This document shows positions 1 to 64,000 of a stretch of DNA of 64,000 nucleotides, piece by piece; position 1 is the stretch's first letter, and each line of letters opens with the position of its first letter. The translations under genes were made by a program, and so were the position numbers. This stretch comes from Dehalococcoidia bacterium (GTDB lineage: Bacteria > Chloroflexota > Dehalococcoidia > Lucifugimonadales > UBA3495): assembly GCA_965261945.1 (NCBI GenBank), contig CBDHEF010000002.1, positions 1,743,327 through 1,807,326 on the forward strand. Reading direction: 5' to 3'. The notes beneath the pieces were generated by a model that was not told where the DNA came from, did not search any database, and saw only the letters and a list, made by a program, of their open reading frames with translations.

Positions 1-383
1 GCCACCATCAGCGGCGCCTTGGATGCGACCACTGTGGTGGTCAGGGGGTCGTCGGCCATCCCAATAGCCAGCTTGGCGATGGTGTGGACGGTGGCGGGGG
101 CGACGATGATTATGTCGGCCTGCCGCGCCAGCTCAACGTGCTCTACGGCGTATTGGGAGTCGACATCAAAGGCGTCGGTTACCACCGGCCGGTGGGTGAG
201 GCTCCGGAAGGCCAGCGGGGTGACGAACTGGGCCGCCCCGTGGGTCATGATGGTGTCCACCAGCGCGCCCGCCTGCGTCAGCTTGCTGGCCAGGTCCAGG
301 GCCTTGTAGCAGGCGATGCTGCCGGTAACGCCCAATACCACGCGCTTGCCGTTTAACACGCCGCTACCCCCATGAACATACAT
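1..383 (-). CDS. coaBC: CoaBC (phosphopantothenoylcysteine decarboxylase/synthetase), N-terminal flavoprotein part; gene continues beyond window start
   Basis: Own minus-strand translation from ATG 383-381: MYVHGGSGVLNGKRVVLGVTGSIACYKALDLASKLTQAGALVDTIMTHGAAQFVTPLAFRSLT... This carries the GVTGSIA.YK flavoprotein motif. It is not in the ORF track because there is no stop inside the window. The ATG abuts the coaX stop at 384-386. Confidence 0.8.
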   Translation of the reverse strand, partial: MYVHGGSGVLNGKRVVLGVTGSIACYKALDLASKLTQAGALVDTIMTHGAAQFVTPLAFRSLTHRPVVTDAFDVDSQYAVEHVELARQADIIIVAPATVHTIAKLAIGMADDPLTTTVVASKAPLMV

Positions 384-1157
384 CTAGTCCGGGTTCTTGT
401 TCAGGTCGAAAATTTGCCGCAGGCCGACGAGGGTCAGGTTGGGGTTGATGTGGTCGAAGATTCCGGTCTCGCGGGAGATGATGTCGGCCAGTCCCCCCGT
501 GGCGACCACGGTGGCCGAGCCGCCAAGCTCGCCCCTGATTCGTCCCACCAGCCCCTTTACCAACTCGGCGTAGCCCAGCACCAGACCGGCCTGTAGAGCC
601 GCCGTCGTGTTCTGCCCGATAGCCGAGGGAGGCGGCGTCAGCTCGATCCGCCGCAACTGCGAGGTGTTGAGGAACAGGGCCTCGGCGGCCACGCTGATGC
701 CCGGAGCGATGGCGCCGCCAAGGTACACCCCCTCCGCCGATATGGCGTCGAACACCGTGGCGGTGCCGAAGTCCACGATTATTGTCGGAAAGCCGTACAG
801 CTCCTTGGCCGCCACGGCGTCGGCGATGCGGTCGGCTCCCACGTCGCGGGGGTTGTCGTAAGCAATCTGCAACCCGGTGCGCACGGCCCCGGTAACCGTC
901 AACGGCGATACCTCGAAATACCTGGAGGCCACTTCCTCGAATACCCCGGTCAGAGGCGGGACGACGCTGCACATGGAGACCTCGGTGATGTCTTCTCGCC
1001 GGATCCCGCGCAATTGAAGCAGGTTGGTCAGGAGCAGCCCATATTCATCAGGGGAGCGGCGTGAGTCCGTGGCGGCCCGCATGGTGCCAACCAGCCCGGA
1101 ACCGTCAAATACGCCGATGGTCACCATGGTGTTACCAATATCAAGGGCCAGGAGCAT
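384..1157 (-). CDS. coaX: type III pantothenate kinase
   Basis: Track ORF 384..1424 trimmed to ATG 1157: MLLALDIGNTMVTIGVF...VDFGTATVFD...VVATGGLA, the ASKHA/CoaX motifs. The upstream 89 codons only translate the repeat element. Confidence 0.85.
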   Translation of the reverse strand: MLLALDIGNTMVTIGVFDGSGLVGTMRAATDSRRSPDEYGLLLTNLLQLRGIRREDITEVSMCSVVPPLTGVFEEVASRYFEVSPLTVTGAVRTGLQIAYDNPRDVGADRIADAVAAKELYGFPTIIVDFGTATVFDAISAEGVYLGGAIAPGISVAAEALFLNTSQLRRIELTPPPSAIGQNTTAALQAGLVLGYAELVKGLVGRIRGELGGSATVVATGGLADIISRETGIFDHINPNLTLVGLRQIFDLNKNPD

Positions 1158-1302
1158 AGCATCATCCGTACATGGAATCTGGAGCGGCAAAGGAAGGGAA
1201 TCCGGCGCACGGCATTTCCAAACCTGCCGACAGGCGGGATTATATGCCACGGCGGGAAAGGGGGGCAACGCGGCGGCGGGTGTGCGGCATTGTCTTTGAT
1301 AG

Positions 1303-1470
1303 TTCCCCCTCCCTCCGGAGGGTAGGATGGGGGCGTCCCCGTTTGTGAGGGAGCATTGCTGTACGCTTACCTGCGGGACGAGCTGAGCAAGGGCGTCCCC
1401 GTTTGCGAGGGAGCATTGTGCCATCCATGGATTTCACCCTCACCCCAGCCTCCTCCCTGAAGGTAGAGAG
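1303..1470. repeat. composite MITE-like element: hairpin module H, two CRISPR-like R units with one 32-nt spacer, 18-nt C module, inverted hairpin H'
   Basis: H is TTCCCCCTCCCTCCGGAGGGTAGGATGG (1303-1330). R units are at 1331-1358 and 1391-1418. C is TGCCATCCATGGATTTCA (1419-1436). H' is CCCTCACCCCAGCCTCCTCCCTGAAGGTAGAGAG (1437-1470). The same modular order recurs at 38014, 40691 and 48470. Confidence 0.7.
1331..1418 (-). CRISPR. mini CRISPR-like array, 2 repeats and 1 spacer (type I-E-like repeat family)
   Basis: GGGCGTCCCCGTTTGTGAGGGAGCATTG (1331-1358) and GGGCGTCCCCGTTTGCGAGGGAGCATTG (1391-1418) are separated by a unique 32-nt spacer, CTGTACGCTTACCTGCGGGACGAGCTGAGCAA (1359-1390). The conserved ends match the 38068 array. 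Confidence 0.4.
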
Positions 1471-1602
1471 AACTGACGATAGACCCCAGCGAGATGCGGA
1501 TGGCTTCTTGCAAACCCTTTGCGCTGTGCTATAATCACCACGTACCCAGCCTGCCCGCGTCGGGAAGGCGCGATTCCTATTTCATTGAGAGAGCCGACTG
1601 CA

Positions 1603-1872
1603 ATGACCTACATCATCGCTGAGCCCTGCGTTGGCCTGAAAGATTCCGCCTGCGTCGATGTCTGCCCGGTGGACTGCATCTACACCCGCGACGAAGACGA
1701 TCAGTTCTACATCAGCCCAGACGAGTGCATTGACTGCGCCGCCTGCGAGCCGGTGTGCCCGGTCACCGCCATCTTCGCCGAGGATGCGGTCCCCGCCGAG
1801 TGGCAGGACTACATCGCCAAGAATTACGACTACTTCAAGAACACCGACCCCGCCGAGATGAAGCGCAAGTAG
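1603..1872 (+). CDS. ferredoxin, 2x[4Fe-4S]/7Fe type
   Basis: MTYIIAEPCVGLKDSACVDVCPVDCIY...CIDCAACEPVCPVTAIF shows the classic CxxCxxCxxxCP cluster motifs. Track ORF 1519.. trimmed to ATG 1603. Confidence 0.85.
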   Translation: MTYIIAEPCVGLKDSACVDVCPVDCIYTRDEDDQFYISPDECIDCAACEPVCPVTAIFAEDAVPAEWQDYIAKNYDYFKNTDPAEMKRK

Positions 1873-1918
1873 GGCCGTTTCAACGAAGATTCAACGAGGA
1901 ATAGTCCGGCAAGAGTCA

Positions 1919-1947
1919 GGGGCCTGTGTTTGCAGGCCCCCCTTTTC
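1919..1947 (+). terminator. rho-independent terminator-like hairpin after the ferredoxin gene
   Basis: GGGGCCTG (1919-1926), loop TGTTTG, CAGGCCCC (1933-1940), followed by CCTTTTCC. It lies between the convergent fdx and chdC genes. Confidence 0.5.
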
Positions 1948-1980
1948 CGTGTGCATTTTCCGAGAGGACGCCCCCCCACC

Positions 1981-2688
1981 CTAACCCAGGTCGTCGAGGC
2001 AGGCTTCCACGGTCTTGCTGATGCAGGAAAATATCGGCGTGTCCAGCAGCGTGTAGGGGCGGGCCTTCGACTCGCGGAGATCCATCACCAGGTCCAGGAA
2101 GTTGGACGGGTCATCGGTCTCGAAGCCCAGCACGAACTCCTGGTCGTCCAGCCCGAATGAGTAGGCCGTGCTGATTTTCACGTCGGGGTACTTGTGGCCG
2201 ATGACGAAATGCTCGTTCATCAGCTCCTGCCGCTCTTCCTTGGGGAGCTGATACCAGTCGTGGGTCTTGACGAAGGGGTAGACGAACAGGTATTTGCGGC
2301 CCACGATGCGCATGGTTGACGATGCCCCCTCCTGTCCCTCGTGGCGGTGATTGACCACGTAGGGCGAGCGGCGGGTCATCGCGAGGTAGGAGTAGGGCGT
2401 GGACAGGTAGGGAGCCAAAGCGGTGCGGTTAATCTGGGCCGACAGTTCGTTGATGGCCTCCAGCGTGGGGCTGACCATCCACAGCATCATATCGGCGTCG
2501 CCCCGCGTTCCCACCAGGCTGTAGCTGGAAACGTCCACCCGGTCGGCGAACTCGTCCAGCACCGCCGCGAATTCCCGCTTGCCCTGCCGTCGCTCGTTCT
2601 CGGCAATCCCCCGCCATTGGGAGTCCACCTTAAATAGCGAATACTTTACGAAGTCGCGCCGTGTCTGTTGTTCCTCGTGATGCGGCAT
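1981..2688 (-). CDS. chdC: coproheme decarboxylase / chlorite dismutase family (HemQ/ChdC)
   Basis: 235 aa. KYSLFKVD..., YLFVYPFVKTHDWYQLP and GLDDQEFVLGFETDD are typical HemQ signatures. Confidence 0.8.
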   Translation of the reverse strand: MPHHEEQQTRRDFVKYSLFKVDSQWRGIAENERRQGKREFAAVLDEFADRVDVSSYSLVGTRGDADMMLWMVSPTLEAINELSAQINRTALAPYLSTPYSYLAMTRRSPYVVNHRHEGQEGASSTMRIVGRKYLFVYPFVKTHDWYQLPKEERQELMNEHFVIGHKYPDVKISTAYSFGLDDQEFVLGFETDDPSNFLDLVMDLRESKARPYTLLDTPIFSCISKTVEACLDDLG

Positions 2689-2901
2689 ATTTCCCTACCT
2701 GCGCCACCGCGCCCATTTTCATTTCCGGGATTTGCCGCCATATTAGCAACCGCGCTGCGGGCTGGCAATCGCCGCCGTCCCGCGCCCGAAAGTTCTCGTG
2801 CTAAAATCTTAGTTGGCCGAACAATTGATTGATGCCGGATGAGCAGACGGACCAGCGTCAAGCGCCTGGGGGACTGCCGCCGGTGAAAAGAGGTAGAACA
2901 C

Positions 2902-3480
2902 TTGCTAGTCAGCGAGCGCAGCCGCATCAAGAACCATCCTGAACGGGCCATCCCCGAGGAAGCGGCGGAAATTCTCGGCAGTGGGCTGGTGGCCCACGTC
3001 GGATTCATTGAGGACGGCCTGCCTTATGTCATCCCCCTGTCGTACCACTACGACGCCCAGCAATCGGATAAGCTGTACCTGCACGGCTCCATCCGCAGCC
3101 GCGCGTTGGAGTTGCTGGCGACAGGAGCGCCGGTCTGCGTTACCGTGACGCTGACAGACGGCCTGGTTTATTCCCGCAAGGCAATGAATCACTCCATGAA
3201 CTACCGCAGTGTCGTTCTGTTCGGCACCGCCCGCGAAGTCACCGACCACGACCAGAAGTTCGCGCTCTTCGACCAAATGGTGCAGCGTTACTTCCCTGAC
3301 CGGCTGCTGGAGCGTGACTACAACCCGCCGCCCACCACCGACCTGGGCGTGACCGCCCTGGTGGAGGTGCAGATTGAGGACTGGAACGCCAAGGCCCGCC
3401 GCGGCGGGCCCACAGGGCCGGACGACGACAATCCCGAGGCGCCTGGTTCGGCCGGCTTTACGGAATTTCGAGAAGTCTAG
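2902..3480 (+). CDS. pyridoxamine 5'-phosphate oxidase family flavin-binding protein (Pyridox_ox_2/NimA-like)
   Basis: 192 aa. GLVAHVGFIEDGLPYVIPLSYHYD...LYLHGS...VVLFG split-barrel pattern. TTG start, so the start is uncertain. Confidence 0.65.
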   Translation: MLVSERSRIKNHPERAIPEEAAEILGSGLVAHVGFIEDGLPYVIPLSYHYDAQQSDKLYLHGSIRSRALELLATGAPVCVTVTLTDGLVYSRKAMNHSMNYRSVVLFGTAREVTDHDQKFALFDQMVQRYFPDRLLERDYNPPPTTDLGVTALVEVQIEDWNAKARRGGPTGPDDDNPEAPGSAGFTEFREV

Positions 3481-3555
3481 CGTCACTGACCCGCTCCGGC
3501 GAGTGGCAAGTTTAACGGGCAAGCAAAGTCAACGCAAAATTCTGGAGGCCACGAT

Positions 3556-4506
3556 ATGGTCACATTGGGCGAAGGCGAATATCGCTACGAGGTCGCCGAG
3601 GGGTGGGGCAACCTGCCCGACGGCTGGTCATTCAAGGAGTGCGCGGCGGTGGGCGCCGATTCCAACGACAACGTTTACGTGTTCAACCGCGGCGAGCATC
3701 CGATGATCGTGTTCGACGCGGATGGCAACTTTCTGCGCTCGTGGGGCGAGGGGCTGTACCCACGGGCCCACGGCATCACCATGAGTCCCGACGACACCAT
3801 CTTCTGCACCGACGACGGCGACCACACCGTCCGCAAGTGCAACCTGGACGGCTCGGCGCTGTTCACCCTGGGCATTCCGGGAACGCCTGCGCCCTTCATG
3901 AGCGGCGACCCGTTCAACCGCTGCACCCACGTCGCCATAGACCCCCAGACCGCCGAGTTCTACGTCTCGGACGGCTACGGCAACGCCCGCGTCCACAAGT
4001 ACACGCCCGACGGCAAGCTGCTGTTCTCCTGGGGCGAGTCCGGCACCGGCGAAGGGCAGTTCAACATCGCCCACAACGTCTGCACCGACAAGGACGGCTG
4101 GGTCTACGTGGCCGACCGCGAGAACCAGCGCATCCAGGTCTTCGACAAGAACGGCAAGTTCGAGACCCAGTGGAAGAACATGGCCCGCCCCTGCGGCCTG
4201 TACATCGACCCGGCCGGCGACCAGAAAGTTTATGTCGGCGAGCTTGGCGTCGCCATCGGCCCCAACTCCCAGGCCTACGGACTCGGCCCGCGCATCGGCA
4301 TCCACGACGTGAAGGGCAACGTGCTGGCGCGGCTGGGCGACGCGCCGGAAAGCGAGGAGCCGGGCCACTTCATCGCCCCTCACGGCGTTTGCATCAACTC
4401 CAAGGGCGACATCTTCGTGGGCGAAGTGTCTTGGACTCACACCGGCAGCCACCTCAACCCGCCCCGCGAAGTCCGCTCGCTGCAAAAACTGACGAAGCTG
4501 GGGTAA
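3556..4506 (+). CDS. NHL-repeat beta-propeller protein (peptidyl-alpha-hydroxyglycine lyase-like)
   Basis: 316 aa with repeated DGN.YV.D..N.R.QVF blades (VYVFNRGEHPMIVFD, FYVSDGYGNARVHKY, VYVADRENQRIQVFD, IFVGEV). Confidence 0.7.
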   Translation: MVTLGEGEYRYEVAEGWGNLPDGWSFKECAAVGADSNDNVYVFNRGEHPMIVFDADGNFLRSWGEGLYPRAHGITMSPDDTIFCTDDGDHTVRKCNLDGSALFTLGIPGTPAPFMSGDPFNRCTHVAIDPQTAEFYVSDGYGNARVHKYTPDGKLLFSWGESGTGEGQFNIAHNVCTDKDGWVYVADRENQRIQVFDKNGKFETQWKNMARPCGLYIDPAGDQKVYVGELGVAIGPNSQAYGLGPRIGIHDVKGNVLARLGDAPESEEPGHFIAPHGVCINSKGDIFVGEVSWTHTGSHLNPPREVRSLQKLTKLG

Positions 4507-4528
4507 CTGATTCACAGGGGAAATTAAA

Positions 4529-4927
4529 ATGGCAAGCATGGATGAATTTTTCGACTCCGCAGCCACGGAGGATTACCGGCAGCAGGCCCGCGAATTCCTC
4601 GCATATAGCCGAGAGTTCCTGGCTGCGGGAAATCTGCATCAGGCATCGGAAAAGGGATGGGGAGCGGCGGCGTGGATGACGAAGGCCGCGGCTACGGCGC
4701 AGGGCTGGGAATACAACAAGTATGACCAGTTCAGCGTGGTGCTGAACAAAGCCCGTCAGTTAACCGGGGACGACCGGATCAGATCCCTGCGATCCATCGC
4801 CAACGAACTGCACGGCAATTACTACAAACGCAAATTCCTCTTGAGCGCCGACTCCATCGAGCTGGACCTGGACTCGATGGCGGAGCTGCTGGACATCCTG
4901 GAACCACTTACCGAAACTTCCCGCTAG
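4529..4927 (+). CDS. PaREP1-family / HEPN-like helical protein
   Basis: 132 aa, helical. GNLHQASEKGWGAAAW...ANELHGNYYK resembles the PaREP1 W-G-A and LH.NFY motifs. Assigned from memory, not searched. Confidence 0.45.
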   Translation: MASMDEFFDSAATEDYRQQAREFLAYSREFLAAGNLHQASEKGWGAAAWMTKAAATAQGWEYNKYDQFSVVLNKARQLTGDDRIRSLRSIANELHGNYYKRKFLLSADSIELDLDSMAELLDILEPLTETSR

Positions 4928-4960
4928 GCGAAAAGCCTTCAGACTCTACCGAGGAAACGC

Positions 4961-5647
4961 ATGGAAATACGCATGGGCAGCCTGGTGCGCGACGCCCGGG
5001 AAGCCACGGGGACGGCCATCATCATCGACGTGTTCCGGGCGTTCACGACGGCGGCAATCGCTTTCGACCGGGGCGCGACGCAGATAACGCTGGTGGCCGA
5101 GGCAGAGGACGCGCTGGAATTGCACCGCAGCGGCGTCGGCGACCTGCTGCTGGGCGAGGTGGACGGAAAGCGCCCCGATGGGTTCGACTTCGGCAACTCG
5201 CCCCACGAGATTTCGCAGGCCGACGTTGCCGGCAAGAGCCTGGTGCAGTCCACCCGTGCCGGAACCGTCGGCGTGGCCGCAGCGGAAAACGCGGAAACCA
5301 TCTTCCTCGGCTCTTTCGTGGTGGCCCGGGCCACGGCCAACGCCGTCCGTGCCCAGCGCCCCGGCGTCGTATCCATCATCGCTATGGGTGACCAGGGCCG
5401 GGTGCGCTCCGACGAGGATGAGCACTGCGGAATCTACCTGCGCAACATCATCGAGGGCCGCAAGCCCGACTTCGCCGCCGTCAGATCACTGATTATGTCA
5501 GGCGGCGCAACCCAGAAGTTCTTTGACGATACGCAGCCACAGTACCACCCGGAGGACGTGGCCCTGGCGCTGGAGGCCGACCGCTACCCCTTCGCCATGC
5601 GCATCAGCCGCGAAGACGGCCTGCTGGTGGCGCGCAAGCACGAGTAG
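4961..5647 (+). CDS. comB: 2-phosphosulfolactate phosphatase
   Basis: AIIIDVFRAFTTAAIAF...GFDFGNSP...IIAMG shows the ComB family motifs. Confidence 0.8.
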   Translation: MEIRMGSLVRDAREATGTAIIIDVFRAFTTAAIAFDRGATQITLVAEAEDALELHRSGVGDLLLGEVDGKRPDGFDFGNSPHEISQADVAGKSLVQSTRAGTVGVAAAENAETIFLGSFVVARATANAVRAQRPGVVSIIAMGDQGRVRSDEDEHCGIYLRNIIEGRKPDFAAVRSLIMSGGATQKFFDDTQPQYHPEDVALALEADRYPFAMRISREDGLLVARKHE

Positions 5648-5672
5648 CAAGGAACCGCGCCCCAATTCCCGC

Positions 5673-6797
5673 TCAGACCTGGGCGAACCGTCCTGGCGCC
5701 AGGTGTTCCGCCCCGACCACGTCGGTCTCGCCCTGGGTTACCAAGTCGGCGGCCACCTGGCTCATGCCCACGCTCCAGAGGATGCCCTTGCGGCCCGCGC
5801 CCGTGACCAAGTAGAGATTATCCCATCCGGGCAGCCTCCCCACAACGGGGATGCCGTCGGGCGTCACCGGGCGGAGGCAGGCCGTGTGGTTCATCAACTG
5901 AGCCGACACAACGGAGGGGGCCATCAGGGCAAGACCGCCGAGAATGCTGTCGCGGCCCTTGGAGTTGGGCATATTGTCGAACCCCACATCCTCTTCGGTG
6001 GAGCCGGCCCAGATGAGTCCGTCCGGCTTTGAGTCCACGTAGTTGCCCCGGTAATTCAGAGCGACGTTGAAGGGCGAGCCGTCGTATCGCATCCTCAGGA
6101 TCTGCCCCTTCAGCGGCTTGATGGGAGCCGAAGCGCCGCACCACTCGGTTAGCAGGCCCGACCACGGCCCCATGGCAACCACCACGGCGCCGGCTTCGAT
6201 TCTTCCATCCTCCAGGGTCACGGCGATGGCGTGTCCGCCGCTGTACTCCATGCCTGTGGCCCGGTGCATGACCAGCTTTGTCCCGAACCGCTCGGCGGCG
6301 CGGATAGAGGCCAGGGTCAGTCGATAGGCATCAACGGAGGCCGCGCCCTTGTGGAAAAGCCCGCCGACGCACCTGGGGTTGACCTTGGGCTCCAGGCGAC
6401 GAACCGCGTAACCATCCAGCCAATGGACGTCGAACATGGGGACGTCCTTCATCCAGGCCACTTCGGCGTCGTACTGCTGGACGTCTACGTCATCGAAAGC
6501 CAGGTACAGCCGGTCGCGAGTGCGGAACCGAGGGTCGATTCCCGTCACGCCATTCAATTCCCGGGCGATGGACCAGTGGCGGCCAAAGCAGAACAGGCTG
6601 AAGTCCAGCAGAGGATCCGGCACTCCTATCCCGTTCAGCGGGTCGAGTCCGCCGAAGGCCATACCGGAGGCGTGGCTCCCCAGATTATCGGCCTCCAGCA
6701 TGGTCACGCTCAAACCCCGGCGGCACAGAAGGTAACTGGTCAAACTGCCGACGATGCCGGCGCCGATGACTACAACGTCCGTGGTGTGAGTGCTCAA
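5673..6797 (-). CDS. FAD-dependent oxidoreductase (DAO / glycine-sarcosine oxidase-like)
   Basis: N-terminal dinucleotide fold DVVVIGAGIVGSLTSYLLCRRGLSVTMLE. 374 aa with DAO-like length and pattern. Confidence 0.8.
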   Translation of the reverse strand: MSTHTTDVVVIGAGIVGSLTSYLLCRRGLSVTMLEADNLGSHASGMAFGGLDPLNGIGVPDPLLDFSLFCFGRHWSIARELNGVTGIDPRFRTRDRLYLAFDDVDVQQYDAEVAWMKDVPMFDVHWLDGYAVRRLEPKVNPRCVGGLFHKGAASVDAYRLTLASIRAAERFGTKLVMHRATGMEYSGGHAIAVTLEDGRIEAGAVVVAMGPWSGLLTEWCGASAPIKPLKGQILRMRYDGSPFNVALNYRGNYVDSKPDGLIWAGSTEEDVGFDNMPNSKGRDSILGGLALMAPSVVSAQLMNHTACLRPVTPDGIPVVGRLPGWDNLYLVTGAGRKGILWSVGMSQVAADLVTQGETDVVGAEHLAPGRFAQV

Positions 6798-6875
6798 CGC
6801 ATCACCCTCCCTATATTTCCAGGCGCCGGGGACTCCTTCTGCTCTTGCCGCAGGGAGAGAAGCCGCCCAGGGAAC

Positions 6876-7709
6876 CTACACTCCCCGGAACCAAGACTCG
6901 AACCGGTCAAGCAGACCGGGGTCGCCGGAGATGGCGAATTCGTTGGCGGCGATAGCCTCTCTCCCGGTAATCCGCCCGTAGATGAACAGGAGGAAGGCCG
7001 GAGCTTCGCCGCACACCGTCCAGCGTTCCGGGACATCATCGGCCGATGGCAAATCGAAACTGTCGCCAGACACGCGGACGATGATGGTGGTCTCGTGGGG
7101 CGGCGCGAGGTCGAACTCGTACACCACCGGCGTATCCAGCTTTTCGCTGGGTCGGAAGCACATCCCCAGCCACTTCGGGGCCATGCCCAGCAGGGAGTCT
7201 ATGCTGTCGGGATGCAGCGATGGCGCCGCTTCCAGCGCCTTGCGGACGTCCCAATCGTGGATGGCGAGTTCCTGAATCCGCAGTTCCACGTAGTCGGAGG
7301 CGGGCATTGCGCCCCGGCGCAGGTGCCAGCAAGGGGTAGCCCAATCGTTCGACCCAAAGCCGTCCAGCTCCTGGTGCAGTTGAGCGTAGCCCTCGTCGAA
7401 GGCGGTCAGCAGGCCGTCGCCCAGCCCCTCGCGGCGGCGGATGTCGCGCTGGGCGTTGGTGGCCGACATGGCGGAGCTTTCCAGGGGCCTGAAACCATCG
7501 GGCGGCCCCGCGTCGCCCGCCCTGCCCCGGCGCATACTGTCAATCTGCCGCTCGGCCCCGCCGATGAGGTGGCTCACCACGTCCTGCACCTGCCATTCGG
7601 AACAGGCGCTGGGCAGGGCCAACTGCTCCGGCGTGAACGACCCGGCGCGGGCGCTGATGCTGGATGTCAGGGTTTTCACCAGTTCTATTTGCGATTCAAC
7701 GCTCGTCAT
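6876..7709 (-). CDS. DinB/maleylpyruvate-isomerase-N family protein (TIGR03083-like)
   Basis: PSACSEWQVQDVVSHLIGG... shows the DinB-like four-helix His motif. The C-terminal region is SCP2-like. Confidence 0.6.
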   Translation of the reverse strand: MTSVESQIELVKTLTSSISARAGSFTPEQLALPSACSEWQVQDVVSHLIGGAERQIDSMRRGRAGDAGPPDGFRPLESSAMSATNAQRDIRRREGLGDGLLTAFDEGYAQLHQELDGFGSNDWATPCWHLRRGAMPASDYVELRIQELAIHDWDVRKALEAAPSLHPDSIDSLLGMAPKWLGMCFRPSEKLDTPVVYEFDLAPPHETTIIVRVSGDSFDLPSADDVPERWTVCGEAPAFLLFIYGRITGREAIAANEFAISGDPGLLDRFESWFRGV

Positions 7710-7843
7710 TATTTCATCTTCCTGTTGTCAAGAGTTCTCTCTCCCAGGGGAGGGGTCATGGTGAGGGCGTCAGCGTTATGTGGCGGCGGGAAGCTCATTC
7801 GTTGTAGAATCAGCGAAAAGCCGCCTTACAGGACTGTTTTACC

Positions 7844-9070
7844 ATGAAAATGTGCTTCTTCCACCTGATGCCCTACCAGGGACTGCCGGGCAACTTTGAA
7901 CAAGATTACCACAGCGTATGGGTAGATGTGCCAAATTCTCTCTTCGACCCGCGCCAGGGGCACCGGCTCTACGGCGACTATCTCGACGAGCTGGAGTTCG
8001 CCGAGAAAATGGGCTTCGACGGAATCTGCGTCAACGAGCACCACGCCAATGCCTACGGCCTGATGCCCTCGCCCAACATCATGGCCTCGGCAATGGCCCG
8101 CGGCACCTCCCATGCCGCCATCGTCGTGCTGGGCAACAGCCTGGCCCTCTACAACCCGCCCATCCGCGTTGCCGAAGAGTTCGCCATGCTGGACGTCCTC
8201 AGCGGCGGGCGGCTCATCGCAGGCTTCCCCCTGGGTACTGCAATGGACACCATCTTCGGCTACGGGCAGGTGCCCATCACGCTGCGGGAGAAGTACCAGG
8301 AAGCCCATGACCTGGTGGTCAAGGCCTGGACCGAGCGCGAGCCCTTTTCCTTCAACGGCAAGTACAACCAACAGCGTTACGTCAACATCTGGCCCCGGCC
8401 CTACCAGCAGCCGCGCCCGCCCATCTGGGTGCCCGGCAGCGGCAGCCTGGAAACCTGGGACTGGACCATCCGCAACGACTACGTATACTGCTATCTCTCC
8501 TACGGCGGCTACAAGGTGGGCAAGACGGTCCTTGACGGGTTCTGGGATGAGATGGAGCGGCAGGGAAAGGAGTTCAACCCCTACCACGCCGGGTTCCTGC
8601 AACTGGTGGCAGTGTCGGAGACCGACAGCCAGGCCGAGGAATACAAGGAGTCCATCGAATACTTCTTCAAGAAGTGCCTGCACATCCACTCCGGCTTCGG
8701 CAACCCGCCGGGCTACCGCTCGGTGCGCAGCAACAACTCCCAGGCCGCCAACTCCACCACCCAGTCGCGGGAGGACCAGCTCAAGGAGTTCACCTGGACC
8801 GACTACCTGGAGGCTGGCAACGTCATCGTCGGCGGGCCGGAGACCGTGCGGCAGCACCTGGCCCACGCCATCAAGGAGCTGCGAGTGGGCAACCTGATGC
8901 TGCTGCTCCAGTTCGGCGATATGCCAAAGGAACTGGCGATGAAGAACACCGAACTCTTCGCCCGAGAGGTGATGCCATACGTCCGCGACATCTGGTCGGA
9001 GTACGAGACCCGTTGGTGGCCCGAAGGCGTCTCCAACCCCAACGCCATCGCGCCGGTGGCGGCTGGGTAA
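7844..9070 (+). CDS. LLM-class (luciferase-like) flavin-dependent oxidoreductase
   Basis: GFDGICVNEHH...AEEFAMLDVLSGGRLIAGFPLG are the luciferase-like monooxygenase signatures. 408 aa. Confidence 0.85.
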   Translation: MKMCFFHLMPYQGLPGNFEQDYHSVWVDVPNSLFDPRQGHRLYGDYLDELEFAEKMGFDGICVNEHHANAYGLMPSPNIMASAMARGTSHAAIVVLGNSLALYNPPIRVAEEFAMLDVLSGGRLIAGFPLGTAMDTIFGYGQVPITLREKYQEAHDLVVKAWTEREPFSFNGKYNQQRYVNIWPRPYQQPRPPIWVPGSGSLETWDWTIRNDYVYCYLSYGGYKVGKTVLDGFWDEMERQGKEFNPYHAGFLQLVAVSETDSQAEEYKESIEYFFKKCLHIHSGFGNPPGYRSVRSNNSQAANSTTQSREDQLKEFTWTDYLEAGNVIVGGPETVRQHLAHAIKELRVGNLMLLLQFGDMPKELAMKNTELFAREVMPYVRDIWSEYETRWWPEGVSNPNAIAPVAAG

Positions 9071-9099
9071 TTCTCCTTCCTCGATAGGGCCCCGGAGCA

Positions 9100-9453
9100 G
9101 TGAACCCTATGACCATTCCCGTACCAATCATAGCCAGTCTCATTGCAGGCGCGGCGGCGATATTCATTTCTGTTGTTGGAGCATTGGTCAATATCAACAG
9201 CAGGCTGGGGAAGCTGGAGAAAGGCCAGGAAATGTTGGCTGCGGAAATTCGCGCCTCTCGCGAACGCTCTGATTTGCAGCAAGAAACGTTGGCAACCGAA
9301 ATTCGCGCCTCTCGCGAACGCTTTGATCTGCTACTCGCGGCAGCAGAGGAGCGGGCGCTCGCCCGGCATAACGAACTGCTGGCCGAGATCCGACTATGGC
9401 GCACTCATGGCCACGATTCCGACGGAACGATATTCTTCCGAGTCCCTGAATAG
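9100..9453 (+). CDS. hypothetical membrane-anchored coiled-coil protein
   Basis: N-terminal TM helix IPVPIIASLIAGAAAIFISVVGALV followed by a coiled coil with an internal repeat (EIRASRER twice). GTG start at 9100, with an alternative ATG at 9109. Confidence 0.5.
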   Translation: MNPMTIPVPIIASLIAGAAAIFISVVGALVNINSRLGKLEKGQEMLAAEIRASRERSDLQQETLATEIRASRERFDLLLAAAEERALARHNELLAEIRLWRTHGHDSDGTIFFRVPE

Positions 9454-9518
9454 GAAAGGGACAACACTCTGTTTCCCCTCTTCAGGGAAATGATGGTTGG
9501 AGTATTGGAGCGCATAAT

Positions 9519-10409
9519 TTGACTACCAGCGATATTTCGGCCCACGACCCGCATCCCCGCCTGCGCGTCGACGCGGGGGGCTTAACGATGGCATACGTCG
9601 ACACCGGCGGCGCGGGTTCTAACGGCGCGGTGGCGTTCCTGCACGGCAACCCCACGTCGTCGTACCTGTGGCGCAACATCATTCCCCACCTATCGCCGCT
9701 GGCCCAATGCCTGGCCCCCGACCTGGTGGGCATGGGGGAGTCGGACGGCACACCCGACGGGTCGTACCGCTTCACCGACCACAGCCGGTATCTTGACGCC
9801 TGGTTTGATTCGGTCCTGCCCGAGGGCCTGGTGACGCTGGTGGTGCACGACTGGGGTTCGGCCCTGGGCTTCCACTGGGCGCGGCGCCACCCGGAGCGTG
9901 TGCGCGGCCTGGTCTACATGGAGGCCATCGTGCGCCCGGTGTCGTGGGGCGAATGGCCGGAGGCGGCGCGGCAGGTGTTCCAGGGCTTCCGGTCGGACGC
10001 AGGCGAAAGCATGGTTCTGGAGCGCAACATCTTCGTCGAGCGCGTACTGCCCGGCAGCACCATCCGGGGCATCAGCGGCGAGGCGATGGAGGTCTACCGC
10101 CGACGCTACGCCGAACCAGGCGAGTCGCGCCGCCCCACGCTGTCCTGGCCCCGAGAAATCCCCATCGAAGGCGAGCCGCCCGACGTGGTGGCCATCGTCG
10201 CCGAATACGCCGAATGGCTGTCGCAGACCCCGACGCCCAAGCTGTTCATCAACGCCGAGCCGGGCGCCATCCTAACCGGCCCACAGCGAGAGTTCTGCCG
10301 CGCCTTCCCCAACCAGCACGAGGTGACCGTCCCCGGCGTACACTTCATACAGGAAGACTCGCCGCACGAAATCGGCGCGGCAATCGCGGAGTGGTACGCG
10401 GGGCTGTGA
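9519..10409 (+). CDS. haloalkane dehalogenase (alpha/beta hydrolase)
   Basis: FLHGNPTSSYLWRNIIPHL, the VVHDWGSALGF Asp nucleophile elbow, and VPGVHFIQEDSP as the catalytic His region. Confidence 0.8.
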   Translation: MTTSDISAHDPHPRLRVDAGGLTMAYVDTGGAGSNGAVAFLHGNPTSSYLWRNIIPHLSPLAQCLAPDLVGMGESDGTPDGSYRFTDHSRYLDAWFDSVLPEGLVTLVVHDWGSALGFHWARRHPERVRGLVYMEAIVRPVSWGEWPEAARQVFQGFRSDAGESMVLERNIFVERVLPGSTIRGISGEAMEVYRRRYAEPGESRRPTLSWPREIPIEGEPPDVVAIVAEYAEWLSQTPTPKLFINAEPGAILTGPQREFCRAFPNQHEVTVPGVHFIQEDSPHEIGAAIAEWYAGL

Positions 10410-10503
10410 TTGCTGACAGTTGCCGGTTGCGAGATGCGGAGCGGTAGTTTACGATTTTTCATAAAGTTGAAGCCGTACCTATCCTGTTTAAAGAAGGAAC
10501 TTG

Positions 10504-13017
10504 ATGTCTAAGGCTGAATTATTGAACAGGGGCCATGAACTCGGTGTCATTGCCGTTGACGAAGCAGAGGATACTGTCACATACCGATTGGCTAGAGATA
10601 AACGATATCGTTGGAGTGACCCGGAGGAAAAGGTCAGGGCAGAGATAGTGTTGTCCCTTATTTTCGATTACCAATACTCTCCAAGTCGGATAGACTTGGA
10701 AGTAACCATACCGAACCGTAGCCCCAACAATTGGGCCGATGTAGTCGTGTTCAAGGACGACCGTATGCGTTCTCCTTACATCACGGTTGAGACAGGATCG
10801 CCGGGCATTACTCAATCAGATCAGGCTCAAAAAACTGAACAAGTCTTTGGATACGCCAACGCGCTGGCATCAGAATTCGCTATCTATTACGATTCCAACA
10901 TAAAGATAAACTGGAGGGTTCAAGGTTTTGGTGGATTAGAGCGTAGCCAGAATATTATTGCTGATGTTCCAGCGAACTACGGTGACACTCCTGAGTACTT
11001 ATTCATCCGTGCTGGTGACAATGATTTAAGAGAAATCAGCATCTCTGCACTATACAATATATTTGAACAGTGCCACAACGAACTATGGTCAGGTGGGCGT
11101 CTTGACCCTACCGAGGCTTTTGACGAAATGAGCAAGCTCATGTTTGCCAAACTCTACGATGAGCGGCAAACACCAAACGGTGAGGCTTACGGACTTCAGT
11201 GGGGAGAGCGGGAAACGGAATTCATGGTAGCCCAGCGCGTGCTAACCCAATACCAAAAGGCTTGCGAAGATGACCCGGGGCTATTTGCGGACAACATTGT
11301 CTCAGAACCTCAAAAAATATCTGCCGTAGTCCGCTTGCTCCAGCACGTTTCCCTTGATCGTACCGATCCTGACGCGAAGGGAAGGGCATTTGAGCAGTTT
11401 TTGGGAGAGGTGTTCAGAGGTCGGCTGGGCCAATACTTCACCCGCCGAGAGATAGTAGATTTTATGGTGTCCATGACTAGGCCCACTCACAACGCTGTGT
11501 TGCTTGATCCGGCCTGTGGGAGCGGCGGATTTTTAGTTTATTCTATGAAACAGGTTTTCCACCAGATTGAGTCAGCCTATGCAGGCGACGATCGAACCAT
11601 TTTTCGCCTGAAGGATGATTTTGCGAAACGCCACTTATACGGCATCGAAATCAACGAGAGAATCGCTCGCATCGCTATGATGGATATGGTCATCAACGAA
11701 GATGGGCATACCAACATCGAAATAGGCAGTGGACTGGACATAACTTTTGACAATCCCAGCATTGTCAACAACAGCTTTACGCATATCCTGACAAATCCAC
11801 CCTTTGGAGATAGCATACGGAGCAACGAAACCGACAAATTAGGCCAAGCTCAACTAGCCGACTACCAGTTGGCCAGAGAAAAACAGTCGGCCAAATCGGA
11901 AGTTCTGTTCGTCGAAAGATGTACTCTCTTCCTGCGCCCCGGCGGCATACTCGGAATGGTGGTTCCTGACGGAATTCTCTCCAATCCATCGGACAGGCAC
12001 GTACGTGAGTATATTCTGAGGAATTACAGGGTCTCCTCTATAATTTCTCTACCGCCTTACGCTTTTCGCAAAGCGGGGTCGGGTATGAAAACCAGCCTGT
12101 TAATTGCGAAAAAATGGGAACCAAGCGACAATCGTGCCGAAGATTATCAGATGTTTATGGCCTTGGCCAATCATATCGGATATGACGCCACTGGCCGACC
12201 GGACTCAACCGACCTGCCCATTCTGCTGGAGCATTTCGTCAACGGTACGGGTTCTTTGGACGATGGCGTTACTCGCGTTTCCGTAAAATCAGTGCAGGGC
12301 AGTGGACGGCTGGACCCACAGTACTACGTTCTTGGCCCCATAATTGAACGTGAGTTTGCCAACATACCACACCCCACGTCCGAATTAAATCAATTGGTCA
12401 GACAGACAATTCTGAGCGGCAAGTCCCCCAAAGGTGGGGCAAAATACAGTGTTGGAGATATTCCAATACTTCTTGTCGGAAACATCACCGCAGACGGGTT
12501 TGTCAGTCTGGAAGATTTGTCTTACGTTGATGAGGATTTTTTCAAGAGTAATCAGGATAAGGGTGAGGTTAATCCTCTGGATATTCTTATCGCCAAAGAC
12601 GGGGCGACTACCGGCAAAGTTGGGCTTGTACCGGAGGGTTTTCAGCTTGAACGGTGCTTGATTAACGAGCACATATTCAAGCTCGCTGTGAAAGCGGCTT
12701 TTCCGGGGGATGAAGATTGTCCTCCTGAAGAAACAGAGTCACGAGTTCGTCTTAATACCTACTATCTCTTTTTCTTCCTCAAATCATGGTTAGGGCAACA
12801 ACAAATCGTCCGCGAAATATCAGGAGGAGCGCAAGGCGGCATCACCAAAAAATTCGTCGAGAACATACGGATACCTATACCACCCATAGAGCAGCGGCGC
12901 CAGATCGTCCAAATGGCGCAACTCGAATATGACAGGTATCGTAACTTGGCAGAGCAGGCCAGAGAACAATATCAGCATTTCGAGACTTCGTTGTCCCAGC
13001 AGATAAAAGACCAGTAG
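10504..13017 (+). CDS. fused restriction-modification-specificity protein (Type IIG / type I-like): HsdR_N-like N-terminus, gamma-class N6-adenine methyltransferase, single HsdS-type TRD
   Basis: Motif I is LLDPACGSGGFLV and motif IV is LTNPPFG. The N-terminal segment NWADVVVFKDD...YITVETGSPG is PD-(D/E)xK-like. The C-terminus is an HsdS-like TRD plus conserved helix (IRIPIPPIEQRRQIV...). The region is visibly AT-richer than its flanks. Confidence 0.75.
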   Translation: MSKAELLNRGHELGVIAVDEAEDTVTYRLARDKRYRWSDPEEKVRAEIVLSLIFDYQYSPSRIDLEVTIPNRSPNNWADVVVFKDDRMRSPYITVETGSPGITQSDQAQKTEQVFGYANALASEFAIYYDSNIKINWRVQGFGGLERSQNIIADVPANYGDTPEYLFIRAGDNDLREISISALYNIFEQCHNELWSGGRLDPTEAFDEMSKLMFAKLYDERQTPNGEAYGLQWGERETEFMVAQRVLTQYQKACEDDPGLFADNIVSEPQKISAVVRLLQHVSLDRTDPDAKGRAFEQFLGEVFRGRLGQYFTRREIVDFMVSMTRPTHNAVLLDPACGSGGFLVYSMKQVFHQIESAYAGDDRTIFRLKDDFAKRHLYGIEINERIARIAMMDMVINEDGHTNIEIGSGLDITFDNPSIVNNSFTHILTNPPFGDSIRSNETDKLGQAQLADYQLAREKQSAKSEVLFVERCTLFLRPGGILGMVVPDGILSNPSDRHVREYILRNYRVSSIISLPPYAFRKAGSGMKTSLLIAKKWEPSDNRAEDYQMFMALANHIGYDATGRPDSTDLPILLEHFVNGTGSLDDGVTRVSVKSVQGSGRLDPQYYVLGPIIEREFANIPHPTSELNQLVRQTILSGKSPKGGAKYSVGDIPILLVGNITADGFVSLEDLSYVDEDFFKSNQDKGEVNPLDILIAKDGATTGKVGLVPEGFQLERCLINEHIFKLAVKAAFPGDEDCPPEETESRVRLNTYYLFFFLKSWLGQQQIVREISGGAQGGITKKFVENIRIPIPPIEQRRQIVQMAQLEYDRYRNLAEQAREQYQHFETSLSQQIKDQ

Positions 13018-13088
13018 CCCACAACGCAAATGGTGGAAATCTGATAACATTTACGGGATTCGCGGTAGCAACCCCCCTCGGAGCAACG

Positions 13089-13859
13089 ATGCCTGAAACC
13101 ATCAACCTGGAAATGCGCGGCGGTGACTTCCATGCCGAGGTCGTAACGGCTGGCGATGGCCCGCCGCTGATGTATCTGCACGGCGCGGTGGCGCAGAAGG
13201 GATGGGCGCCGTTCCTGGAGCGGCTCTCGCAGCGGTTCACCGTCTATGCCCCTACTCTACCCGGCTACGGCGCGGCCTCGGGGCTGGAGCACCTGGCCGA
13301 TCTCACCGACCTGACGCTGTACCACCTGGAGTTGCTGCGCCTTCTCGGCGTCTCCCGCGCCCACGTGGTGGGCCACTTCCTGGGAGGGATGATTGCCGCC
13401 GAGATGGCCGCTTTCTCGACGTCGTCGGTAGACCGCCTCGCCTTGGTGTCCCCGGCGGGCGTCTGGCGGGACGAGGAGCCGGTGGCCGACTTGCTGTCCC
13501 TGAACGCCAACGAGCTTGCGGATCGCCTGGCGGCGACGCCGGAGGGCGCGGCATCCCTCGACGGCCTCGCCGATGCGCTGGCCCGCGACCGGATGCAGGA
13601 CATCGCCGCCGCCGGTAAATTTCTCTGGCCCCTGCCCGACAAGGGGCTGCACCGCCGCGCCTACCGCATCAAAGCGTCCACGCTCATACTCTGGGGCGAG
13701 CAGGACCGCATCAACCCGCCGTCCTACGCCGCCGACTTCCAGGCTATGATTGCAGGGTCGCGGACTGGAACGGTTCCCAACGCTGGGCATCTGCTGATGC
13801 TGGAGCGGCCCGACGCCTTCGCCGACACGGTGGCGGCTTTCCTTAACGAGGGGGATTAA
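13089..13859 (+). CDS. alpha/beta hydrolase fold protein with non-canonical nucleophile elbow (GHFLGG)
   Basis: LMYLHGA...VVGHFLGGMIAAE...GEQDRINP...NAGHLLMLE. Asp and His positions are present, but the G-x-S-x-G Ser is Phe (TTC at 13377-13379). Confidence 0.7.
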   Translation: MPETINLEMRGGDFHAEVVTAGDGPPLMYLHGAVAQKGWAPFLERLSQRFTVYAPTLPGYGAASGLEHLADLTDLTLYHLELLRLLGVSRAHVVGHFLGGMIAAEMAAFSTSSVDRLALVSPAGVWRDEEPVADLLSLNANELADRLAATPEGAASLDGLADALARDRMQDIAAAGKFLWPLPDKGLHRRAYRIKASTLILWGEQDRINPPSYAADFQAMIAGSRTGTVPNAGHLLMLERPDAFADTVAAFLNEGD

Positions 13860-13945
13860 CCGCAGAACGCACAGAAAATTAGTGGTTCCCATTGGTTTTC
13901 CCAGGAACCTCCACGCTTTCTGTGTTCACAGCAGTGATTTGTAGT

Positions 13946-14755
13946 ATGGAAAAAAGTCTGGACATACGGCTCGACACGTTCCGGGGCATCATCCGCGAGA
14001 TGGGGTCGGTGGTGACCGCTTTCTCCGGCGGAGTGGACAGCGCACTGGTAGCCGTGGCGGCTCACGAAACGCTGGGCGACAACGCGCTTGCCGTAACAGC
14101 CGCATCTCCGGCGCTGGCGGCCCGCGAGCTTGCGGAGGCCGAGGGACTGGCCCGGCAATTCGGCTTCGCCCACCGCGTCATACGCACCAACGAAATGGAG
14201 CGCGAGGGCTACACCGCCAACTCGCCCCGGCGCTGCTATTTCTGCAAGACCGAGCTGTACACCCACCTGACCGCGCTGGCCCGAGCTGAAAATTACGCCT
14301 GGGTTGCCAACGGGGCCAACACCGACGACCGCGGCGACTACCGCCCCGGCATGGAAGCCGCATCGGAACACCGCGCCCGCAGTCCCCTGCTCGAGGCCGG
14401 GCTGGACAAAGCCGCAGTCCGCGCCATCGCCCGACAGATGAACATTCCGGTGTGGGACAAACCCGCCCAGCCATGCCTGTCCTCACGGGTGCCTTATGGC
14501 ACGCCAGTCACCGTGGAAACGCTGTCGCAAATCGAGCGGGCCGAGGACTTCCTGCGCGGCCTGGGCCTGCGGGAAGTCCGGGCACGCCACCACGACAAGC
14601 TCTGCCGCGTCGAGGCGTCTGAGCCGGATATGGAACTCGCCTTCCGCCAGCGCGAGGAAATCGTGGCCGGGCTGAAGAAAATCGGCTACCTGTGGGTCTC
14701 GCTGGACCTGGCCGGCCTACGCTCCGGCAGCCTCAACGAAGTATTGAAGAAGTAG
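13946..14755 (+). CDS. larE: ATP-dependent sacrificial sulfur transferase LarE (PP-loop ATPase)
   Basis: The SGGVDS PP-loop (VVTAFSGGVDSALVA) and CYFCK motif fit LarE, and larC/larB lie directly downstream. Track ORF trimmed to ATG 13946. Confidence 0.8.
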   Translation: MEKSLDIRLDTFRGIIREMGSVVTAFSGGVDSALVAVAAHETLGDNALAVTAASPALAARELAEAEGLARQFGFAHRVIRTNEMEREGYTANSPRRCYFCKTELYTHLTALARAENYAWVANGANTDDRGDYRPGMEAASEHRARSPLLEAGLDKAAVRAIARQMNIPVWDKPAQPCLSSRVPYGTPVTVETLSQIERAEDFLRGLGLREVRARHHDKLCRVEASEPDMELAFRQREEIVAGLKKIGYLWVSLDLAGLRSGSLNEVLKK

Positions 14756-14765
14756 AGACGGGGAG

Positions 14766-14803
14766 ACGCCCTCAGCCCTTACCCTCTCCCAAGGGGGGAG
14801 GGA
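14766..14803. repeat. hairpin module H of the dispersed repeat family (larE-larC spacer)
   Basis: ACGCCCTCAGCCCTTACCCTCTCCCAAGGGGGGAGGG. It is nearly identical over about 26 nt to the copy at 15611-15637. Confidence 0.55.
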
Positions 14804-14869
14804 ATTGGGTTAATCTTTTCCCAAAGGGAGAAGAGTGGGCCGGTATCCGAGCCGCTCATACCACATTCG

Positions 14870-16099
14870 ATGAAGATTGCTTACATTCAGCCCATCGGCG
14901 GGGCCAGCGGTGATATGCTGCTGGGGGCGCTGGTTGATGCGGGCCTGCCGCTGGAACTGCTGCGAAGCGGTCTGGCCAAGTTGCCCGTAGGCGGCTACGG
15001 CATCAACGCGGTGGAGGAAACCCGCTGCGAAATTCGCGGCACCCACCTCAAGGTCCAGCTAGAGGACCGCACCCGGCACTCCCCCGCCGCGCTGCTCCGG
15101 GCCGTAGCAGACAGCGGCCTCGAACCGGCAGTCAAGGAACGCGCGGAGTCGGTGCTCCGGGCGCTGTGGCGGGCGGAGGCGCGGGTTCATGGCGAGCCCG
15201 AGGAGTCCCTGGAGTTGGAAGAACTGGGCAGCGTAGACACGCTGGTCGACGTTGTGGGGTTCTGCATCGGACTGCGAGAGCTGGGCGTCGGCGAAGTCTA
15301 CGCCGCGCCGCTGGTGCTGGGCGAACCGTCGCCGCCGCGACGGGCCGGCGGGTATTCCAACCCCGCGCCGGCCACCCTGGAGCTGGTCGCCGCAACGGGG
15401 GCGCCGGTAGCCGCCGACAGCCCAGCCCACGCCGGGGCCGGCGAGCTCACCACCCCCACCGGCGCGGCGCTGATTACCTCGCTGGCCGAGTTTCGGCGTC
15501 CTGCGTTCTCTGTCCAGCGCGTGGGCGTCGGGCTGGGGACGAAAGATCCACGGGGTTTCCCCAACGCCTTGCGTTTGTGGCTGGGGGAAACGTCGGAACG
15601 ACCGCACCCTGACCCTCTCCCAAGAGGGGAGGGAATTAGTGGCATCTTCCAGCCCGGCAGCGTGGTTCTGCTGGAGACCAACCTCGACGATGCGCCGGGG
15701 CTGGTGCTGGGCTACGCTCAGGAGAGGCTGTTCGCCCTAGGCGCGCTGGATGTGTGGCATACGCCGGTGCAGATGAAGAAGAACCGCCCCGGCGCGGTGC
15801 TGTCCGTGCTGGTTCCCCCGCACCTGGAACAGGTCGCCGTGGAGCTGATACTGCGGGAAACGCCGACGCTGGGCATCCGCTCCCGCCGGGTTGACCGCCA
15901 CGTGGCGGACCGCCGCAGCGTCACCATCGAAACGGAGTTCGGGGCCGTCAGCGTCAAGGTCAAATCGCTCAATGGTTCAGACGTAAGCGCCGCCCCCGAA
16001 CCCGACGACTGCCGCCGAATCGCCATCGAAACAGGCTTGCCCTTCCAGGAAGTCTACCGGCGGGCAGCCGAAGCCGCCAGCCAGCAGCTTTTGGGCTAG
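14870..16099 (+). CDS. larC: nickel-pincer cofactor biosynthesis protein LarC (nickel insertion)
   Basis: MKIAYIQPIGGASGDMLLGALVDAGLP is the LarC/DUF111 N-terminus. 409 aa. It contains an in-frame repeat insertion at 15605-15633. Confidence 0.85.
   Translation: MKIAYIQPIGGASGDMLLGALVDAGLPLELLRSGLAKLPVGGYGINAVEETRCEIRGTHLKVQLEDRTRHSPAALLRAVADSGLEPAVKERAESVLRALWRAEARVHGEPEESLELEELGSVDTLVDVVGFCIGLRELGVGEVYAAPLVLGEPSPPRRAGGYSNPAPATLELVAATGAPVAADSPAHAGAGELTTPTGAALITSLAEFRRPAFSVQRVGVGLGTKDPRGFPNALRLWLGETSERPHPDPLPRGEGISGIFQPGSVVLLETNLDDAPGLVLGYAQERLFALGALDVWHTPVQMKKNRPGAVLSVLVPPHLEQVAVELILRETPTLGIRSRRVDRHVADRRSVTIETEFGAVSVKVKSLNGSDVSAAPEPDDCRRIAIETGLPFQEVYRRAAEAASQQLLG
15605..15633. repeat. hairpin module H copy located inside the larC coding sequence
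   Basis: CACCCTGACCCTCTCCCAAGAGGGGAGGG is read in frame as HPDPLPRGEG in the inter-domain linker of LarC. Confidence 0.6.
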
Positions 16100-16102
16100 C
16101 GC

Positions 16103-16894
16103 ATGGCAGACAGTCTCCCAACGAAAGGCGGCGACATTCAGCGGGTGCTGGAGCAAGTGCGTGAAGGACATCTGACCACCGAAGAAGCCCTGTCGCAACT
16201 CCGCGACCTGCCCTATCAGGACTTGGGCTATGCCCGCATCGACCACCACCGCCCGCTGCGCACCGGCTCGCCGGAGGTGGTGCTGGGCAAGGGCAAGACG
16301 CCGGAGCAGGTGGCGGGCATCGTGGCAGCGTTGCGTGGGCGCGGTCATCCGGTGCTGGTGACCAAGACCGGACGCGACGCCCATTGCGCCGTGCTGGAGG
16401 TCGCGCCCGACGCGGAGTTTCACGAACTAGCAGGGGCCGTGGTCATACCGTGGGCAACGGACGCCCCAAAACAGCCGGGGACGCTGATAGTGACCGCAGG
16501 CACCGCCGACTTGCCCGTGGCCGAGGAAGCGATGCTGACCGCCGGGCTGATGGGGCAGGACGCCGCCCTCATCGCCGACGTGGGCGTCGCCGGGCTGCAC
16601 CGCCTGCTGGACCGGCTCCCGGAGATTCGAGCGGCGCGGGTTATCATCGTGGTTGCAGGGATGGACGCCGCCCTGCCCGCGGTCCTCGCGGGGCTGGTTT
16701 CGGCCCCGGTCATCGCAGTGCCCACCAGCGCGGGCTATGGGGCCAGCTTCGAGGGGTTGGCCGCTCTGCTCTCCATGCTCAACAGTTGCGCCCCCGGCGT
16801 GGCGGTGGTCAATATAGACAATGGCTTCGGCGCGGGCTACCTGGCCGCTCAAATCAACCGCCAAATCACGGCCCCGGAGCAATCGACGCCTTGA
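16103..16894 (+). CDS. larB: nickel-pincer cofactor biosynthesis protein LarB (PurE-like NaAD carboxylase/hydrolase)
   Basis: ARIDHHR..RTG.PEVV.GKGKT N-terminal motif plus a PurE-like C-terminus (LIVTAGTADLPVAEEA, VVAGMDAALP). Confidence 0.85.
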   Translation: MADSLPTKGGDIQRVLEQVREGHLTTEEALSQLRDLPYQDLGYARIDHHRPLRTGSPEVVLGKGKTPEQVAGIVAALRGRGHPVLVTKTGRDAHCAVLEVAPDAEFHELAGAVVIPWATDAPKQPGTLIVTAGTADLPVAEEAMLTAGLMGQDAALIADVGVAGLHRLLDRLPEIRAARVIIVVAGMDAALPAVLAGLVSAPVIAVPTSAGYGASFEGLAALLSMLNSCAPGVAVVNIDNGFGAGYLAAQINRQITAPEQSTP

Positions 16895-17106
16895 TAGCGC
16901 TCATATTTCGCCTCCTCGAGCTTCCGTTCAAGCTCTTGGGGGCCCCATTCAAATTGATGAACCCGCGCATCGGCTGCCTCATCCTGGCCCTCGTGGTTGC
17001 GCTGCTGTTCGTGTCTTGCGGTATGCTTGGCCGCCTGACGCTGACATTTTAGCTTTGGGGGCATTGAGTAAGAGCGCCGGAGTAAGATTGGAGTACAAGC
17101 AGTAGG

Positions 17107-17166
17107 CGATGACCGCTCACTGAACGGGGACGCCCCCACCCTGACCCACCCCCGAAAGGAAAGAGA
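17107..17166. repeat. degenerate R plus H modules of the dispersed repeat family
   Basis: CGATGACCGCTCACTGAACGGGGACGCCC is R-like and is followed by CCACCCTGACCCACCCCCGAAAGGAAAGAG, a decayed hairpin. Confidence 0.4.
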
Positions 17167-17184
17167 ACGACCGGGTGACTCTGG

Positions 17185-17565
17185 CTACAACTCAACCGCG
17201 TGGAGTATGTGGCTGACGGACATGAGTATGCCCCGGCGGTCCAGGTTCAGGCAGACAAGGTCGATGCGCCAGGCAGTCTCGGAGTGATACTCCCCATCCA
17301 GCCGGGATTGCAGGAACTCCTCGGCTACGGAGGCCAGACGCTCAGCCCTGACGGGGGATATGGACTCCTCGGCGCGGCCGAAAGCGTCCCCCCGGCGAGT
17401 CTTGACTTCCACGAAGACCATCTCGTCGCCCTGCCGGGCCACGATGTCAATCTCGCCGGCGCGGCAGCGAAAGTTATTGGCGACGACGGCGTATCCCTTC
17501 GCTTCCAGGTGCAGCCGCGCCTGCCGCTCGCCCCACTGCCCCAGCCGCCGGTTGGCGTCGCTCAC
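17185..17565 (-). CDS. yraN: YraN family (UPF0102) endonuclease-like protein
   Basis: GQWGERQARLHLEAKGYAVVANNFRCRAGEIDIVA...VFVEVKTR is the canonical YraN pattern. Confidence 0.8.
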   Translation of the reverse strand: MSDANRRLGQWGERQARLHLEAKGYAVVANNFRCRAGEIDIVARQGDEMVFVEVKTRRGDAFGRAEESISPVRAERLASVAEEFLQSRLDGEYHSETAWRIDLVCLNLDRRGILMSVSHILHAVEL

Positions 17566-18206
17566 GGGGCGGTCTGCTCCGGGAAGCGCAGCCGGGCCTG
17601 GGCCACGGGAGCGAAGGAGCGGCGATGGATGTCGCAGGGGCCGATTTCCCGCAACCGCTCCAGGTGCAGCGCGGTGGCGTAGCCCTTGTGCCGGGCGAAA
17701 CCGTAGCCGGGGAAAGCGGTGTCGTATTCGCCCATCATGCGGTCACGGGTGACCTTGGCGATGTTTGAGGCGGCAGCGATGCTATAGCTGCGGCTGTCGC
17801 CCTTGACCACGGTATCGTAGGGATAGGCGCATTGTCGCACCGGGATGTAGTCCAGCAACAGGTGCGCGGGTTTGACGCTCAAAGCGTCCACGGCCAGCAT
17901 CATCGCCCGGAGCGCAGCGACGCCGATGCCGATGCGGTCAATTTCATCGTGGTCAACGAAGCCCACGGCCCAATCCAGGGCGTATTCCTGCACTGCCAGG
18001 CAGGCTCGCTCCCTTTGCGATTGGGTGAGGCGTTTGGAATCGTCCAGCAATCCCAGCCAGTGCTCATCGCCGGTCAGGTCCGGCGGCAGGATGACGGCGG
18101 CGGCCACCACCGGCCCGGCCAGCGGCCCGCGCCCGGCCTCATCGGCCCCGGCCACCGGCCTAGCCCCCCGGCACAGCAACTCACGTTCAAGGGAGAGATC
18201 AGGCAC
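17562..18206 (-). CDS. rnhB: ribonuclease HII
   Basis: AGADEAGRGPLAGPVVAAAV...DDSKRL...SIAAASNIAKV are RNase HII motifs. It overlaps the yraN start by 4 nt. Confidence 0.85.
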   Translation of the reverse strand: MPDLSLERELLCRGARPVAGADEAGRGPLAGPVVAAAVILPPDLTGDEHWLGLLDDSKRLTQSQRERACLAVQEYALDWAVGFVDHDEIDRIGIGVAALRAMMLAVDALSVKPAHLLLDYIPVRQCAYPYDTVVKGDSRSYSIAAASNIAKVTRDRMMGEYDTAFPGYGFARHKGYATALHLERLREIGPCDIHRRSFAPVAQARLRFPEQTAP

Positions 18207-18209
18207 CTT

Positions 18210-18602
18210 CTATCCCGCACCGTTACTCTGCGAAGCGTCCCCGTATAGGTGGAGTTGAAGCAGATTTTTCGCACCCCTGAGCATAACGCCGGTCACAGTC
18301 CTGCCATCCTTATCGAAAAAGACATCGAAAAAGACGACGCAGCCCGGGAACAGGTCCATCCCGCCCGGAGCGGACCTGCCGTTTCCCATCCAAAGCGTAT
18401 CGGCCCCTTCATCGTATTCAATTTCGCGGCAAAAGTGGCGGGGGCTATCAACTTCTTCTCGTGTCCGGTGCTGGACGGCATTCGCGCCCTCTTTGCGATT
18501 CGGTGAAATGGTCTCGGAATACGCCGACAAATCCCTATGCTCTTGACTCGGAGAGGGATTCAAGCTCTTGTCCGGTTGCGGTATAGGCATACGGCGGCTC
18601 AA
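18210..18602 (-). CDS. DUF2283-like small protein (start uncertain)
   Basis: The C-terminal part, IEYDEGADTLWM...VVFFD..DKDGRTVTGVMLRGA, resembles DUF2283. There is no canonical start just upstream of the domain, and the only ATGs overlap the mnmA 3' end by 56-68 nt. Confidence 0.35.
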   Translation of the reverse strand: MSRRMPIPQPDKSLNPSPSQEHRDLSAYSETISPNRKEGANAVQHRTREEVDSPRHFCREIEYDEGADTLWMGNGRSAPGGMDLFPGCVVFFDVFFDKDGRTVTGVMLRGAKNLLQLHLYGDASQSNGAG

Positions 18603-19677
18603 TGGCGCCGCCTCCCAGCAGGGTGTCGCCGTCGTAGAACACGGCCGCCTGACCGGGGGTTACGGCGCGCTGCGGCTCGCGGAAGCGCACCACCGCGCCG
18701 CCGGGCCGGGGATGCAGCGTCGCCGCCGTCTCGCAGGATTTGTATCGAATCTTGACCGAAACCAGCGTCCCCTCATCCGGCGCCTTCCCGCTCACGTAGT
18801 TGACACCCGTAATCCAAGTCTCCCCGGCGTACAGAGCGCTCTCCGGCCCGACCACCACGCGATTGCTGTCGGCCTCCAGGCGCACGACGTAACGCGGCTC
18901 ACCCGGCGTGTGCGGCAACCCCAGGCCCCGGCGCTGGCCGACGGTGAAGTATTCGATGCCTTGATGTGCGCCGACCACCGAACCGTCCAACTCCACAATC
19001 TCGCCGGGAACGCCGGCGGCCCGCTGGCGCAGGAACTCGCGGTAGTCGCCCAGTGGGATGAAGCAGATGTCCTGGCTGTCGGGCTTGCCGGCGGTAATCA
19101 GCCCGGCGTCCAGCGCCAACTGACGGATTTCTTCCTTGCGGTATCCGCCCACAGGAAACAGTGTGCGGGCCAACTGGGCCTGCGTCATGCCGAAGAGCAC
19201 ATAAGACTGGTCCTTGCCGTGGTCAGCGCCCTTCCTGAGTATCGCGTCGCCGCTGGTATGCTCAACGCGGGCGTAGTGGCCGGTGGCGACGTATTCCGCG
19301 CCCAGGGCATCAGCGCGGGCCATAAGCTGGCTGAACTTTATCTTGTCGTTGCAGGCAATGCAGGGATGCGGAGTGCGGCCGCGCCGGTACTCGGACACGA
19401 AATAGTCCATCACCTGGTCGTGGAACTCCCGCTCCATGTTCAGGACGTAGTGGGGGATGCCCAGACGGCGACAGACGGCTCGCGCATCCTCCACGTCGTC
19501 CAGCGTGCAGCAGCCCTGGTGGTCGGCGGGCAATTCGGCCTCGTCCAGGCTGTACAGCTTCAGGGTGACGCCCACGACGTCCCATCCTGCGCGATGCAGC
19601 AACAGCGCGGCAACAGAGGAATCGACCCCCCCGCTCATGGCGACTACAACCCTACCCGGCGCGAAACGCTCATTCAT
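18535..19677 (-). CDS. mnmA: tRNA 2-thiouridine(34) synthase MnmA
   Basis: VVVAMSGGVDSSVAALLL PP-loop, plus CCTLDD, TPHPCIACN and ATGHYAR. Track ORF trimmed to ATG 19677. Confidence 0.9.
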   Translation of the reverse strand: MNERFAPGRVVVAMSGGVDSSVAALLLHRAGWDVVGVTLKLYSLDEAELPADHQGCCTLDDVEDARAVCRRLGIPHYVLNMEREFHDQVMDYFVSEYRRGRTPHPCIACNDKIKFSQLMARADALGAEYVATGHYARVEHTSGDAILRKGADHGKDQSYVLFGMTQAQLARTLFPVGGYRKEEIRQLALDAGLITAGKPDSQDICFIPLGDYREFLRQRAAGVPGEIVELDGSVVGAHQGIEYFTVGQRRGLGLPHTPGEPRYVVRLEADSNRVVVGPESALYAGETWITGVNYVSGKAPDEGTLVSVKIRYKSCETAATLHPRPGGAVVRFREPQRAVTPGQAAVFYDGDTLLGGGAIEPPYAYTATGQELESLSESRA

Positions 19678-19889
19678 AACGGCAATCCACCTCGAATTCA
19701 GCCTAGCACATTGCCGCCAAACGGCACAACCGGAGCGGAGCGGCCACCCGCGACGATTGCGAAGTCTCATTCGGCTGAATTCCGGCTGAATTTTTTCTGA
19801 ATCAGGATTCGCAGGATTTTGAGACTTTCAGGATATTCCTCAATCCTGCTCATCCTTCCTGCTCATCCTTTAATCCTGTGAATCTTGAT

Positions 19890-21737
19890 TCAGACAGAGA
19901 CTTTGCAATCGTCCTGAGCGTCCACCGTAGACCACTGTTCTGAAATAAGTTTTCCTGCCTCACTTTTCGGAGCGCCGGAGAGGGATTCGCAGGCTATGCC
20001 GTCGCCGTTGCCGTCGAGACGATGTGGGTCTTCCTCCGGGCCGCCGGCGGCCAGGTAGAAATTCTGGGCATCCCACCATGATGAGAAGTGGCCGCAGTTC
20101 CGGTCGGGGCCGTGGGGGTCAAAAGGCAGGCCGGAGTATGCCGCCTCGGGGGTAGGCTTCGGGGTAGACTTCGGGATGGGCGTGGCAGACTGAGCAGGCG
20201 TTGGCGTCGAGGCTTCTTCAGGCGCTCCGGGGAGCGACTGGCAGGCCACGCCGTCGCCATCCCTGTCCAAGCTGTGCGAGTCGGCGTCGGGGCCTCCCCC
20301 GGACAGAAAGAAGTCCTGAGCCTCCTGCCAGTCGGAGAAGTCACCGCAGTCCCGGTCCATAAATGCGTCTTCCGGTGGCGACGTTGGTTCCGGCGTAGGA
20401 GTGGGGGCAGGCGTGGCAGTCGGGGTCGGTGCAGATGTTGGGGCAGGGGTTGCAGTAGGGGTCGGCACTGATGTTGGAGCGGGCGTGGCAAGCGCCGTCC
20501 GGGAGGCTTCCTCCTGCTGTGGGGTGGGTTCCGGTGTGGGCGCTGATGTGGGTGTTGCGGTCGGGACAGGGGTTGGCGTTGGCGTGATGGTCGGCGTGGG
20601 GGTTGGCGGCGGCTCGCAGTTCGGTTCGCCGGAAGCGCCGAGGGGACAGTCGGCGCCATTCTCATCCGAGGGACCGGCGCCGACGGCGGCATAGAGCGCT
20701 GTTGCGCTGTCCGGCGTTGGCGATGCCCGGGCCGACGGCCCGCCGGGCAGGGATTCGCAGGGCTCGCCGTCTCCGTTGACATCCAGGTTGTGCGGGTCAT
20801 TGTCGGGGCCTCCGGCAGCCAGGAAGAAAGCCAGCGCCTCGTCGTAGGTTTCTAAATCCGCGCAGTTGCGGTCCGGGCCGAAGGGGTCGTAGCGCAACCC
20901 GGCCGGCGGGGTGGGCGGGATAGTTGCGGTGGGGACGGATGGAGCGGCCCCCTGGGTGGGTTGCAGCAACACCGGCATGGCGCAGATGGCCAGCATATTG
21001 GACAGCGCCGCATATTCGGCCTCGGTGACGCTCAGTCCCCAGTCGCGTTTGATCGTGGCCCAATCGGTGGCGTAGGAGCACCAGTAGCTTTCCAATGGCG
21101 GACGCCACTTCTCGGGGCCTTTTGACCCCTTGGAGCGGTTGGCCGAACTGGTGGTCGCGATCAGGTGGTTCTCGTAGCCCAGGTGGTTGGCGAATTCCCG
21201 CTTGCGCACCCGGTCCCAAGCCCATGCGCCGGAGCGATGCGCATTTGCCAGCGGCACCATGTGGTCAATGTCCAATTCGCCGGGGCTGCTGACGGCCTCG
21301 CCCGTGTAAGGCCCCACCCAGCTCCCGGCGTTCACCCGGCACTGTTCATCGGACTGAAAGGTCACTTCAATACTGGACTCGGCGATCAATGCTTCCTGCC
21401 TTGCGTTCCGGCAGTCGCCGTCCTCATCGGTCCAATGGCGCCACTCATCGCGGTCGTAATCCGGCAGGTCGGCCGGAACCGGAGCAACGGAAATCCGCAG
21501 CACGACTCCGGAGGCAGAGGGAGCGCTGGCAGTAATCGGGTAGGTCGGCGAAACCGCAATCTCGGTTGTCGCAGCGGGCGGCGCAATGGTGGGAGACGCG
21601 GCAGTGGGAGTCTCAGGGACAGGCGTAGATGTCCCGGGGAATTCGTCTGCAAAATCGCAGCCCGCCGCCGCCGCAAGCAAGATAAGGACCGAAAGTAGCG
21701 CGAGCAGTGAAGCCCAAAGCGATACCGGGACTCCCAT
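19890..21737 (-). CDS. secreted lipoprotein nuclease: DUF1524/HNH-type domain plus three Excalibur Ca-binding domains with Pro/Thr-rich linkers
   Basis: Signal peptide and lipobox: MGVPVSLWASLLALLSVLILLAAAAGC. Nuclease motif: DIDHMVPLANAHRSGAW...NHLIATTSSANRSKGSKGPEKW. Three repeats of DRNC..F....A..F....GGP..D.H.LD.(N/D)GDG.(A/P)C(E/Q). Track ORF 19890..22412 trimmed to ATG 21737. Confidence 0.7.
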   Translation of the reverse strand: MGVPVSLWASLLALLSVLILLAAAAGCDFADEFPGTSTPVPETPTAASPTIAPPAATTEIAVSPTYPITASAPSASGVVLRISVAPVPADLPDYDRDEWRHWTDEDGDCRNARQEALIAESSIEVTFQSDEQCRVNAGSWVGPYTGEAVSSPGELDIDHMVPLANAHRSGAWAWDRVRKREFANHLGYENHLIATTSSANRSKGSKGPEKWRPPLESYWCSYATDWATIKRDWGLSVTEAEYAALSNMLAICAMPVLLQPTQGAAPSVPTATIPPTPPAGLRYDPFGPDRNCADLETYDEALAFFLAAGGPDNDPHNLDVNGDGEPCESLPGGPSARASPTPDSATALYAAVGAGPSDENGADCPLGASGEPNCEPPPTPTPTITPTPTPVPTATPTSAPTPEPTPQQEEASRTALATPAPTSVPTPTATPAPTSAPTPTATPAPTPTPEPTSPPEDAFMDRDCGDFSDWQEAQDFFLSGGGPDADSHSLDRDGDGVACQSLPGAPEEASTPTPAQSATPIPKSTPKPTPEAAYSGLPFDPHGPDRNCGHFSSWWDAQNFYLAAGGPEEDPHRLDGNGDGIACESLSGAPKSEAGKLISEQWSTVDAQDDCKVSV

Positions 21738-22009
21738 TGAGCCTTGCGGCGCCACCCTCCTGCGAGGGGACAGCCCGCAAGCCCTGGCGTAAACTGTCGC
21801 AACTGTCGCTTTTGCCCTGTTGACCAGCAACCCTGAAACCTCGACGCCCGATAAAGGCCGGTTCAGCGGATACGCATTATATAGGCTAATTTTCTGATGT
21901 AAAGTTGCCGTCGGCGTTTCGGCCCGTTTCAGCCCCGGGTTGAGGCGGGCAGTTGGGCGGCGTATGCTGTTGTCCGGTAATTCTTGATGCAACAGGAACT
22001 TTCGAAGCA

Positions 22010-22921
22010 ATGACCAGAGAATCGGGTTTCGGCGAGGGACAGTCATTTTGTGGAAACTGCGGGGCCGTCGTGGAACCGGGCAGCCGGGCCTGCGGCGTCT
22101 GCGGGCAGCCGGTGGCGGAGGCAGACGCGCCGACGGATCCGCCGCCACGGGACTACATCCCCTACTGCCGCAGCTGCGGCGTGGGCGTGGCGTGGGGAAC
22201 CGGTCATACCTGCCAGCGATGCGGTGTGGCTCCCCTTTGCGCGTTGCATTTCCGGGCTGCCGACGGCCTGTGCCTGGACTGCGCCAACGCCCCCGCCTAC
22301 ACGGGAGGCGCGGCCGCCACGGGCGGGCTGGGCTGCGGGGCCTGTGGCGCGGCTGTCTCGCCCGACGCCGACTTCTGCCCCAACTGCGGACGGGCCGTGG
22401 CGCTCGCCCCATCCGCTCCCTCCGCTCCTTACGAAGGGGTGGAATACATGGGGTTCTGGATTCGCGCCGGGGCCTTCCTGATTGACTGGATTGCTGCCTA
22501 CCTCGTCGCGGCCATTCTTGCTGCCGTCATCGGAATCTCACTGACATCCGGCGACGCTGACCCCGCTGCCATGGAAGACATTACCATTGCCCTTGAAAAC
22601 ATCAATTACAGCTTTCTGCTGATGTTCTGGGGGTTGTCGGTAGCGCACTCGGTGCTGCTCACGGGGCTTAGAGGGCAGACCCTGGGCAAAATGCTGCTGC
22701 GGATTCAGGTTGTGGACGCCAACGGCAACGTGCCGCCGTGGCAGCGAGTGGTGGTGCGTGAGATGGTCCGCGCGGTGGTATTGCTGGCGCTGTTTCCGCT
22801 GGGTTTCATCTACATCTGGGTGGGGTTCGACGCGCGAAAACGCGGCCCGCATGACCACCTTGGAAGCTGTTATGTAGTCCGCAAGCAGCGGGGCGCCCGC
22901 CCGCCGGGCGGCATATTCTAA
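22010..22921 (+). CDS. RDD-family membrane protein with N-terminal zinc-ribbon repeats
   Basis: Several CxxC...CxxC ribbons (CGNCG..CGVCG, CRSCG..CQRCG, CGACG..CPNCG), then an RDD domain (WIRAGAFLIDWI...GQTLGKMLLRI...RGPHDHL). Confidence 0.7.
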   Translation: MTRESGFGEGQSFCGNCGAVVEPGSRACGVCGQPVAEADAPTDPPPRDYIPYCRSCGVGVAWGTGHTCQRCGVAPLCALHFRAADGLCLDCANAPAYTGGAAATGGLGCGACGAAVSPDADFCPNCGRAVALAPSAPSAPYEGVEYMGFWIRAGAFLIDWIAAYLVAAILAAVIGISLTSGDADPAAMEDITIALENINYSFLLMFWGLSVAHSVLLTGLRGQTLGKMLLRIQVVDANGNVPPWQRVVVREMVRAVVLLALFPLGFIYIWVGFDARKRGPHDHLGSCYVVRKQRGARPPGGIF

Positions 22922-22987
22922 ACCAAAGCCAATGTGGGATGTACATTTTGCGGACAGCCATTCGCAGTCAGGGTTCGCGCCTCGACC

Positions 22988-23016
22988 GTAGGGGCGGGTT
23001 TCAAACCCGCCCCTAC
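22988..23016. repeat. perfect GC-rich hairpin (12-bp stem, 5-nt loop)
   Basis: GTAGGGGCGGGT-TTCAA-ACCCGCCCCTAC. There is no T-run after it, so it is more REP-like than a classical terminator. Confidence 0.7.
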
Positions 23017-23183
23017 CAGTGGACCGCCCGTGCGCCGGCGAGTCCACCTGCAATGAAACGCTACCTGGCATAAATGCGCATTTCACCTTGGATTTGGTCT
23101 AGTTAGCAGACCCCGGGGCATCTGCTACACTGGCCGGAGAAACACCGAAATTTCACGGTGCTGAGTTCACGACGCCGGAGGGC

Positions 23184-24143
23184 ATGATGCCAGTCACTTT
23201 CGGAACTTCCGTACCCACTCGCGGCGCGCTCGCCGGCCCGGATGAGATGCGCACACTGGCGCAGCGGGCCGACGACCTGGGCTATGACCATATCTGGGTC
23301 AGCGACCATGTCATCCTGCCGAGGGAGGTCAGTTCCTTCTATCCCTACGCCTCCGACGGCGTCGCGACCTTTGTTCCCGATCAGCCCTATTTCGAGCCGC
23401 TGGCGGCCCTGAACTTCCTGGCAGGCTGCACCCAGAACGTGCGGCTGGGAACCCACGTCCTGATCCTGCCCTACCGCAACCCGGTGCTCGCCGCCAAGAT
23501 GCTGTCCACGCTGGACGTACTGTCCGGCGGGCGGCTGATTCTGGGCGCCGGAGTGGGCTGGATGGAGGAGGAGTTCGAGGCGCTGGGGCTGGACACCTAC
23601 GCCCAACGCGGCGCGGTCACCGACGAGTTCATCGAACTGTACAAGGAGCTGTGGACGAAGGATAACCCGTCCTTTGACGGCGAGTTCTATCAGATCTCCG
23701 GCAGCGGGTTCTCGCCCAAACCGGTGCAGAAGCCGCATCCGCCCATCTGGATTGGCGGGCACACCGGCCCGGCCATCCGCCGCGCGGCACGGCATGGCGA
23801 CGGCTGGATGCCCATCGGTCTGCGCCCCCCCGCCATCCTGGAGCCGGAGGAGCTGTCCGGCCTGGTAGCCCGCCTGCGCCGCCTGACGGTTCAAGCCGGG
23901 CGCGACGAGAACGCTGTTGACCTGACCTTCAGCACCGACGTGCGCTTCAACAACTCCGCCGACGGCTCCCGCCCGTGGATGAACGGCCGCCCGGAGCAGA
24001 TTGCCGCCGACCTGCGGCAGTACATGGACATTGGCGTATCCAATTTCATCATCAGCTTCCCCGCCGGCGACAGCGTGGCTTCAATACAGGAGAACATGGA
24101 GCAGTTCTCGCGGGAAGTGGCGCCCCTCATCCCTCAGGACTAA
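23184..24143 (+). CDS. LLM-class F420-dependent oxidoreductase
   Basis: LGYDHIWVSDHV...LSTLDVLSGGRLILGAGVGW...HPPIWIGG are luciferase-like/F420 family signatures. Confidence 0.85.
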   Translation: MMPVTFGTSVPTRGALAGPDEMRTLAQRADDLGYDHIWVSDHVILPREVSSFYPYASDGVATFVPDQPYFEPLAALNFLAGCTQNVRLGTHVLILPYRNPVLAAKMLSTLDVLSGGRLILGAGVGWMEEEFEALGLDTYAQRGAVTDEFIELYKELWTKDNPSFDGEFYQISGSGFSPKPVQKPHPPIWIGGHTGPAIRRAARHGDGWMPIGLRPPAILEPEELSGLVARLRRLTVQAGRDENAVDLTFSTDVRFNNSADGSRPWMNGRPEQIAADLRQYMDIGVSNFIISFPAGDSVASIQENMEQFSREVAPLIPQD

Positions 24144-24155
24144 GACCAGTTTTCG

Positions 24156-24240
24156 ACGCAATAGCGCAGAGACGCAATGGCGCAAAGGTTAACAATAATT
24201 ACTTTGCGCCTTTGCGCCTTTGCGCCATTGCGCCATTGCG
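24156..24240. repeat. imperfect palindrome built from 8-bp-period CGCAA / TTGCG units around an AT-rich centre
   Basis: The left arm is ACGCAATA GCGCAGAG ACGCAATG GCGCAAAG. The centre is GTTAACAATAATTAC. The right arm is (TTTGCGCC)x3, ATTGCGCC, ATTGCG, immediately followed by TATAAT at 24241-24246. Confidence 0.7.
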
Positions 24241-24267
24241 TATAATCCCATCCTGGGAGGCAGTGAA

Positions 24268-25156
24268 GTGTCGCTGCGGAGCAATCTCAGAGTGAGAATT
24301 AGCGCCGGGGAGCAGATTGTCGCGCCAGGGGCATACGACCCCATTCCGGCGCGGCTGGTGCAGTCTCTGGGATCCTGCGCCTGCTATTGCGGCGGCTACA
24401 TTCCCGGCGCACACCTGGCGGTAACCGAGCCGCTGATGACCCTGACCGAGCAGTTCCCGGTTGCAGAAAAGGTGGTGCGGGCGGCGCCGCTGCCGGTAAT
24501 CTGCGACGCCGATGCTGGTTACGGTGAGCCGGTGCACACGATGCACACGGTGCGTTCCTTTGAGAGGGCGGGAGTGGCAGGCATCCACATCGAAGATCAG
24601 TTCTTCCCCAAGCGGGCCTCGTACCACGCCGGGCTGGAGCGCGTCATACCCATGGAGGACTTTCTCCAGAAGCTAGGCTGCGCTCTGCGGGCCGCACCGT
24701 CCCCGACTTCCTGATTGTGGGACGCACCGACGCCTTCACCGCGGTGGAGGGCGACATGAACGAGGCCATCCGCCGGGGCAACGCCCTCGAGGACCTGGGC
24801 GTGGACCTGGTAATGCCCCGGGGCGTCCGCAGCAGGGAGGACCTAGTCCACCTTCCGCCTGGGCGTGCCGGACGTGCCGCTGATGGTTATCGCCGGGGCC
24901 GACGACATCACGGTGGAGGAATACCGCGACCTGGGCTGCCAGTTCCTCATCTACGCCACGTCGTCCATCATCGCGGCGGTGGGCGGCATTCGCCGGCATC
25001 TGCGAGAGCCTGCGCGACACGGGCCACATCGGCATCAACGCGCCGCAGGTGGCCGGGATGCGCGCCGGGGTGGAGGCTCTGATCAGCCTGCCGGAGTACC
25101 AGCAGGTGGAGGCCGAGACCACCGAGCGCGAGTTCCAGGACCGCCCGCGGCATTAG
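24268..25156 (+). pseudogene. PEP mutase / isocitrate lyase family gene disrupted by several frameshifts
   Basis: The homologous reading continues across three frames: PVICDADAGYGEP...GIHIEDQFFPKRASYHAG (ORF 24220..24714), GRTDAFTAVEGDMNEAIRRGNALEDLGVDLV (24717..) and PDVPLMVIAGADDITVEEYRDLGCQFLIYATSSIIAAVGGI (24865..). A further shift leads to the stop at 25154-25156. Confidence 0.7.
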
Positions 25157-25210
25157 GGAATTCTCTGAGCGCCGAGGGAACTCGCACCTTACTTGTCGAA
25201 AGGGTACAGG

Positions 25211-26482
25211 ATGGATAGAAGCAACGCGCCATCAGGCGCTTCACGTCCAGAGCCGTGGCTGGGAAGATTGTTGATTATCTCCCTCTTGATAATGTTGAAT
25301 CTGCCGGCAGTCTTAACAGGCGCTACCGGAATGGACCAGTACGGTTTCTTTACCCTTGAGCCGGTGGCGGCCCGGCCTTACCCGCTGGCGCTTTCTCTCG
25401 CCCTGAGCACATTCTCCGCCGGAGCGGGTTATCTGGCCTACCGGCTGTTGCAAAGGCGGGCTTGGTTCGCAGGCAACAGATATGAGGTTTACCATCGCAA
25501 CGCAGTAATCTTTGGGGCGCCGGTCGCCATTGCTTTCCTCCCGGCGTTCTTTCTTACCGGCTATGGCAATAAACCCCTCGTGCTGGGTGTGGCCGGAATT
25601 ATGGCGGCTTCGCTGTGCCTCATCGCTGCCCTCAACGACCGCAAAATGCGGCTTGACCCCGCAATGGCCCGCCTCTGGTTCGCCGTCTTCACCGCCCTCA
25701 TCCTGGTATTGCTGACGCTGTCGGTGTCGGGAATGTTGGTAATGTATTTCGTTGAGCACTTGCCTTCCGGCGGCAACTTCTTCTGGACTTGGGAGTTCTC
25801 CTGGAGCGATCTCGGATACCCGGCGGAAGAGTTCAGCCAGCGTCATCGAAGCGGGCTGCTGGCTTATGGCATCGCAGGAACCTGCTATATGACCGTGGCC
25901 CTGGGCGGCTCTTTGTTGGGAGCAGTCCTGAGATGGGCCAAGCCCGGCGAAGAAGAGAAGGCCGGGCATACGGCGGAGGAAGAGGCAGCGCCGCTTCCCG
26001 CGGAGCGGCTCCAGGACTGGCTGGACAGCGGGCAAGCGACGCCCGAAGACCAGTCGGCCTTCCTGGCGGCGCTGAACGGAGAGGTAGTAGCTGACATAAG
26101 CCAAATCCAGTACGAGGAGTTACTCGCCAACAAAGAGTTCCTTCTCCCCGACGCCAGGCTGCTGGTGGATAAAGCGTCGGGAACCGCCTTCGCCAAGACC
26201 GGCGGCAAGTGGAAGAAGATTCCCTTCCGGGGAAGGCGCAAGGGGCCGTTCTTGTTGCTGTGCGTTTACGCCCGCTATCCGGGAAAGCGCTTTACCCCCA
26301 GGGAGCTGGAAGTCCTGCTGGAGGCCGGCCGGGAAGACCGGGAAGGGTTTAACGTCAGCGACATCTTCACTCAGTTGCGGAGGAAGGCGCCCCTGATTCC
26401 TGTGCAGCGGGACTCCGACGGCACATTCATCCCGGAAACGGTCAATGTCTGCTTCCTGGACCACCAGCAGCCCTCCCCTTGA
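25211..26482 (+). CDS. polytopic membrane protein with C-terminal OmpR/PhoB-like winged-helix domain
   Basis: The N-terminal half has about 6 hydrophobic helices. The C-terminus, FTPRELEVLLEAGRED..FNVSDIFTQLRRKAP..IPVQRDSDGTFIP, resembles the trans_reg_C wHTH pattern (motif recall only). Confidence 0.45.
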   Translation: MDRSNAPSGASRPEPWLGRLLIISLLIMLNLPAVLTGATGMDQYGFFTLEPVAARPYPLALSLALSTFSAGAGYLAYRLLQRRAWFAGNRYEVYHRNAVIFGAPVAIAFLPAFFLTGYGNKPLVLGVAGIMAASLCLIAALNDRKMRLDPAMARLWFAVFTALILVLLTLSVSGMLVMYFVEHLPSGGNFFWTWEFSWSDLGYPAEEFSQRHRSGLLAYGIAGTCYMTVALGGSLLGAVLRWAKPGEEEKAGHTAEEEAAPLPAERLQDWLDSGQATPEDQSAFLAALNGEVVADISQIQYEELLANKEFLLPDARLLVDKASGTAFAKTGGKWKKIPFRGRRKGPFLLLCVYARYPGKRFTPRELEVLLEAGREDREGFNVSDIFTQLRRKAPLIPVQRDSDGTFIPETVNVCFLDHQQPSP

Positions 26483-26581
26483 ACCACGAACGGAACCGGC
26501 CCTGCCGGGGAGTCACCCTCCGGCTACACAACCGGACCGGAAGAGCCTGATTCTCCGCCTTCTCAAAGCTGAATCCGCAAT

Positions 26582-26614
26582 TCATAGCTATATCATAGCT
26601 ATATCATAGCTATA
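26582..26614. promoter_or_regulatory. three tandem 11-bp units each containing the palindrome ATAGCTAT (putative operator array)
   Basis: TCATAGCTATA x3, perfect. The units are spaced one helical turn apart, in the spacer between the wHTH membrane protein gene and the next gene. Confidence 0.45.
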
Positions 26615-26693
26615 TCCTAACTATTTTAGGGTTTACATTCGGAGTCTGCGGCTACTATGCTGGAACAATTCACAGCATTCAGAGAGGTATCCA

Positions 26694-27248
26694 ATGGCGT
26701 TTTCATTACTGCCCGGAGAGAATGTTCGCCTGGAGATAGACGCTGATGTCTCAGGCGGAAGGATTTTCTTTACGCCGAAACTTTCCTTGCGGGTGACAAA
26801 TTTCCGGCTCGTTTCCACAGAGTCGCTCACCAGAGGCAGCGAGACTACAAAGTACCTGCCGCTTGAGCATATAATTTATATGCAGGAGGGGACGTACAGC
26901 AGCTCGCGTTTGCGCTTGGCCGCAATCGTTCTGATAGTGCTCGGATTTATTGCGACCGTTACCGTGGTCGGAGCAATTGTCGGAATACCAGCAATTATGG
27001 TGGGCGTAATTTGCGGAATCCTGTACTTTCTCAAGAGGACGCAAACCCTCATAGTCCAGACAGGGGCAGATCCCGTGATTCTGAGTATGAGAGGAAAGGG
27101 ATCCGAAATCGAACGAATCATAACCGAAATAGAGTTGGCCCGGCTTGAGAGGACTGCCAGCGACTACGGTGCCGCTCCTCAGAACGCCTTGGGTGGGCCG
27201 AGTCGGCCCACCCAAGGCTTTACCGGAACGTTGCAGGAGCGCACGTAG
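26694..27248 (+). CDS. hypothetical membrane protein (PH/GRAM-like N-terminus, two TM helices)
   Basis: LLPGENVRLEID...LRVTNFRLV is a PH/GRAM-like motif. The hydrophobic stretch LRLAAIVLIVLGFIATVTVVGAIVGIPAIMVGVICGILYFL follows. Confidence 0.45.
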   Translation: MAFSLLPGENVRLEIDADVSGGRIFFTPKLSLRVTNFRLVSTESLTRGSETTKYLPLEHIIYMQEGTYSSSRLRLAAIVLIVLGFIATVTVVGAIVGIPAIMVGVICGILYFLKRTQTLIVQTGADPVILSMRGKGSEIERIITEIELARLERTASDYGAAPQNALGGPSRPTQGFTGTLQERT

Positions 27249-27335
27249 AAAAACCGGACGCCTGAAACACCCGTGTTGCGAATGCAATCCGGTGAGCGAG
27301 TCCAACGACTCTGGCAACAAGACCCCGTCGAGCAA

Positions 27336-27380
27336 GAGCAGGGGGCGGCGGCCCAGATAACCGGGTTGCCGCCCCTGCTC
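27336..27380 (+). terminator. GC-rich hairpin downstream of 26694..27248
   Basis: GAGCAGGGGGCGGC ... GCCGCCCCTGCTC forms a 13-bp stem with one bulge and an 18-nt loop. The T-tract after it (TCTTCC) is weak. Confidence 0.3.
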
Positions 27381-27524
27381 TCTTCCGGTTCGCGGAGCAA
27401 TGGGGATAGCTTTCCTCGGTCAGTCGTTGCCATCGTCTGCTCTGCTCACGGCTGGACGGCGTGAAGGCCAGGGGCGGAGACAGCAACACCTGCGCCAAGT
27501 CCTGCAACAACGCCCTTGAGCTGT

Positions 27525-27737
27525 TTATGACGACCTGATGGAGTCGGACTCCATCAGGTCGTCATAGAAGTTGATGTGCAGGTCCTTAGCTACCTGAAAG
27601 GCGGCAAACCAATCAGGGCGATTCCAGTCATCGGAAACTTGCTGGGCAATGTCAATGAGTCGCCGGTGGCCGCTGTGATTCCAGCCCCGCCGCAGATACT
27701 CAGCGGCGTTCCCGATGTATTCCCGGCTCAACTCCAA
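27525..27737 (-). CDS. truncated PaREP1/HEPN-like paralogue of 4529..4927
   Basis: AAEYLRRGWNH...VAKDLHINFYDD aligns by eye with AQGWEYNK...ANELHGNYYK of the 132-aa protein. The N-terminal roughly 40 aa are missing, and the 3' end lies in a 41-bp palindrome. Confidence 0.4.
   Translation of the reverse strand: MELSREYIGNAAEYLRRGWNHSGHRRLIDIAQQVSDDWNRPDWFAAFQVAKDLHINFYDDLMESDSIRSS
27526..27566. repeat. 41-bp perfect palindrome (20-bp arms, 1-nt centre)
   Basis: TATGACGACCTGATGGAGTC-G-GACTCCATCAGGTCGTCATA, verified base by base. Confidence 0.9.
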
Positions 27738-27800
27738 GAGGCAGTCGGATTCAGTGATGGGGGCTGCGGCTGGGAGATGTCGAATTATTAAGGAGCGCTT

Positions 27801-28016
27801 ATGCTCGTTAAGTTCAAGAGGTGGGGATTGGCGCCTGCCATCGCGGCGATGCTGGCCCTCGTGTTAGCCGTCGGATGCGGCCCCTCCGACGGAAAGTGTC
27901 AAGATGCTGAGCGCACACTGATGACCACTGACATTGAAAGCAAGGGCTTGGAGGCATTGGCGTATCTCGAAGAGAACTGTACCGCAGATGAAGACGGCAA
28001 TACAGTCGCAAAGTAA
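27801..28016 (+). CDS. small lipoprotein
   Basis: Signal peptide with lipobox: MLVKFKRWGLAPAIAAMLALVLAVGC. Confidence 0.5.
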   Translation: MLVKFKRWGLAPAIAAMLALVLAVGCGPSDGKCQDAERTLMTTDIESKGLEALAYLEENCTADEDGNTVAK

Positions 28017-28063
28017 TTTCATGCGGCGGAAAGCGGCGGGCGCCAGCATCGCAGAGGAAAACT

Positions 28064-28618
28064 CTACGCCCGCCGCCGGAAGAAGCTCCAGACCGGGGCG
28101 GTGAAGCCGGGCAGAACTTCGGCTCCGTCGAAGATGTCGAACTCGGACAGAACCTGCGGCGGTTCGCCGGGGCGGTAAACGGCGAGGGTAACGGGCCGCG
28201 GGTCGGCTACCAGTACCCTCCGCACACCGTGGGACAGCCACATCATCGCCCTTTCCGCCATGTGCCGCCGGGAGTCGCCGGGAGACTTCACCTCCACCAC
28301 CAGGTCAGGCGCCAGCTCAGCGTAGCCCACCACCGGCGCCGCTAGACGGCCCGGCGCAACCCAGGTCACGTCTGGGCCGCGCACTGTGTCAGGGTCATGC
28401 TCCAGCACGAAGCCGGAATCTCCGGCCCTCACCTGCCCATAGTCATTGTCGTAGGAGTAACTGGTCAAAAGCCAAGCGATATGGGCTACAAGCGCCCCGT
28501 GTTCGTCTCCTGGCGGCATATCTTCCGTCAACACCCCGCGTATGAGTTCGCGCTGCATACCGTCGTCCGGCAATAGCAGCAGTTCCTCCGCGGTCATTAG
28601 CTTCGGCTTCGTAGTCAT
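28064..28618 (-). CDS. Uma2-family (DUF820) endonuclease
   Basis: MTAEELLLLPDDG.QRELIRG.L...H......PDV.WV...APDLVVEVKSPGD is the PD-(D/E)xK Uma2 pattern. Confidence 0.8.
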   Translation of the reverse strand: MTTKPKLMTAEELLLLPDDGMQRELIRGVLTEDMPPGDEHGALVAHIAWLLTSYSYDNDYGQVRAGDSGFVLEHDPDTVRGPDVTWVAPGRLAAPVVGYAELAPDLVVEVKSPGDSRRHMAERAMMWLSHGVRRVLVADPRPVTLAVYRPGEPPQVLSEFDIFDGAEVLPGFTAPVWSFFRRRA

Positions 28619-28690
28619 TTCGCGTCCTGCCGGTCAGCAGTCACTGGATGATGCCTATCCCATCTATAGCTCTTTGCGCGCATCGTCCCC

Positions 28691-29551
28691 TTACACGTTG
28701 GTGGGGACGGTGTCGCTGACGCCGTACTTGCGCTCCAGCTCGTAGATTTCACCGAGGCCGAGGAGGGAGGCGACGTCCCAGCGGGTGGCGAAGCGCTTGG
28801 GGTCCACGGCGCCGGTGGCCTTCAGCTCCTCGAAGGAGTCCTTGACCTGCTGGTAGATTAGCCAGATGGTGCTGCCGCAGATGGTAATCTTGTAGCCCAG
28901 GTCATTCAGGTCGTTGGTGTTCATCAGGTCGCCGTTGTACATCCGGGGCAGGTCGGCCATGTCGCGGGCGTAGTTGCGGATGTCCTCTTCGCTCTTGATG
29001 CCATCAACGAACACCACGTCGGCGCCCGCCTCCACGTAGGCCCTACAGCGGCGGATGGTGTCCTTCCAGCCGGTGACCGCATAGGCGTCGCAGCGGGAGA
29101 TGATGACGAAGTCGGGGTCCTTGCGAGCGTCCAGCGCAGCCCGGATCTTCTGCACATGGTCCTCGACAGGGATGACCTGCTTGCCCTCGAAGAAGCCGCA
29201 TTTTTTGGGGAACACCTGATCTTCGATGTGGATGCCCGCCACGCCGGCGGCCTCGTACTCCTGCACCGAGCGGATCACGTTGAGCGCGTTGCCGTAGCCG
29301 GAATCGGAGTCGCAGATGACGGGTATGTCCACCGCGTTGGCAATGTACCTGGCGTTGCCGACCATCTCGGTCATAGTGAGCAGGCCCACGTCGGGGAAGC
29401 CCCGCTCGGCGGCGGTGCCGGCGCCGGTCATGTAGACTGCCTGAAACCCGACGGACTCGGCAATTTTGGCGTGCAGCGCGTTAAGGACGAAGGGGGCGAC
29501 GACCATGTCGCCGGAGTTGAGCATCTGCCGCAGCTTGGTGGTGGCTTTCAT
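28691..29551 (-). CDS. PEP mutase / isocitrate lyase family enzyme (methylisocitrate lyase / oxaloacetate decarboxylase-like)
   Basis: IPVICDSDSGYGNALNV...AGVAGIHIEDQVFPKKCG...FVIISRCDA. Track ORF 28691..29905 trimmed to ATG 29551. Confidence 0.8.
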   Translation of the reverse strand: MKATTKLRQMLNSGDMVVAPFVLNALHAKIAESVGFQAVYMTGAGTAAERGFPDVGLLTMTEMVGNARYIANAVDIPVICDSDSGYGNALNVIRSVQEYEAAGVAGIHIEDQVFPKKCGFFEGKQVIPVEDHVQKIRAALDARKDPDFVIISRCDAYAVTGWKDTIRRCRAYVEAGADVVFVDGIKSEEDIRNYARDMADLPRMYNGDLMNTNDLNDLGYKITICGSTIWLIYQQVKDSFEELKATGAVDPKRFATRWDVASLLGLGEIYELERKYGVSDTVPTNV

Positions 29552-29707
29552 CGCGCGTTCTCTCCTGTATGGGTGGAAGTGGTGAGTGAATGATACCGCA
29601 GCCCTGCGCTGTGCGCTAACTGTCAGCGCGGCACCGATTGGAAATGGGGAGGCATCTAATATCGTGACGATTGACGTACTGCATACAATTACCCTACCCT
29701 CTCCAAT

Positions 29708-29993
29708 ATGATTATCGGGTACCGGGATCGAAGGACCGAGCGATTTGCCAGTGGCGAATTCGTAGCAGCGTTTCAAGGTTTTGAAGAGCAAGCAGCAATC
29801 AGACTCTCGATGTTGAACGCAGCCGTCTCCCTTAACTCGCTGCGGGCCTTCCGCGGCAACCGCCTCGAAACTCTCAGGGGAACCAAGGGCGGGCCAGTAT
29901 TCCATCCGGATAAACCTACAGTGGCGAATATGCTTTTCCTGGCCGGGTGATCAGGAAGGGCCGTCTGAAGTTGAAATTGTTGACTATCATTAA
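29708..29993 (+). pseudogene. higB: HigB-type (killer protein) toxin with a +1 frameshift
   Basis: Frame 1 reads MIIGYRDRRTERF...LRAFRGNRLETLRGTKGG. The conserved C-terminus QYSIRINLQWRICFSWPGDQEGPSEVEIVDYH* continues in the next frame from 29895 to TAA at 29991-29993. One extra C in GGGCCAG (29891-29897) causes the shift. Confidence 0.7.
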
Positions 29994-30008
29994 CCCAGGG
30001 GAAGATGT

Positions 30009-30296
30009 ATGTTCAGGCAAGCCGTACATCCGGGAATAATTCTCAAAGATGAGTTGGAGCAATTCGGTGTCAACTCGTCCGCATTTGCCCGTCAGATCAA
30101 CGTGCCGCCCAACCGGGTCAGTCAGATTATCGCAGGCAAACGATCCATAACCGGCGATACCGCCTTGCGTTTCGGGCACTGGTTTGGAGTGGAACCGCAA
30201 TTCTGGATGAACCTCCAGACCCAGTTCGACCTTGCCAGTGCGGAGAAAATAGTCGGAGACGAAGTACGCAGCCTGCCAACCGCCGCCAACCTCTAG
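30009..30296 (+). CDS. higA: HigA-family antitoxin (XRE HTH)
   Basis: HPGIILKDELEQFGVNSSAFARQINVPPNRVSQIIAGKRSITGDTALRFGHWFGVEPQFWMNLQ is the canonical HigA/VapI sequence. Confidence 0.85.
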   Translation: MFRQAVHPGIILKDELEQFGVNSSAFARQINVPPNRVSQIIAGKRSITGDTALRFGHWFGVEPQFWMNLQTQFDLASAEKIVGDEVRSLPTAANL

Positions 30297-30405
30297 CGCG
30301 CAGAATCCTCACCCCCGTCCGAAGAAGCGCCCGAAGCCTCTGTGTTCACCGCCCCCTGCCGATTGCTGCCGGTTGATGAGATTCAGCGCATCCCGAACAC
30401 CGAGT

Positions 30406-31017
30406 TTACTGGGCGTACAGCGGGTGGCTGTGTAGCTGCTGCCAGGACAGGTCGGCGGCCCAGCGGCCGTTGCTCCAGTCGTCACCCGCGGCGTCGGAGG
30501 AGTAGCGGGTCAGCAGCAGACGCCACGGCGGGGCCGTTTCCGCCACTTCCAGACCGGTCGCGACCCCTTGGGCGAACTCCACGGCGTCGGGGAGTATAGC
30601 CGGTGGGAATGACCCGTATTCCAGGAGCGCAATGCGGGGATTGAACAGAGGCCGCAAGTTCAGCGACTCATCATGGCTCCGCGCCGCCTCCATCACCCTT
30701 CGGCGCAATTCCAGCAGGGGCTGAGACACGTCGAAGGCCATCACCACGCCGTTCATTTCCACATCGGCCATTATCCCGGCTCGGCTCAGTAGAAACGGCT
30801 CCTGCGATACGGTGTCCCTAGCTATTTCCTCCACCTGCGACACCAGGATGGATAGTCTGCCATCAGGGCAGGGGAAGTAGGGTGTGAGGGGCATACGCAA
30901 CATCTGCATCTCAGCGGCCCAGGATGAGTATTGGCCGCAGACTATCTGCCGCGTCTGGTAGATCTTCGCCGTGAAGGACGGCTGCAACACCAGATCTATG
31001 CCGTAGCGGATGGACAT
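30406..31017 (-). CDS. hypothetical protein
   Basis: 203-aa ORF with coding-like composition. I could not recognise any motif. A weak two-lobed resemblance to 2H phosphoesterases lacks the HxT/S motifs. Confidence 0.4.
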   Translation of the reverse strand: MSIRYGIDLVLQPSFTAKIYQTRQIVCGQYSSWAAEMQMLRMPLTPYFPCPDGRLSILVSQVEEIARDTVSQEPFLLSRAGIMADVEMNGVVMAFDVSQPLLELRRRVMEAARSHDESLNLRPLFNPRIALLEYGSFPPAILPDAVEFAQGVATGLEVAETAPPWRLLLTRYSSDAAGDDWSNGRWAADLSWQQLHSHPLYAQ

Positions 31018-31105
31018 TCTTTCTCTCCGTGGTTGGCTGTGCCTTGGTTTTCGCCGTCACCCTAACCTTCTTCAAAAGTGGAGAGGGGATTGTCCGAAGA
31101 GTCCG

Positions 31106-31807
31106 TCACCCCAGGACTGCGGCCAGGTCCGGCAGGTTGGCGGTCTCCATATCGGGGAGTTCATCGGTGAAGGGGGCGTAGGGGATGCCGTGGCGGTCGA
31201 CGTAGGCTCCCCGCATCCCGGCGGTTTTGGCGGCGCGGATGTCCCAGGCGTGGGCGGCGACGTGCAGAATACCGCCAGCCTCCAAGTCCAGCAGTTCGGC
31301 GGCCCGGCGATACACCCGGAGGTCGGGCTTGTAGCAACCCGCCTGCTCCACCGAGATGGTCCGGTGCACGGGTATGTTCAGCGATGACACAATGCGCTCC
31401 AACACCGACAGGTCGCCGTTGGACAGCACCGACAGGGTGAAGCGCTCCCGCATCGCGGTCAGGCTCTCCACCACGTCGGGAAACAGCGCCGGGGTGACGC
31501 GGGCGGTCAGCAGATCCTCGATATCGTCGCGGCCATGCTCGACGCCCATGCGGGCGAAGAGTTGCGACAGCGTGACCCGCCGCAACTGCTCGAAGGGTGT
31601 GCGGGGGCCGCCGAGGAAAGTGTTCACCATCCCCTCGTGCAGGTAGGCCCACTCCCACGTCCGCACTACTTCCGCTGCATCGGCTCCGGCCCCCCGATCC
31701 CGCAGAAATCCGTCGAAGGCAGGCGCAAAGGTCGCCTCCAAATCCAGCAGGGTGCCGTAAAGGTCGAAGGTGATGGCGCGGATGGCCGAGGGGTCAAAGG
31801 CGGGCAT
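31106..31807 (-). CDS. haloacid dehalogenase type II (HAD superfamily)
   Basis: ITFDLYGTLLD is HAD motif I, with LSNG, YKPD...Y and the VAAHAWDI.AA pattern of L-2-haloacid dehalogenases. Confidence 0.8.
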   Translation of the reverse strand: MPAFDPSAIRAITFDLYGTLLDLEATFAPAFDGFLRDRGAGADAAEVVRTWEWAYLHEGMVNTFLGGPRTPFEQLRRVTLSQLFARMGVEHGRDDIEDLLTARVTPALFPDVVESLTAMRERFTLSVLSNGDLSVLERIVSSLNIPVHRTISVEQAGCYKPDLRVYRRAAELLDLEAGGILHVAAHAWDIRAAKTAGMRGAYVDRHGIPYAPFTDELPDMETANLPDLAAVLG

Positions 31808-32040
31808 GGCGAAACTCCGTCAAAAGATGGCAGGAAAAGTGGTAGGGTCTTCTAATAGTTCCCGCCCCCAGAGGGAGTAGGGAGAACTAAAGGCCCTGGA
31901 GAAAAGGGCAACCACCGGGGAATTATAGTAAGGAATTTCAGTTGCCGCTATCCTTCTAATAGACCTAATAGACCCCCACCGGCGAAAAGCAGGTGTTGCC
32001 GGAGGCCAAAAGGATGCTATAATATAGCTGTACTGGCCCG

Positions 32041-32127
32041 GCCGAGGTGGTGGAATTGGTAGACACGCTGTCTTGAGGGGGCAGTGGGCGATTGCCTGTG
32101 TGGGTTCAAATCCCGCCCTCGGCACCA
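32041..32127 (+). tRNA. tRNA-Leu (anticodon GAG)
   Basis: Acceptor GCCGAGG/CCTCGGC, anticodon stem CTGTC/GGCAG with loop TTGAGGG, long variable arm, T-arm GTGGG-TTCAAAT-CCCGC, and encoded CCA. Confidence 0.9.
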
Positions 32128-32174
32128 CTCAGCGGCCAGGTATCTGACGGGCGCTCCTGCACCCGGACGTTCAG

Positions 32175-32250
32175 GGCGACGTAGCCAAGCGGTTAAGGCG
32201 GAGGTCTGCAAAACCTCTATGCGGCGGTTCGAATCCGCCCGTCGCCTCCA
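32175..32250 (+). tRNA. tRNA-Cys (anticodon GCA)
   Basis: Acceptor GGCGACG/CGTCGCC, anticodon stem GAGGT/ACCTC with loop CTGCAAA, T-arm GGCGG-TTCGAAT-CCGCC, and encoded CCA. Confidence 0.9.
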
Positions 32251-32506
32251 AAGCCCCCACCTGAAGTTCCCTCCCACTTCACCCATGCGATCCAATCGTC
32301 GTAGTTGCTTGGCTTTGCCACAGGCATTCGGAGGCAAGCCGACCAGCAACCTGGGTTCTGGGTGTCAAAACCTACCCGCAACCGGACTAACCGATTGCGG
32401 CGAATCCCCCTCGTCCGGCGCGGATATGCCGCCAGCGCACTCATAGCACTCAGAGGGTGCGTGACAAACCTCTTCCGTCCCCATTGAGCCGACGTGGGGC
32501 TGCCTT

Positions 32507-32568
32507 CGTTGTTCCGGCGAAGCTAACGGGACGCCCTCACCCTAACCCTCTCCCCAAGGGAGAGGGGG
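32507..32568. repeat. degenerate R plus H modules of the dispersed repeat family
   Basis: GTTGTTCCGGCGAAGCTAACGGGACGCCC is R-like and is followed by TCACCCTAACCCTCTCCCCAAGGGAGAGGGG, the hairpin H. Confidence 0.45.
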
Positions 32569-32629
32569 GTTGTCACATACCATCCCGGAGCGTACCAACT
32601 CAGAGCGGGTTTGCAAATTGGGGCAGGCC

Positions 32630-34930
32630 CTACGCCTCCGCCGCGCGCAGGGCTTCCACGTCCATGCCGTAATCATCCGGCTCGCTGCCCTGCATGGCGG
32701 CCAGCACACGCTCAGGGCTGAGGGGCAGGGTGCGAATGCGTACCCCCACGGCGTCGTAGATGGCGTTGGCGATGGCCGCCGGCGGGCCGAATCCCGGCGG
32801 CTCGGCCACAGCGCGGAGTCCGAAGGGGCCGTCCTCGCTGGGCACTTCCACCAGCACGGTCTCGATGTCCGGCATATCTATGGCCAAGGGCATCAGGTAG
32901 GTGGCCAGCGATGCGTTGCGGATCTGGCCGGTATCGGGGTCAATCTGGATTTCCTCGCTCAGCGCCCGGCCAATACCCTGCACCGCGCCGCCCTCGAGTT
33001 GCCCAACCACGCCCATCGGGTTCACCGCCAGCCCAACGTCCTGCGCCTGCACGAAACGGGTGACGCGCACTTGCCCGGTCTCGCGGTCCACCTCGACCTC
33101 CGCGCCCTGGGCGTTGAACACGGGGTTGTAGGGCATACTGGACAGCGAAGCCGTGCCGACGATGGGGCCGCCACGGGACGACAGGCTCATCCGCGCCAAC
33201 TGCCCCATCCCCAAGGACTGCGGCGGGTTGTCCAGGACGTATACCGCGCCGCCGCCGCATTCGAGCGCGTCGGCCTGAACGCCCAGGCGGTCGGCGGCCA
33301 GCGCCAGCAGCTTGTCCTTCGTGTCCTCGGCGGCCATCTGCACCGCCCTGCCCTGGCTGTACACGATCCGGCTGCCGCCGCTGGGGCCGGTGAAGGGAGC
33401 GAGGTCGGTATCCCGCTTGGCGACAATCACCTGTTCCATCTCAAGGCCCAGCACCTCGGCGGCGATCTGCGCCAGCGAGGTGTCGCTGCCGGAGATGTCT
33501 ACCGAGCCGGTCAGCATCCCCACCGTGCCGTCCTCGTTGACGCTGATGGACGCGGTGGACGGCCCGCTGCCGCTGCGCCATTCGCCAACTGCCACGCCAA
33601 CGCCGCGGGCGATTTTCGCGTCCACCGGGGCTGATACCGAACCATTGCCGGCGCGAGGCTGGGCCATCTTCTCTTTCAGCGCGTCCATGACCTCGGCGAG
33701 ACCGTGGCGGGGGATGCGCGCCCCGCTCACGCTGATGTCTCCCTCCTTGAGGGCATTCATCTCCCGGAACTCCAGCGGGTCGAGACCGAGCTTGTGGGCG
33801 ATCACGTCCATGTGCGACTCAACGGCAAAGGTCATGTCGGCCACGCCGGACGCCCGGTAGGAGCCGACGTACACCTTGTTGGTGTACACGCCATAGGACC
33901 GCAGCCGGAAATTGGGGATGTTGTAGGCCCCCAGCCCATGTCCCACGCCGGAGTTGGGACCGGCCCCCAGGTAGGCGCCCACGTCGAACACGCTGCGGGC
34001 CTCGCGGGCGGTGATGCGCCCGTCGCTGGTCACGGCGGTCTTCAGGTAGATGTTGGTCTCCAGGCGCGGGCCGTTGAGGGTGAAGGTCTCCTCGCGGGTG
34101 TTGACCAGCTTGACCGGACGGTGCGTCTTCATCGCCAGCAGCGCCGGAAAGGCTTCCAGGGCCAGCCGCAACTTGGCGCCGAACCCGCCGCCCAGCTCCA
34201 TCGCTATGATCTTGATGTTGCCGATGGGCATATCCAGCACCGAAGCGAGCTGCTGCCGCACCTGATACGGGCCCTGGGTGGAAGCCCAGATTGTGAGCCG
34301 CCCGTTGGCCTCCACGTTGGCGACGCAGGCCATCGGCTCCAGGAAGCCCTGGTTGATCGGCTGGGTGTGGTAGGTCTCCTCGATGACGTGATCGGCCTCC
34401 GCAAAGGCCGCATCCGCGTCGCCCCGGTCTGCGTCCAGCATGGTGCAGTTGTTGCCGCCGAGGGCGAAGCCGTAGCCCTCGAAGTTCTCCAGGTCCGGGT
34501 GAACCGTGGTCGTGCCGCCGGCGAGAGAAGCCATGGGATCAACGACCCGGTCCAGGTCTTCGTATTCGACCTTGATGAGCGAGAGACCTTCGATCGCCGT
34601 TATCTCGTCATCGGCGGCCACCGCCGCCACCGGCTCGCCGACGTAGAAGACCTCGTAGCGGGCCATGACCCGCCGGTCACGCAGGGCGCCGGAGCCGAAG
34701 AAAATGTCGGGAAAGTCCCTGCCGGTGATGACGCCCCGCACCCCGGGCAGCGCCTCGGCCTCGGACGTGTCGATGCTGACAATGCGGGCGTGGCTGCGAG
34801 GGCTGGTCAACACCTTGCACATCAGCATCTCGGGCAGGTAGACGTCGCCGGCGTAGGTGGCGTGCCCGGTCACCTTGTCCAGCGCGTCGACGCGAACATG
34901 GTTCTTGCCGAGAACATTGAACTCAGCCAT
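32630..34930 (-). CDS. xanthine dehydrogenase / CO-dehydrogenase family molybdopterin-binding large subunit (CoxL-like)
   Basis: GKNHVRVDALDKVTGHATYAGDV..., FGSG..., GGGFG and the overall ~766 aa architecture fit this family. Track ORF trimmed to ATG 34930. Confidence 0.85.
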   Translation of the reverse strand: MAEFNVLGKNHVRVDALDKVTGHATYAGDVYLPEMLMCKVLTSPRSHARIVSIDTSEAEALPGVRGVITGRDFPDIFFGSGALRDRRVMARYEVFYVGEPVAAVAADDEITAIEGLSLIKVEYEDLDRVVDPMASLAGGTTTVHPDLENFEGYGFALGGNNCTMLDADRGDADAAFAEADHVIEETYHTQPINQGFLEPMACVANVEANGRLTIWASTQGPYQVRQQLASVLDMPIGNIKIIAMELGGGFGAKLRLALEAFPALLAMKTHRPVKLVNTREETFTLNGPRLETNIYLKTAVTSDGRITAREARSVFDVGAYLGAGPNSGVGHGLGAYNIPNFRLRSYGVYTNKVYVGSYRASGVADMTFAVESHMDVIAHKLGLDPLEFREMNALKEGDISVSGARIPRHGLAEVMDALKEKMAQPRAGNGSVSAPVDAKIARGVGVAVGEWRSGSGPSTASISVNEDGTVGMLTGSVDISGSDTSLAQIAAEVLGLEMEQVIVAKRDTDLAPFTGPSGGSRIVYSQGRAVQMAAEDTKDKLLALAADRLGVQADALECGGGAVYVLDNPPQSLGMGQLARMSLSSRGGPIVGTASLSSMPYNPVFNAQGAEVEVDRETGQVRVTRFVQAQDVGLAVNPMGVVGQLEGGAVQGIGRALSEEIQIDPDTGQIRNASLATYLMPLAIDMPDIETVLVEVPSEDGPFGLRAVAEPPGFGPPAAIANAIYDAVGVRIRTLPLSPERVLAAMQGSEPDDYGMDVEALRAAEA

Positions 34931-34952
34931 CTCTGCTACTCCGTTTCCTCGT

Positions 34953-34997
34953 TTAATCAGGGCCGGGTTAATCAGGGCCGGGTTAATCAGGGCCGGG
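34953..34997. repeat. perfect 3 x 15-bp tandem repeat in the coxS-coxL spacer
   Basis: TTAATCAGGGCCGGG x3. On the minus strand each unit carries TGA and TAA, and the first unit supplies the coxS stop (34987-34989). Confidence 0.9.
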
Positions 34998-35457
34998 AGC
35001 TTTCGACGGCGGCCATCACCGCCTCGATAACCTTGGAATAGCCGGTGCACCGGCACAGGTTACCTCCGAGGCCGAATTTAACCTCTTCCTCTGTGGGGTC
35101 GGGAATGCTGTTGAGCAGCCCCACCGTGGCCATGATCAGCCCCGGCGTACAGTAGCCGCACTGCAGCCCGCCGTGTTCGGCGAAGCTGCGTTGCACCGGG
35201 TGAAGCTCGCCGCCTGACGCCAGCCCCTCGACGGTGGTGACCTCGGCGTCGTGGGCGCTGTGGGCCAGCACTAGGCACGAGGTCACCATCTGCCCGTTCA
35301 GCAGCACGGTGCAGGCCCCGCAGTCGCCCTCGTCGCATCCCTTCTTGGTGCCGGTCAGGTGCAACTCGTCCCGCAGCATATCCAGCAGCGAGCAGAAAGG
35401 CTCCACCAGCATGGTGCGTTCAATACCGTTGACGGTAATGCTCAGTGGTCTCTTCAT
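34987..35457 (-). CDS. (2Fe-2S)-binding small subunit (CoxS-like)
   Basis: GTKKGCDEGDCGACTV...QCGYCTPG...LCRCTGY are both 2Fe-2S cluster motifs. Confidence 0.9.
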   Translation of the reverse strand: MKRPLSITVNGIERTMLVEPFCSLLDMLRDELHLTGTKKGCDEGDCGACTVLLNGQMVTSCLVLAHSAHDAEVTTVEGLASGGELHPVQRSFAEHGGLQCGYCTPGLIMATVGLLNSIPDPTEEEVKFGLGGNLCRCTGYSKVIEAVMAAVESSRP

Positions 35458-35467
35458 AACAATCCCT

Positions 35468-35520
35468 TTGCGTCCTTGCGTCCTTGCGTCCTTGCGACGT
35501 TGCGACGTTGCGACGTTGCG
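35468..35520. repeat. 8-bp-period tandem array filling the coxM-coxS spacer
   Basis: (TTGCGTCC)x3 (TTGCGACG)x3 TTGCG. It lies between the coxM stop (35521-35523) and the coxS ATG (35457). Confidence 0.9.
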
Positions 35521-36444
35521 TTAGAACACTGCCTGAATCGCCAACCGCCGGTGGTCTTCATAAGCGAGCGGACTGCCAGCGGCCGACTCGGTTGCCCGCT
35601 CCAGCGTCCGGCGAGTCAGAACGCCGGACATCTGGCGTCGGTATCCGGCCGTGCCCCGGATGTCGTCTATCGGGCTGGCCTGGGCCATCGCCTCGTCGGC
35701 TGCCGCCTGCAACAGCTCCGCGCTGAGTTCCCGGCCGCGGAGCAGATCTTCGGCGGCGTAGGCCCGCAGGGGAGTCGGGGCGACTGCGCCCAGGGCGATG
35801 CGGGCGTCGGCGCAAACACCGGAACGCCGGTCAACCGTGACCACCGAGGCCACGCCGACGGTGGCGATGTCCATGGCGCCTCGCGGGCTGTGCTTGATAT
35901 ACAGCGAGCCGGTGTTCGGCGGGGGCGGGGGCAGGCTGATTTCGGTCAGCACCTCGTCGTGGGCCAACACTGTCCGCCCCGGCCCCGTGAAAAGCTGGTC
36001 GAGGGGCGCCTGGCGATGCCCGTCCGGGCCGGACAGACGGCCCTCCGCGGCGTAGGCCAGCAGCGCAGGCAGCGTGTCGCCCGAGGGCGAAGCGTTGCAG
36101 ATGTTGCCGCCCACTGTCGCCAGGTTCCGCACCTGCACCCCGGCAAAGGCAGCGGCCGCCGCCGCCAGCGCGGGATAATGCCGACGTATGGCCGGGTGCT
36201 GCTCCAGTGTCTGAATCGTTACCATCGCGCCGAGCCGCAGGCCGTTTCGTGCGCTGTAGGTCACCCGGCTTATGCCAGGAACGCGTTGTATGTTCACCAC
36301 GTAGTCGGGATGCCAGAACCCGGCGCGCCACCGGACGAGAAAGTCGGTGCTGCCAGCCACAATCCGGGCCTGCTCTCCGTGCCGCTGCAACATTCCAATG
36401 GCTTGCCGGAGCGTCCGCGCCTCCAGATACTCAAAACGCCTCAT
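35521..36444 (-). CDS. FAD-binding medium subunit (CoxM-like)
   Basis: FEYLEARTLRQAIGML...ARIVAGSTDF...LATVGGNI are FAD_binding_5/CO dehydrogenase flavoprotein motifs. Confidence 0.85.
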   Translation of the reverse strand: MRRFEYLEARTLRQAIGMLQRHGEQARIVAGSTDFLVRWRAGFWHPDYVVNIQRVPGISRVTYSARNGLRLGAMVTIQTLEQHPAIRRHYPALAAAAAAFAGVQVRNLATVGGNICNASPSGDTLPALLAYAAEGRLSGPDGHRQAPLDQLFTGPGRTVLAHDEVLTEISLPPPPPNTGSLYIKHSPRGAMDIATVGVASVVTVDRRSGVCADARIALGAVAPTPLRAYAAEDLLRGRELSAELLQAAADEAMAQASPIDDIRGTAGYRRQMSGVLTRRTLERATESAAGSPLAYEDHRRLAIQAVF

Positions 36445-36450
36445 GCCAAC

Positions 36451-36486
36451 CTCGTGCTCTGGACTGAACTCGTGCTCTGGACTGAA
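36451..36486. repeat. perfect 2 x 18-bp tandem repeat in the coxM 5' leader
   Basis: CTCGTGCTCTGGACTGAA x2, ending 7 nt upstream of the coxM ATG. The proximal copy contributes the GAGG Shine-Dalgarno on the minus strand. Confidence 0.9.
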
Positions 36487-36554
36487 AGCGAGTGTAGATA
36501 GGGCAGGCCACCCATGTCAACGCGGAGCATTTGACCTCGACGACCTTTGGGTTC

Positions 36555-36589
36555 TTTCCCTCTCTTGAGGTAGAGGGCTGCGGTGAGGC
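36555..36589. repeat. hairpin module H copy (degenerate)
   Basis: TTCCCTCTCTTGAGGTAGAGGGCTGCGGTGAGG. Confidence 0.4.
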
Positions 36590-36680
36590 CGCTATCGAGA
36601 CTCATTGATGAATTTCATCCTGTCCGGCTAATCGCAGGTTCATTCCGTCAGAGTGTATCATCCACGGGGGCGGTTTTTGC

Positions 36681-37901
36681 GTGTACATATACGGCATTAG
36701 AAATTGGGGCGCTTCCCTGAGATTCAGGGACTTCCGGACGCTCTGGGCCTCGACGGTACTCTATTCCCTGGGCACCGGGATGGAGCAGGTCTCCGTAGGG
36801 TGGCTCATCTTCGAGTTGACTGACTCGCCGTTCATGGTGGGCGTGGGAGCAGCGGCCCGGATGCTGCCCTTCTTCCTCCTGGGCGTGTTGTCCGGTGTAA
36901 TCGCCGATAGGTGGGATCGCCGGATGCTGCTCAGGGCCGGGACACTGGGGGCCTCCGCCGCAGCGCTGGCGACGGCCCTCCTGCTGTTGGGCGGACTCGA
37001 CAACGTCTGGCTCTTCATCGCCCTGGTGGCCGTCTTCGGCAGCCTGATGGCCTTTACCATTACCATACGGCAGACCTTAACCTACGACATCGTGGGGCAG
37101 CCACACGCCCTGAACGGGCTGGCCCTGGGCGCAATGGCCATGCAGGGGGGCGGCATCGCCGGGTCCCTCGCCTCCGGGGCGCTGATCGAGTTCGTAGGCC
37201 CAGGCTGGCAGTTCGTTGCCGCGGCTGTTTGCTATCTGGGATCCTCCCTCGTGATTCTGGCCATCGGCGACCCGGCCCATTCCGCGAGGTCGGCCGCCGA
37301 ACCTGTGCTGAAGAATCTGGCGGGTTATGTCAGGCTGGTCCGCGAGAACCGCATCCTGCTCGTCCTCATGCTGCTGACTGCGGCCACGGAAGTGTTCGGG
37401 TTTACGCACATGACCCTGCTTCCCGTCTTCGCCAGGGAGGTCCTTCACGTTGGAGCGACGGGCCTGGGAATTATGACCGCCATGCGCCAGGTCGGGGGCC
37501 TGCTGGGACTCTGGGTCCTGGCCGGGCTGGCCGCCTTCCGCAGGAAGGGGCTGATGATGTTCCTGATTGCCATCGGTTTTGGTTGCGGCCAGATGGCGTT
37601 TTCCCTGTCCAGCAATCTCTACTACTTTCTGGGGGTGCTGCTGTTGGTCAACGCCTGCGCCATGGCCGTCGATACCATCTACAAGACCCTCATGCAGGAA
37701 AGCGTCGCCGACGAAGAGCGCGGTCGCGCCATGGGTTCGTGGGTACTGAGCATCGGCGTTGCGCCAGTGGGCCACTTGGGAATTGGGGCGCTGGCGGGTA
37801 TGCTGGGAGCCCCGGGGGCACTGCTGATTAACGGCTCCGTCCTGGCGGCCGTCAGCATTGGCGCGGCGCTCGGGCTGCCTGGGATAAGGCGGCTGGAGTA
37901 G
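36681..37901 (+). CDS. MFS transporter
   Basis: About 12 hydrophobic segments, with an MFS-like loop motif GVIADRWDRRMLL between TM2 and TM3. GTG start, so the start is uncertain. Confidence 0.75.
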   Translation: MYIYGIRNWGASLRFRDFRTLWASTVLYSLGTGMEQVSVGWLIFELTDSPFMVGVGAAARMLPFFLLGVLSGVIADRWDRRMLLRAGTLGASAAALATALLLLGGLDNVWLFIALVAVFGSLMAFTITIRQTLTYDIVGQPHALNGLALGAMAMQGGGIAGSLASGALIEFVGPGWQFVAAAVCYLGSSLVILAIGDPAHSARSAAEPVLKNLAGYVRLVRENRILLVLMLLTAATEVFGFTHMTLLPVFAREVLHVGATGLGIMTAMRQVGGLLGLWVLAGLAAFRRKGLMMFLIAIGFGCGQMAFSLSSNLYYFLGVLLLVNACAMAVDTIYKTLMQESVADEERGRAMGSWVLSIGVAPVGHLGIGALAGMLGAPGALLINGSVLAAVSIGAALGLPGIRRLE

Positions 37902-38013
37902 GAGCGGCTTACGGATACGCCATCCATACCTTGAGGTCTCCAATCAGGAGTCAGCATCCAAGACCGGCGGCCAGACGCAGACCCTGCCGATGTCAGGGCA
38001 TAGTCTCTTGATT

Positions 38014-38243
38014 CTCCCTCTCCCTTGAAGGAGAGGGCTGGGGTGAGGGACAAATCCGGGGATGCCACAATGTTCCCTCACCAGCGGGGACGCCCTACGG
38101 TTATGACGTGGACGTTGCGCGGTCGTACAATGTTCCCTGCACCAGCGGGGACGCCCATTGTCAGGCAACGTTAGGCTTCCTGCCTTGACAATGTTCCCTG
38201 CACCAGCGGGGACGCCCCCACCTTGACCCTCCCCCGGAGGGAG
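38014..38243. repeat. composite MITE-like element (inverse orientation): H, C, three R units with two 32-nt spacers, H'
   Basis: H is CTCCCTCTCCCTTGAAGGAGAGGGCTGGGGTGAGGG (38014-38049). C is ACAAATCCGGGGATGCCA (38050-38067). The R array is at 38068-38217. H' is CCACCTTGACCCTCCCCCGGAGGGAG. Confidence 0.7.
38068..38217 (+). CRISPR. mini CRISPR-like array, 3 repeats and 2 spacers, type I-E-like repeat
   Basis: Repeats of CAATGTTCCCT(G)CACCAGCGGGGACGCCC are at 38068-38095, 38128-38156 and 38189-38217. The spacers are exactly 32 nt each and are unrelated to each other. The repeat core GTTCCCTGCACCAGCGGGGA closely matches the E. coli I-E repeat GAGTTCCCCGCGCCAGCGGGGATAAACCG. Confidence 0.55.
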
Positions 38244-38448
38244 ATGGAACAACTGAAAAAAACCGCGAATCATGTTCGGCGCTTGTCGGGATAACATGGC
38301 AGGTGGTACAACCACCGGGTACAGGTCAATCGGGGTGGCTGACCTGGCGCCGGGCATAGGCCGTTTCTCGCAATTTCCAGCCGCATCATCCCCACCCACC
38401 GATTCCCGCCGCGCCAGTCGGCACGGCCACTACGACGAGGTGCCGGAC

Positions 38449-40617
38449 ATGACCCACCATCCGACTCCATCTTCTTCAGCCAATGAAACGCCGGAGCCTT
38501 CGGCCACGGGCGGCTCCCATCTCGAACCAACTCCTCCGAAGGCTGGGCAGAGGCCGCACAGCGTCACCCACCACGGCGTGGCGATCGAGGACCCATGGCA
38601 CTGGCTGCGCGACCCCGGCTATCCGACTGTGGACGACGCCGAGGTGCTCGCCTATCTCACGGCCGAAAACGAATACTTTGAGGCTGTGATGTCGCCCCAC
38701 AGAGAGCTGATCGACACCATCTTCGAGGAGATCAAGGGGCGTCAACAGCCGGACCTGTCCAGTGTGCCGTGGAAGCGCGGCAACTGGTACTACCAGTGGA
38801 GCTTCCAGGAGGGAAGCCAGTACCGAGTATGGCGTCGCTGGCCGTCCGGCAGCCCCGGCGCGCGGGAAACGCCGCCCGCCGATGCAGTGGCGATTCTGGA
38901 TGAGCCGGCCCTGGCGGAAGACTATGAATACTTCCGGCTCGGCTCGATGTCGGTGAGCAACGGCGGCTCCCTGCTGGCCTACAGCACGGATACCGACGGC
39001 TCCGAGCGGTTCAGGATGGCGGTAAAGGACCTGGATACCGGGGAGATGCGGCAAGACGAAATCGAAGGAACCATGGGGGGAGCGGTGTGGGCAGCCGACG
39101 ACGCCTCGTTCTTCTATACGGTGGTGGACGAGAACTGGCGCCCGTGGCAGGTTCGCCGGCATATCCTCGGCCAGCCTGCGGCACAGGACTCCGTGGTATA
39201 CGAAGAGACGGACCCCGGCTTCTTCGTCGGGCTGTCGGCCACCACTTCTAGGGAGTACACCATCATCGCCGCCGGCGACCACGTCACTTCCGAGGTGCGC
39301 CTCGTGCCCGCGTCGGCCCCCGACGCCGCGCCGTTCCTGGTGGCGCCCCGCCGTACCGGCCACGAATACTCGGTGGACCACCAGGGCGACCGCTTCGTCA
39401 TCCGCACCAACGACAGGCACAAGAACACGCGCCTGGCGACTGCGCCCGCAGCCCTGACTTCATCCCCGGGGCCCACCGAAGGGGCCTGGACGCCGCTGGT
39501 GGAGCCGTCGGATTCGCACTACATCCGGGCCTTCAAGACATTCCGGGACTTTGTCGCCGTGGAGGAACGCATAGACGGCCTGGACCATGTGCGCCTGATT
39601 GACGGCGCGGGCGAGTCCGTCTACGTGCCGTTCCCGGAGTCGGCGTACAGCGTTGGACTGGACACGAACCCGGAATTCCAGACCGGCGCGCTGCGCCTGG
39701 AGTACACGTCGATGGTTACGCCGGCGACCGTGTTCGACTATCACGTTGACGCCGGCCACCTCGAAGTTCGCAAGGTGCAGCAGATTCCCAGCGGGTACAA
39801 TGCCTCCGAATACGTGACGGAGCGGGCGCTGGCCACCGCCCGCGACGGCGCGCAGGTTCCAGTGTCCCTTGTCCGCCGCAGGGAGACCCCCCTGGACGGC
39901 GCCGCGCCCCTGTATCTCTACGGCTACGGCGCCTATGGCCTTTCCTTTCCGCCGTCGTTCTCCACCACGAGGCTGTCGCTGCTGGACCGGGGGTTCATCT
40001 TCGCCATCGCCCACATTCGCGGCGGCGATGACCTGGGATACCACTGGTATGAGGCCGGCAAACTGGACCGGCGCACCAACACATTCAACGACTTCGTGGA
40101 CGTCGCCCTTGACCTGGTGGAGCGGGGCTACGGCTCTAAGGGCCGCATCGCCATCGCCGGGGGCAGCGCCGGGGGACAGCTCATGGGCGCCGTGGTGAAC
40201 CAGGCCCCGGAGCTGTGGGGCGCCGTCGCCGCCCACGTCCCCTTCGTGGACGCGCTGAACACCATGCTGGACGACACCCTGCCCCTCACGCCCATTGAGT
40301 GGCCGGAGTGGGGCAATCCCATTGAGGACAGGGTCGCCTTCGACTACATCCGGTCCTATTCTCCGTATGACCAACTGGAGCCGCGGGACTATCCTCCTAT
40401 GTTAGTGACCGCGGGACTGAACGACCCCAGGGTAACCTACTGGGAACCCGCCAAGTACGTGGCAAAGCTGAGGGCGTTGAAGACCGACGACAACCGGCTA
40501 CTGCTCAAGACCAACATGGGCGCGGGCCACGGCGGCAGGTCGGGCCGGTTCGACCGGCTTTACGAGGTGGCAGAGGAATACGCCTTCATGCTGGCGAGCA
40601 TGGGGCTGGCGGAGTAG
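38449..40617 (+). CDS. ptrB: S9-family serine peptidase, oligopeptidase B-like
   Basis: DPWHWLRD...YLTAENEYF marks the N-terminal propeller. The catalytic domain has IAIAGGSAGGQLMG (GxSxGG), GLNDPRV and GAGHGG. Track ORF trimmed to ATG 38449. Confidence 0.85.
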   Translation: MTHHPTPSSSANETPEPSATGGSHLEPTPPKAGQRPHSVTHHGVAIEDPWHWLRDPGYPTVDDAEVLAYLTAENEYFEAVMSPHRELIDTIFEEIKGRQQPDLSSVPWKRGNWYYQWSFQEGSQYRVWRRWPSGSPGARETPPADAVAILDEPALAEDYEYFRLGSMSVSNGGSLLAYSTDTDGSERFRMAVKDLDTGEMRQDEIEGTMGGAVWAADDASFFYTVVDENWRPWQVRRHILGQPAAQDSVVYEETDPGFFVGLSATTSREYTIIAAGDHVTSEVRLVPASAPDAAPFLVAPRRTGHEYSVDHQGDRFVIRTNDRHKNTRLATAPAALTSSPGPTEGAWTPLVEPSDSHYIRAFKTFRDFVAVEERIDGLDHVRLIDGAGESVYVPFPESAYSVGLDTNPEFQTGALRLEYTSMVTPATVFDYHVDAGHLEVRKVQQIPSGYNASEYVTERALATARDGAQVPVSLVRRRETPLDGAAPLYLYGYGAYGLSFPPSFSTTRLSLLDRGFIFAIAHIRGGDDLGYHWYEAGKLDRRTNTFNDFVDVALDLVERGYGSKGRIAIAGGSAGGQLMGAVVNQAPELWGAVAAHVPFVDALNTMLDDTLPLTPIEWPEWGNPIEDRVAFDYIRSYSPYDQLEPRDYPPMLVTAGLNDPRVTYWEPAKYVAKLRALKTDDNRLLLKTNMGAGHGGRSGRFDRLYEVAEEYAFMLASMGLAE

Positions 40618-40805
40618 CCCCCTCTCCCTCCGGGGGGGAGGGTTGGGGCAGGGTTGGGGCGCACTTCGATACGCGAAATAACCTGCGGTCGCCCCCCTCT
40701 ACCTCCGGGGGAAGGGTTGGGGTGGGGGCGTCCCCTTTTCGCCAGCGACATTGCCATAGCCCACGAATCCCGCTCTTGCCCCAGCCCAATCCCTCCAGGG
40801 AGAGG
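40618..40805. repeat. two adjacent copies of the dispersed element (H plus degenerate core, then H-R-C-H')
   Basis: H is at 40618-40661. The second H (CCCCCCTCTACCTCCGGGGGAAGGGTTGGGGTGGG) is at 40691-40725. R (GGGCGTCCCCTTTTCGCCAGCGACATTG) is at 40726-40753. C is at 40754-40771. A decayed H' is at 40772-40805. Confidence 0.6.
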
Positions 40806-40911
40806 ACCGAAAAATCGCGAGCAACCGAATCTCGGCCCTTGCCGGACAGACGTGGCCGGTGGTACAAACAGCGAGGCAACTCAAGAGAACCCGCGTGAAA
40901 GGAGATTTGAC

Positions 40912-41703
40912 ATGGTCCGCTTGGAAGGAAAGGTGGCCTTGATTACCGGGGCCACAGGTGGAATCGGCCGGGCCGCGACGAGATTGTTTGCCGACGAGGG
41001 GGCGCGTGTCGCATTGGTTGACCTTAACGAATCGGCGCTTCAGGAGGCCGTGCGGTCAATCGGCGAGGACAAGGCCAGCTACACCGTGGCCGACGTAACT
41101 CAGCCCGACCAGGCCCAGGGCTACGTCAACGCAGCCGTGGAACGCTGGGGAGGCATAGATGTCTACCTGGCCAACGCGGGAATCGAGGGGGCCATGTCCC
41201 CGATACCGGAATATCCCATAGACGTTTTTGACCGGGTGATGGCGGTCAACGTGCGCGGGGTATGGCTGGGAATCAAGTACGTGGTCCCAGTGATGAGCCA
41301 GCGAGGAGGCGGCAGCATCGTCATCACTTCCTCCACAGCGGGCATCGGCGGGACGCCGGATATGTCGGCTTACACCACCAGCAAGCACGCGGTCATCGGC
41401 CTGATGCGCACCGCCGCGTTGGAGGGGGCGCCTTTGGGCATCCGGGTCAACACCGTCAATCCGTCTCCCATCGAGACCCGCATGATGCGCTCAATCGAGG
41501 AGATGCGCGTGGCAACGCTGGACGACTCCAACGTAACCGTGGAGCAGGTGAAACAGGCGCAGGCCTTGCGCATACCGCTGGAACGGTACGGAAACCCCGA
41601 GGAAGTGGCCCGGTTGATGCTGTTTCTGGCCTGCGACGACAGCAGCTTCTGCACGGGCGGCGTCTACATGGTAGACGGCGGCAGGTCTGCGGGCAGCCGG
41701 TAG
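40912..41703 (+). CDS. SDR-family oxidoreductase
   Basis: KVALITGATGGIGRA (TGxxxGxG), NAG, and S...YTTSKHAV as the catalytic YxxxK. AAAGGAG lies 8 nt upstream of ATG 40912. Confidence 0.85.
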   Translation: MVRLEGKVALITGATGGIGRAATRLFADEGARVALVDLNESALQEAVRSIGEDKASYTVADVTQPDQAQGYVNAAVERWGGIDVYLANAGIEGAMSPIPEYPIDVFDRVMAVNVRGVWLGIKYVVPVMSQRGGGSIVITSSTAGIGGTPDMSAYTTSKHAVIGLMRTAALEGAPLGIRVNTVNPSPIETRMMRSIEEMRVATLDDSNVTVEQVKQAQALRIPLERYGNPEEVARLMLFLACDDSSFCTGGVYMVDGGRSAGSR

Positions 41704-41842
41704 CCTGTTCAACCGCGTCCGGGCTGGCTGCTCCGCGCCCCTACCCTTCCCCGCTTTGGAGTTGGCCGGGGGGGCGCCCTGCCCCTTTCGGGGGCGCGCC
41801 GCTCCCAGTTTCCGCTGAGGTGAGCGGCGCAACCGAGGTTGT

Positions 41843-42835
41843 CTATTCCGGCGGGTCTATGACAATGTCCGGGTGGGTATCCACGCCGTAGCGGGCAAAT
41901 ACCTCGTCTATCTGCGCCATCTCCACCCCCGACAGGGCCCACTCCAGCCCGGCAACATTGTCTTCCACCTCCTGAACGGTGCGGGTGCCGACCAGCGCAA
42001 CGCTCACGGCAGGGTTCGACAGCACCCACCGCAGGGCCAGATGCGGCATCTTCTTGCCGCGAACCCCGGCGATGGGTTTCAGTTCCTCCACGACTTGCAG
42101 GTTTCGCTGGAAGTGCTCTTCGGCGAACACGCCCACGTTCCACCCAGGCCGCCCGCCCGTGGAGCGCTAGTCGTTGCTCCCAAAGGTCGTGTCCGCCGTG
42201 AACGCGCCCGACAGCAGGCCGAAGGCCAGGGGGCCGTAGGTCATCACGCCGGTGCCCTGTTGCTCGCAATGAGGGAAGATTTCCTGCTCCATGCGCCGGT
42301 CGAACATATTGAGGCCGTACTGCACGATATCCACGCTTCGGACAGCTTCGCATTCCTTAATCTGGTCAAGGGTGAAATTGGAGACGCCAACGGCGCGAAC
42401 CGTTCCCTGCCGCACCAGGCTGTCCAGCGCGTGCATGGCCTCGTCGAAGGGCGTGTTGACGTCCGGCCAGTGGATGAGCAGCACGTCCAGGTAGTCCGTC
42501 CCCATGTTCCGCAGGCTCTGCTCGACGGAGGCGAGGATGGACACCATGCGGCTGTCGCGGCCCTTGGGCCGGTCGGGGTAGCCCACGCCGCACTTGGTGA
42601 CGACAATAACGTCCTTCCGCCTCTCGCCCAGGGCGCGGCCCAGCAGAATTTCGGACTCGCCGCCTCCGTATGCCGGGGCCGTGTCGAAGCAATTGATGCC
42701 AAGGTCGATGGCGCGGTTGACGGCGGCGGCGACCTCCCGCTCGGTAACGTCACCGTAGGTGCCTCCCATCTCCCAGCAGCCGAACCCGAGGGCCGAAACC
42801 GTCATGTCCGTTGGCCCGAATCTCCGATATTCCAT
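41843..42835 (-). pseudogene. aldo/keto reductase interrupted by one in-frame TAG
   Basis: ORFs 42167..42835 and 41843..42136 are in the same frame. The junction reads FGSND*RSTGG where AKRs have D-W-R. The TAG (42167-42169) is one transition away from TGG. Confidence 0.7.
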
Positions 42836-43036
42836 CGCCGTACCGCTCCCGTTGGATCCAGGGGGTAAACTGAGGAGTCAGCGCATCAATTCCAATGTTA
42901 CGATTTCGGCTCGCCCAACTCGCCAGTCCGTTGACAATAGCAATGCCCGTTGCTAGATTAGACCCAATATCGTTCCGAAACAACCCATCGCGTTGCGAAG
43001 AAGGGGGCCTACTTGCCAGTCCAGAGATTCAGGCCA

Positions 43037-44401
43037 ATGACCAAGGATTTCCCCACTTTTGACTGCGACGCCCACATCGTGGAGCCAGCCAGGGTCTGGG
43101 AGCGGGCCGCAGACAGCCTCACCAGGGATGAACTGGAAGCCCTGAAGTCCACCATGTGGTACGACGCCGAGACGAACCAGTTGCTGGTCAACGGCAAGGC
43201 CGACGTGAACAGCTTCTCCCCGACTCCGAAGACCGGCCCGGGAATGATCGACATCGTGAGGCTGGCCGGCCCCGGCCTGAAGCACGACATCCAGCGCGCC
43301 CTGAACGTCCGCAACCTCAAGGGCGAGACTGCCCTCACCCAGGAGCAGTCGGACTACCTGGCCCACGCCGGAGCCGACGAGCCTGGCCCCCGGCTACGGG
43401 ACATGAATGTGCAGGGCATCGACCAGGTGATGATCATACCCACCAGCATCGACACCTATCCATGGCTACAGCACGCCCTGGGCGCCCGGGCAATGTGCAA
43501 GGCCTACAACGACTGGGCCTTCGAGTACACGCAGGAAGACCCCGACCGGCTCTTCTTCGCCGCCCTCATCCCCATGCAGAGCCCCCAGTATGCCGCCGAA
43601 GAGGTCTACCGCGTGGCCGCCAGAGGCTGCCGGGTCGCCCTCATCCGGCCCATGGACGCCATGGGCAACTACCCGATCCAGCCCAAGTACGAAGTCGTCT
43701 GGAACGCGCTCGAAGACACCGGGCTGGTCTACGGTATGCACCCCTTCCCGGCCTCGGGAATTGCCAAGCCCCCCGGCTACTCCGACCAGTATTCCGGCGC
43801 GGAGCTGGTCAGAAAGACCATCTCCACCTCCGGCCTGCCCCATACCTTCCTGTCCAACGTGCAGAACTTCCAGGCCGAGGCCTCCCTGTGGGTGACCATG
43901 GTGCTGATGTCCGGGTTCTTCGAGCGCCACCCGAAAATTCGGGCCGCGGTGTTTGAGGCGTCCTCCACCTGGCTCAGCTTTCTGCTGGACGAATGCGACA
44001 AGACTTACCGGCTCTACCGCAACGACCGCAGTCTGCCCCCGCTCAAGCAGTTGCCCAGCGAGACCTTCTTCCAGCACTGCGTTACCGGGTTCGAGGGAGA
44101 CGAGTCGCCGCCGTCGCGCCTGCCCGACTTCTACCGCGACATACTCGCCTGGGCTTCCGATGTGTACCACCACGACGGGGATGACGTCTGGCGGGCCATC
44201 GAGACCATGGAAGAGTGCGAGCTGCCCATCGAAGACCAGGCCAGGTTCCTGGGAGCCAACGCGCGCCGGCTCTACAATATCGAGCCGCCAAAGAAGATAA
44301 TCAGCGACCGCGTTACCGAGATTCAGCGCCCCGACTGGTGGCCCGACGAAGACGAGATCAGAGAAGCCCTCAAGCCGGAGTCGTCGGTGACGCGCCGGTA
44401 A
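43037..44401 (+). CDS. amidohydrolase-2 family metal-dependent hydrolase/decarboxylase
   Basis: FDCDAHIVEP..VWE N-terminal metal-binding motif. TIM-barrel Amidohydro_2 length and pattern (WASDVYHHD). Confidence 0.8.
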   Translation: MTKDFPTFDCDAHIVEPARVWERAADSLTRDELEALKSTMWYDAETNQLLVNGKADVNSFSPTPKTGPGMIDIVRLAGPGLKHDIQRALNVRNLKGETALTQEQSDYLAHAGADEPGPRLRDMNVQGIDQVMIIPTSIDTYPWLQHALGARAMCKAYNDWAFEYTQEDPDRLFFAALIPMQSPQYAAEEVYRVAARGCRVALIRPMDAMGNYPIQPKYEVVWNALEDTGLVYGMHPFPASGIAKPPGYSDQYSGAELVRKTISTSGLPHTFLSNVQNFQAEASLWVTMVLMSGFFERHPKIRAAVFEASSTWLSFLLDECDKTYRLYRNDRSLPPLKQLPSETFFQHCVTGFEGDESPPSRLPDFYRDILAWASDVYHHDGDDVWRAIETMEECELPIEDQARFLGANARRLYNIEPPKKIISDRVTEIQRPDWWPDEDEIREALKPESSVTRR

Positions 44402-44426
44402 CCTGAACGCCCTTGGAACACGCACG

Positions 44427-45707
44427 ATGACGACCAGCAAAGACTTCGAGGTTTTCGACAGCGACTCCCACGTAGTGGAGCCCCGGGATGTGTGGGAGAA
44501 ATACCTGGATCCCGAATACCGGGGCCTGGGCAAACACGCCCTCTGGCGGGAAGAGGGGCGTTTCGACTCGTACCTCAAGATAAACGGACAGGTGTTCCGG
44601 GACAACGGCAACCCCAACATCCCGCGCCATGCCATCTGGAAGCCCGGCATGACCTGGGACTCCGTCGGAGAGTTGGACCCGGACACCCGCCACCCGATGT
44701 GCGAGGGCGCCGGCGACCCGCAGGCCAGGCTCAACGATATGGACGACATGGGCATTGACCGGGCCTTCCTATATCCCACCTGGTTCGCCGAGGGGTTTCA
44801 CTTGGTGGAAGACCCGGACGTTTCCTACGCGCTGGCCCGGGCCTACAACGACTGGATTGCGGACTTCTGCCAGGCCGCGCCCGACCGCCTTTTCGCCGCC
44901 GCGATGGTCCCGCTCGGGAATATGGACTTCGCATTGGCGGAGTTGCGCCGCGTCGCCGGCATACGCTGCTTCCGCGGGGCTTTCATCCGCCCCATGTTCC
45001 TGGAGGGGCATTACTTCACTCACCCTTACTACGACCCTCTCTGGGCCGAACTGGAGAGCCTGGGATTGGCGGCCGCCGTGCATCCCACCGCCGGCCTGTG
45101 GAACCCGGAGTGGACTTCCCACGGGCCATTCATCGAAAAAGTGAAGGGGCGGCTCACCCAGACCCCCGCGCTGGGCGGCGGAGGTGGCGGGGCCTTTTCC
45201 GGCGGCAGCACCGACGACCGCAACCGTGCTTCTCCGGCATCGGGAATGGCGCCGCTGGGCCACCCCCTGGCGCCGATACTGTCGCATTGGCTGGACAACC
45301 ACCTCTTCGTCGCCTCCACGCTGATAGGCTATACCGTAATGCAGCGATTCCCGGAAATGAAGGTGGTTATGGCCCATGGGAAGGCCTCCTGGATGGATGA
45401 AGTTCTGGAAAAGATGGAGGCATCCACGCGGGTTATTCCACTCCAGCATTACTACCACGTCAGTACCGAACCTGAGGAGACGTGGGAGGAAGGCCGCGTC
45501 ATGCTCGGGTTCGACGCTGAAGAGCGCCTGATCCAGGAGCTTCCACATTCCTTCGCGAACAAAATCGTGTGGGGCTCCCGCTACCCTCACCACGACACCA
45601 CAAGCGCGTGGGAGGCCATAGAGATGCTGACTCAGGCGGACGTGGAGCGACCGGTCATCGCCCGGATGATGGGTGAAAACGCGAGGGAGCAATTCGGCTT
45701 GAGTTGA
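44427..45707 (+). CDS. amidohydrolase-2 family protein (paralogue of 43037..44401)
   Basis: FDSDSHVVEPRDVWEKYLDPEYR...AYNDWIADF...WGSRYPHHD. Confidence 0.8.
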   Translation: MTTSKDFEVFDSDSHVVEPRDVWEKYLDPEYRGLGKHALWREEGRFDSYLKINGQVFRDNGNPNIPRHAIWKPGMTWDSVGELDPDTRHPMCEGAGDPQARLNDMDDMGIDRAFLYPTWFAEGFHLVEDPDVSYALARAYNDWIADFCQAAPDRLFAAAMVPLGNMDFALAELRRVAGIRCFRGAFIRPMFLEGHYFTHPYYDPLWAELESLGLAAAVHPTAGLWNPEWTSHGPFIEKVKGRLTQTPALGGGGGGAFSGGSTDDRNRASPASGMAPLGHPLAPILSHWLDNHLFVASTLIGYTVMQRFPEMKVVMAHGKASWMDEVLEKMEASTRVIPLQHYYHVSTEPEETWEEGRVMLGFDAEERLIQELPHSFANKIVWGSRYPHHDTTSAWEAIEMLTQADVERPVIARMMGENAREQFGLS

Positions 45708-45775
45708 GCCCCCGCTCCCCGATAAGCGTCAATGCGCCCCGAAAGTCCTGCCCATCAACGCCGGGCAATCGGACA

Positions 45776-45803
45776 GGCCGGTCCTCCCATGATGGGACCG
45801 GCC
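45776..45803 (+). terminator. hairpin downstream of the amidohydrolase pair
   Basis: GGCCGGTCC-T-CCCATGAT-G-GGACCGGCC forms a 9-10 bp stem and is followed by AT-rich ATAATTATGTGT. Confidence 0.4.
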
Positions 45804-45886
45804 ATAATTATGTGTCCAATACAAGCCCCTGGGGCGGCTTGAGGAAAGAAACCGGAAGGACTGACCTGACCTAATAGGAGGACGAT

Positions 45887-46501
45887 ATGTCCAGCGAGTC
45901 CGTCAGCACGGAAAAACTGAGGTTTGACGATTGCACCGTGCCTGATACCAACGTCAGCGTCTACGAGGCTCTCTACCGCCGCCGCATGGCGTGGAACTTC
46001 AAAGACCAGCCGGTGCCCAGGGAGGCGCTGGCCCGTATGCTGGAGACCGCCGTCTGGGCGCCGAACCATCGCCTCACCGAACCCTGGCGGTTCTTCATCC
46101 TGGAGAAGGGCGGCGCGGCGCTGGAGCAGGTGGCCGGAATGGCCCACGACTTCGCCCTGCAGCGCAGCGGCAACGCACAGCGGGCCGAGGCCACCCGCGA
46201 TTCCCTGCTCAAGACCCCGGTGGTCATCTATATGTACTCCACCCCCGGACGCGACGAAGAGGGCACCCGGGAGAACTATGCGTCGGTCTGTTGCGCCGCC
46301 CACAACATAGCCCTGGCCGGAGTAGCCGAGGGCCTGGCGGTCACTTGGGAAACCGGCGGCCCCACCCGGCACCCGGACCTGGCGAAGACCCTGGGCGCCG
46401 AAGACGATTGGGAGCTGGCTACCATGCTCTCCATCGGCTACCCCGCCGAAGATCCCCCATCCCGGCGCACCCCGGTATCCAATTTCGTCCGGTGGTTGTA
46501 A
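45887..46501 (+). CDS. nitroreductase family protein
   Basis: RRMAWNFKDQPVPREALARMLETAVWAPNHRLTEPWRFFIL is the canonical nitroreductase N-terminal motif. Confidence 0.8.
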   Translation: MSSESVSTEKLRFDDCTVPDTNVSVYEALYRRRMAWNFKDQPVPREALARMLETAVWAPNHRLTEPWRFFILEKGGAALEQVAGMAHDFALQRSGNAQRAEATRDSLLKTPVVIYMYSTPGRDEEGTRENYASVCCAAHNIALAGVAEGLAVTWETGGPTRHPDLAKTLGAEDDWELATMLSIGYPAEDPPSRRTPVSNFVRWL

Positions 46502-46532
46502 CACCTTCCGCCGGAAAGAGGAAGGTCGTCAG

Positions 46533-47417
46533 TTGCGGGTACTGGTCATCGGAGCGAGCGGATTCATCGGGCGTCATCTTGTGCGGCGCCTGAACCAGAC
46601 GCATGGACATGAGGTCTCTGGCACCTTCCTGTCCCATGCTCCCGGAGCTGACAGCAACTCCTGGCGCCGGGTCGATCTGACCGACACAGCGGGCATGGAG
46701 CGGGTATTCCGCCTGGCCCGGCCCGATGCGGTGGTTCACCTTGCTGCCATCGCGGACGTGGGCATGGCGGAGAGGGATCCGGCGAGGGCCACGGCGGTCA
46801 ACGTGACCGCCACGTCGGAGATAGCCCGTCTGTGCGACCAACACGGGGCCAGGCTGGTTTTCGTTTCCACGGAGTATGTATTTGACGGTGGGCGCGGCTT
46901 TTACCGGGAGGATGACACCCCCAACCCAACGACTCACTATGGCCGGACCAAGTGGGAGGCTGAGCAGGAGGTGACCAGACTTGCCTCCCGATGGAGCATC
47001 CTCCGCACCAGCATCGTTTACGGCTGGCCGGCGCCGGGACGACGGAATTTTGTCCCCTGGCTGATTGAGCGTCTTCGGGGCGGTGATGCGTACCACGGCC
47101 CCACCGTGGTATATCGAACGCCGGTTTACGTTGAACACCTCGCGGCCGGCATCGCAAAACTTGTGGAGGAGGATTACGCGGGCATCCACCACGTTGCGGG
47201 CGGGGATTGGGTGAGTATGTATGACTTCGCCGAAGCAGTGGCAGAGGGGTTCGAACTGGACCGGGCGTTGGTGATCCCGGCGGATGACGCGGGTGAAACC
47301 CGGAGCGGCGATATGCTGGGGCTGGACTGCGCCAGGACGATTAGTTTGCTGGGACTGGCGCAACCGGGACTGGCCGAAGGAATCGCGGCGATGCGGGCAG
47401 GCGCGCCGGGCGCCTGA
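46533..47417 (+). CDS. NAD(P)-dependent sugar-nucleotide reductase/epimerase-like SDR (RmlD-like)
   Basis: VLVIGASGFIGRHL Rossmann motif, YGRTK as YxxxK, and STEYVFDG. TTG start. Confidence 0.7.
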   Translation: MRVLVIGASGFIGRHLVRRLNQTHGHEVSGTFLSHAPGADSNSWRRVDLTDTAGMERVFRLARPDAVVHLAAIADVGMAERDPARATAVNVTATSEIARLCDQHGARLVFVSTEYVFDGGRGFYREDDTPNPTTHYGRTKWEAEQEVTRLASRWSILRTSIVYGWPAPGRRNFVPWLIERLRGGDAYHGPTVVYRTPVYVEHLAAGIAKLVEEDYAGIHHVAGGDWVSMYDFAEAVAEGFELDRALVIPADDAGETRSGDMLGLDCARTISLLGLAQPGLAEGIAAMRAGAPGA

Positions 47418-47419
47418 CG

Positions 47420-47488
47420 GTAAATTCAACCGGCGCCTGCAAATTCAACCGCGCTTGCAAATTCAATTAAAGCAGACAGCAAATTGGA
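47420..47488. repeat. iterated (G)CAAATTCAA motif upstream of the SMP-30 gene
   Basis: GTAAATTCAACCG (47420), GCAAATTCAACCG (47439), GCAAATTCAATT (47457) and GCAAATTGGA (47479) are spaced about 18-22 bp apart. GAGGAGG and ATG 47510 follow. Confidence 0.5.
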
Positions 47489-47509
47489 CGCCGCTGAAGA
47501 GGAGGCGAT

Positions 47510-48424
47510 ATGCCCATCGAGCAGGTCTCACCGGAGTTGGAGCGCATTGTGTCGCCGGACCAGGAAGTGGAGGCGCTGGGCGCCGGCTACATAGTCGGCG
47601 AAGGGCCTTTGTGGTGGCAGGAAGACCAGAGCCTGTTGTTCAGCGAGGTACGGGGCAACCGGCGGTGGAAATGGTCTGCCAGTGAAGGGATGTCGCTGGT
47701 CCAGGAATCCACCAACAACGCCAACGGCCTAACCCGCGACCCGCAGGGCAGGCTGGTGATGTGCGAGGGCGGTGCGCGGCGGGTGACGCGGGTCGAGCAC
47801 GACGGCAGCATCACCGTGATAGCCAGCAGCTACCACGGACGGCCCCTGAACCGGCCCAACGACGTGGTGGTGAAGTCCGACGGCAGCATCTACTTCACCG
47901 ATCCCGGCGGCCCCTCCCCGGACACCGACCTGGATTTCGCCGGGGTGTATCGAGTTTCTCCAGACCTTGGCGCCATCAACCTGCTGGTGCGGGACTACGT
48001 GCTGCCCAACGGCCTGGCATTTTCGCCAGACGAGAGAATACTCTATATCAACGATTCCCTGGGACTGCTGGTGCGTGACGATATGTTCCGAAGCCTCGGA
48101 TATATCGACGCCTTCGACGTGCGGCCCAACGGGATGCTGGCCAACCGGCGGCTGTTCTGCGAGTTGAGAGGAGAAAGGTCCGGCATTCCCGACGGCATGA
48201 AGGTGGACGTGGAGGGCAACGTCTATTGCACCGGCCCGGGCGGAGTCTGGGTGATGGACTCCAGCGGCAAACACCTGGGAACCATACTGACAGAGGTGGA
48301 GCACACCACCAACATGGCGTGGGGCGGCGACGACTGGAAGACCCTATTCATCACCACATTTGAAACGGTGGCGCGCATCCAGTTGAAGATACCCGGCCTG
48401 GCGGTTCCGGCTCAGGCGCAATAG
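47510..48424 (+). CDS. SMP-30/gluconolactonase/LRE family protein
   Basis: GEGPLWW...NGL..D.QGRL..C......RPNDVVV..DG.IYFTD...PNGLAFSPDE..LY...DG..VD..GN are six-blade propeller motifs. Confidence 0.8.
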   Translation: MPIEQVSPELERIVSPDQEVEALGAGYIVGEGPLWWQEDQSLLFSEVRGNRRWKWSASEGMSLVQESTNNANGLTRDPQGRLVMCEGGARRVTRVEHDGSITVIASSYHGRPLNRPNDVVVKSDGSIYFTDPGGPSPDTDLDFAGVYRVSPDLGAINLLVRDYVLPNGLAFSPDERILYINDSLGLLVRDDMFRSLGYIDAFDVRPNGMLANRRLFCELRGERSGIPDGMKVDVEGNVYCTGPGGVWVMDSSGKHLGTILTEVEHTTNMAWGGDDWKTLFITTFETVARIQLKIPGLAVPAQAQ

Positions 48425-48440
48425 AGGGGCAGGGGCTTTT

Positions 48441-48583
48441 GGTCCTCCCCCCCGGGGAGGATTTAGTTATTCCCTCTCCCACCGGGGGAGGGTTAGGGTG
48501 GGGGCGTCCCTGCTGGTGAGCCAACATTGTGTCATCCCAAGCATTCTCCCTCACCCCAACCCTCTCCCTTAAGGGAGAGGGAG
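48441..48583. repeat. archetypal single-core copy of the composite element (H-R-C-H') preceded by an extra small hairpin
   Basis: Extra hairpin: TCCTCCCCCCCGGGGAGGA (48443-48461). H: TTCCCTCTCCCACCGGGGGAGGGTTAGGGTGG (48470-48501). R: GGGCGTCCCTGCTGGTGAGCCAACATTG (48502-48529). C: TGTCATCCCAAGCATTCT (48530-48547). H': CCCTCACCCCAACCCTCTCCCTTAAGGGAGAGGGAG. Confidence 0.7.
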
Positions 48584-48602
48584 AATAGAGAGACCCTGCG
48601 CC

Positions 48603-49496
48603 CTATGGCAGGTACTTGTCCTCCAGATCCCGGATGCGTTGCGCCCCCAGTATGCCGCCGTTGCTGGCCGCGCCCCACCTGCTCTGGGCAGCGGACGCCA
48701 GAAAGTCGTCGATGGCGCCGGTGCCGTGCTCCTGGAAGTCGTTGAGGAAGTCCCACGATGCCTGAAGTCCCGCCATCGTGGTCAGCGACGGATACCACGC
48801 CGCGGCCGCTCCGGCATCCTGCAACTCTGCCAGGGTGGGATGAGTCTCGCTGCCGTGGGTGAACAGGGGCAGCACCGGCCCGGGAATCCGGCGAATGGCC
48901 TCCTGGTTGTCCTCCCACGATGAAACGGCGGGACAGACCACGTCCGGGTTGGCCTGGCTCTTGTAGGCCAGGCAGCGCTCCATGACGCCCTCGAAGGTCG
49001 CCCCGGGGACACCGGCGAAATCACACCGGGCTACGATAACGAAGTCCGGGTCAAATTCCATCTTGGCGTCCATCGCCGCCCTCAGCTTGCCCACCATCTC
49101 CTCGATGGAGACGCAGCGGCGCCGGGGGCCGGTCTTGGGCGGGTAGGTCTGGTCTTCCAGGTGGGCTCCGGCTATGCCGGCCCGGATGTACTCCTTCACC
49201 GTCTCGTACACCGTTATGGCGTCGCCGTAGCCGGTGTCCATGTCGCAGAACACCGGAATCTCCACCGTATTCACGATGCGCCTGGCGTTGTCCACCATAT
49301 CCCGCATACTGGTGCCGCCCTCAGTCCAGCCCATGAGCTGGGCCGAGGTATTGCCCCCGGACATATAGAACGCCTCGTACCCCAGCGCCTCGGCCATCCT
49401 GGCGCCCATGGCGTTCATTCCTCCGGCCAGCACAAAAATCTCCGGGCGCTCGAACAGCTCCTTGAGCCGCGTGGTCATGCGTATCTTATCCGGCAT
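48603..49496 (-). CDS. PEP mutase / isocitrate lyase family enzyme (third paralogue)
   Basis: IPVFCDMDTGYGDAITV...AGIAGAHLEDQTYPPK...FVIVARCD. Confidence 0.8.
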   Translation of the reverse strand: MPDKIRMTTRLKELFERPEIFVLAGGMNAMGARMAEALGYEAFYMSGGNTSAQLMGWTEGGTSMRDMVDNARRIVNTVEIPVFCDMDTGYGDAITVYETVKEYIRAGIAGAHLEDQTYPPKTGPRRRCVSIEEMVGKLRAAMDAKMEFDPDFVIVARCDFAGVPGATFEGVMERCLAYKSQANPDVVCPAVSSWEDNQEAIRRIPGPVLPLFTHGSETHPTLAELQDAGAAAAWYPSLTTMAGLQASWDFLNDFQEHGTGAIDDFLASAAQSRWGAASNGGILGAQRIRDLEDKYLP

Positions 49497-49557
49497 AGCC
49501 CTGCCTCCTTCTCGATATTCCTTGATGACCCTGTCTTGCCGGGAACACCCTGAACCG

Positions 49558-50115
49558 CTAGACGGGAAGCACAGGTTCGGTCCCGCCTGTGGGCAGGTCG
49601 ATTTCGAACGAGTTGGCGTTGTAGGCCAGCAGCGTATAGTAGCCCATCATGGTCGAGAGCTCGGTGAGCCACCGGGGGCCGAACTGGTCAATGGCCCGCT
49701 GGTAAGTTTCCGGGCTAACCCGGTGGTTGTTGAACATCTCGGTGGCATAGGCCACGAGGGCCGCCTCGTCCGGCGGCATATCCGGCAGAGGCTTGCGGTC
49801 CCGCAGGGCGTCAACCAGCTCATCGCTCAGGCCCTGCTGCCGTCCGCGCACCGAATGAGCGAACCAGATGTACTGGCAGTCCATGTGCCGGGCCGTCAGC
49901 AGCATGGCCAGTTCCTGGAGCTTGTGGGGCAGGTCGGTTACCTCCCGGAAATAGCCGACCAGGTGGTTGGCCCGCCGACGCATCTCCGGGCTGTAGATCA
50001 TCGCCGAGCCTGGGCCGGACTCCACGACTCCGCCGCTGGCGGCGGTTTCCTCGTCGAATGCCTCCAGGAACTGCTCCGGGGCATGGTCCCGGGTTAAAAT
50101 TGGCAGCCGCGCCAT
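49558..50115 (-). CDS. carboxymuconolactone decarboxylase (AhpD-like) family protein
   Basis: About 185 aa, helical. LAMLLTARHMDCQYIWFAHS...LSDELVDAL is the typical CMD-domain pattern. Confidence 0.7.
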   Translation of the reverse strand: MARLPILTRDHAPEQFLEAFDEETAASGGVVESGPGSAMIYSPEMRRRANHLVGYFREVTDLPHKLQELAMLLTARHMDCQYIWFAHSVRGRQQGLSDELVDALRDRKPLPDMPPDEAALVAYATEMFNNHRVSPETYQRAIDQFGPRWLTELSTMMGYYTLLAYNANSFEIDLPTGGTEPVLPV

Positions 50116-50387
50116 ATCGCACCCCTTTCTTCAGTTGAATGTTGATGAATGTTGAAAATGCCGTGAACAGCCTTCATTATAGCCCCGCGCAACAGCCATA
50201 GCCCCAACCCAACACCGTGAAGCGTTCCGGGGGCAGGGTCGGCTTCAGTTATACTTCTGCTAACGGCAGCAAGTAAGTCTCCCGCGGCGAAGCCGAGTCT
50301 TCCAGGGCGAGCGTTGGCGAAGTCGCTGAGGACCCTACGGCCCATTGCGCATATCAGTGAGGCAACCATTGGATTGGAGGGGCCCTG

Positions 50388-52013
50388 ATGTCCGGCCTAG
50401 ATCGAGCCTTCGAGGAAATAGACCGTTACCTGGAACGCCGGATCGAGGAAGTCAACATACCGGGATTGGCCGTCGCGGTCACCGACCGGGAGAAGACCCT
50501 CCGGGCGTCCACCTTCGGCTACGCCGAGGTCGCCTCGGGCACGCCGGTGCAGCCCGGCACTATGTTCGAGATTGGCTCCATCGGCAAGTCATTCACCAAC
50601 ATCGCCCTGATGCAGCTTCACGACGAAGGCCGCCTGGACCTGCAAGCGCCGGTGTCGCGTTACCTGCCGTGGTTCGAGGTGCAGTCCGATTACGCTCCCA
50701 TCACCACGCATCACCTGATGACCCACACCGCCGGGCTGGTAAGCGGAACCGACATCGGCGCGCATGGCCTGTACGAAGCCTGGGCCCTGCGGGACAGCCG
50801 TGCCGTGGCGCCTCCCGGAGAGTATTTCCGCTATTCAAACGTCGGCTACAAGACTTTGGGTTTCCTGCTGGAGGAAGTGGACGGCAGGCCATACCCCGAC
50901 GCCATACAAGCGCGGGTGCTGGACCCGTTGGGGATGAGCGATTCCCACCCCGTCATTGGATTCGAAACACGGAAACGGGCGGCGGTGGGCTACCGGAGCT
51001 TCTACGACGACCGGCCGGAACACAGAGACCACGGACTGGTCCCGGCGCTGTGGACCGAATACGGAGTGGGCGACGGCTGCCAGGCATCAACCGCCGGTGA
51101 CATGGCTGTCTATTTGAAGATGCTTATGAACCGGGGCGCCGGGCCAGCGGGCCGGGTAATGTCCGAGGAAAGTTTCCGCCTTATGGCCCAGCGGGTTATA
51201 GCGACCCAACAGTGGGGAGGCGCCAACTACGGTTATGGGCTGACCCTGGCGGATGTTGACGGCCACACCTACCTGGGGCACGGCGGCAGCGCCACCGGCT
51301 TCGTGTCGGCGATGATTGCCGACCTGGACGATGGCATCGGGGTGGTGGTCCTGGTCAATGGCCTCGTGGCGTCCTACGGCGCCGTGGGGATGGCAATGCA
51401 TCTGCTGAAACTGCTCCGGGCCGGATTGAGCCAGCAGGAGATGCCCCCACCGCCGACCGTTGCCGACCCGGCCCTGGTGAGCAATGCGGCCGATTACGCT
51501 GGCATCTATGACGGCGACGGAGAACGCCTGGCCCTCACCGCCAGGGGCAGCCGGCTGGTATTGGAATGGCGCGGCCAGGATGTTGTACTGCAACGGCGCG
51601 GCGAGGACAACTTCTACCTGCCTCACCCCGAACTTGAGCATTTCCTGCTGGAGTTCGGGCGCGACGGCGGCCGGATTGTGGAAGCGTTTCACGGCCCCGG
51701 CTGGTATGTCGGCGCATCATATTCCGGTCCGGGTAGCTTCGACCACCCCGTAGAGTGGGATGGCTTCCTCGGGCACTACCGGACTTACAATTTCGGTCTG
51801 ACGAATTTCCGCATCGTGCTTCGGAAAGGCGCGCTGTTGCTGCTCTACCCCACGGGCAGTCACGAGCCGCTGATTCCCTTGGGCGACGGCCTGTTTCGCA
51901 TCGGCGATGACCTGCGCTCGCCGGAAACCCTGGGCTTCGATTCGGTTGCGTCGGGCAGGGCATTGCGCGCCGTCTATTCCGGCTGCCCCTACTATCGCAC
52001 CTACACCCCGTAG
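50388..52013 (+). CDS. serine hydrolase (beta-lactamase / PBP4*-like, class C fold)
   Basis: FEIGSIGKSFT carries the SxxK motif, with YSNVGY as the YxN motif and HGGS.TGF. There is a C-terminal extra domain. Confidence 0.8.
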   Translation: MSGLDRAFEEIDRYLERRIEEVNIPGLAVAVTDREKTLRASTFGYAEVASGTPVQPGTMFEIGSIGKSFTNIALMQLHDEGRLDLQAPVSRYLPWFEVQSDYAPITTHHLMTHTAGLVSGTDIGAHGLYEAWALRDSRAVAPPGEYFRYSNVGYKTLGFLLEEVDGRPYPDAIQARVLDPLGMSDSHPVIGFETRKRAAVGYRSFYDDRPEHRDHGLVPALWTEYGVGDGCQASTAGDMAVYLKMLMNRGAGPAGRVMSEESFRLMAQRVIATQQWGGANYGYGLTLADVDGHTYLGHGGSATGFVSAMIADLDDGIGVVVLVNGLVASYGAVGMAMHLLKLLRAGLSQQEMPPPPTVADPALVSNAADYAGIYDGDGERLALTARGSRLVLEWRGQDVVLQRRGEDNFYLPHPELEHFLLEFGRDGGRIVEAFHGPGWYVGASYSGPGSFDHPVEWDGFLGHYRTYNFGLTNFRIVLRKGALLLLYPTGSHEPLIPLGDGLFRIGDDLRSPETLGFDSVASGRALRAVYSGCPYYRTYTP

Positions 52014-52198
52014 GCGGGAATGGCAGCGTCCCGTCAGCCGGTGTGAATGGCGTCATCCTTTTTCGTTGCTTAGTCCGCCTCCCGGTTATCTCCTCTCCTG
52101 TACAGCAGTTCCAAAACGTCCATCTTATAGAACAGGACGAAGGAGATGGCCGGACAGCCGACAGTGCAAACGTCGGCGCAAGCCAGGGAAGGCACGGG

Positions 52199-53428
52199 CT
52201 AGACTATGGCGACTGCGGTGACCTCGAACAGGAGTTCAGGGACCAGACGGTCGTGCGGGCCGGGCCGGCGGATGCGGTGCATCGAGACTCCGGTGGCCGA
52301 GGGGAAGCTGTCGCCGAAGAACTTGCGGCGCACCTCCCCGACCCGCCGATAGGCCGACAGTCCGTTGGGCGGTACCCACTCGATGGTGTTGACCACGTCG
52401 TCCATGGAGTAGCCGCCCTCGGCCAACACCCGCGCCAGGTTGCCGTAGGATTGCTCGGCCTGGGCCACTATGTCGAAGGGAGCCACGCCGGTGGCGGTCG
52501 TATGGTCAACGCCCGCTTGCGCCGAGAGTTGCAGCATCCGTCCCTTTTTTACTCCCGGAACGTAAGTCGCGCCGCCGTAGCTTGGCTCCCAGCCCGGCAC
52601 CTGTATCTCCTCCCGGTTTCCGCCCAGCACCGCGACCGCTTCGACTTCCACGTGACCCTCGGGGCGGAGCAGCCGGTTTACCGTGATGCCGGTGTTGGCC
52701 GGGTATTCACCCTTGAAAAACTCGCGGCGCGAGTCGGCAGCCCCGCCGTCATACCGGAGCCACGCCTGTGGCGACACGTATTCCAGGGTCTTTACCACGT
52801 CAGAGGGAGCGGCGCCGGCTGCCTCAAGCACACTGCCCACGATTTCGTAGGTAAGCCCCATCTGGCGGCCCGTGTCCTGGGGAAAGGACGCCTGCCCCTC
52901 CGCCTCTTCGCTGCCGACGAAGCCGGAAGTCCAGAGCGTGTCGCCGGCGATCACGCCGGGCACGTAGGTAAGGGAACCGTACCGGTCGTAGCCGGGATTG
53001 ACGGCGCGCTTTCCCCCGCGCACCGCCACCGCGCTGACCTCCAGCAGGGCATCGGGTCGGAGCAGCCGCTCCACGCAGATTCCGGTGGAGCCCACCGGAG
53101 CGCCGCCCAGGAATTCCCGGCGGATCGCGCCGGTCTCGCGATACTGAGGCAGGGCCGTCGGGTCGATGTAGTCCACCGTCTGCACCACGTTGTCGAAGGA
53201 CATCCCGGCGGCTTCCAGCACTACGCCCAGCTTTTCGTAGATAACCCTGGTCTGGTCGAGCAAATCGCCCTTGCAAACGACGCCGCCCGCTGCTGGGTCA
53301 TACTCGCTGGCCGTCTGCCCGGCGAGATACAGGATCCCGCCGCTTTCCGCACCCAGGCAGAAGGTGTAGCGGTTCAGGTCCAGCCACGGAAATTTCTCCG
53401 GATCGACCTCGACCATGTTTCTGGGCAT
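52199..53428 (-). CDS. triple-domain RidA/YjgF/L-PSP fusion protein
   Basis: Three consecutive roughly 130-aa RidA-like units end in LLEVSAVAV, HVEVEAVAV and LFEVTAVAI. GGAG lies 5 nt upstream of ATG 53428. Track ORF 52199..53950 trimmed. Confidence 0.75.
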   Translation of the reverse strand: MPRNMVEVDPEKFPWLDLNRYTFCLGAESGGILYLAGQTASEYDPAAGGVVCKGDLLDQTRVIYEKLGVVLEAAGMSFDNVVQTVDYIDPTALPQYRETGAIRREFLGGAPVGSTGICVERLLRPDALLEVSAVAVRGGKRAVNPGYDRYGSLTYVPGVIAGDTLWTSGFVGSEEAEGQASFPQDTGRQMGLTYEIVGSVLEAAGAAPSDVVKTLEYVSPQAWLRYDGGAADSRREFFKGEYPANTGITVNRLLRPEGHVEVEAVAVLGGNREEIQVPGWEPSYGGATYVPGVKKGRMLQLSAQAGVDHTTATGVAPFDIVAQAEQSYGNLARVLAEGGYSMDDVVNTIEWVPPNGLSAYRRVGEVRRKFFGDSFPSATGVSMHRIRRPGPHDRLVPELLFEVTAVAIV

Positions 53429-53466
53429 AACAACTCCGCGCCGACAGGGGGATTGAAGCCGGGAAT

Positions 53467-54684
53467 TCAGGCAATGGCGCCCGATGATGCCAACCGCTCG
53501 TATTCTTCGTTGGACAATTGCAGCAGCTCTTTCAGCACCCACTGATTGTGCTGGCCGAAGGTGGGCGCAGGCCGGAGGTCGTCCACTCTCTGCCCGTCGG
53601 CGGCCCAGGGAAGGGTGGTGACGGGCCGTGTTCCCGCCACCGGGTGCTCCAGCGGGGCCACGAAGCCCCGTTCCACCAGATGCGGGTCGTCGAGCGTCTC
53701 GGCGCTGTCGTACACCGGGGCCGCCGGAACGCCCACGGCCTGTAGGGTTGAGACCACCCTTGCAACTTCCAGACCGGCGGTCCATTGCTGCACCAGCGCT
53801 TCCAGGGCATCCTGGTTTGCCAAGCGGGCCGTCACGGTGGCAAACCGGGGGTCGCCGGTCCAGCCTGGATAGCCGGACGCCTCGGCCAGCGCCCGGAACT
53901 GCGCATCCGTCGCTACGGAAATCGCCACCCACTTCTCCTCTCCCAGGCAACGAAACACGTTGTGGGGCGCCTTACGACCGTCACGATTGCCCACTCTTGG
54001 CGGTTCCTTTCCGGTGAGCGAGTATTCCATAACCGCCTCGGGAATCATGCCGGTCAGCGCCTCGGTCATTGACACCTCGACTAACTGGCCCTCGCCGGTG
54101 CGCGAGCGGTGGTACAGCGCCTCCAGCACGGCCAGAACGCCATAGCAGCCAGCGAAGGCGTCGGGAATCAGGCCGCCCATGATCCTCGGGTGGGAGCCCG
54201 GGTTGCCGGTGACTGCCGCCAAGCCGCTGAAGAGATTGATGACGCTGTGAAATCCGGTCAGGCTCTTGAATGGGCCGCTGCGCCCGAAGGCCGCCAGGGA
54301 CATATAAACGATGTCGGGCCGCAGCTTCCTCACCTCGTCGTAACCCAAGCCCAGATGTTCCATGACTCCGGTGGCGTAGTTTTCCACCAGTACGTCGCTG
54401 ACTCTGATAATGCCCCTGGCCAGTTCCACCGCATCGGAATGGCGCAGGTCGAGAGAGCAACTCAACTTGTTGTTGTTGACCAGGTTGAAACCGCCGCTGC
54501 GATTTATGCCGGGCTCGCCGTCGGCGAAGGGCGGCCAGACGCGAGTGGTGAAGCGGGACTCGGTCTCGACCAGTATCACCTCCGCGCCCAGCCAGCCCAG
54601 CATCTGGGCCGTGACCGGGGCGGCGATAACCTGCCCGAAATCGGCCACGCGAATTCCCTGCAACGGCAATGGCGAAGGGTTCAT
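53467..54684 (-). CDS. family III CoA-transferase (CaiB/BaiF)
   Basis: LQGIRVADFGQVIAAPVTAQMLGWLGAEVILVE...NRSGGFNLVNNNK is the canonical family III N-terminus. Confidence 0.85.
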   Translation of the reverse strand: MNPSPLPLQGIRVADFGQVIAAPVTAQMLGWLGAEVILVETESRFTTRVWPPFADGEPGINRSGGFNLVNNNKLSCSLDLRHSDAVELARGIIRVSDVLVENYATGVMEHLGLGYDEVRKLRPDIVYMSLAAFGRSGPFKSLTGFHSVINLFSGLAAVTGNPGSHPRIMGGLIPDAFAGCYGVLAVLEALYHRSRTGEGQLVEVSMTEALTGMIPEAVMEYSLTGKEPPRVGNRDGRKAPHNVFRCLGEEKWVAISVATDAQFRALAEASGYPGWTGDPRFATVTARLANQDALEALVQQWTAGLEVARVVSTLQAVGVPAAPVYDSAETLDDPHLVERGFVAPLEHPVAGTRPVTTLPWAADGQRVDDLRPAPTFGQHNQWVLKELLQLSNEEYERLASSGAIA

Positions 54685-56012
54685 CAGTCGCCCACCCCGG
54701 CTGCCCCCGCGCCAGCTTGCTCCTGGAACGCTTCGGACAACGCCAGCGCCTGGCTCTCCGGCCAGCCGAGCCAGTCGCGCAGCACCTCGGCGGTGTGCTG
54801 GCCCAGACGAGGCGCGGGCCGGAACGACCGCCAGGGCGTCGCGCTCATGCGGATGGGATGTCCGGGCAACTGAAAGCTACGCCCGCCGGGGCTGATGAAG
54901 TCCTGGAGAAAAGCCCGCTCGACTACGTGCGGCGACTCCATCATCTGGCCCACGGTGTAGGCCGGGAAGCAGGGAACCCCGCGCTCCTGGGCCAGGCGGG
55001 CTATTTCCTCGCCGGTGTGGGACATGGTCCATTCCAGCATGAAGGGTTCCAGCGCGTCCCAGTTTTGAGCCCGCCGCTGGGCGGTGGCGAACACCTCCGA
55101 ATCGGCCCAGTCTGGACTTCCGGCGGCTTCCATCAGGCTGCGCCAGTGGCCATCCAGGACTGCCATGATTACCACGTAGCCGTCCTTGCAGGGCATATAG
55201 ACATTTGGCATCAGTCCGAAGCCGGGCGGCTGACGCATCTTCGCTTCGTGGTAGGCGGCGTGAGCCAACTCGTAGGGCATGACCGCAGCCACCCCCTCCT
55301 GTAGCGAGAGGTCGAGTTCGCAGCCCTGGCCGCTGAACTGCCGGGCGAGCAACGCGGCCACGCAGGCCGCCGAGCCCAGCACCCCCGTCATCAGCTCGCC
55401 GAGCGGGGTGTTGGCGCGGAGCGGCGGTTCCTGCGCCGGGTCCATCACGCCGTCAGGAATCCCGGGCGTACTGAAAGACAGCCCGCCGGCGGCCACCCCC
55501 GTCATCTCGTCGCCAACGTAGCCGCTGTTTGGCCCCGACAGGCCGAAGGGCGTGATGGCGCAAACTATCAGGCCGGGATTGAGATGCCGCAAAGCCTCGC
55601 GGCGCAGGCCCCGCCCAACTATCTCGGCGCTCTGTCCGCCGACGACCAGAACGTCGGCCCTGGACAGCAGCTCGCTGAACGCCACCTCTCCTCCGCTTCG
55701 CTCCAGATGGCCCACTCCGCTGCGCTCCGTTGGGGCCTGAGCCGGGTACTGCAGGTCGAGGCCCGCGCCGCGCTTGTTGGCGTTCAGGTACAGGAACATC
55801 CCGCTCCAGTCGGGGTCGGGCTGGCCGTCGGGGAAGGGGCCGTGCCGCCGGTGCTGGTCGCCCCTGGATGGTTCCACCTTCACCACGTCGGCTCCCGCGT
55901 CGCCCAGCAGCCGGGCGCAGAAGGACGCCGACGCCATCTCCGTGTACTCCACGACCCTTACGCCGGCAAGAGCCGACGGCGGAGTGCCTGCCTGTTCAGC
56001 GGGCGAGGTCAC
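54684..56012 (-). CDS. family III CoA-transferase (second paralogue)
   Basis: LAGVRVVEYTEMASASFCARLLGDAGADVVKVE...FLYLNANKR. The GTG start at 56012 overlaps the upstream stop as GTGA, and its own stop overlaps the next ATG at 54684. Confidence 0.8.
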   Translation of the reverse strand: MTSPAEQAGTPPSALAGVRVVEYTEMASASFCARLLGDAGADVVKVEPSRGDQHRRHGPFPDGQPDPDWSGMFLYLNANKRGAGLDLQYPAQAPTERSGVGHLERSGGEVAFSELLSRADVLVVGGQSAEIVGRGLRREALRHLNPGLIVCAITPFGLSGPNSGYVGDEMTGVAAGGLSFSTPGIPDGVMDPAQEPPLRANTPLGELMTGVLGSAACVAALLARQFSGQGCELDLSLQEGVAAVMPYELAHAAYHEAKMRQPPGFGLMPNVYMPCKDGYVVIMAVLDGHWRSLMEAAGSPDWADSEVFATAQRRAQNWDALEPFMLEWTMSHTGEEIARLAQERGVPCFPAYTVGQMMESPHVVERAFLQDFISPGGRSFQLPGHPIRMSATPWRSFRPAPRLGQHTAEVLRDWLGWPESQALALSEAFQEQAGAGAAGVGD

Positions 56013-56485
56013 CAGTACCGCTCTGAGCGGGGATGCAGCGGGAGCTGCACCACGGCGCTGGCCGGTTCGACCACCCGCTCGGCCCGCTGGTTCTCGATCC
56101 ACAGGTCGCACTCCGCGAGTCCCGGCCCTTCGTTGTCATCGCCCTCCCGGAACAGCCCGGTGACCACTCCCCGGCAGACCAGCAAGTCGCCGGGGTAGGC
56201 CATGACCCGGTTGCGAAAGCGCAGCTTGCGCAGGAATGCGCCGGGGCCCGCCCAATCCCGGACGTGCTGGGACAGGAAAGCGCCCAGCATCTGACCGTCC
56301 ACGAAGGGGCCGGGGAACCCCAGCTCCCGAACGTGGTCGGCGTCGTAATGGACGCGGATGAAGTCCCAGGTTGCGGCGCCGTAGGCCATCATGCGGGGCA
56401 GGTCTATTCGCTTGTAAAGCGGAGTCAATTCCTCGCCCACCGAGACGTCCTCGAAGAACCGGCCGGCGCTCCCGATGCAGCTCAT
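56009..56485 (-). CDS. MaoC-like (R)-hydratase hot-dog domain protein
   Basis: YGAATWDFIRVHYDADHVRELGFPGPFVDGQMLGAFL is the hydratase 2 motif region. Confidence 0.8.
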   Translation of the reverse strand: MSCIGSAGRFFEDVSVGEELTPLYKRIDLPRMMAYGAATWDFIRVHYDADHVRELGFPGPFVDGQMLGAFLSQHVRDWAGPGAFLRKLRFRNRVMAYPGDLLVCRGVVTGLFREGDDNEGPGLAECDLWIENQRAERVVEPASAVVQLPLHPRSERYW

Positions 56486-56982
56486 TCCGGCGCCTCCTCC
56501 GTTCCCCCCCGGTAGAACAGGGTCTCGGTGTTGCGGGCCAGCAGTTCGCCGCGCTGGTTGTAAAACGTGGCCTCGATTACCTGGAATATAAGCGACCCGG
56601 AGCGTCCGCTGCGCTCGTACACATCCTTCACCAGCCAGCTCGCCGTAAGCACGTCGTCGGGGTGGATGGGCTGGAAGAACTCGTACTCGTTTCCGGCCCG
56701 GAGCCCGGCCAATTCCCCGAAAGAGTCTCGGCCCAGCAGGTCGCCGCGCTCGTCCATATCGCTGTCAACGTACTGCCAGGTATCGCATACCAGCGTCGGC
56801 GGAGCCATGACGTCCCGCAGTCCGTGGGCGGCGGCCTGCCCGCGGTCGGAGTATAGCGGGTTGAAATCGCCGACGGCCAGGGCGTACTGCCGGAAGGCCG
56901 ACCGCCCGATCTCGTCCGGCGCTTGAAACACCAATTTCCGGCCGACCGTGGCCTTCAACTGCTGCAACAGGGAACCCGCCAT
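56482..56982 (-). CDS. MaoC_dehydrat_N-type hot-dog protein (partner subunit)
   Basis: FRQYALAVGDFNPLYSD...MAPPTL... Trimmed from track ORF 56482..57960 to ATG 56982. There is a 4-nt overlap with the downstream gene. Confidence 0.7.
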   Translation of the reverse strand: MAGSLLQQLKATVGRKLVFQAPDEIGRSAFRQYALAVGDFNPLYSDRGQAAAHGLRDVMAPPTLVCDTWQYVDSDMDERGDLLGRDSFGELAGLRAGNEYEFFQPIHPDDVLTASWLVKDVYERSGRSGSLIFQVIEATFYNQRGELLARNTETLFYRGGTEEAPE

Positions 56983-56993
56983 ACCAGTCCTCG

Positions 56994-57800
56994 TTACCGG
57001 CCCTTGAACTTTGGTTCCCGCCCTTCCAGGAAGGCGGCCAGGGCCTCCCGGTGGTCCTCGCTGGTCAGGGTCAGGACCTCGGCCTTGGCGGCTTCGGACA
57101 GATGCTCTTCCAGCGATTGACCCAGGCCCCGGTAGACCATTCCCTTGACCAGCCTGTTTGCTACCGGGGCTTTCCCGGCGATTTTGGCGGCCAGGGCCAT
57201 CGTTGTCGCTTCCAGTTCTTCCGACGGCGCCAGATGGTTGAGGACACCCAGCCGCAGCGCGTCCTCCGCCTCCAGCCGGTCGCCGGTGTACAGCAGTTCC
57301 AGGGCGCGGCTGACCCCCAGGGCCCGCGGGTAAAGCCAGGTTCCGCCGGTGTTCGACACCAGCCCCATCTGCAGAAACGCATTGGAAAACCAGGAGCGCT
57401 CGCAGCCGATGCGGATGTCGCAGGCCAGCGCCCAGTCGAACCCGTCGCCGATGGCCAGGCCGTTGACCATCGCGATGGTGGGCACTTCCATCTTGTGGAG
57501 CTTGATGGTAACGCCCTGCGGCCCGCTGCGGATAAACTGGTGAATCTCGTAGGGTTCCATGTGTCCCAGCAGCCGGTCGCCGCCCTGCCTCTCGTCCTTG
57601 ATGTCGGCGGAGGAGCAGAAGGCCCGACCTGCGCCGGTCAGCACCAGCGCCCGGACCTCCCGGTCGCTGGCCACGTCTTCCAGCGCCGAGTTCAACTCCA
57701 TGAACATCTGCTCGTTCAGCGCGTTGAGGCGCTCCGGGCGGTTGAGAGTGAGCCGGGCCACGTGATCTTTCTTTTCGAGAATGATGGTCTCGTAGTCCAA
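56994..57800 (-). CDS. enoyl-CoA hydratase/isomerase (crotonase)
   Basis: ARLTLNRPERLNALN...VLTGAGRAFCSSADI...AMVNGLAIGDGFDWALACD is the crotonase oxyanion-hole pattern. Confidence 0.85.
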   Translation of the reverse strand: MDYETIILEKKDHVARLTLNRPERLNALNEQMFMELNSALEDVASDREVRALVLTGAGRAFCSSADIKDERQGGDRLLGHMEPYEIHQFIRSGPQGVTIKLHKMEVPTIAMVNGLAIGDGFDWALACDIRIGCERSWFSNAFLQMGLVSNTGGTWLYPRALGVSRALELLYTGDRLEAEDALRLGVLNHLAPSEELEATTMALAAKIAGKAPVANRLVKGMVYRGLGQSLEEHLSEAAKAEVLTLTSEDHREALAAFLEGREPKFKGR

Positions 57801-58067
57801 TGCTGTCCTTCCGGCTCCGCGCGTTTCTGGCGGGGCGTTGGAGAAAAGTGCGTGTGGATGGTGGGAAGATTCTGGTGGGCCAGCGGTGCAGTGTCAAGGC
57901 TTTGCCGGGCCACCGGCGCTGCCCGGCGGTGGGGCCTCGCCCTGCCGCCTCCTGCGCCAACCCAGCCAGCCTGTTCCGGCAGCCGGTCTATATTGGCCCT
58001 TGCTCGCTGTTTGGGAGGCGTTAATGTCATCACCGCCCGACCCTGTAAGTAAGGCGGTGTTGAATTA

Positions 58068-59744
58068 TCAGGCGTGTCGCTCCAGGCCAAAGAGGCCGAA
58101 CAGCTCTTCGCGGTTCAGCCGGGACGAAAGATCCAGCGAAACGTCATCGACGAGTTGGTCAAACAATTCCTGTTTCCTCGCAAGGATGGAGTCTATACGC
58201 TCTTCGATAGTCCCCGCGCATGAATACTTAATCACATTGACCTTGACCGTTTGGCCCATACGGTGGCTTCTGTCCTCGGCCTGCCGCTCCACCGCAGGGT
58301 TCCACCACCGGTCCAGATGAAAGACGTAGGATGCCTCCTGCAGGTTCAAGCCCAAGCCGCCCGCGCGTAGGGAAATAACCAGCGCTTTATGCCTGCTTTC
58401 GCTCTTGAAGCGGTCAATAATATGGGGCCTGTCCTGAAGAGGCACGTCTCCGGTGATGACCAGGGGGTTGAATTTTTTCAGCCGGCTTGCGGCGGCGGCC
58501 ACGCCTGCGGTGTCGCTGGTGTATTGGGAGAAGACCAGCGCCTTGTGTCCCTGAGCTACCAGCAGGTCCAGCCTTTCCCTGATGTCGTCCAGCTTGCTGG
58601 ACTCGCCGCTCTTGGGGTCGGCGTTGCAAATCTGCTTCAAGCGGGTGACCAGCTCCAGCACATGCTGAATGCTAATGTCTCTACCCAGTGATCTGAGGTA
58701 TACGATTCCCTCGCTCTCAGCCTTTTCGTAACTTGCCCGCTGCCTGGGGTGCAGGTCGATTGGCAACAGGGTGACCTGCTTTTCCGGAAGGTCGTCGAGC
58801 ACCTCGCCCTTTTTGCGCCTGAGCTGGAGTTGGCGGTGCCGGTTCAGGAGTTCCCGCCCTGGTTGGAACCGATTGGGCTCGCCCTCTATATCATAATCAA
58901 CAAACTCCAGGATGGACGCCAATTCCTCCTCGTGGTTCTCTATCGGAGTTCCGGTCAGCGCCCAGGAACGAACACGCCTCAGTCCCTTGAGCGACCTGCT
59001 GGTATCGTTCCGGTTCTTGATCCGTTGGGCCTCGTCGGCAACCACGACGTCCCAGAGCTTTCTCCTCACAGGAGATTGGTTGTTGCCCTCGAAGTCGGAC
59101 CTCAGCGTCTCATAGCTGACCAGGGTCACGTCGGTTTCAGCCTGCCACTGCCAACGCCGGTCAGACGCTGAACCCCTGATAATGATCGCCGATAGCTCGG
59201 GGGCCCACTTTCGAAGCTCCCCGCGCCACTGGTCCAGCAGGCTGGCGGGAGCAGCCACCAGCGTTGACCCGATTTCTCCGCGACGAGATAGGATTCGCAG
59301 GGCGGCAATGACCTGTAGCGTCTTGCCAAGGCCCATGTCGTCGGCCAACAGAAGGCGATCACTGGCGATGAGGGCTCTGACCCCGTCCTCCTGGAAGGGC
59401 ATCAACTTCCCGGGCCACTCCAGGTCATCGTCTATCGGCGGGCTGGAAGGATCTGAATCCGCCGGAGACAATACCTTGAGAAGCCTACGGGCCAGGGAGA
59501 GTTCCCGGTCGGGGTTGGAGATGCCCGCCGAATTGTCAGAATGCCGGTGAAAGCCCGACGGTGCGCCCCTGTGCAGATACTCCAGTTCAACCACCGTCGC
59601 CGGTTCTGCGGACGCAGGTGCAGAGACCGGCAGAAATCTCACCGGCTCAATCGAGCGCCCAGCCCGGGGCGAGAAGTTGATGTCCCTCAGCAAGGCCGCC
59701 CCCCTATCATCTGTCGCTGTACGCTTCCGCGATTCCTGCGGCAA
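58068..59744 (-). CDS. SNF2-family helicase/translocase (gene 5 of candidate system)
   Basis: Motif I LLADDMGLGKTLQ, motif II VVADEAQRIKN, motif III ALTGTPIEN, then KALVFSQY and LRAGGLGLNLQ...DRWWNPAVERQAEDRSHRMGQ. The N-terminal ~110 aa are unassigned. TTG start at 59744 overlaps the upstream gene by 38 nt, with an alternative TTG at 59693. Confidence 0.85.
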   Translation of the reverse strand: MPQESRKRTATDDRGAALLRDINFSPRAGRSIEPVRFLPVSAPASAEPATVVELEYLHRGAPSGFHRHSDNSAGISNPDRELSLARRLLKVLSPADSDPSSPPIDDDLEWPGKLMPFQEDGVRALIASDRLLLADDMGLGKTLQVIAALRILSRRGEIGSTLVAAPASLLDQWRGELRKWAPELSAIIIRGSASDRRWQWQAETDVTLVSYETLRSDFEGNNQSPVRRKLWDVVVADEAQRIKNRNDTSRSLKGLRRVRSWALTGTPIENHEEELASILEFVDYDIEGEPNRFQPGRELLNRHRQLQLRRKKGEVLDDLPEKQVTLLPIDLHPRQRASYEKAESEGIVYLRSLGRDISIQHVLELVTRLKQICNADPKSGESSKLDDIRERLDLLVAQGHKALVFSQYTSDTAGVAAAASRLKKFNPLVITGDVPLQDRPHIIDRFKSESRHKALVISLRAGGLGLNLQEASYVFHLDRWWNPAVERQAEDRSHRMGQTVKVNVIKYSCAGTIEERIDSILARKQELFDQLVDDVSLDLSSRLNREELFGLFGLERHA

Positions 59745-60249
59745 CTCTGCGAAACGGTTCCAGGGGATCGGAGCGTTCCACTATCGTCTTCAGCAACCGC
59801 CGCGCCACCGAGTCTTCCTGGGGAGGGGAGGTGCTCCAGACCAAGAATAGCGATGCGCCGATCTGTTCGATTTCCTCGGACGCACCCCTCCGCGGCGCGG
59901 GATCAGTGGATACCCGGCATAACGGGACATCAATCCTGATGTTTTCGGAGAAAACCAACGGGGGAATCTCATCAGCCAGCCCCACAATGACGCTGGGAGT
60001 CCGTCCCGCCGAATGGAACAGTGTCTCGATCAACGATAACACGGTCGTCCTGCGAGCCTCCCCCATCCTCCACAGCCTGGAATCGTGGAAGTCTATGCGG
60101 GTAAAGCTGAACTCAAGCGGCACGTCCTGAGACGATGCCATGAATAGCGCCGCCCGGATTCCTGAACCGCTGTCCTCGTCCAGAAACCGCAGAAATCCAA
60201 CCGTTCCAGTCGTAGCCTCGTCTTCTCTATTTTCGAGCAGTATGGGCAT
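59707..60249 (-). CDS. hypothetical 180-aa protein (gene 4 of candidate system)
   Basis: ORF in operonic position with coding-like composition. No motif recognised. Confidence 0.5.
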   Translation of the reverse strand: MPILLENREDEATTGTVGFLRFLDEDSGSGIRAALFMASSQDVPLEFSFTRIDFHDSRLWRMGEARRTTVLSLIETLFHSAGRTPSVIVGLADEIPPLVFSENIRIDVPLCRVSTDPAPRRGASEEIEQIGASLFLVWSTSPPQEDSVARRLLKTIVERSDPLEPFRRVAAGIAEAYSDR

Positions 60250-60281
60250 CCTGGCTCTTTTCGGAGAACGAACATGGGAAC

Positions 60282-61565
60282 CTATCCGGCGGCGCCCTCT
60301 TCATTCTCTATCCCGTCTTCCTGGTCACCGATTTCAACGTACTGGTGTCTGAATTCCCGCTCTTCGGTCTCCGGGCTGGAATCCGGGTATAACCTGAGAA
60401 GGTCCCACTGATTTATTGCGGAGCGAATCTGGTAGCGCATCCTCTGCTGGAAGCTCGCCACATCGGTCCTGGCTTCAACCACCGGGGCATCCCACTCGTA
60501 GGCTCGGCTGTAAATCCGGCGCAACTGGCCGAGCGTGTTACTCAGGTCCAAGTCAGTCGGGGCTCTCAACGGGGTGCATTCAGACTCCAGCAGTCGCATC
60601 GCCATTTCGGCGCGCGCTGCCTGGGCGCCTTCATTGCGAGCGCGCAGCCGCTGCGCGGCATAGTCGCGGTCTTTCTTGCTGGTTGCCCCCGCCGACAGTA
60701 CATTCAGGGCGAAATCCGCAGACACGGTTCCAACGACCACCAGTCCAGGACAGGTTTCACCGGCGGCCTGACCCAGCCAACGGCCCAGCTCTGCGTAAGA
60801 GCGGGCGCGCTGCAACAGGCTGTACTGGCCCACCAACTCAATTTCGTCCAGCAGGACCACCCATCCCCGGTAGCCCGCGCCCTTGATCAGTTCGGTAGCG
60901 AAGCGGAGACGCTGGGGGGGCAAATCAGCAGCTCTGGGCGCTTTGAAAGAGTAGCTCTGTAGCTGGCCTATCTGCTTCAGACCATCTTTCACTGTGCCGA
61001 TCTTTATCCTGTCTCCCGCCCAGAAGGACTCGATAGTCCTGTTCAACTCCAAGTCATTCGACCTCTCGTGTACCAGCAGACTGGCCGGAAAGATGGGGTG
61101 AACGCCGCTGGAAGAGGAATTCCCCCAGCGGAAGAGGGCAGAGTACTCCTCGGTATTCTGGTTAAGGTCGAATCCGATTTCCTCGATAAGCGGGCCGGTG
61201 CGTCCTTGGACCCGCCCGTTGTCCATTGCCGACTTGAACACCTTGCCAAGGTCATAGAGTGGCGTTTCCTTGCTGATGGCCACCTTGCTGCATACGAAGC
61301 CCTCGGAGAGCGCCCGGTGTTCGAAATGGGAAAGCAGGTGAGACTTACCAGTGCCGAAATCTCCCGAAACCAGCATTCCCAGTGCGCCTTCGGGGGGTGC
61401 GCGCTCGGCAGACGCGCGCCCGAGCAGTCCTTCGAACTCGCTCTCCGGGCGAGGCTGATTGCAGCCAAGCAACTGCACCGCCTCGCGGTTGGGGACGCCG
61501 TTTCGCAGGGCCTCCAACGCCCGGCGGCAGGCCAGGGTGGAAAACCCGTCGCTGACTTCATTCAT
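60282..61565 (-). CDS. P-loop ATPase resembling the DUF2791 / BrxD-type (BREX-associated) ATPase family (gene 3)
   Basis: Walker A is VSGDFGTGKSHLL and Walker B is GWVVLLDEIELV, followed by LVVVGTVSADF. The family name comes from motif recall and is not confirmed by search. Confidence 0.65.
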   Translation of the reverse strand: MNEVSDGFSTLACRRALEALRNGVPNREAVQLLGCNQPRPESEFEGLLGRASAERAPPEGALGMLVSGDFGTGKSHLLSHFEHRALSEGFVCSKVAISKETPLYDLGKVFKSAMDNGRVQGRTGPLIEEIGFDLNQNTEEYSALFRWGNSSSSGVHPIFPASLLVHERSNDLELNRTIESFWAGDRIKIGTVKDGLKQIGQLQSYSFKAPRAADLPPQRLRFATELIKGAGYRGWVVLLDEIELVGQYSLLQRARSYAELGRWLGQAAGETCPGLVVVGTVSADFALNVLSAGATSKKDRDYAAQRLRARNEGAQAARAEMAMRLLESECTPLRAPTDLDLSNTLGQLRRIYSRAYEWDAPVVEARTDVASFQQRMRYQIRSAINQWDLLRLYPDSSPETEEREFRHQYVEIGDQEDGIENEEGAAG

Positions 61566-61580
61566 CTGGCGGATTCCTCG

Positions 61581-62546
61581 CTAGGATAGCCGGACCAGGG
61601 ACGCCACCGGGTTGACCAGATTACGGTCCCGCACATCGTCAATCACCCTGGTCATCAAGGCTTGATAGATCCCGAACCCTCTGTTTCTCGACCCGGTTTC
61701 CTCATCGAGGAAATCGTTTGTCGTCACCACCACCAGCATGGTTCCGGTGAGGCGGTCGGTGCCGTCCACGAACTCCCGCAACATTTCGTAGTGCTCCAGG
61801 ACCATGGCCCTCGTGTAGTATCGCAGCCCGTCCCTGGGGTTCCGGGCCAGCATAACGCGGGAATTGTCCAGCAGGATTAATGTGCCAGAATAGCCTACGT
61901 GATGCAACCAGAATAGAGCCGATTCGATGAAGTGGCGGGCCGTGGTGCGGTTTACGGGAGTGTAGATTGAAAAAGGCCGGACACTGCTGATTCTCGTGTT
62001 GCTGCCGGTCAGCCAGTCGATGATGGGCTGGCTACCGTAAGGTTCTCCTATCTTTGCGTCTTCCTCAAGACACAGGTGAGTCATCGCCACCCTGAAGTCC
62101 TTTGCCATCTGGGGTTCACCGTATACCCTGTCCTGAATCTGCCGTCGAAGAGGAGTGAGCACAAACTGGGGGTCCAACTCATTGAGATCAGCGATAGATT
62201 CGAAAATGTTACTTTCGCTCTGCGGATCAATCCCCTCGACGTTAAAGCTCCTGTCACTGGCCAGCTTCAGGATCATTCGTCTCGCCGCCGCGCGCCAGTC
62301 GACGCCGGACGCCAATCCATAGAACAGGTCCTGCGGCATGTGGGCGCGCCGGGAAACTGCATCGAGGGATACGAATACCAACCCCAACTTCCGGCAACGT
62401 TCCCGGACCGCCTCGAACAGCTTGGGCTTCACTTCGTCCGGGGTGGCGGCAAACTTGACCGATGCCCCACCGTCTCGGATGAAGGTGGTCAGGTACTCGG
62501 ACTCCATGACCTCCAGCCAGTCTTGGAGCGGTATCGCGTTGGCCAT
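61581..62546 (-). CDS. degenerate P-loop-like paralogue lacking Walker A lysine and Walker B glutamate (gene 2)
   Basis: GTLILLDNSRVM and MLVVVTTNDF parallel the VVLLDEIELV and LVVVGTVSADF of gene 3. The N-terminal DGGASVKFA sits where a GxxGxGKS would be expected. Confidence 0.5.
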   Translation of the reverse strand: MANAIPLQDWLEVMESEYLTTFIRDGGASVKFAATPDEVKPKLFEAVRERCRKLGLVFVSLDAVSRRAHMPQDLFYGLASGVDWRAAARRMILKLASDRSFNVEGIDPQSESNIFESIADLNELDPQFVLTPLRRQIQDRVYGEPQMAKDFRVAMTHLCLEEDAKIGEPYGSQPIIDWLTGSNTRISSVRPFSIYTPVNRTTARHFIESALFWLHHVGYSGTLILLDNSRVMLARNPRDGLRYYTRAMVLEHYEMLREFVDGTDRLTGTMLVVVTTNDFLDEETGSRNRGFGIYQALMTRVIDDVRDRNLVNPVASLVRLS

Positions 62547-63346
62547 CAGTCGACCTCGGAGAACTGTATGCCGTAATAGGTAACGACCTGTCCATCGGGC
62601 CCGACAAAGGAAAACACGCCCTGGCCGCTGCGGGTCCCGGATGACGCCGGGAAAGACACCTGCAAACCCCTGCTGGTCGTTTTCGGGCCGTTGCGGTCCA
62701 GCAGGTACAGATCACGGGTGAAGTCGGTACGGCCATATTCGCGGGCGCTGCCGGGCTGCGAAGTGAACAGCCGGTAGACCCGGTCCAACTCGATCACCCG
62801 GCCCTGCCGGCCCGCTGGCATTCGGGCTGAATCGTCATCCTTGGTGATCTCCGAGTAGACTTGGTACAAGGATTCAAGAAACCGGCCTGCGCTGAAGCGG
62901 GCAGGTTTTTTCTGGTTCTCTATCAGTATGTCCGCCAGGCGTGTTGGGCGAATTGCGGAAACCTGCTTGCGGTCTATTCGAACCGCCCTTGCGCCTGGCA
63001 GGACTCGAACAACGGAGGGATGAGCAATCATGCGCCCGTCCCGTTCGTAAATCTCAAGGCCCTTTTCGGCCGCGACAGCGCGCAACTCCTGTGCGTAGCC
63101 CTCGTTTAGGTACTGCTGTTCTTCATCCTCCCCAAAGGGCCAGGATTCAACAGAGTTGGCAACCTCCTGGCGCAGGGCGTTCAGTGCTGCGTCCATGCTG
63201 GCCTGCGCCCGCTTTGCGGCTGCAATGTTGCCGTCCTTTGCCGCCTTCTCCAGTGCTTTTGCAAGTTTAGCCAAGTCCGCGGCCGACTTCGCCGTCGAAG
63301 CGGCCGCTCTCTCCATATCGCCAAATGCCTGCTCGAAACTCCCCAT
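62546..63346 (-). CDS. hypothetical protein with N-terminal coiled coil (gene 1 of candidate system)
   Basis: 266 aa. It has an Ala/Lys-rich helical N-terminus (AKSAADLAKLAKALEKAAKDGNIAAAKRAQ) and an unassigned C-terminal domain. Its stop overlaps the gene 2 ATG by 1 nt (TGATG). Confidence 0.55.
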   Translation of the reverse strand: MGSFEQAFGDMERAAASTAKSAADLAKLAKALEKAAKDGNIAAAKRAQASMDAALNALRQEVANSVESWPFGEDEEQQYLNEGYAQELRAVAAEKGLEIYERDGRMIAHPSVVRVLPGARAVRIDRKQVSAIRPTRLADILIENQKKPARFSAGRFLESLYQVYSEITKDDDSARMPAGRQGRVIELDRVYRLFTSQPGSAREYGRTDFTRDLYLLDRNGPKTTSRGLQVSFPASSGTRSGQGVFSFVGPDGQVVTYYGIQFSEVD

Positions 63347-63378
63347 AGCCCAACCTCTACTAATCCATCGCCGCAGGC

Positions 63379-63387
63379 ATTATACCA
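63379..63387 (-). promoter_or_regulatory. extended -10 promoter element (TGGTATAAT) upstream of the five-gene operon
   Basis: The minus strand reads TGGTATAAT 33-41 nt upstream of ATG 63346. A GAGG Shine-Dalgarno lies about 9 nt upstream of the ATG. Confidence 0.35.
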
Positions 63388-63626
63388 ACAACAGCCAAAG
63401 AGCAATGTGGAAGGAACCTGCCGGAAAAGTGTTCTTGGTTGGCTCCCCTAAATGAGACGGCAATGTTGTCTGGACGAAGGAAACCGCGATTTGCTGCCCA
63501 GAATTTTGAGTCCTACATTCCTCCACAGCCTTCCTGTTGGCGCAGGACCAGTTTCGCAGGGCGTCCAAGACATCCCCGCTGCGGAGAAAGGAGTGGCCGG
63601 ATGGTTCGCCATTGTTGATCAGTCAT
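63380..63626 (-). mobile_element. decayed N-terminal fragment of an IS5-type (DUF4096 N-terminal domain) transposase
   Basis: MTDQQWRTIRPLLSPQRG.LGRPAK matches the typical MTD.QW..I.PLLP....GRP start of these transposases. The reading is then broken by frameshifts and stops. There is no DDE domain and no inverted repeats were seen. Confidence 0.45.
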
Positions 63627-63946
63627 GTCGCTGGTGTAGCCTGCTCCCCGCGCAACAATGATGGCCTCCTGCCTTGACGTGTGGGGTTGGGTGGGCGCCT
63701 TCCCATACTGACAGACAGGATTTTTCGGATGCGCATTAAGACGCAGTACCCTACCCGCCGTTAATTTCAAAGCTGTTCGACTACTGGCCTACGGTGGGGT
63801 ATAACTTTATAATTGCCCGTGGATAATGGCCCGTGGCTCACACTTTCAGGTTCGTATCCCTGTGGTTCGCCCGTCAATAGAAATACCCGTGGCGCTGGCC
63901 GATTCGGGGGATTATCCGTTGCAGATTAACTCCTCAGGAGGACGAC

Positions 63947-64000
63947 ATGGTTGACCAACTAGCCCGCCCTAAAGACAAAGTGGAGGTTTACTGGTTTTCC
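63947..64000 (+). CDS. start of an unidentified gene (runs off window end)
   Basis: AGGAGG lies 7 nt upstream of ATG 63947. The translation MVDQLARPKDKVEVYWFS is too short to assign. Confidence 0.3.
   Translation, partial: MVDQLARPKDKVEVYWFS

What the first reader, a model, noticed from the sequence alone, without database searches (positions are those of the whole stretch)
1303..1470. Second mini-array of the same repeat family, opposite orientation, upstream of coaX
Two 28-nt units of GGGCGTCCCCGTTTG(T/C)GAGGGAGCATTG are separated by a unique 32-nt spacer (1359-1390). The same flanking modules are present: hairpin H directly abutting the GGGCG end, and the 18-nt C segment plus inverted hairpin on the CATTG side.

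The conserved ends (GGGCGTCCCC ... CATTG) match the 38-kb array, but the loop region differs (GTTTGTGAG versus GCTGGTGCAG). So the copies are related but diverged.

An independent locus with the identical 32-nt spacer length strengthens the CRISPR-like interpretation.
Basis: seen in the sequence. Interest (0 to 1): 0.65.

Follow-up and report, generated by a model that had tools for sequence, protein, structure and literature searches.

The report
CRISPR spacer-insertion scar in a MITE
The two repeats with a unique 32-base insert upstream of coaX are real, but they are most likely a by-product of the bacterium's own type I-E CRISPR spacer-inserting enzyme hitting the CRISPR-repeat-like core of a small dispersed mobile element, not a working CRISPR array.

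Summary
Two 28-nt units lie at 1331-1358 and 1391-1418 and differ at one base. A unique 32-nt insert (1359-1390) separates them, and the flanking modules are as described.

The unit (R) is the core of a ~150-nt MITE-like element with the order TIR/hairpin H, R, C, TIR/hairpin H'. The genome holds roughly 40-55 copies, and four congeneric species hold single-R copies only.

In this genome R is reiterated at five loci (six events). The duplication boundaries are the same each time, and each insert is unique and 31-33 nt long.

The genome, though not this window, carries a complete type I-E cas operon. Beside it lies a 104-repeat array with 28-nt repeats and 33-nt spacers. R resembles that repeat significantly.

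An internal control supports the reading. One IS transposase gene has a 28-bp duplication plus a 33-bp insert, and six paralogous IS copies keep the empty site.

The best explanation is off-target ("neo-CRISPR") integration by Cas1-Cas2, with the MITE core acting as a hot spot.

This locus lies between two divergent promoters. Its hairpin is weak and no protospacer was found, so function as an array is unlikely.

It is a natural instance of a phenomenon known from the laboratory, and of moderate interest.

The parts
1291..1330 (+). Left terminal inverted repeat / hairpin module H of the MITE-like element. Sequence TTGTCTTTGATAGTTCCCCCTCCCTCCGGAGGGTAGGATGG; family consensus GGGTCTTTTAGTTGTTCCCTCTCCCTCCGGGGGAGGGTTAGGGTGG.
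   Evidence: Alignment of 14 full-length single copies and the flanks of 66 nhmmer hits.
1331..1358 (-). Repeat unit R1 (28 nt). On the + strand it reads GGGCGTCCCCGTTTGTGAGGGAGCATTG. Its type I-E-like orientation is the minus strand, CAATGCTCCCTCACAAACGGGGACGCCC.
   Evidence: Orientation follows from similarity to the resident I-E repeat. Fold is -7.7 kcal/mol.
1359..1390 (.). Unique 32-nt insert ('spacer'), CTGTACGCTTACCTGCGGGACGAGCTGAGCAA.
   Evidence: Unique in the genome. No match in phage records, IMG/VR (26-mer) or plasmids. In 100 relatives there were only 18-22-nt chance hits to unrelated genes.
1391..1418 (-). Repeat unit R2 (28 nt), 27/28 identical to R1 (C at 1406 versus T at 1346).
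   Evidence: Fold is -8.9 kcal/mol.
1419..1436 (+). C segment of the element, TGCCATCCATGGATTTCA (family consensus TGTCATCCCCGGATTTCA). In single copies it directly follows R.
1437..1487 (+). Right terminal inverted repeat / hairpin module H', CCCTCACCCCAGCCTCCTCCCTGAAGGTAGAGAGAACTGACGATAGACCCC. The hairpin is degenerate in this copy.
   Evidence: The module alone is widespread in the genus.
1239..1268 (-). Sigma-70-like promoter of coaX (TTGCCC-18-TATAAT), firing away from the element.
   Evidence: consensus scan only.
384..1157 (-). coaX, type III pantothenate kinase.
   Evidence: Pfam PF03309, E = 3e-67.
1508..1535 (+). Sigma-70-like promoter of the ferredoxin gene (TTGCAA-16-TGnTATAAT), firing away from the element.
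   Evidence: consensus scan only.
1603..1872 (+). 4Fe-4S ferredoxin gene.
   Evidence: Pfam Fer4 families.
38066..38217 (+). Sister mini-array in another copy of the same element, in opposite orientation. It has three R units (one of 28 nt and two of 29 nt) and two unique 32-nt inserts.

Best explanation
The locus is a scar of one off-target spacer-integration event by the genome's own type I-E Cas1-Cas2 integrase.

Shown:
- A ~150-nt MITE-like element (TIR/hairpin H, 28-nt core R, C segment, TIR/hairpin H') sits between the divergent coaX and ferredoxin promoters.
- Its core R is duplicated exactly at |GGGCG...CATTG|, with a unique 32-nt insert between the copies.
- The same footprint occurs in four other copies of R.
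- The footprint also occurs, with canonical 28+33 geometry and six paralogous empty sites, in an IS transposase gene.
- A complete I-E cas operon with a 104-repeat array (28-nt repeats, 33-nt spacers) is present 1.7 Mb away on the same contig.
- R is significantly similar to that repeat.

Inferred:
- Cas1-Cas2 mistook R for a CRISPR repeat.
- It made staggered cuts at the two ends of R and ligated a spacer-sized fragment.
- Gap repair then duplicated R.
- The MITE core is therefore a hot spot that seeds 'neo-CRISPR' mini-arrays.

Likely consequence at this locus: none. I found no promoter reading into it, its hairpin is weak, and its would-be 5' handle (ACGCCC) differs from the resident one (AUAGACC). 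I judge it a neutral by-product and not a working array.
For: 1. Anatomy. The duplication is 28 nt with a unique 32-nt insert. H abuts R1 and C+H' abut R2, so relative to single-R copies the locus contains exactly one extra 'R + insert'.

2. Recurrence with identical boundaries. R is reiterated at C2:899737, 1744657 (this locus), 1781394 (3 units), 2584758 and 2616818.
- The periods are 59-61 nt.
- Every insert is unique in the genome.

3. Local origin. The R units within one mini-array are more alike than R units of different element copies.
- In the 899-kb, 2584-kb, 2616-kb and 38-kb arrays the units share private variants.
- At the present locus the support is weaker. R1 and R2 share one private base, and R1 is equally close (27/28) to the copy at C2:2849088.

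4. Matching enzyme.
- The complete I-E operon lies at C2:17192-26572: Cas3, a Cse1-sized ORF with no Pfam hit, Cse2, Cas7e, Cas5e, Cas6e, Cas1 and Cas2.
- A 104-repeat array lies next to it. Of the 115 spacers in it and the C1 array with the same repeat, 113 are 33 nt.
- The two other Cas1 genes sit beside arrays with 36-37-nt repeats.

5. Empty-site control in the same genome.
- At C2:1396137-1396225, inside an IS transposase ORF, a 28-nt segment is duplicated around a unique 33-nt insert.
- Six paralogous IS copies carry the 28-mer once with no insert.
- That target matches the resident repeat at 11 of its first 15 positions, in register with the duplication boundary (my reading of the sequences).

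6. Period spectrum. Isolated X-Y-X repeats whose period is not a multiple of 3 occur almost only at 59/61 nt. This is the period of the I-E arrays.

7. Similarity of R to the resident I-E repeat in one orientation.
- For the R consensus, 6 of 2000 shuffles scored as well.
- For the 29-nt variant, 1 of 2000 did.
- For the 1.3-kb variants, 22-25 of 2000 did.

8. Ancestral state. Single-R copies of the same element occur in four other species of the genus. Mini-arrays occur only in this genome.
Against: - Insert lengths in the R mini-arrays are 32, 32, 32, 33, 33 and 31 nt. The canonical arrays have 33 nt in 98% of spacers. The match to resident geometry is therefore close but not exact, unless the stagger at this foreign target varies between 26 and 28 nt.
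- The similarity of R to the resident repeat is out of register with the duplication boundaries by 1-3 nt (my reading).
- No protospacer was found for any insert, so a foreign origin is unproven.
- No conspecific genome or metagenome contig with an empty or differently filled allele of this very locus was found. The best CoaX hit was 77% identical.
- G013 has both I-E genes and nine R copies but no mini-array.
- The 2616-kb insert contains a 13-nt copy of its own insert/repeat junction. Plain integration does not explain this.
- An earlier check elsewhere in this scan (e1-3342317) found similar scars to be no rarer in relatives lacking the integrase. A Cas-independent route cannot be dismissed on principle.
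Confidence: 0.75

Rival explanations
1. It is a small but functional orphan CRISPR array. It would be transcribed on the minus strand towards coaX, processed by Cas6e at the R hairpins, and its single crRNA would be loaded into the resident I-E Cascade for defence or gene regulation.
For: - The geometry is repeat-spacer-repeat, and the resident I-E system is complete.
- R shares GTTCCC...GCGGGGA with the resident repeat.
- The 29-nt variant in the sister array has a 7-bp stem and tetraloop like the canonical repeat.
Against: - The array lies between two promoters that fire away from it, and no promoter-like site reads into it.
- The 1.3-kb variant's hairpin is weak, at -7.7/-8.9 versus -15.4 kcal/mol, with z = -1.6.
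- The would-be 5' handle ACGCCC differs from AUAGACC at most positions (reading).
- There is no target for the spacer in the genome or in the collections searched.
- The stem shows no compensatory change across 34 distinct R copies: 79.9% of cells are paired, against 80.0% in shuffles.
Confidence: 0.1
2. The duplication is Cas-independent. It would arise from replication slippage, unequal recombination between neighbouring element copies, or a by-product of the element's own transposition, and it would only happen to resemble CRISPR geometry.
For: - The element is palindromic and repetitive, which favours rearrangements.
- Other local rearrangements exist in element copies: a 12-nt duplication in the C segment at C2:954055, a duplicated H module with period 61 but a 34+27 split at C2:2284679, and one element nested in the R of another at C2:2156077.
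- Insert lengths deviate from the canonical 33 nt.
- An earlier scan note (e1-3342317) cautions about similar scars elsewhere.
Against: - Slippage or tandem duplication would repeat the flank, but the insert is unrelated to either flank and to any element module.
- Six independent events share both boundaries and a 31-33-nt insert length.
- The same footprint occurs in an unrelated IS gene with exact 28+33 geometry and six empty paralogous sites.
- Isolated repeats of this kind cluster at the I-E period only.
Confidence: 0.1
3. The R-bearing elements are CRISPR-repeat mimics with a role of their own, and the mini-arrays are incidental. They would act as chromosomal solitary repeat units that titrate Cas6e/Cascade or Cas1-Cas2, like RNA anti-CRISPRs.
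For: - R is similar to the resident repeat.
- Solitary repeat units that mimic host repeats are known in viruses as RNA anti-CRISPRs (PMC10651486; review PMC8616872).
Against: - The R hairpin decays without compensation among copies.
- Copies are intergenic chromosomal MITEs with no evident promoter.
- Single-R elements also occur in G021, which has no I-E Cas7 gene.
Confidence: 0.05

Closest known systems
Neo-CRISPR loci from non-canonical (off-target) Cas1-Cas2 spacer integration in E. coli type I-E (Nivala, Shipman & Church 2018, Nat Microbiol 3:310). The paper itself is not held; it is cited as described in bioRxiv 10.1101/148544, PMC7054753 and PMC6698737.
   Same: - A spacer-sized fragment is inserted outside a CRISPR array.
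- A repeat-length stretch of the target is duplicated, giving repeat-spacer-repeat.
- The subtype is I-E, with a ~61-bp increment.
- Repeated hits can grow the site: the sister array has three units.
   Different: - This case is natural. There was no overexpression and no oligonucleotide feeding.
- The preferred target is the core of a dispersed MITE-like element, which accounts for 5 of 6 clear scar loci.
- Insert lengths are 31-33 nt, not strictly 33.
- Dependence on Cas1-Cas2 is inferred, not demonstrated.
Canonical type I-E CRISPR array (resident example at C2:10781-17138)
   Same: - The repeat is 28 nt.
- The spacer is unique and 32-33 nt.
- The repeat contains GTTCCC...GCGGGGA.
   Different: - There is only one spacer.
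- There is no leader or promoter.
- The cas genes are 1.7 Mb away.
- The hairpin is weak.
- The 5'-handle sequence differs.
- The repeat is embedded in a mobile-element scaffold.
Virus-borne mini-CRISPR arrays and solitary repeat units / RNA anti-CRISPRs (Racrs): PMC10651486; review PMC8616872
   Same: - One spacer lies between two repeats, or single repeat-like units occur that resemble the host's repeat.
- They are carried by a mobile element.
   Different: - The carrier here is a non-coding chromosomal MITE, not a virus.
- The repeats are only about 60% like the host repeat.
- No target was found for the spacer.
- There is no sign of expression.
MITE / REP-type dispersed intergenic palindromic elements
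   Same: - The element is ~150 nt and non-coding.
- It has ~45-nt terminal inverted repeats that are themselves hairpins.
- There are tens of intergenic copies.
- Its distribution among species of the genus is patchy.
   Different: - The core resembles a type I-E CRISPR repeat.
- In five copies the core has been reiterated with unique inserts.

Membership tests
CRISPR array, type I-E | Direct repeats of 28-29 nt separated by unique spacers of 32-33 nt | tested here: met
   There are two 28-nt units (27/28 identical) and one unique 32-nt spacer. This is the minimum possible array.
CRISPR array, type I-E | Repeat forms the stable Cas6e stem-loop (about 6-7 bp with a tetraloop) and belongs to the I-E repeat sequence class | tested here: inconclusive
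   - Folds are -7.7/-8.9 kcal/mol (z = -1.6), against -15.4 (z = -3.5) for the resident repeat.
- Similarity to the resident repeat was reached by 22-25 of 2000 shuffles for this variant and 6 of 2000 for the family consensus.
- Rfam gave no match, but it gave none for the resident arrays either.
CRISPR array, type I-E | AT-rich leader with a promoter upstream of the first repeat; the array is transcribed | tested here: not met
   - No promoter-like site reads into the array.
- It lies between the -35 boxes of two divergent promoters (a consensus scan only).
- The flanks are the element's C/H' and H modules, unlike the resident 53-nt leader.
CRISPR array, type I-E | Spacers derive from foreign DNA (protospacer matches) | tested here: inconclusive
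   No match was found in phage records, plasmids, IMG/VR (26-mers) or 100 related genomes. The insert is also absent from the rest of the organism's own genome.
Neo-CRISPR / off-target Cas1-Cas2 integration scar | Repeat-length target duplication flanking a spacer-length unique insert at a non-array site | tested here: met
   The duplication is 28 nt and the insert 32 nt. Boundaries are identical in five R loci.
Neo-CRISPR / off-target Cas1-Cas2 integration scar | An unfilled (empty) version of the target exists | tested here: met
   - Tens of single-R paralogous copies exist in this genome, and single-R copies exist in four other species.
- Six exact empty sites exist for the IS-gene scar.
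- No orthologous empty allele of this particular locus was found.
Neo-CRISPR / off-target Cas1-Cas2 integration scar | A resident adaptation module whose repeat/spacer geometry matches the scar | tested here: met
   I-E Cas1 and Cas2 lie beside a 28+33 array. The fit is exact for the IS scar and within 1-2 nt for the R scars.
Neo-CRISPR / off-target Cas1-Cas2 integration scar | Integration depends on Cas1-Cas2 | not testable with these tools
   This needs an in vitro or heterologous integration assay.
MITE-like dispersed element | Short, non-coding, terminal inverted repeats, many dispersed copies | tested here: met
   - The consensus is ~150 nt, with ends GGGTCTTTTAGTT... and ...AATTAAAAGACCC.
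- nhmmer gave 66 R hits, of which 52 scored at least 11.5 bits.
- Copies occur in four other species.
MITE-like dispersed element | Target-site duplications and a cognate transposase | not tested
   Direct repeats of about 9-13 nt flank two copies by eye. This was not analysed systematically, and no partner transposase was sought.
Solitary repeat unit / RNA anti-CRISPR | Expressed repeat mimic whose structure is maintained | tested here: not met
   There is no compensatory change in the stem across 34 distinct copies. There is no promoter at this locus. Expression could not be tested.

The most novel reading that the evidence does not exclude
A MITE family carrying a CRISPR-repeat mimic acts as a dispersible seed for new CRISPR arrays. 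Transposition would scatter integrase-competent pseudo-repeats round the chromosome. The resident I-E Cas1-Cas2 would load them with spacers. At least some products would be transcribed, cut by Cas6e and used by Cascade. The best candidate is the 38-kb array, whose derived 29-nt repeat has acquired a canonical-type 7-bp stem and tetraloop. This would be a natural route to the birth and spread of orphan arrays.
Probability: 0.12. Interest if true: 0.8.

Novelty: new member of a known kind. Interest (0 to 1): 0.5.

Why it matters
Off-target spacer integration that founds new repeat-spacer loci has been shown mainly in E. coli overproducing Cas1-Cas2. Only circumstantial natural cases are reported (10.1101/148544, citing Nivala et al. 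2018).

This genome offers a compact natural data set:
- six events in one element family;
- one event in an IS gene, with six empty paralogous sites;
- the presumed enzyme and its cognate array in the same chromosome.

It shows which sequences a wild I-E integrase mistakes for a repeat, and how far its ruler tolerates a foreign target (periods of 59-61 nt). It also suggests that mobile elements can multiply potential array seeds.

For annotation there is a practical caution. Two- or three-repeat 'CRISPR arrays' of this kind should not be counted as functional arrays.

Tried and rejected
- **Orthologous empty site.** In relatives, coaX and the ferredoxin gene are not adjacent. The single metagenome scan with CoaX found nothing closer than 77% identity. 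No allele comparison was possible for this locus.
- **Protospacers.** Nothing was found in phage records, plasmids or IMG/VR 26-mers for four inserts. The 18-22-nt hits in relatives fall in unrelated genes (an ABC permease and an IS630-like transposase). I judge them codon-bias chance.
- **Rfam.** There was no CRISPR-DR or other family match. The resident bona fide arrays also gave none, so the test is uninformative.
- **PAM-derived first base.** Resident spacers show only a weak bias at the junction base (C 42%, G 34%, A 21%, T 3%). The seven inserts cannot be tested against it.
- **Leader mimicry.** Neither flank of R resembles the resident 53-nt leader (by eye).
- **R as the cognate repeat of some other CRISPR system.** No R array was found in 40 genus genomes or 400 class genomes.
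- **A mobilised 'long form' of the element.** This is rejected because every insert is unique.
- **Whole-element fold.** It is not more stable than shuffles (z = -1.28).
- **Nivala et al. 2018.** The paper could not be read (PMC5832444 is not held).

Full report
**1. The observation**

- R1 is 1331-1358, GGGCGTCCCCGTTTGTGAGGGAGCATTG.
- R2 is 1391-1418 and is identical except for C instead of T at 1406.
- Between them lies a 32-nt segment, 1359-1390.

A hairpin-bearing module H abuts the GGGCG end. An 18-nt segment C and an inverted hairpin module H' follow the CATTG end. The repeat finder links these units to copies at 40726, 48502 and, inverted, 38066-38217.

The locus is intergenic. It lies between coaX (minus strand, 384-1157, Pfam PF03309) and a 4Fe-4S ferredoxin gene (plus strand, 1603-1872).

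**2. What the unit is**

With the whole genome laid out (the window is C2:1743327-1807326), a profile of the 28-mer finds 66 hits, 52 of them at 11.5 bits or more.

Nearly all hits sit in the same scaffold. The consensus reads:
- GGGTCTTTTAGTTGTTCCCTCTCCCTCCGGGGGAGGGTTAGGGTGG (H)
- GGGCGTCCCCGYTGGTGAGGGAACATTG (R)
- TGTCATCCCCGGATTTCA (C)
- CCCTCACCCCAGCCCTCTCCCTCAAGGGAGAGGGAGAATTAAAAGACCC (H')

This is a ~150-nt non-coding element whose two ends are inverted repeats of each other. It is a MITE/REP-like element. In this copy it spans about 1291-1487.

Single-R copies with the same architecture occur in four other species of the genus (G013, G021, G015, G005). None occurs in 400 further genomes of the class. 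The single-R element is therefore the ancestral form.

**3. The reiterations**

In this genome R is reiterated at five loci:

| Locus | Units | Period (nt) |
|---|---|---|
| C2:899737 | 2 | 61 |
| C2:1744657 (this finding) | 2 | 60 |
| C2:1781394 (window 38066-38217) | 3 | 60 and 61 |
| C2:2584758 | 2 | 61 |
| C2:2616818 | 2 | 59 |

In all of them the duplicated segment has the same two boundaries, immediately before GGGCG and after CATTG/CACTG/AATTG, within 0-3 ambiguous bases. The inserts are 31-33 nt. The 899-kb, 2584-kb, 2616-kb and 38-kb arrays have units that share private variants, so the duplications are local. At the present locus this support is weaker: R1 and R2 share one private base, and R1 is equally close (27/28) to the copy at C2:2849088.

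Every insert is unique in the genome. The inserts are unrelated to either flank, so simple tandem duplication is excluded. No such R-insert-R structure exists in the other 39 genomes of the genus.

**4. The enzyme that fits**

The genome carries a complete type I-E operon at C2:17192-26572. It comprises Cas3, a Cse1-sized ORF with no Pfam hit, Cse2, Cas7e, Cas5e, Cas6e, Cas1 and Cas2.

A 53-nt leader follows, and then an array of 104 repeats. In the transcribed sense the repeat is GGTTCCCCCGCACACGCGGGGATAGACC (28 nt). Spacers are 33 nt in 113 of 115 cases, counting a second array of the same repeat on C1. The two other Cas1 genes lie beside arrays with 36-37-nt repeats and periods of 72-75.

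R read as CAATG...GCCC is significantly similar to the resident repeat in that orientation only. The alignment is GTTCCC-TCAC-CA-GCGGGGA against GTTCCCCCGCACACGCGGGGA. Shuffles reached the score in the following numbers:
- 6 of 2000 for the R consensus;
- 1 of 2000 for the 29-nt variant of the 38-kb array;
- 22-25 of 2000 for the two 1.3-kb units.

R is even closer to the E. coli K-12 I-E repeat.

**5. An internal control**

A scan for isolated short-range repeats turned up C2:1396137-1396225. Here GATACCCCCGCGCGCCGGTATAGCCGTG (28 nt) occurs twice around a unique 33-nt insert, inside an IS transposase reading frame. The peptide HGYTGARGY is encoded twice and the frame is broken.

Six paralogous copies of this IS (about 85% identical) carry the 28-mer once, with continuous flanks. 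This is a direct filled-site versus empty-site comparison. It shows a 28-bp target duplication plus a 33-bp insertion, which is exactly the increment of the resident I-E arrays. The target matches the resident repeat at 11 of its first 15 positions, in register with the boundary.

Among isolated X-Y-X repeats genome-wide, periods that are not multiples of three are almost confined to 59 and 61 nt. Five of the six clear scar loci lie in R, although R sequences make up about 0.04% of the genome.

**6. Mechanism**

I conclude that the resident I-E Cas1-Cas2 has integrated spacer-sized fragments at non-array sites, and that the MITE core is its preferred wrong address.

For the present locus one event suffices:
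- staggered attack at the two ends of R;
- ligation of a ~32-33-nt fragment;
- gap filling that duplicates R.

The footprint, its recurrence, the matching enzyme and the empty sites are shown. Catalysis by Cas1-Cas2 is inferred.

**7. Is this mini-array functional?**

The evidence points to no.
- The element sits between the -35 boxes of two promoter-like sites that fire outwards: coaX at 1268-1239 on the minus strand, and ferredoxin at 1508-1535 on the plus strand. Nothing promoter-like reads into it.
It folds at -7.7 and -8.9 kcal/mol (z = -1.6), against -15.4 (z = -3.5) for the resident repeat. Interestingly, the derived 29-nt unit of the 38-kb array reaches -12.0 with a 7-bp stem and tetraloop.
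- The sequence that would become the crRNA 5' handle (ACGCCC) differs from the resident AUAGACC.
- Across 34 distinct R copies the stem shows no compensatory change: 79.9% of cells are paired, against 80.0% in shuffles. The hairpin is therefore not under selection in the family.
- No target of the spacer was found in the genome, phage records, plasmids, IMG/VR or 100 relatives.
- The one difference between R1 and R2 shows that the event is not brand new.

**8. Caveats**

- R-array inserts are 32, 32, 32, 33, 33 and 31 nt, against a canonical 33. One junction base could be identical by chance, or the stagger could vary at a foreign target. The deviation is nevertheless real.
- The similarity of R to the canonical repeat is 1-3 nt out of register with the boundaries.
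- The 2616-kb insert contains a 13-nt copy of its own junction.
- G013 has I-E genes and nine R copies but no mini-array.
- No conspecific allele was available.
- Earlier notes of this scan reached the same idea for the 38-kb array without access to cas genes (e1-4912164). One later check in another genome warns that similar scars can be independent of the integrase (e1-3342317). A genus-wide census of scars against cas content is the control I could not run.

**9. Comparison with known systems and verdict**

The closest known phenomenon is neo-CRISPR formation by non-canonical spacer integration in E. coli I-E (Nivala et al. 2018, as cited in 10.1101/148544, PMC7054753 and PMC6698737). This locus meets the testable defining features of that class.

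It fails the leader/transcription criterion of a working I-E array, and it is inconclusive on the hairpin. It resembles viral mini-arrays and solitary repeat units (PMC10651486, PMC8616872) only in form.

I file it as a natural new member of a known kind, with the MITE hot spot as its particular point of interest. Confidence in the scar reading is about 0.75. Interest is 0.5.

Noticed in passing
Genome C2:1396137-1396225 (outside the window): A 28-bp duplication plus a unique 33-bp insert lies inside an IS transposase ORF and breaks the frame. Six paralogous IS copies (C2:2070318, 2091714, 2619245, 2687381, 2981847; C1:241329) keep the empty site. This is a clean natural off-target I-E integration.
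   Followed up: yes
Genome C2:17192-26572 and C2:10781-17138 (outside the window): A complete type I-E cas operon (cas3 to cas2) lies here with a 53-nt leader and a 104-repeat array. A second array of the same repeat on C1:667218-668079 lacks a leader and ends in a truncated repeat.
   Followed up: yes
Genome C2:2608927-2609869 (outside the window): An orphan 16-repeat array has a different I-E-like repeat (GATTCCCCCACGCGCGCCGGGGCCTAGC) and 33-nt spacers. Only one Cas7e gene exists in the genome. A partial canonical-repeat fragment lies just upstream.
   Followed up: partly
Genome C2:2284679-2284768 (outside the window): The left hairpin module H of one element copy is duplicated with a 61-nt period. 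The split is about 34 nt of unit plus 27 nt of insert, not 28+33. Its origin is unclear.
   Followed up: partly
Genome C2:2616818-2616904 (outside the window): The 31-nt insert of this two-unit R mini-array contains a 13-nt copy (GGTAGGCCAATGT) of its own insert/repeat junction, 18 nt upstream. Plain spacer integration does not explain this.
   Followed up: no
window 38066-38217: In the three-unit sister array, the unit next to the C segment has the ancestral 28-nt sequence. The two units on the H side share a derived 1-nt insertion that creates a canonical-type CCCUGC-ACCA-GCGGGG hairpin (-12.0 kcal/mol).
   Followed up: partly
Genome C2:2156077-2156156 and C2:954055 (outside the window): One element copy appears to be inserted into the R core of another: a partial R is followed directly by a new left end, with a 52-nt offset. 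Another copy has a 12-nt tandem duplication in its C segment.
   Followed up: no
Genome C2:1680615 and C2:2706946 element copies (outside the window): Direct repeats of about 9-13 nt (GTGTCGGTA..., GGGGCTCCCGGYA...) flank these MITE-like copies. They may be unusually long target-site duplications.
   Followed up: no
Relatives G044 and G054: The reversed control pattern CCTGCGGG-N50-54-CCTGCGGG gave 134-160 hits. These are presumably large I-E arrays whose repeat contains that word. This has no bearing on R.
   Followed up: no
window 1429-1471 and many loci in the genus: The H' hairpin module alone (CACCCTCACCCCAGCC plus hairpin) is present in many copies in most genomes of the genus. The R-bearing composite is confined to five of them. 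The hairpin module therefore seems to be an older REP-like family.
   Followed up: partly

What the first reader, a model, noticed from the sequence alone, without database searches (positions are those of the whole stretch)
38014..38243. Orphan mini-array with type I-E CRISPR geometry embedded between inverted hairpin repeats
**What the sequence shows.** Three 28/29-nt repeats of CAATGTTCCCT(G)CACCAGCGGGGACGCCC sit at 38068, 38128 and 38189. Two mutually unrelated spacers of exactly 32 nt separate them:
- TACGGTTATGACGTGGACGTTGCGCGGTCGTA
- ATTGTCAGGCAACGTTAGGCTTCCTGCCTTGA

**Established knowledge.** The E. coli type I-E repeat is GAGTTCCCCGCGCCAGCGGGGATAAACCG, with 32-nt spacers. The core here, GTTCCCTGCACCAGCGGGGA, keeps the same stem-loop (CCCnGC / nCCA / GCGGGG).

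**What is unusual.** There is no AT-rich leader and no cas gene in 64 kb. The array is bracketed by inverted copies of a hairpin module (CCCTCTCCC-loop-GGGAGAGGG plus a G-rich tail) and an 18-nt conserved segment. It looks like the cargo of a MITE-like element.

**Inference.** It could be a functional satellite array serviced in trans by a distant I-E system. It could be a mobilised array. It could also be a CRISPR-derived structured repeat.
Basis: partly seen in the sequence, partly recalled or inferred. Interest (0 to 1): 0.8.

Follow-up and report, generated by a model that had tools for sequence, protein, structure and literature searches.

The report
CRISPR-like mini-arrays inside dispersed palindromic repeats
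A common intergenic palindromic repeat of a soil Dehalococcoidia bacterium has, in two of its copies here, had its 28-base core reiterated with unique 32-base inserts, which looks like CRISPR spacer integration into a non-CRISPR element, although no cas genes could be found or searched for outside this window.

Summary
Three 28/29-nt repeats at 38068, 38128 and 38189 are separated by two unrelated 32-nt spacers.

The array is the expanded centre of a dispersed intergenic element, not a stand-alone array. The flanking "hairpin modules" are an inverted pair of the published TMECO/boxC-type intrastrand-triplex motif. Between them lie a conserved 18-nt segment and a 28-nt core.

Copies of the element:
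- One with 2 repeats and one 32-nt spacer at 1300-1473 (-).
- One with a single core at 48461-48590 (-).
- Degenerate copies at 40.7, 32.5 and 17.1 kb.
- Single-core copies in three other Dehalococcoidia MAGs.

Nine syntenic relatives carry only a simple hairpin at the 38-kb site.

All three reiteration events duplicate the same segment and insert exactly 32 unique nt. That is the signature of Cas1-Cas2 integration (neo-CRISPR-like), and it is my best explanation at about 0.5.

The main weaknesses:
- The window has no cas genes, and the rest of the genome was unreachable.
- No protospacer was found.
- The I-E resemblance is strong only for the 29-nt variant; the 3' handle differs.

Function is unknown. 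I class it as a new variant of known kinds, with interest about 0.58.

The parts
37999..38014 (+). Outer terminus of the element (CATAGTCTCTTGATTC; family consensus CAGGGTCTTTTGATTC).
   Evidence: 3 matches in the window against 0.35 expected. The same terminus flanks the simple hairpins of the relatives.
38016..38049 (+). Left TMECO-type triplex/hairpin motif: CCCTCTCCC-TTGAA-GGAGAGGG-CTG-GGGTGAGGG.
   Evidence: regex built on the published consensus; PMC4666352.
38050..38067 (+). Conserved 18-nt segment ACAAATCCGGGGATGCCA, adjacent to the first repeat.
   Evidence: Alignments of element copies.
38068..38095 (+). Repeat 1, 28 nt. It is identical to the single core of the MAG locus L001.
38096..38127 (+). 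Spacer 1, 32 nt, unique.
38128..38156 (+). Repeat 2, 29 nt. The extra G gives a 7-bp stem with a 4-nt loop.
38157..38188 (+). Spacer 2, 32 nt, unique. Its ends pair with the start of the next repeat.
   Evidence: Fold z-score -2.5.
38189..38217 (+). Repeat 3, 29 nt, identical to repeat 2.
38218..38252 (-). Right TMECO-type motif, an inverted and imperfect copy of the left one, plus the right terminus GGAACAA.
1300..1473 (-). Second copy of the whole element with 2 repeats. Right TM 1300-1330; repeat 1331-1358; 32-nt spacer 1359-1390; repeat 1391-1418; 18-nt segment 1419-1436; left TM 1437-1473.
48461..48590 (-). Third copy, with a single core (48502-48529) between inverted TM motifs. Outer termini lie at 48430-48445 and 48583-48598.
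40695..40806 (-). Degenerate copy with a decayed core. It is orthologous to L011 12460-12586.
32470..32570 (+). Degenerate copy (decayed core plus right TM). It is orthologous to L011 4540-4660.
17109..17173 (+). Partial copy: core-like segment plus right TM.

Best explanation
The locus is one copy of a dispersed, palindromic, non-coding intergenic element of a Dehalococcoidia (Chloroflexota) genome.

**Architecture.** The element is an inverted pair of TMECO/boxC-type hairpin-plus-G-tract motifs around a conserved centre of about 46 nt. The centre is an 18-nt segment followed by a 28-nt hairpin-forming core.

**What happened here.** In two of the three intact copies in this window the core has been reiterated. 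Each event duplicated exactly the core and placed exactly 32 nt of unrelated DNA between the two copies.

**Proposed mechanism (inferred, not shown).** A fixed-length insert of heterogeneous sequence plus a fixed-length target duplication is what a Cas1-Cas2 integrase produces. I therefore propose that a resident CRISPR adaptation module, type I-E-like judging by repeat and spacer size and by the stem-loop, used the repeat-like core as an integration site. That created natural 'neo-CRISPR' mini-arrays: one spacer at 1.3 kb and two at 38 kb.

**Shown.**
- The anatomy, the family and the identity of the flanks.
- The exact geometry of the three events.
- The uniqueness of the spacers within the data I could reach.
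- The differences from syntenic relatives.

**Inferred.**
- The integrase.
- The direction of growth. Parsimony favours growth at the right-hand end of the 38-kb array, because repeat 1 has the ancestral 28-nt form.
- Any expression of the arrays.

Whether the arrays make crRNAs is unknown.
For: **Geometry**
- Repeats are 28/29 nt and all three spacers are exactly 32 nt. The periods are 60, 61 and 60 nt at two independent loci whose cores differ in sequence.
- The duplicated segment has the same boundaries, CAATG...GACGCCC, in all three events.
- Repeats 2 and 3 are 100% identical, while spacers 1 and 2 share nothing. That rules out duplication followed by divergence.
- No spacer matches the window or about 370 kb of related loci.

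**Resemblance to type I-E**
- The 29-nt repeat folds into a 7-bp stem with a 4-nt loop on the + strand at -12 kcal/mol, like the E. coli I-E repeat. The opposite strand folds less well, at -8.7 kcal/mol.
- It matches the E. coli repeat at 19 of 27 positions, shuffle p about 2.5e-4.

**Element first, reiteration second**
- Single-core copies exist at 48.5 kb and in three other Dehalococcoidia MAGs.
- Repeat 1 at 38068 is identical to the single core of L001.
- Nine syntenic relatives, with a peptidase 92-95% identical, have only a collapsed hairpin at the site.
- Intact cores are enriched in this genome: 6 in 64 kb, against none in the syntenic loci of the relatives.

**Precedent**
- Off-target Cas1-Cas2 integration that spawns new arrays is described by Nivala et al. 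2018, as cited in bioRxiv 10.1101/148544 and PMC6698737.
Against: - No cas gene in 64 kb. The rest of the genome could not be examined.
- No canonical array with this repeat in 185,579 species-representative genomes. No array-form match in the metagenome collection.
- No protospacer in viral contigs, phages or plasmids.
- The part downstream of the stem (ACGCCC, 5-6 nt) does not resemble the conserved I-E 5' handle (AUAAACCG). The stem sits about 2 nt further from the 5' border than in E. coli.
- Most cores of the family resemble the I-E repeat only weakly (p 0.02-0.09).
- There is no AT-rich leader.
- The polarity inferred from the variant repeat (growth at the right end) is opposite to the I-E orientation suggested by the hairpin.
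- There are only three events at two loci.
Confidence: 0.5

Rival explanations
1. These are genuine small CRISPR arrays of a resident type I-E-like system. On this view the conserved flanks (18-nt segment and TM motifs) act as leader and trailer. The single-core copies are arrays that collapsed to one repeat by recombination between repeats, and the unit was spread around the genome by the palindromic element.
For: - The same geometric evidence as for the best explanation.
- A conserved segment sits directly next to the first repeat in every copy.
- The 29-nt variant inside the array has the best I-E-like hairpin.
Against: - The centre is conserved, in diverged form, in distant Dehalococcoidia elements that have no array.
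- The species-representative genomes hold only single cores.
- The flanks are a motif found from E. coli to cyanobacteria with no CRISPR link (PMC4666352).
- There is no promoter-like or AT-rich leader. The only promoter-like hit lies inside spacer 1.
- There is no cas gene in the window.
Confidence: 0.15
2. This is a non-CRISPR modular repeat, comparable to the pneumococcal BOX element with its A-(B)n-C structure. The unstable TM-pair structure would promote slippage, template switching or recombination that reiterates the core. The 32-nt segments would then be interchangeable element modules or filler, not captured foreign DNA.
For: - TM loci are documented hot spots of local rearrangement (PMC4666352).
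- In this window they coincide with a synteny break at 1.5 kb and with indel and inversion differences at 38 and 48 kb.
- In one relative the 38-kb site has taken up an IS element.
- There are no cas genes and no protospacers.
- Spacer 2 forms a hairpin with the next repeat.
Against: - Slippage or duplication would copy the spacer as well. Here the spacers are unrelated while the repeats are identical.
- Three inserts of exactly 32 nt, with identical duplication boundaries at two loci, are not expected from template switching.
- Spacers 1 and 3 show no structure beyond chance.
- No spacer recurs in any other copy seen.
Confidence: 0.2
3. This is a structured non-coding RNA or a protein-binding site array. 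The reiterated hairpins would be selected as binding or processing sites, for example for an RNA-binding protein or as a decoy for a Cas6-like nuclease, independently of any immunity function.
For: - The whole 251-nt element folds better than shuffles, z = -3.1.
- The hairpin is more stable on one strand, because of a G-U pair.
- The 38-kb copy lies just downstream of, and co-directional with, the MFS gene, so read-through transcription is possible.
Against: - RNAalifold on six copies gives no covariation support. The covariation term is unfavourable at +2.53. The predicted consensus is simply the pairing of the inverted flanks and does not contain the core hairpin.
- No Rfam family matches.
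- The 1.3-kb copy sits between divergent promoters and is not obviously transcribed.
- This view does not explain the unique 32-nt inserts.
Confidence: 0.1
4. Assembly artefact in a repeat-rich region of a metagenome-assembled genome.
For: - The relatives come from long-read metagenome assemblies (contig names).
- The 1-nt length difference between repeat 1 and repeats 2 and 3 could in principle be a read error.
Against: - Unique spacers cannot be produced by collapsing or expanding repeats.
- Two independent loci show the same geometry.
- The G indel is not in a homopolymer, and the 28-nt form equals the L001 core exactly.
Confidence: 0.03

Closest known systems
Neo-CRISPR arrays formed by off-target Cas1-Cas2 spacer integration (Nivala, Shipman and Church 2018, E. 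coli I-E; known to me through citing papers)
   Same: - A repeat-length stretch of non-CRISPR DNA is duplicated around a spacer-length insert, giving a 2-repeat, 1-spacer locus that can then grow.
- No cas genes lie adjacent.
   Different: - This would be a natural case in Chloroflexota.
- It occurs at a multicopy dispersed element that offers many equivalent seeds, with two loci hit in 64 kb.
- The integrase is not identified.
Orphan mini-CRISPR arrays and solitary repeat units (SRUs) of viruses and proviruses (Faure 2019; Medvedeva 2019; summarised in PMC8616872)
   Same: - One to two spacers, or a lone repeat.
- No cas genes.
- Presumed dependence on a host system in trans.
   Different: - These loci sit between housekeeping chromosomal genes (an MFS transporter and oligopeptidase B; coaX and a ferredoxin), not in a provirus.
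- The repeat is not shown to match any host array.
- No spacer target was found.
TMECO / boxC-type intrastrand-triplex motifs in inverted pairs (Holder et al. 2015, PMC4666352; Hoyne et al. 2000)
   Same: - The flanks fit CCCTCNCCC-N3-6-GGGNGAGGG-N3-GGGNGAGGG.
- They are intergenic and occur as a forward and a reverse unit around a short centre, exactly as in E. coli K-12.
- They are associated with local rearrangement.
   Different: - The centre here is longer (about 46 nt, against 18-30 nt) and is conserved across Dehalococcoidia.
- The centre contains a CRISPR-repeat-like core that is reiterated with spacers.
- The E. coli centres are not similar to it.
Pneumococcal BOX elements and other modular MITE-like repeats (boxA-(boxB)n-boxC); comparison from my own knowledge
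   Same: - Terminal inverted modules.
- A variable number of an internal module.
- Intergenic and non-autonomous.
   Different: boxB copies are contiguous and have no unique intervening sequence. Here every reiteration carries a different 32-nt insert.
Canonical type I-E CRISPR repeat (E. coli GAGTTCCCCGCGCCAGCGGGGATAAACCG, 32-nt spacers)
   Same: - 29-nt repeat and 32-nt spacers.
- A 7-bp GC-rich stem with a 4-nt loop.
- 18 of 20 identical positions in the stem-loop core of the 29-nt variant.
   Different: - The sequence 3' of the stem is ACGCCC, not AUAAACCG.
- The stem is offset by about 2 nt.
- The family consensus core (CCCTCRCNAACGGGG) has a weaker stem.
- There is no leader and no cas operon in view.

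Membership tests
CRISPR array (generic) | Two or more near-identical direct repeats of 23-47 nt | tested here: met
   Three repeats of 28/29 nt at 38 kb and two of 28 nt at 1.3 kb.
CRISPR array (generic) | Unique spacers of uniform length | tested here: met
   Three spacers, all 32 nt, with no mutual or external similarity.
CRISPR array (generic) | Cas genes adjacent or elsewhere in the genome | tested here: not met
   No Cas family among about 60 ORFs of the 64-kb window.
CRISPR array (generic) | AT-rich leader with a promoter | tested here: not met
   The flanks are GC-rich TM motifs. The only sigma-70-like hit lies inside spacer 1.
CRISPR array (generic) | Spacers match mobile genetic elements | tested here: inconclusive
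   No exact 20-22-mers in viral contigs. No blastn hit at E<=10 in phages or plasmids. Most environmental spacers have no known match, so this decides nothing.
CRISPR array (generic) | Spacer content varies between related strains at the same locus | tested here: inconclusive
   Nine syntenic relatives lack the centre altogether. No closer strain was available.
CRISPR array (generic) | Transcription and processing into crRNAs | not testable with these tools
   Needs small-RNA sequencing.
Type I-E repeat family | 28-29-nt repeat with a 7-bp GC stem and 4-nt loop; 32-33-nt spacers | tested here: met
   Met for the 29-nt variant. The 28-nt forms have weaker stems of 5-6 bp.
Type I-E repeat family | Conserved 3' part giving the 8-nt 5' handle (AUAAACCG / AUGRACCG) | tested here: not met
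   The sequence after the stem is ACGCCC, followed directly by the spacer. The I-E handle consensus is from my own knowledge.
Type I-E repeat family | Match to a curated CRISPR direct-repeat model | tested here: inconclusive
   No Rfam CRISPR-DR hit at E<=10. The genuine E. coli K-12 I-E array also gives none better than E=8.7, so the test has no power.
TMECO / boxC-type intrastrand-triplex motif pair | Fit to the sequence pattern CCCTCNCCC-N3-6-GGGNGAGGG-N3-GGGNGAGGG | tested here: met
   12 matches in the window (up to 2 mismatches per arm) against about 1.6 in shuffles. They include both flanks of all three intact copies. The consensus is from PMC4666352.
TMECO / boxC-type intrastrand-triplex motif pair | Intergenic; occurs as forward plus reverse units around a short centre | tested here: met
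   The same layout is seen in E. coli K-12.
TMECO / boxC-type intrastrand-triplex motif pair | Forms an intrastrand triplex | not testable with these tools
   Needs CD or NMR, as in PMC4666352.
MITE | Terminal inverted repeats, size under 300 bp, multicopy, and differences between relatives at the same site | tested here: met
MITE | Target-site duplication and a cognate transposase | tested here: not met
   No target-site duplication is evident from comparing filled sites with collapsed sites. No transposase in the window.
Neo-CRISPR (off-target spacer integration) | Duplication of a repeat-length target around a spacer-length insert at a non-CRISPR site | tested here: met
   Single-core copies show the pre-integration state.
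Neo-CRISPR (off-target spacer integration) | An active Cas1-Cas2 in the same cell, and resemblance of the target to its genuine leader-repeat junction | not testable with these tools
   The genome outside the window is unavailable.
Viral or proviral mini-array / SRU | Carried on a virus, provirus or plasmid | tested here: not met
   The neighbours are housekeeping genes and are syntenic in the relatives.
CreTA-type CRISPR-repeat-like regulatory module | Located within or next to a cas operon | tested here: not met
   No cas genes in the window.

The most novel reading that the evidence does not exclude
A multicopy palindromic intergenic element (a TM pair with a repeat-like core) acts as a genome-wide set of seeds at which the host's adaptation machinery starts new CRISPR arrays. 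If so, this window catches array birth in nature at two loci. The same element family could also be a vehicle that disperses CRISPR repeats, linking a widespread and functionally unexplained class of bacterial repeats (TMECO/boxC) to CRISPR evolution.
Probability: 0.3. Interest if true: 0.85.

Novelty: new variant of a known kind. Interest (0 to 1): 0.58.

Why it matters
How new CRISPR arrays arise is known mainly from one over-expression experiment in E. coli. Natural examples are circumstantial.

These loci show the solitary target, a one-spacer state and a two-spacer state of the same element within one genome. If confirmed, they would be a clear natural series of array birth.

They would also give the first concrete biological interaction for the widespread TMECO/boxC triplex-motif pairs, whose function is unknown.

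There is a practical point too. Such loci are scored as low-confidence arrays by CRISPR finders. Recognising the element would help separate real mini-arrays from repeat noise in Chloroflexota MAGs.

Tried and rejected
1. **Rfam.** There was no CRISPR-DR or other family hit at the gathering threshold or at E<=10. I rejected this as a test because the E. coli K-12 I-E array fails it as well.
2. **Metagenome scan for the array form** (GGGGACGCCC-N28-36-CAATGNTCCCT). It gave five hits, all chance matches in coding DNA.
3. **Viral-contig scans.** I scanned for five spacer 20-22-mers, the core pattern and the 20-nt stem-loop. The only result was one chance hit in a coding region.
4. **blastn of the spacers** against phages and plasmids: no match.
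5. **Six-frame pseudo-protein of the element** searched against the protein collection, to find spurious ORFs over other copies: nothing at E<=10.
6. **Exact look-up of the window's MFS protein**, to find the source contig: not on record. None of the 15 listed members of the peptidase cluster (of 32) is identical to the window's protein.
7. **Spacers as terminal hairpins.** Only spacer 2 folds beyond chance, so I rejected this as a general feature.
8. **E. coli TM-pair centres related to the I-E repeat or to this centre.** Not significant.
9. **A conserved RNA structure for the single-core element.** There is no covariation support.
10. **Self-derived spacer.** The 1.3-kb spacer has a 15-nt exact match, 21 of 32 overall, to a coxS-like gene. 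By my estimate p is about 0.04-0.1, so I treat it as chance.

Full report
**1. The observation**

- Three direct repeats start at 38068, 38128 and 38189. The first is 28 nt (CAATGTTCCCTCACCAGCGGGGACGCCC). The other two are 29 nt and identical to each other (CAATGTTCCCTGCACCAGCGGGGACGCCC).
- The two intervening segments are each exactly 32 nt and are unrelated.
- A gapped pattern for the repeat is expected 0.00 times in dinucleotide shuffles of the window and occurs five times. The other two occurrences form a second locus on the minus strand: repeats at 1331-1358 and 1391-1418 with one 32-nt spacer at 1359-1390.

**2. What surrounds it**

Aligning the two loci shows that the whole unit is repeated, not only the 28-nt repeat. 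From left to right it consists of:
- a left hairpin with a G-rich tail;
- an 18-nt segment;
- the repeat(s);
- a C-rich tail with a right hairpin.

Further copies:
- A third copy at 48461-48590 (-) has both flanks and a single core.
- A profile built from single-core versions finds degenerate copies at 40695-40806, about 32470-32570 and 17109-17173. It also finds stand-alone hairpin-plus-tail units.
- A scan of 185,579 species-representative genomes found the strict core pattern five times. Three of the hits are the same composite element with a single core, all in Dehalococcoidia MAGs (L001, L003, L005). I read one of the other two (L004) and it lies in unrelated sequence with no element context; L002, in a Methanoregula MAG, I did not inspect. 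No genome had an array.
- A more diverged element in another relative (L017) keeps a recognisably homologous centre.

**3. Identity of the flanks**

A literature search with the flank sequence led to Holder et al. 2015 (PMC4666352).
- The module is the 'TMECO' intrastrand-triplex motif, 5'-CCCTCNCCC-N3-6-GGGNGAGGG-N3-GGGNGAGGG-3'.
- It is abundant in many bacteria and always intergenic.
- It is often found as a forward-plus-reverse pair.
- It is associated with elevated local rearrangement, and no transposase is known for it.

A regex built on that consensus finds 12 sites in the window against about 1.6 in shuffles. These include both flanks of all three intact copies. The E. coli K-12 pairs that I fetched have the same layout with centres of 18-30 nt. 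Their centres are not similar to this one or to the I-E repeat.

The element's outer termini (CAGGGTCTTTTGATTC) recur at 38 and 48 kb and around the simple hairpins of the relatives.

**4. Genomic context**

- The 38-kb copy lies between an MFS transporter gene (36681-37901, +) and an oligopeptidase B gene (ending at 40617, +).
- The 1.3-kb copy lies between divergent coaX and ferredoxin genes.
- The 48-kb copy lies between convergent SMP-30/gluconolactonase and PEP-mutase-like genes.
- Pfam scans of about 60 ORFs covering the window found no Cas protein and no transposase.
- The organism is a Dehalococcoidia bacterium. Its peptidase is 92-95% identical over full-length alignments (96% to one partial 352-residue member) to a protein cluster that includes a protein on a 4,025,620-bp contig. 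That length is the same as chromosome OZ245439.1, titled Dehalococcoidia bacterium.
- The window's own genome is not in the collections I could query.

**5. Comparison with relatives**

- Nine syntenic loci from that cluster all carry only a single short hairpin between the MFS and peptidase genes. Eight of them (L011, L023-L029) have a spacer of 150-151 nt. The ninth (L033) has the same hairpin followed by an inserted gene and an IS element. The hairpin has the same outer termini as the window's element, but its internal part is in the opposite orientation.
- The 48-kb site likewise holds one long hairpin in the close relative L011.
- These are therefore old element sites whose content differs. 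Either the relatives collapsed the element to a hairpin, which is the kind of deletion Holder et al. describe for palindromic pairs, or this lineage gained the full centre.
- Decayed copies at 40.7 and 32.5 kb are shared with L011.
- No intact core occurs in the related loci reached through proteins (about 340 kb). The window has six intact cores in 64 kb.
- The synteny break at the left end of the window coincides with the 1.3-kb copy.
- In one relative the 38-kb site has taken up an IS3-family element.

**6. What made the reiterations**

Three events at two loci share three exact properties:
- the same duplicated segment, from CAATG to GACGCCC;
- an insert of exactly 32 nt;
- a different, unique insert each time.

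Repeats 2 and 3 are identical although spacers 1 and 2 share nothing. This excludes tandem duplication followed by divergence.

The only mechanism I know that inserts heterogeneous DNA of fixed length while duplicating a fixed-length target is Cas1-Cas2 integration. The sizes (28/29 + 32) are those of type I-E and I-F arrays.

The 29-nt variant supports the I-E comparison:
- It folds into a 7-bp stem with a 4-nt loop on the + strand, like the E. coli I-E repeat.
- It matches that repeat at 19 of 27 positions, shuffle p about 2.5e-4. Even after allowing for a few dozen repeat families that could have been compared, this remains suggestive.

Off-target integration that founds new arrays is documented for E. 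coli by Nivala et al. 2018. I could read that paper only through papers that cite it.

Repeat 1 has the 28-nt form that is identical to the L001 single core. Parsimony therefore suggests this order of events:
1. single core;
2. first spacer;
3. G insertion in the right-hand repeat;
4. second spacer at the right end.

**7. Why confidence stays near 0.5**

- No cas gene is in view, and the genome could not be searched.
- No canonical array with this repeat exists in the representative genomes.
- The array form is absent from the metagenome collection.
- No protospacer was found.
- The sequence 3' of the stem (ACGCCC) is unlike the conserved I-E handle, and the stem is offset by about 2 nt.
- The other cores of the family resemble the I-E repeat only weakly (p 0.02-0.09).
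- There is no leader-like sequence.
- The polarity inferred above conflicts with the I-E orientation of the hairpin.
- Rfam could not arbitrate, because the authentic E. coli array also fails to hit its CRISPR-DR models.
- RNAalifold gives no covariation support for a conserved RNA structure.

The main rival is a non-CRISPR modular expansion at an unstable TM site. It fits the rearrangement-prone context but does not explain three unique inserts of identical length.

**8. Verdict**

Membership of type I-E and service in trans by a distant system remain unproven.

The most likely reading is neo-CRISPR-type mini-arrays seeded in the repeat-like core of a TMECO-pair element. That is a new variant of known kinds. 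A census of the element in the full genome, together with a cas search, would settle it.

Noticed in passing
window 15601-15633 (-), inside the LarC ORF 14870-16099 (+): A TM-type hairpin and G-tract motif lies in frame inside the nickel-insertion protein LarC gene. It encodes ...HPDPLPRGEGISG..., so it looks like an element copy absorbed into a coding sequence.
   Followed up: no
L033 6720-10000 (ENA ERZ25766727 ctg352194): In one relative the same MFS-peptidase intergenic site carries an inserted PD40/Tricorn-like gene and an IS3-family transposase, just downstream of the simple hairpin. The site is an insertion hot spot.
   Followed up: partly
window 58068-62546 (-): A defence-like cluster: an SNF2-family helicase followed by two ORFs with BrxC/BrxD-type ATPase matches. 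No other BREX components were seen within the window.
   Followed up: no
window 10501-13017 (+): A large fused restriction-modification protein (HSDR_N, N6_Mtase/Eco57I and Methylase_S domains) with unusually low third-position GC (0.51, against about 0.8 for its neighbours). It was probably acquired horizontally.
   Followed up: no
window 19890-22412 (-) and 28064-28618 (-): A GmrSD_C nuclease-domain protein with Excalibur domains and a long Pro/Thr-rich low-complexity region, and a Uma2-family putative endonuclease.
   Followed up: no
window 1359-1390 compared with L011 7377-7408 and window 35357-35388: The 1.3-kb spacer shares a 15-nt exact stretch (21 of 32 overall) with the coxS-like [2Fe-2S] subunit gene of a relative, and 20 of 32 with the window's own copy. 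This is borderline (p roughly 0.04-0.1) and probably chance.
   Followed up: partly
window 1-1500 compared with L014-L017 9370-10000: Four relatives that carry an identical ferredoxin have an AsnC-type regulator upstream of it, whereas the window has coaX. Homology to them starts at the ferredoxin promoter (about 1504), so the synteny break abuts the 1.3-kb element copy. The relatives L015 and L014 have TM-like hairpin sequence in the same place; I did not see one in L017.
   Followed up: partly
L031 and L032 (E. coli K-12 164.5 kb and 3046 kb): The E. coli inverted TMECO pairs have the same architecture as the Dehalococcoidia element (forward TM, short centre, reverse TM), although the two phyla are very distant. 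The spread of this motif is unexplained.
   Followed up: partly
window 34953-34997, 35468-35521 and 26582-26624: Perfect or near-perfect short tandem repeats: 15 nt x3, 8/16 nt x6.8, and 11 nt x3.9. They lie next to or inside the CO-dehydrogenase-like gene cluster and in an intergenic region.
   Followed up: no
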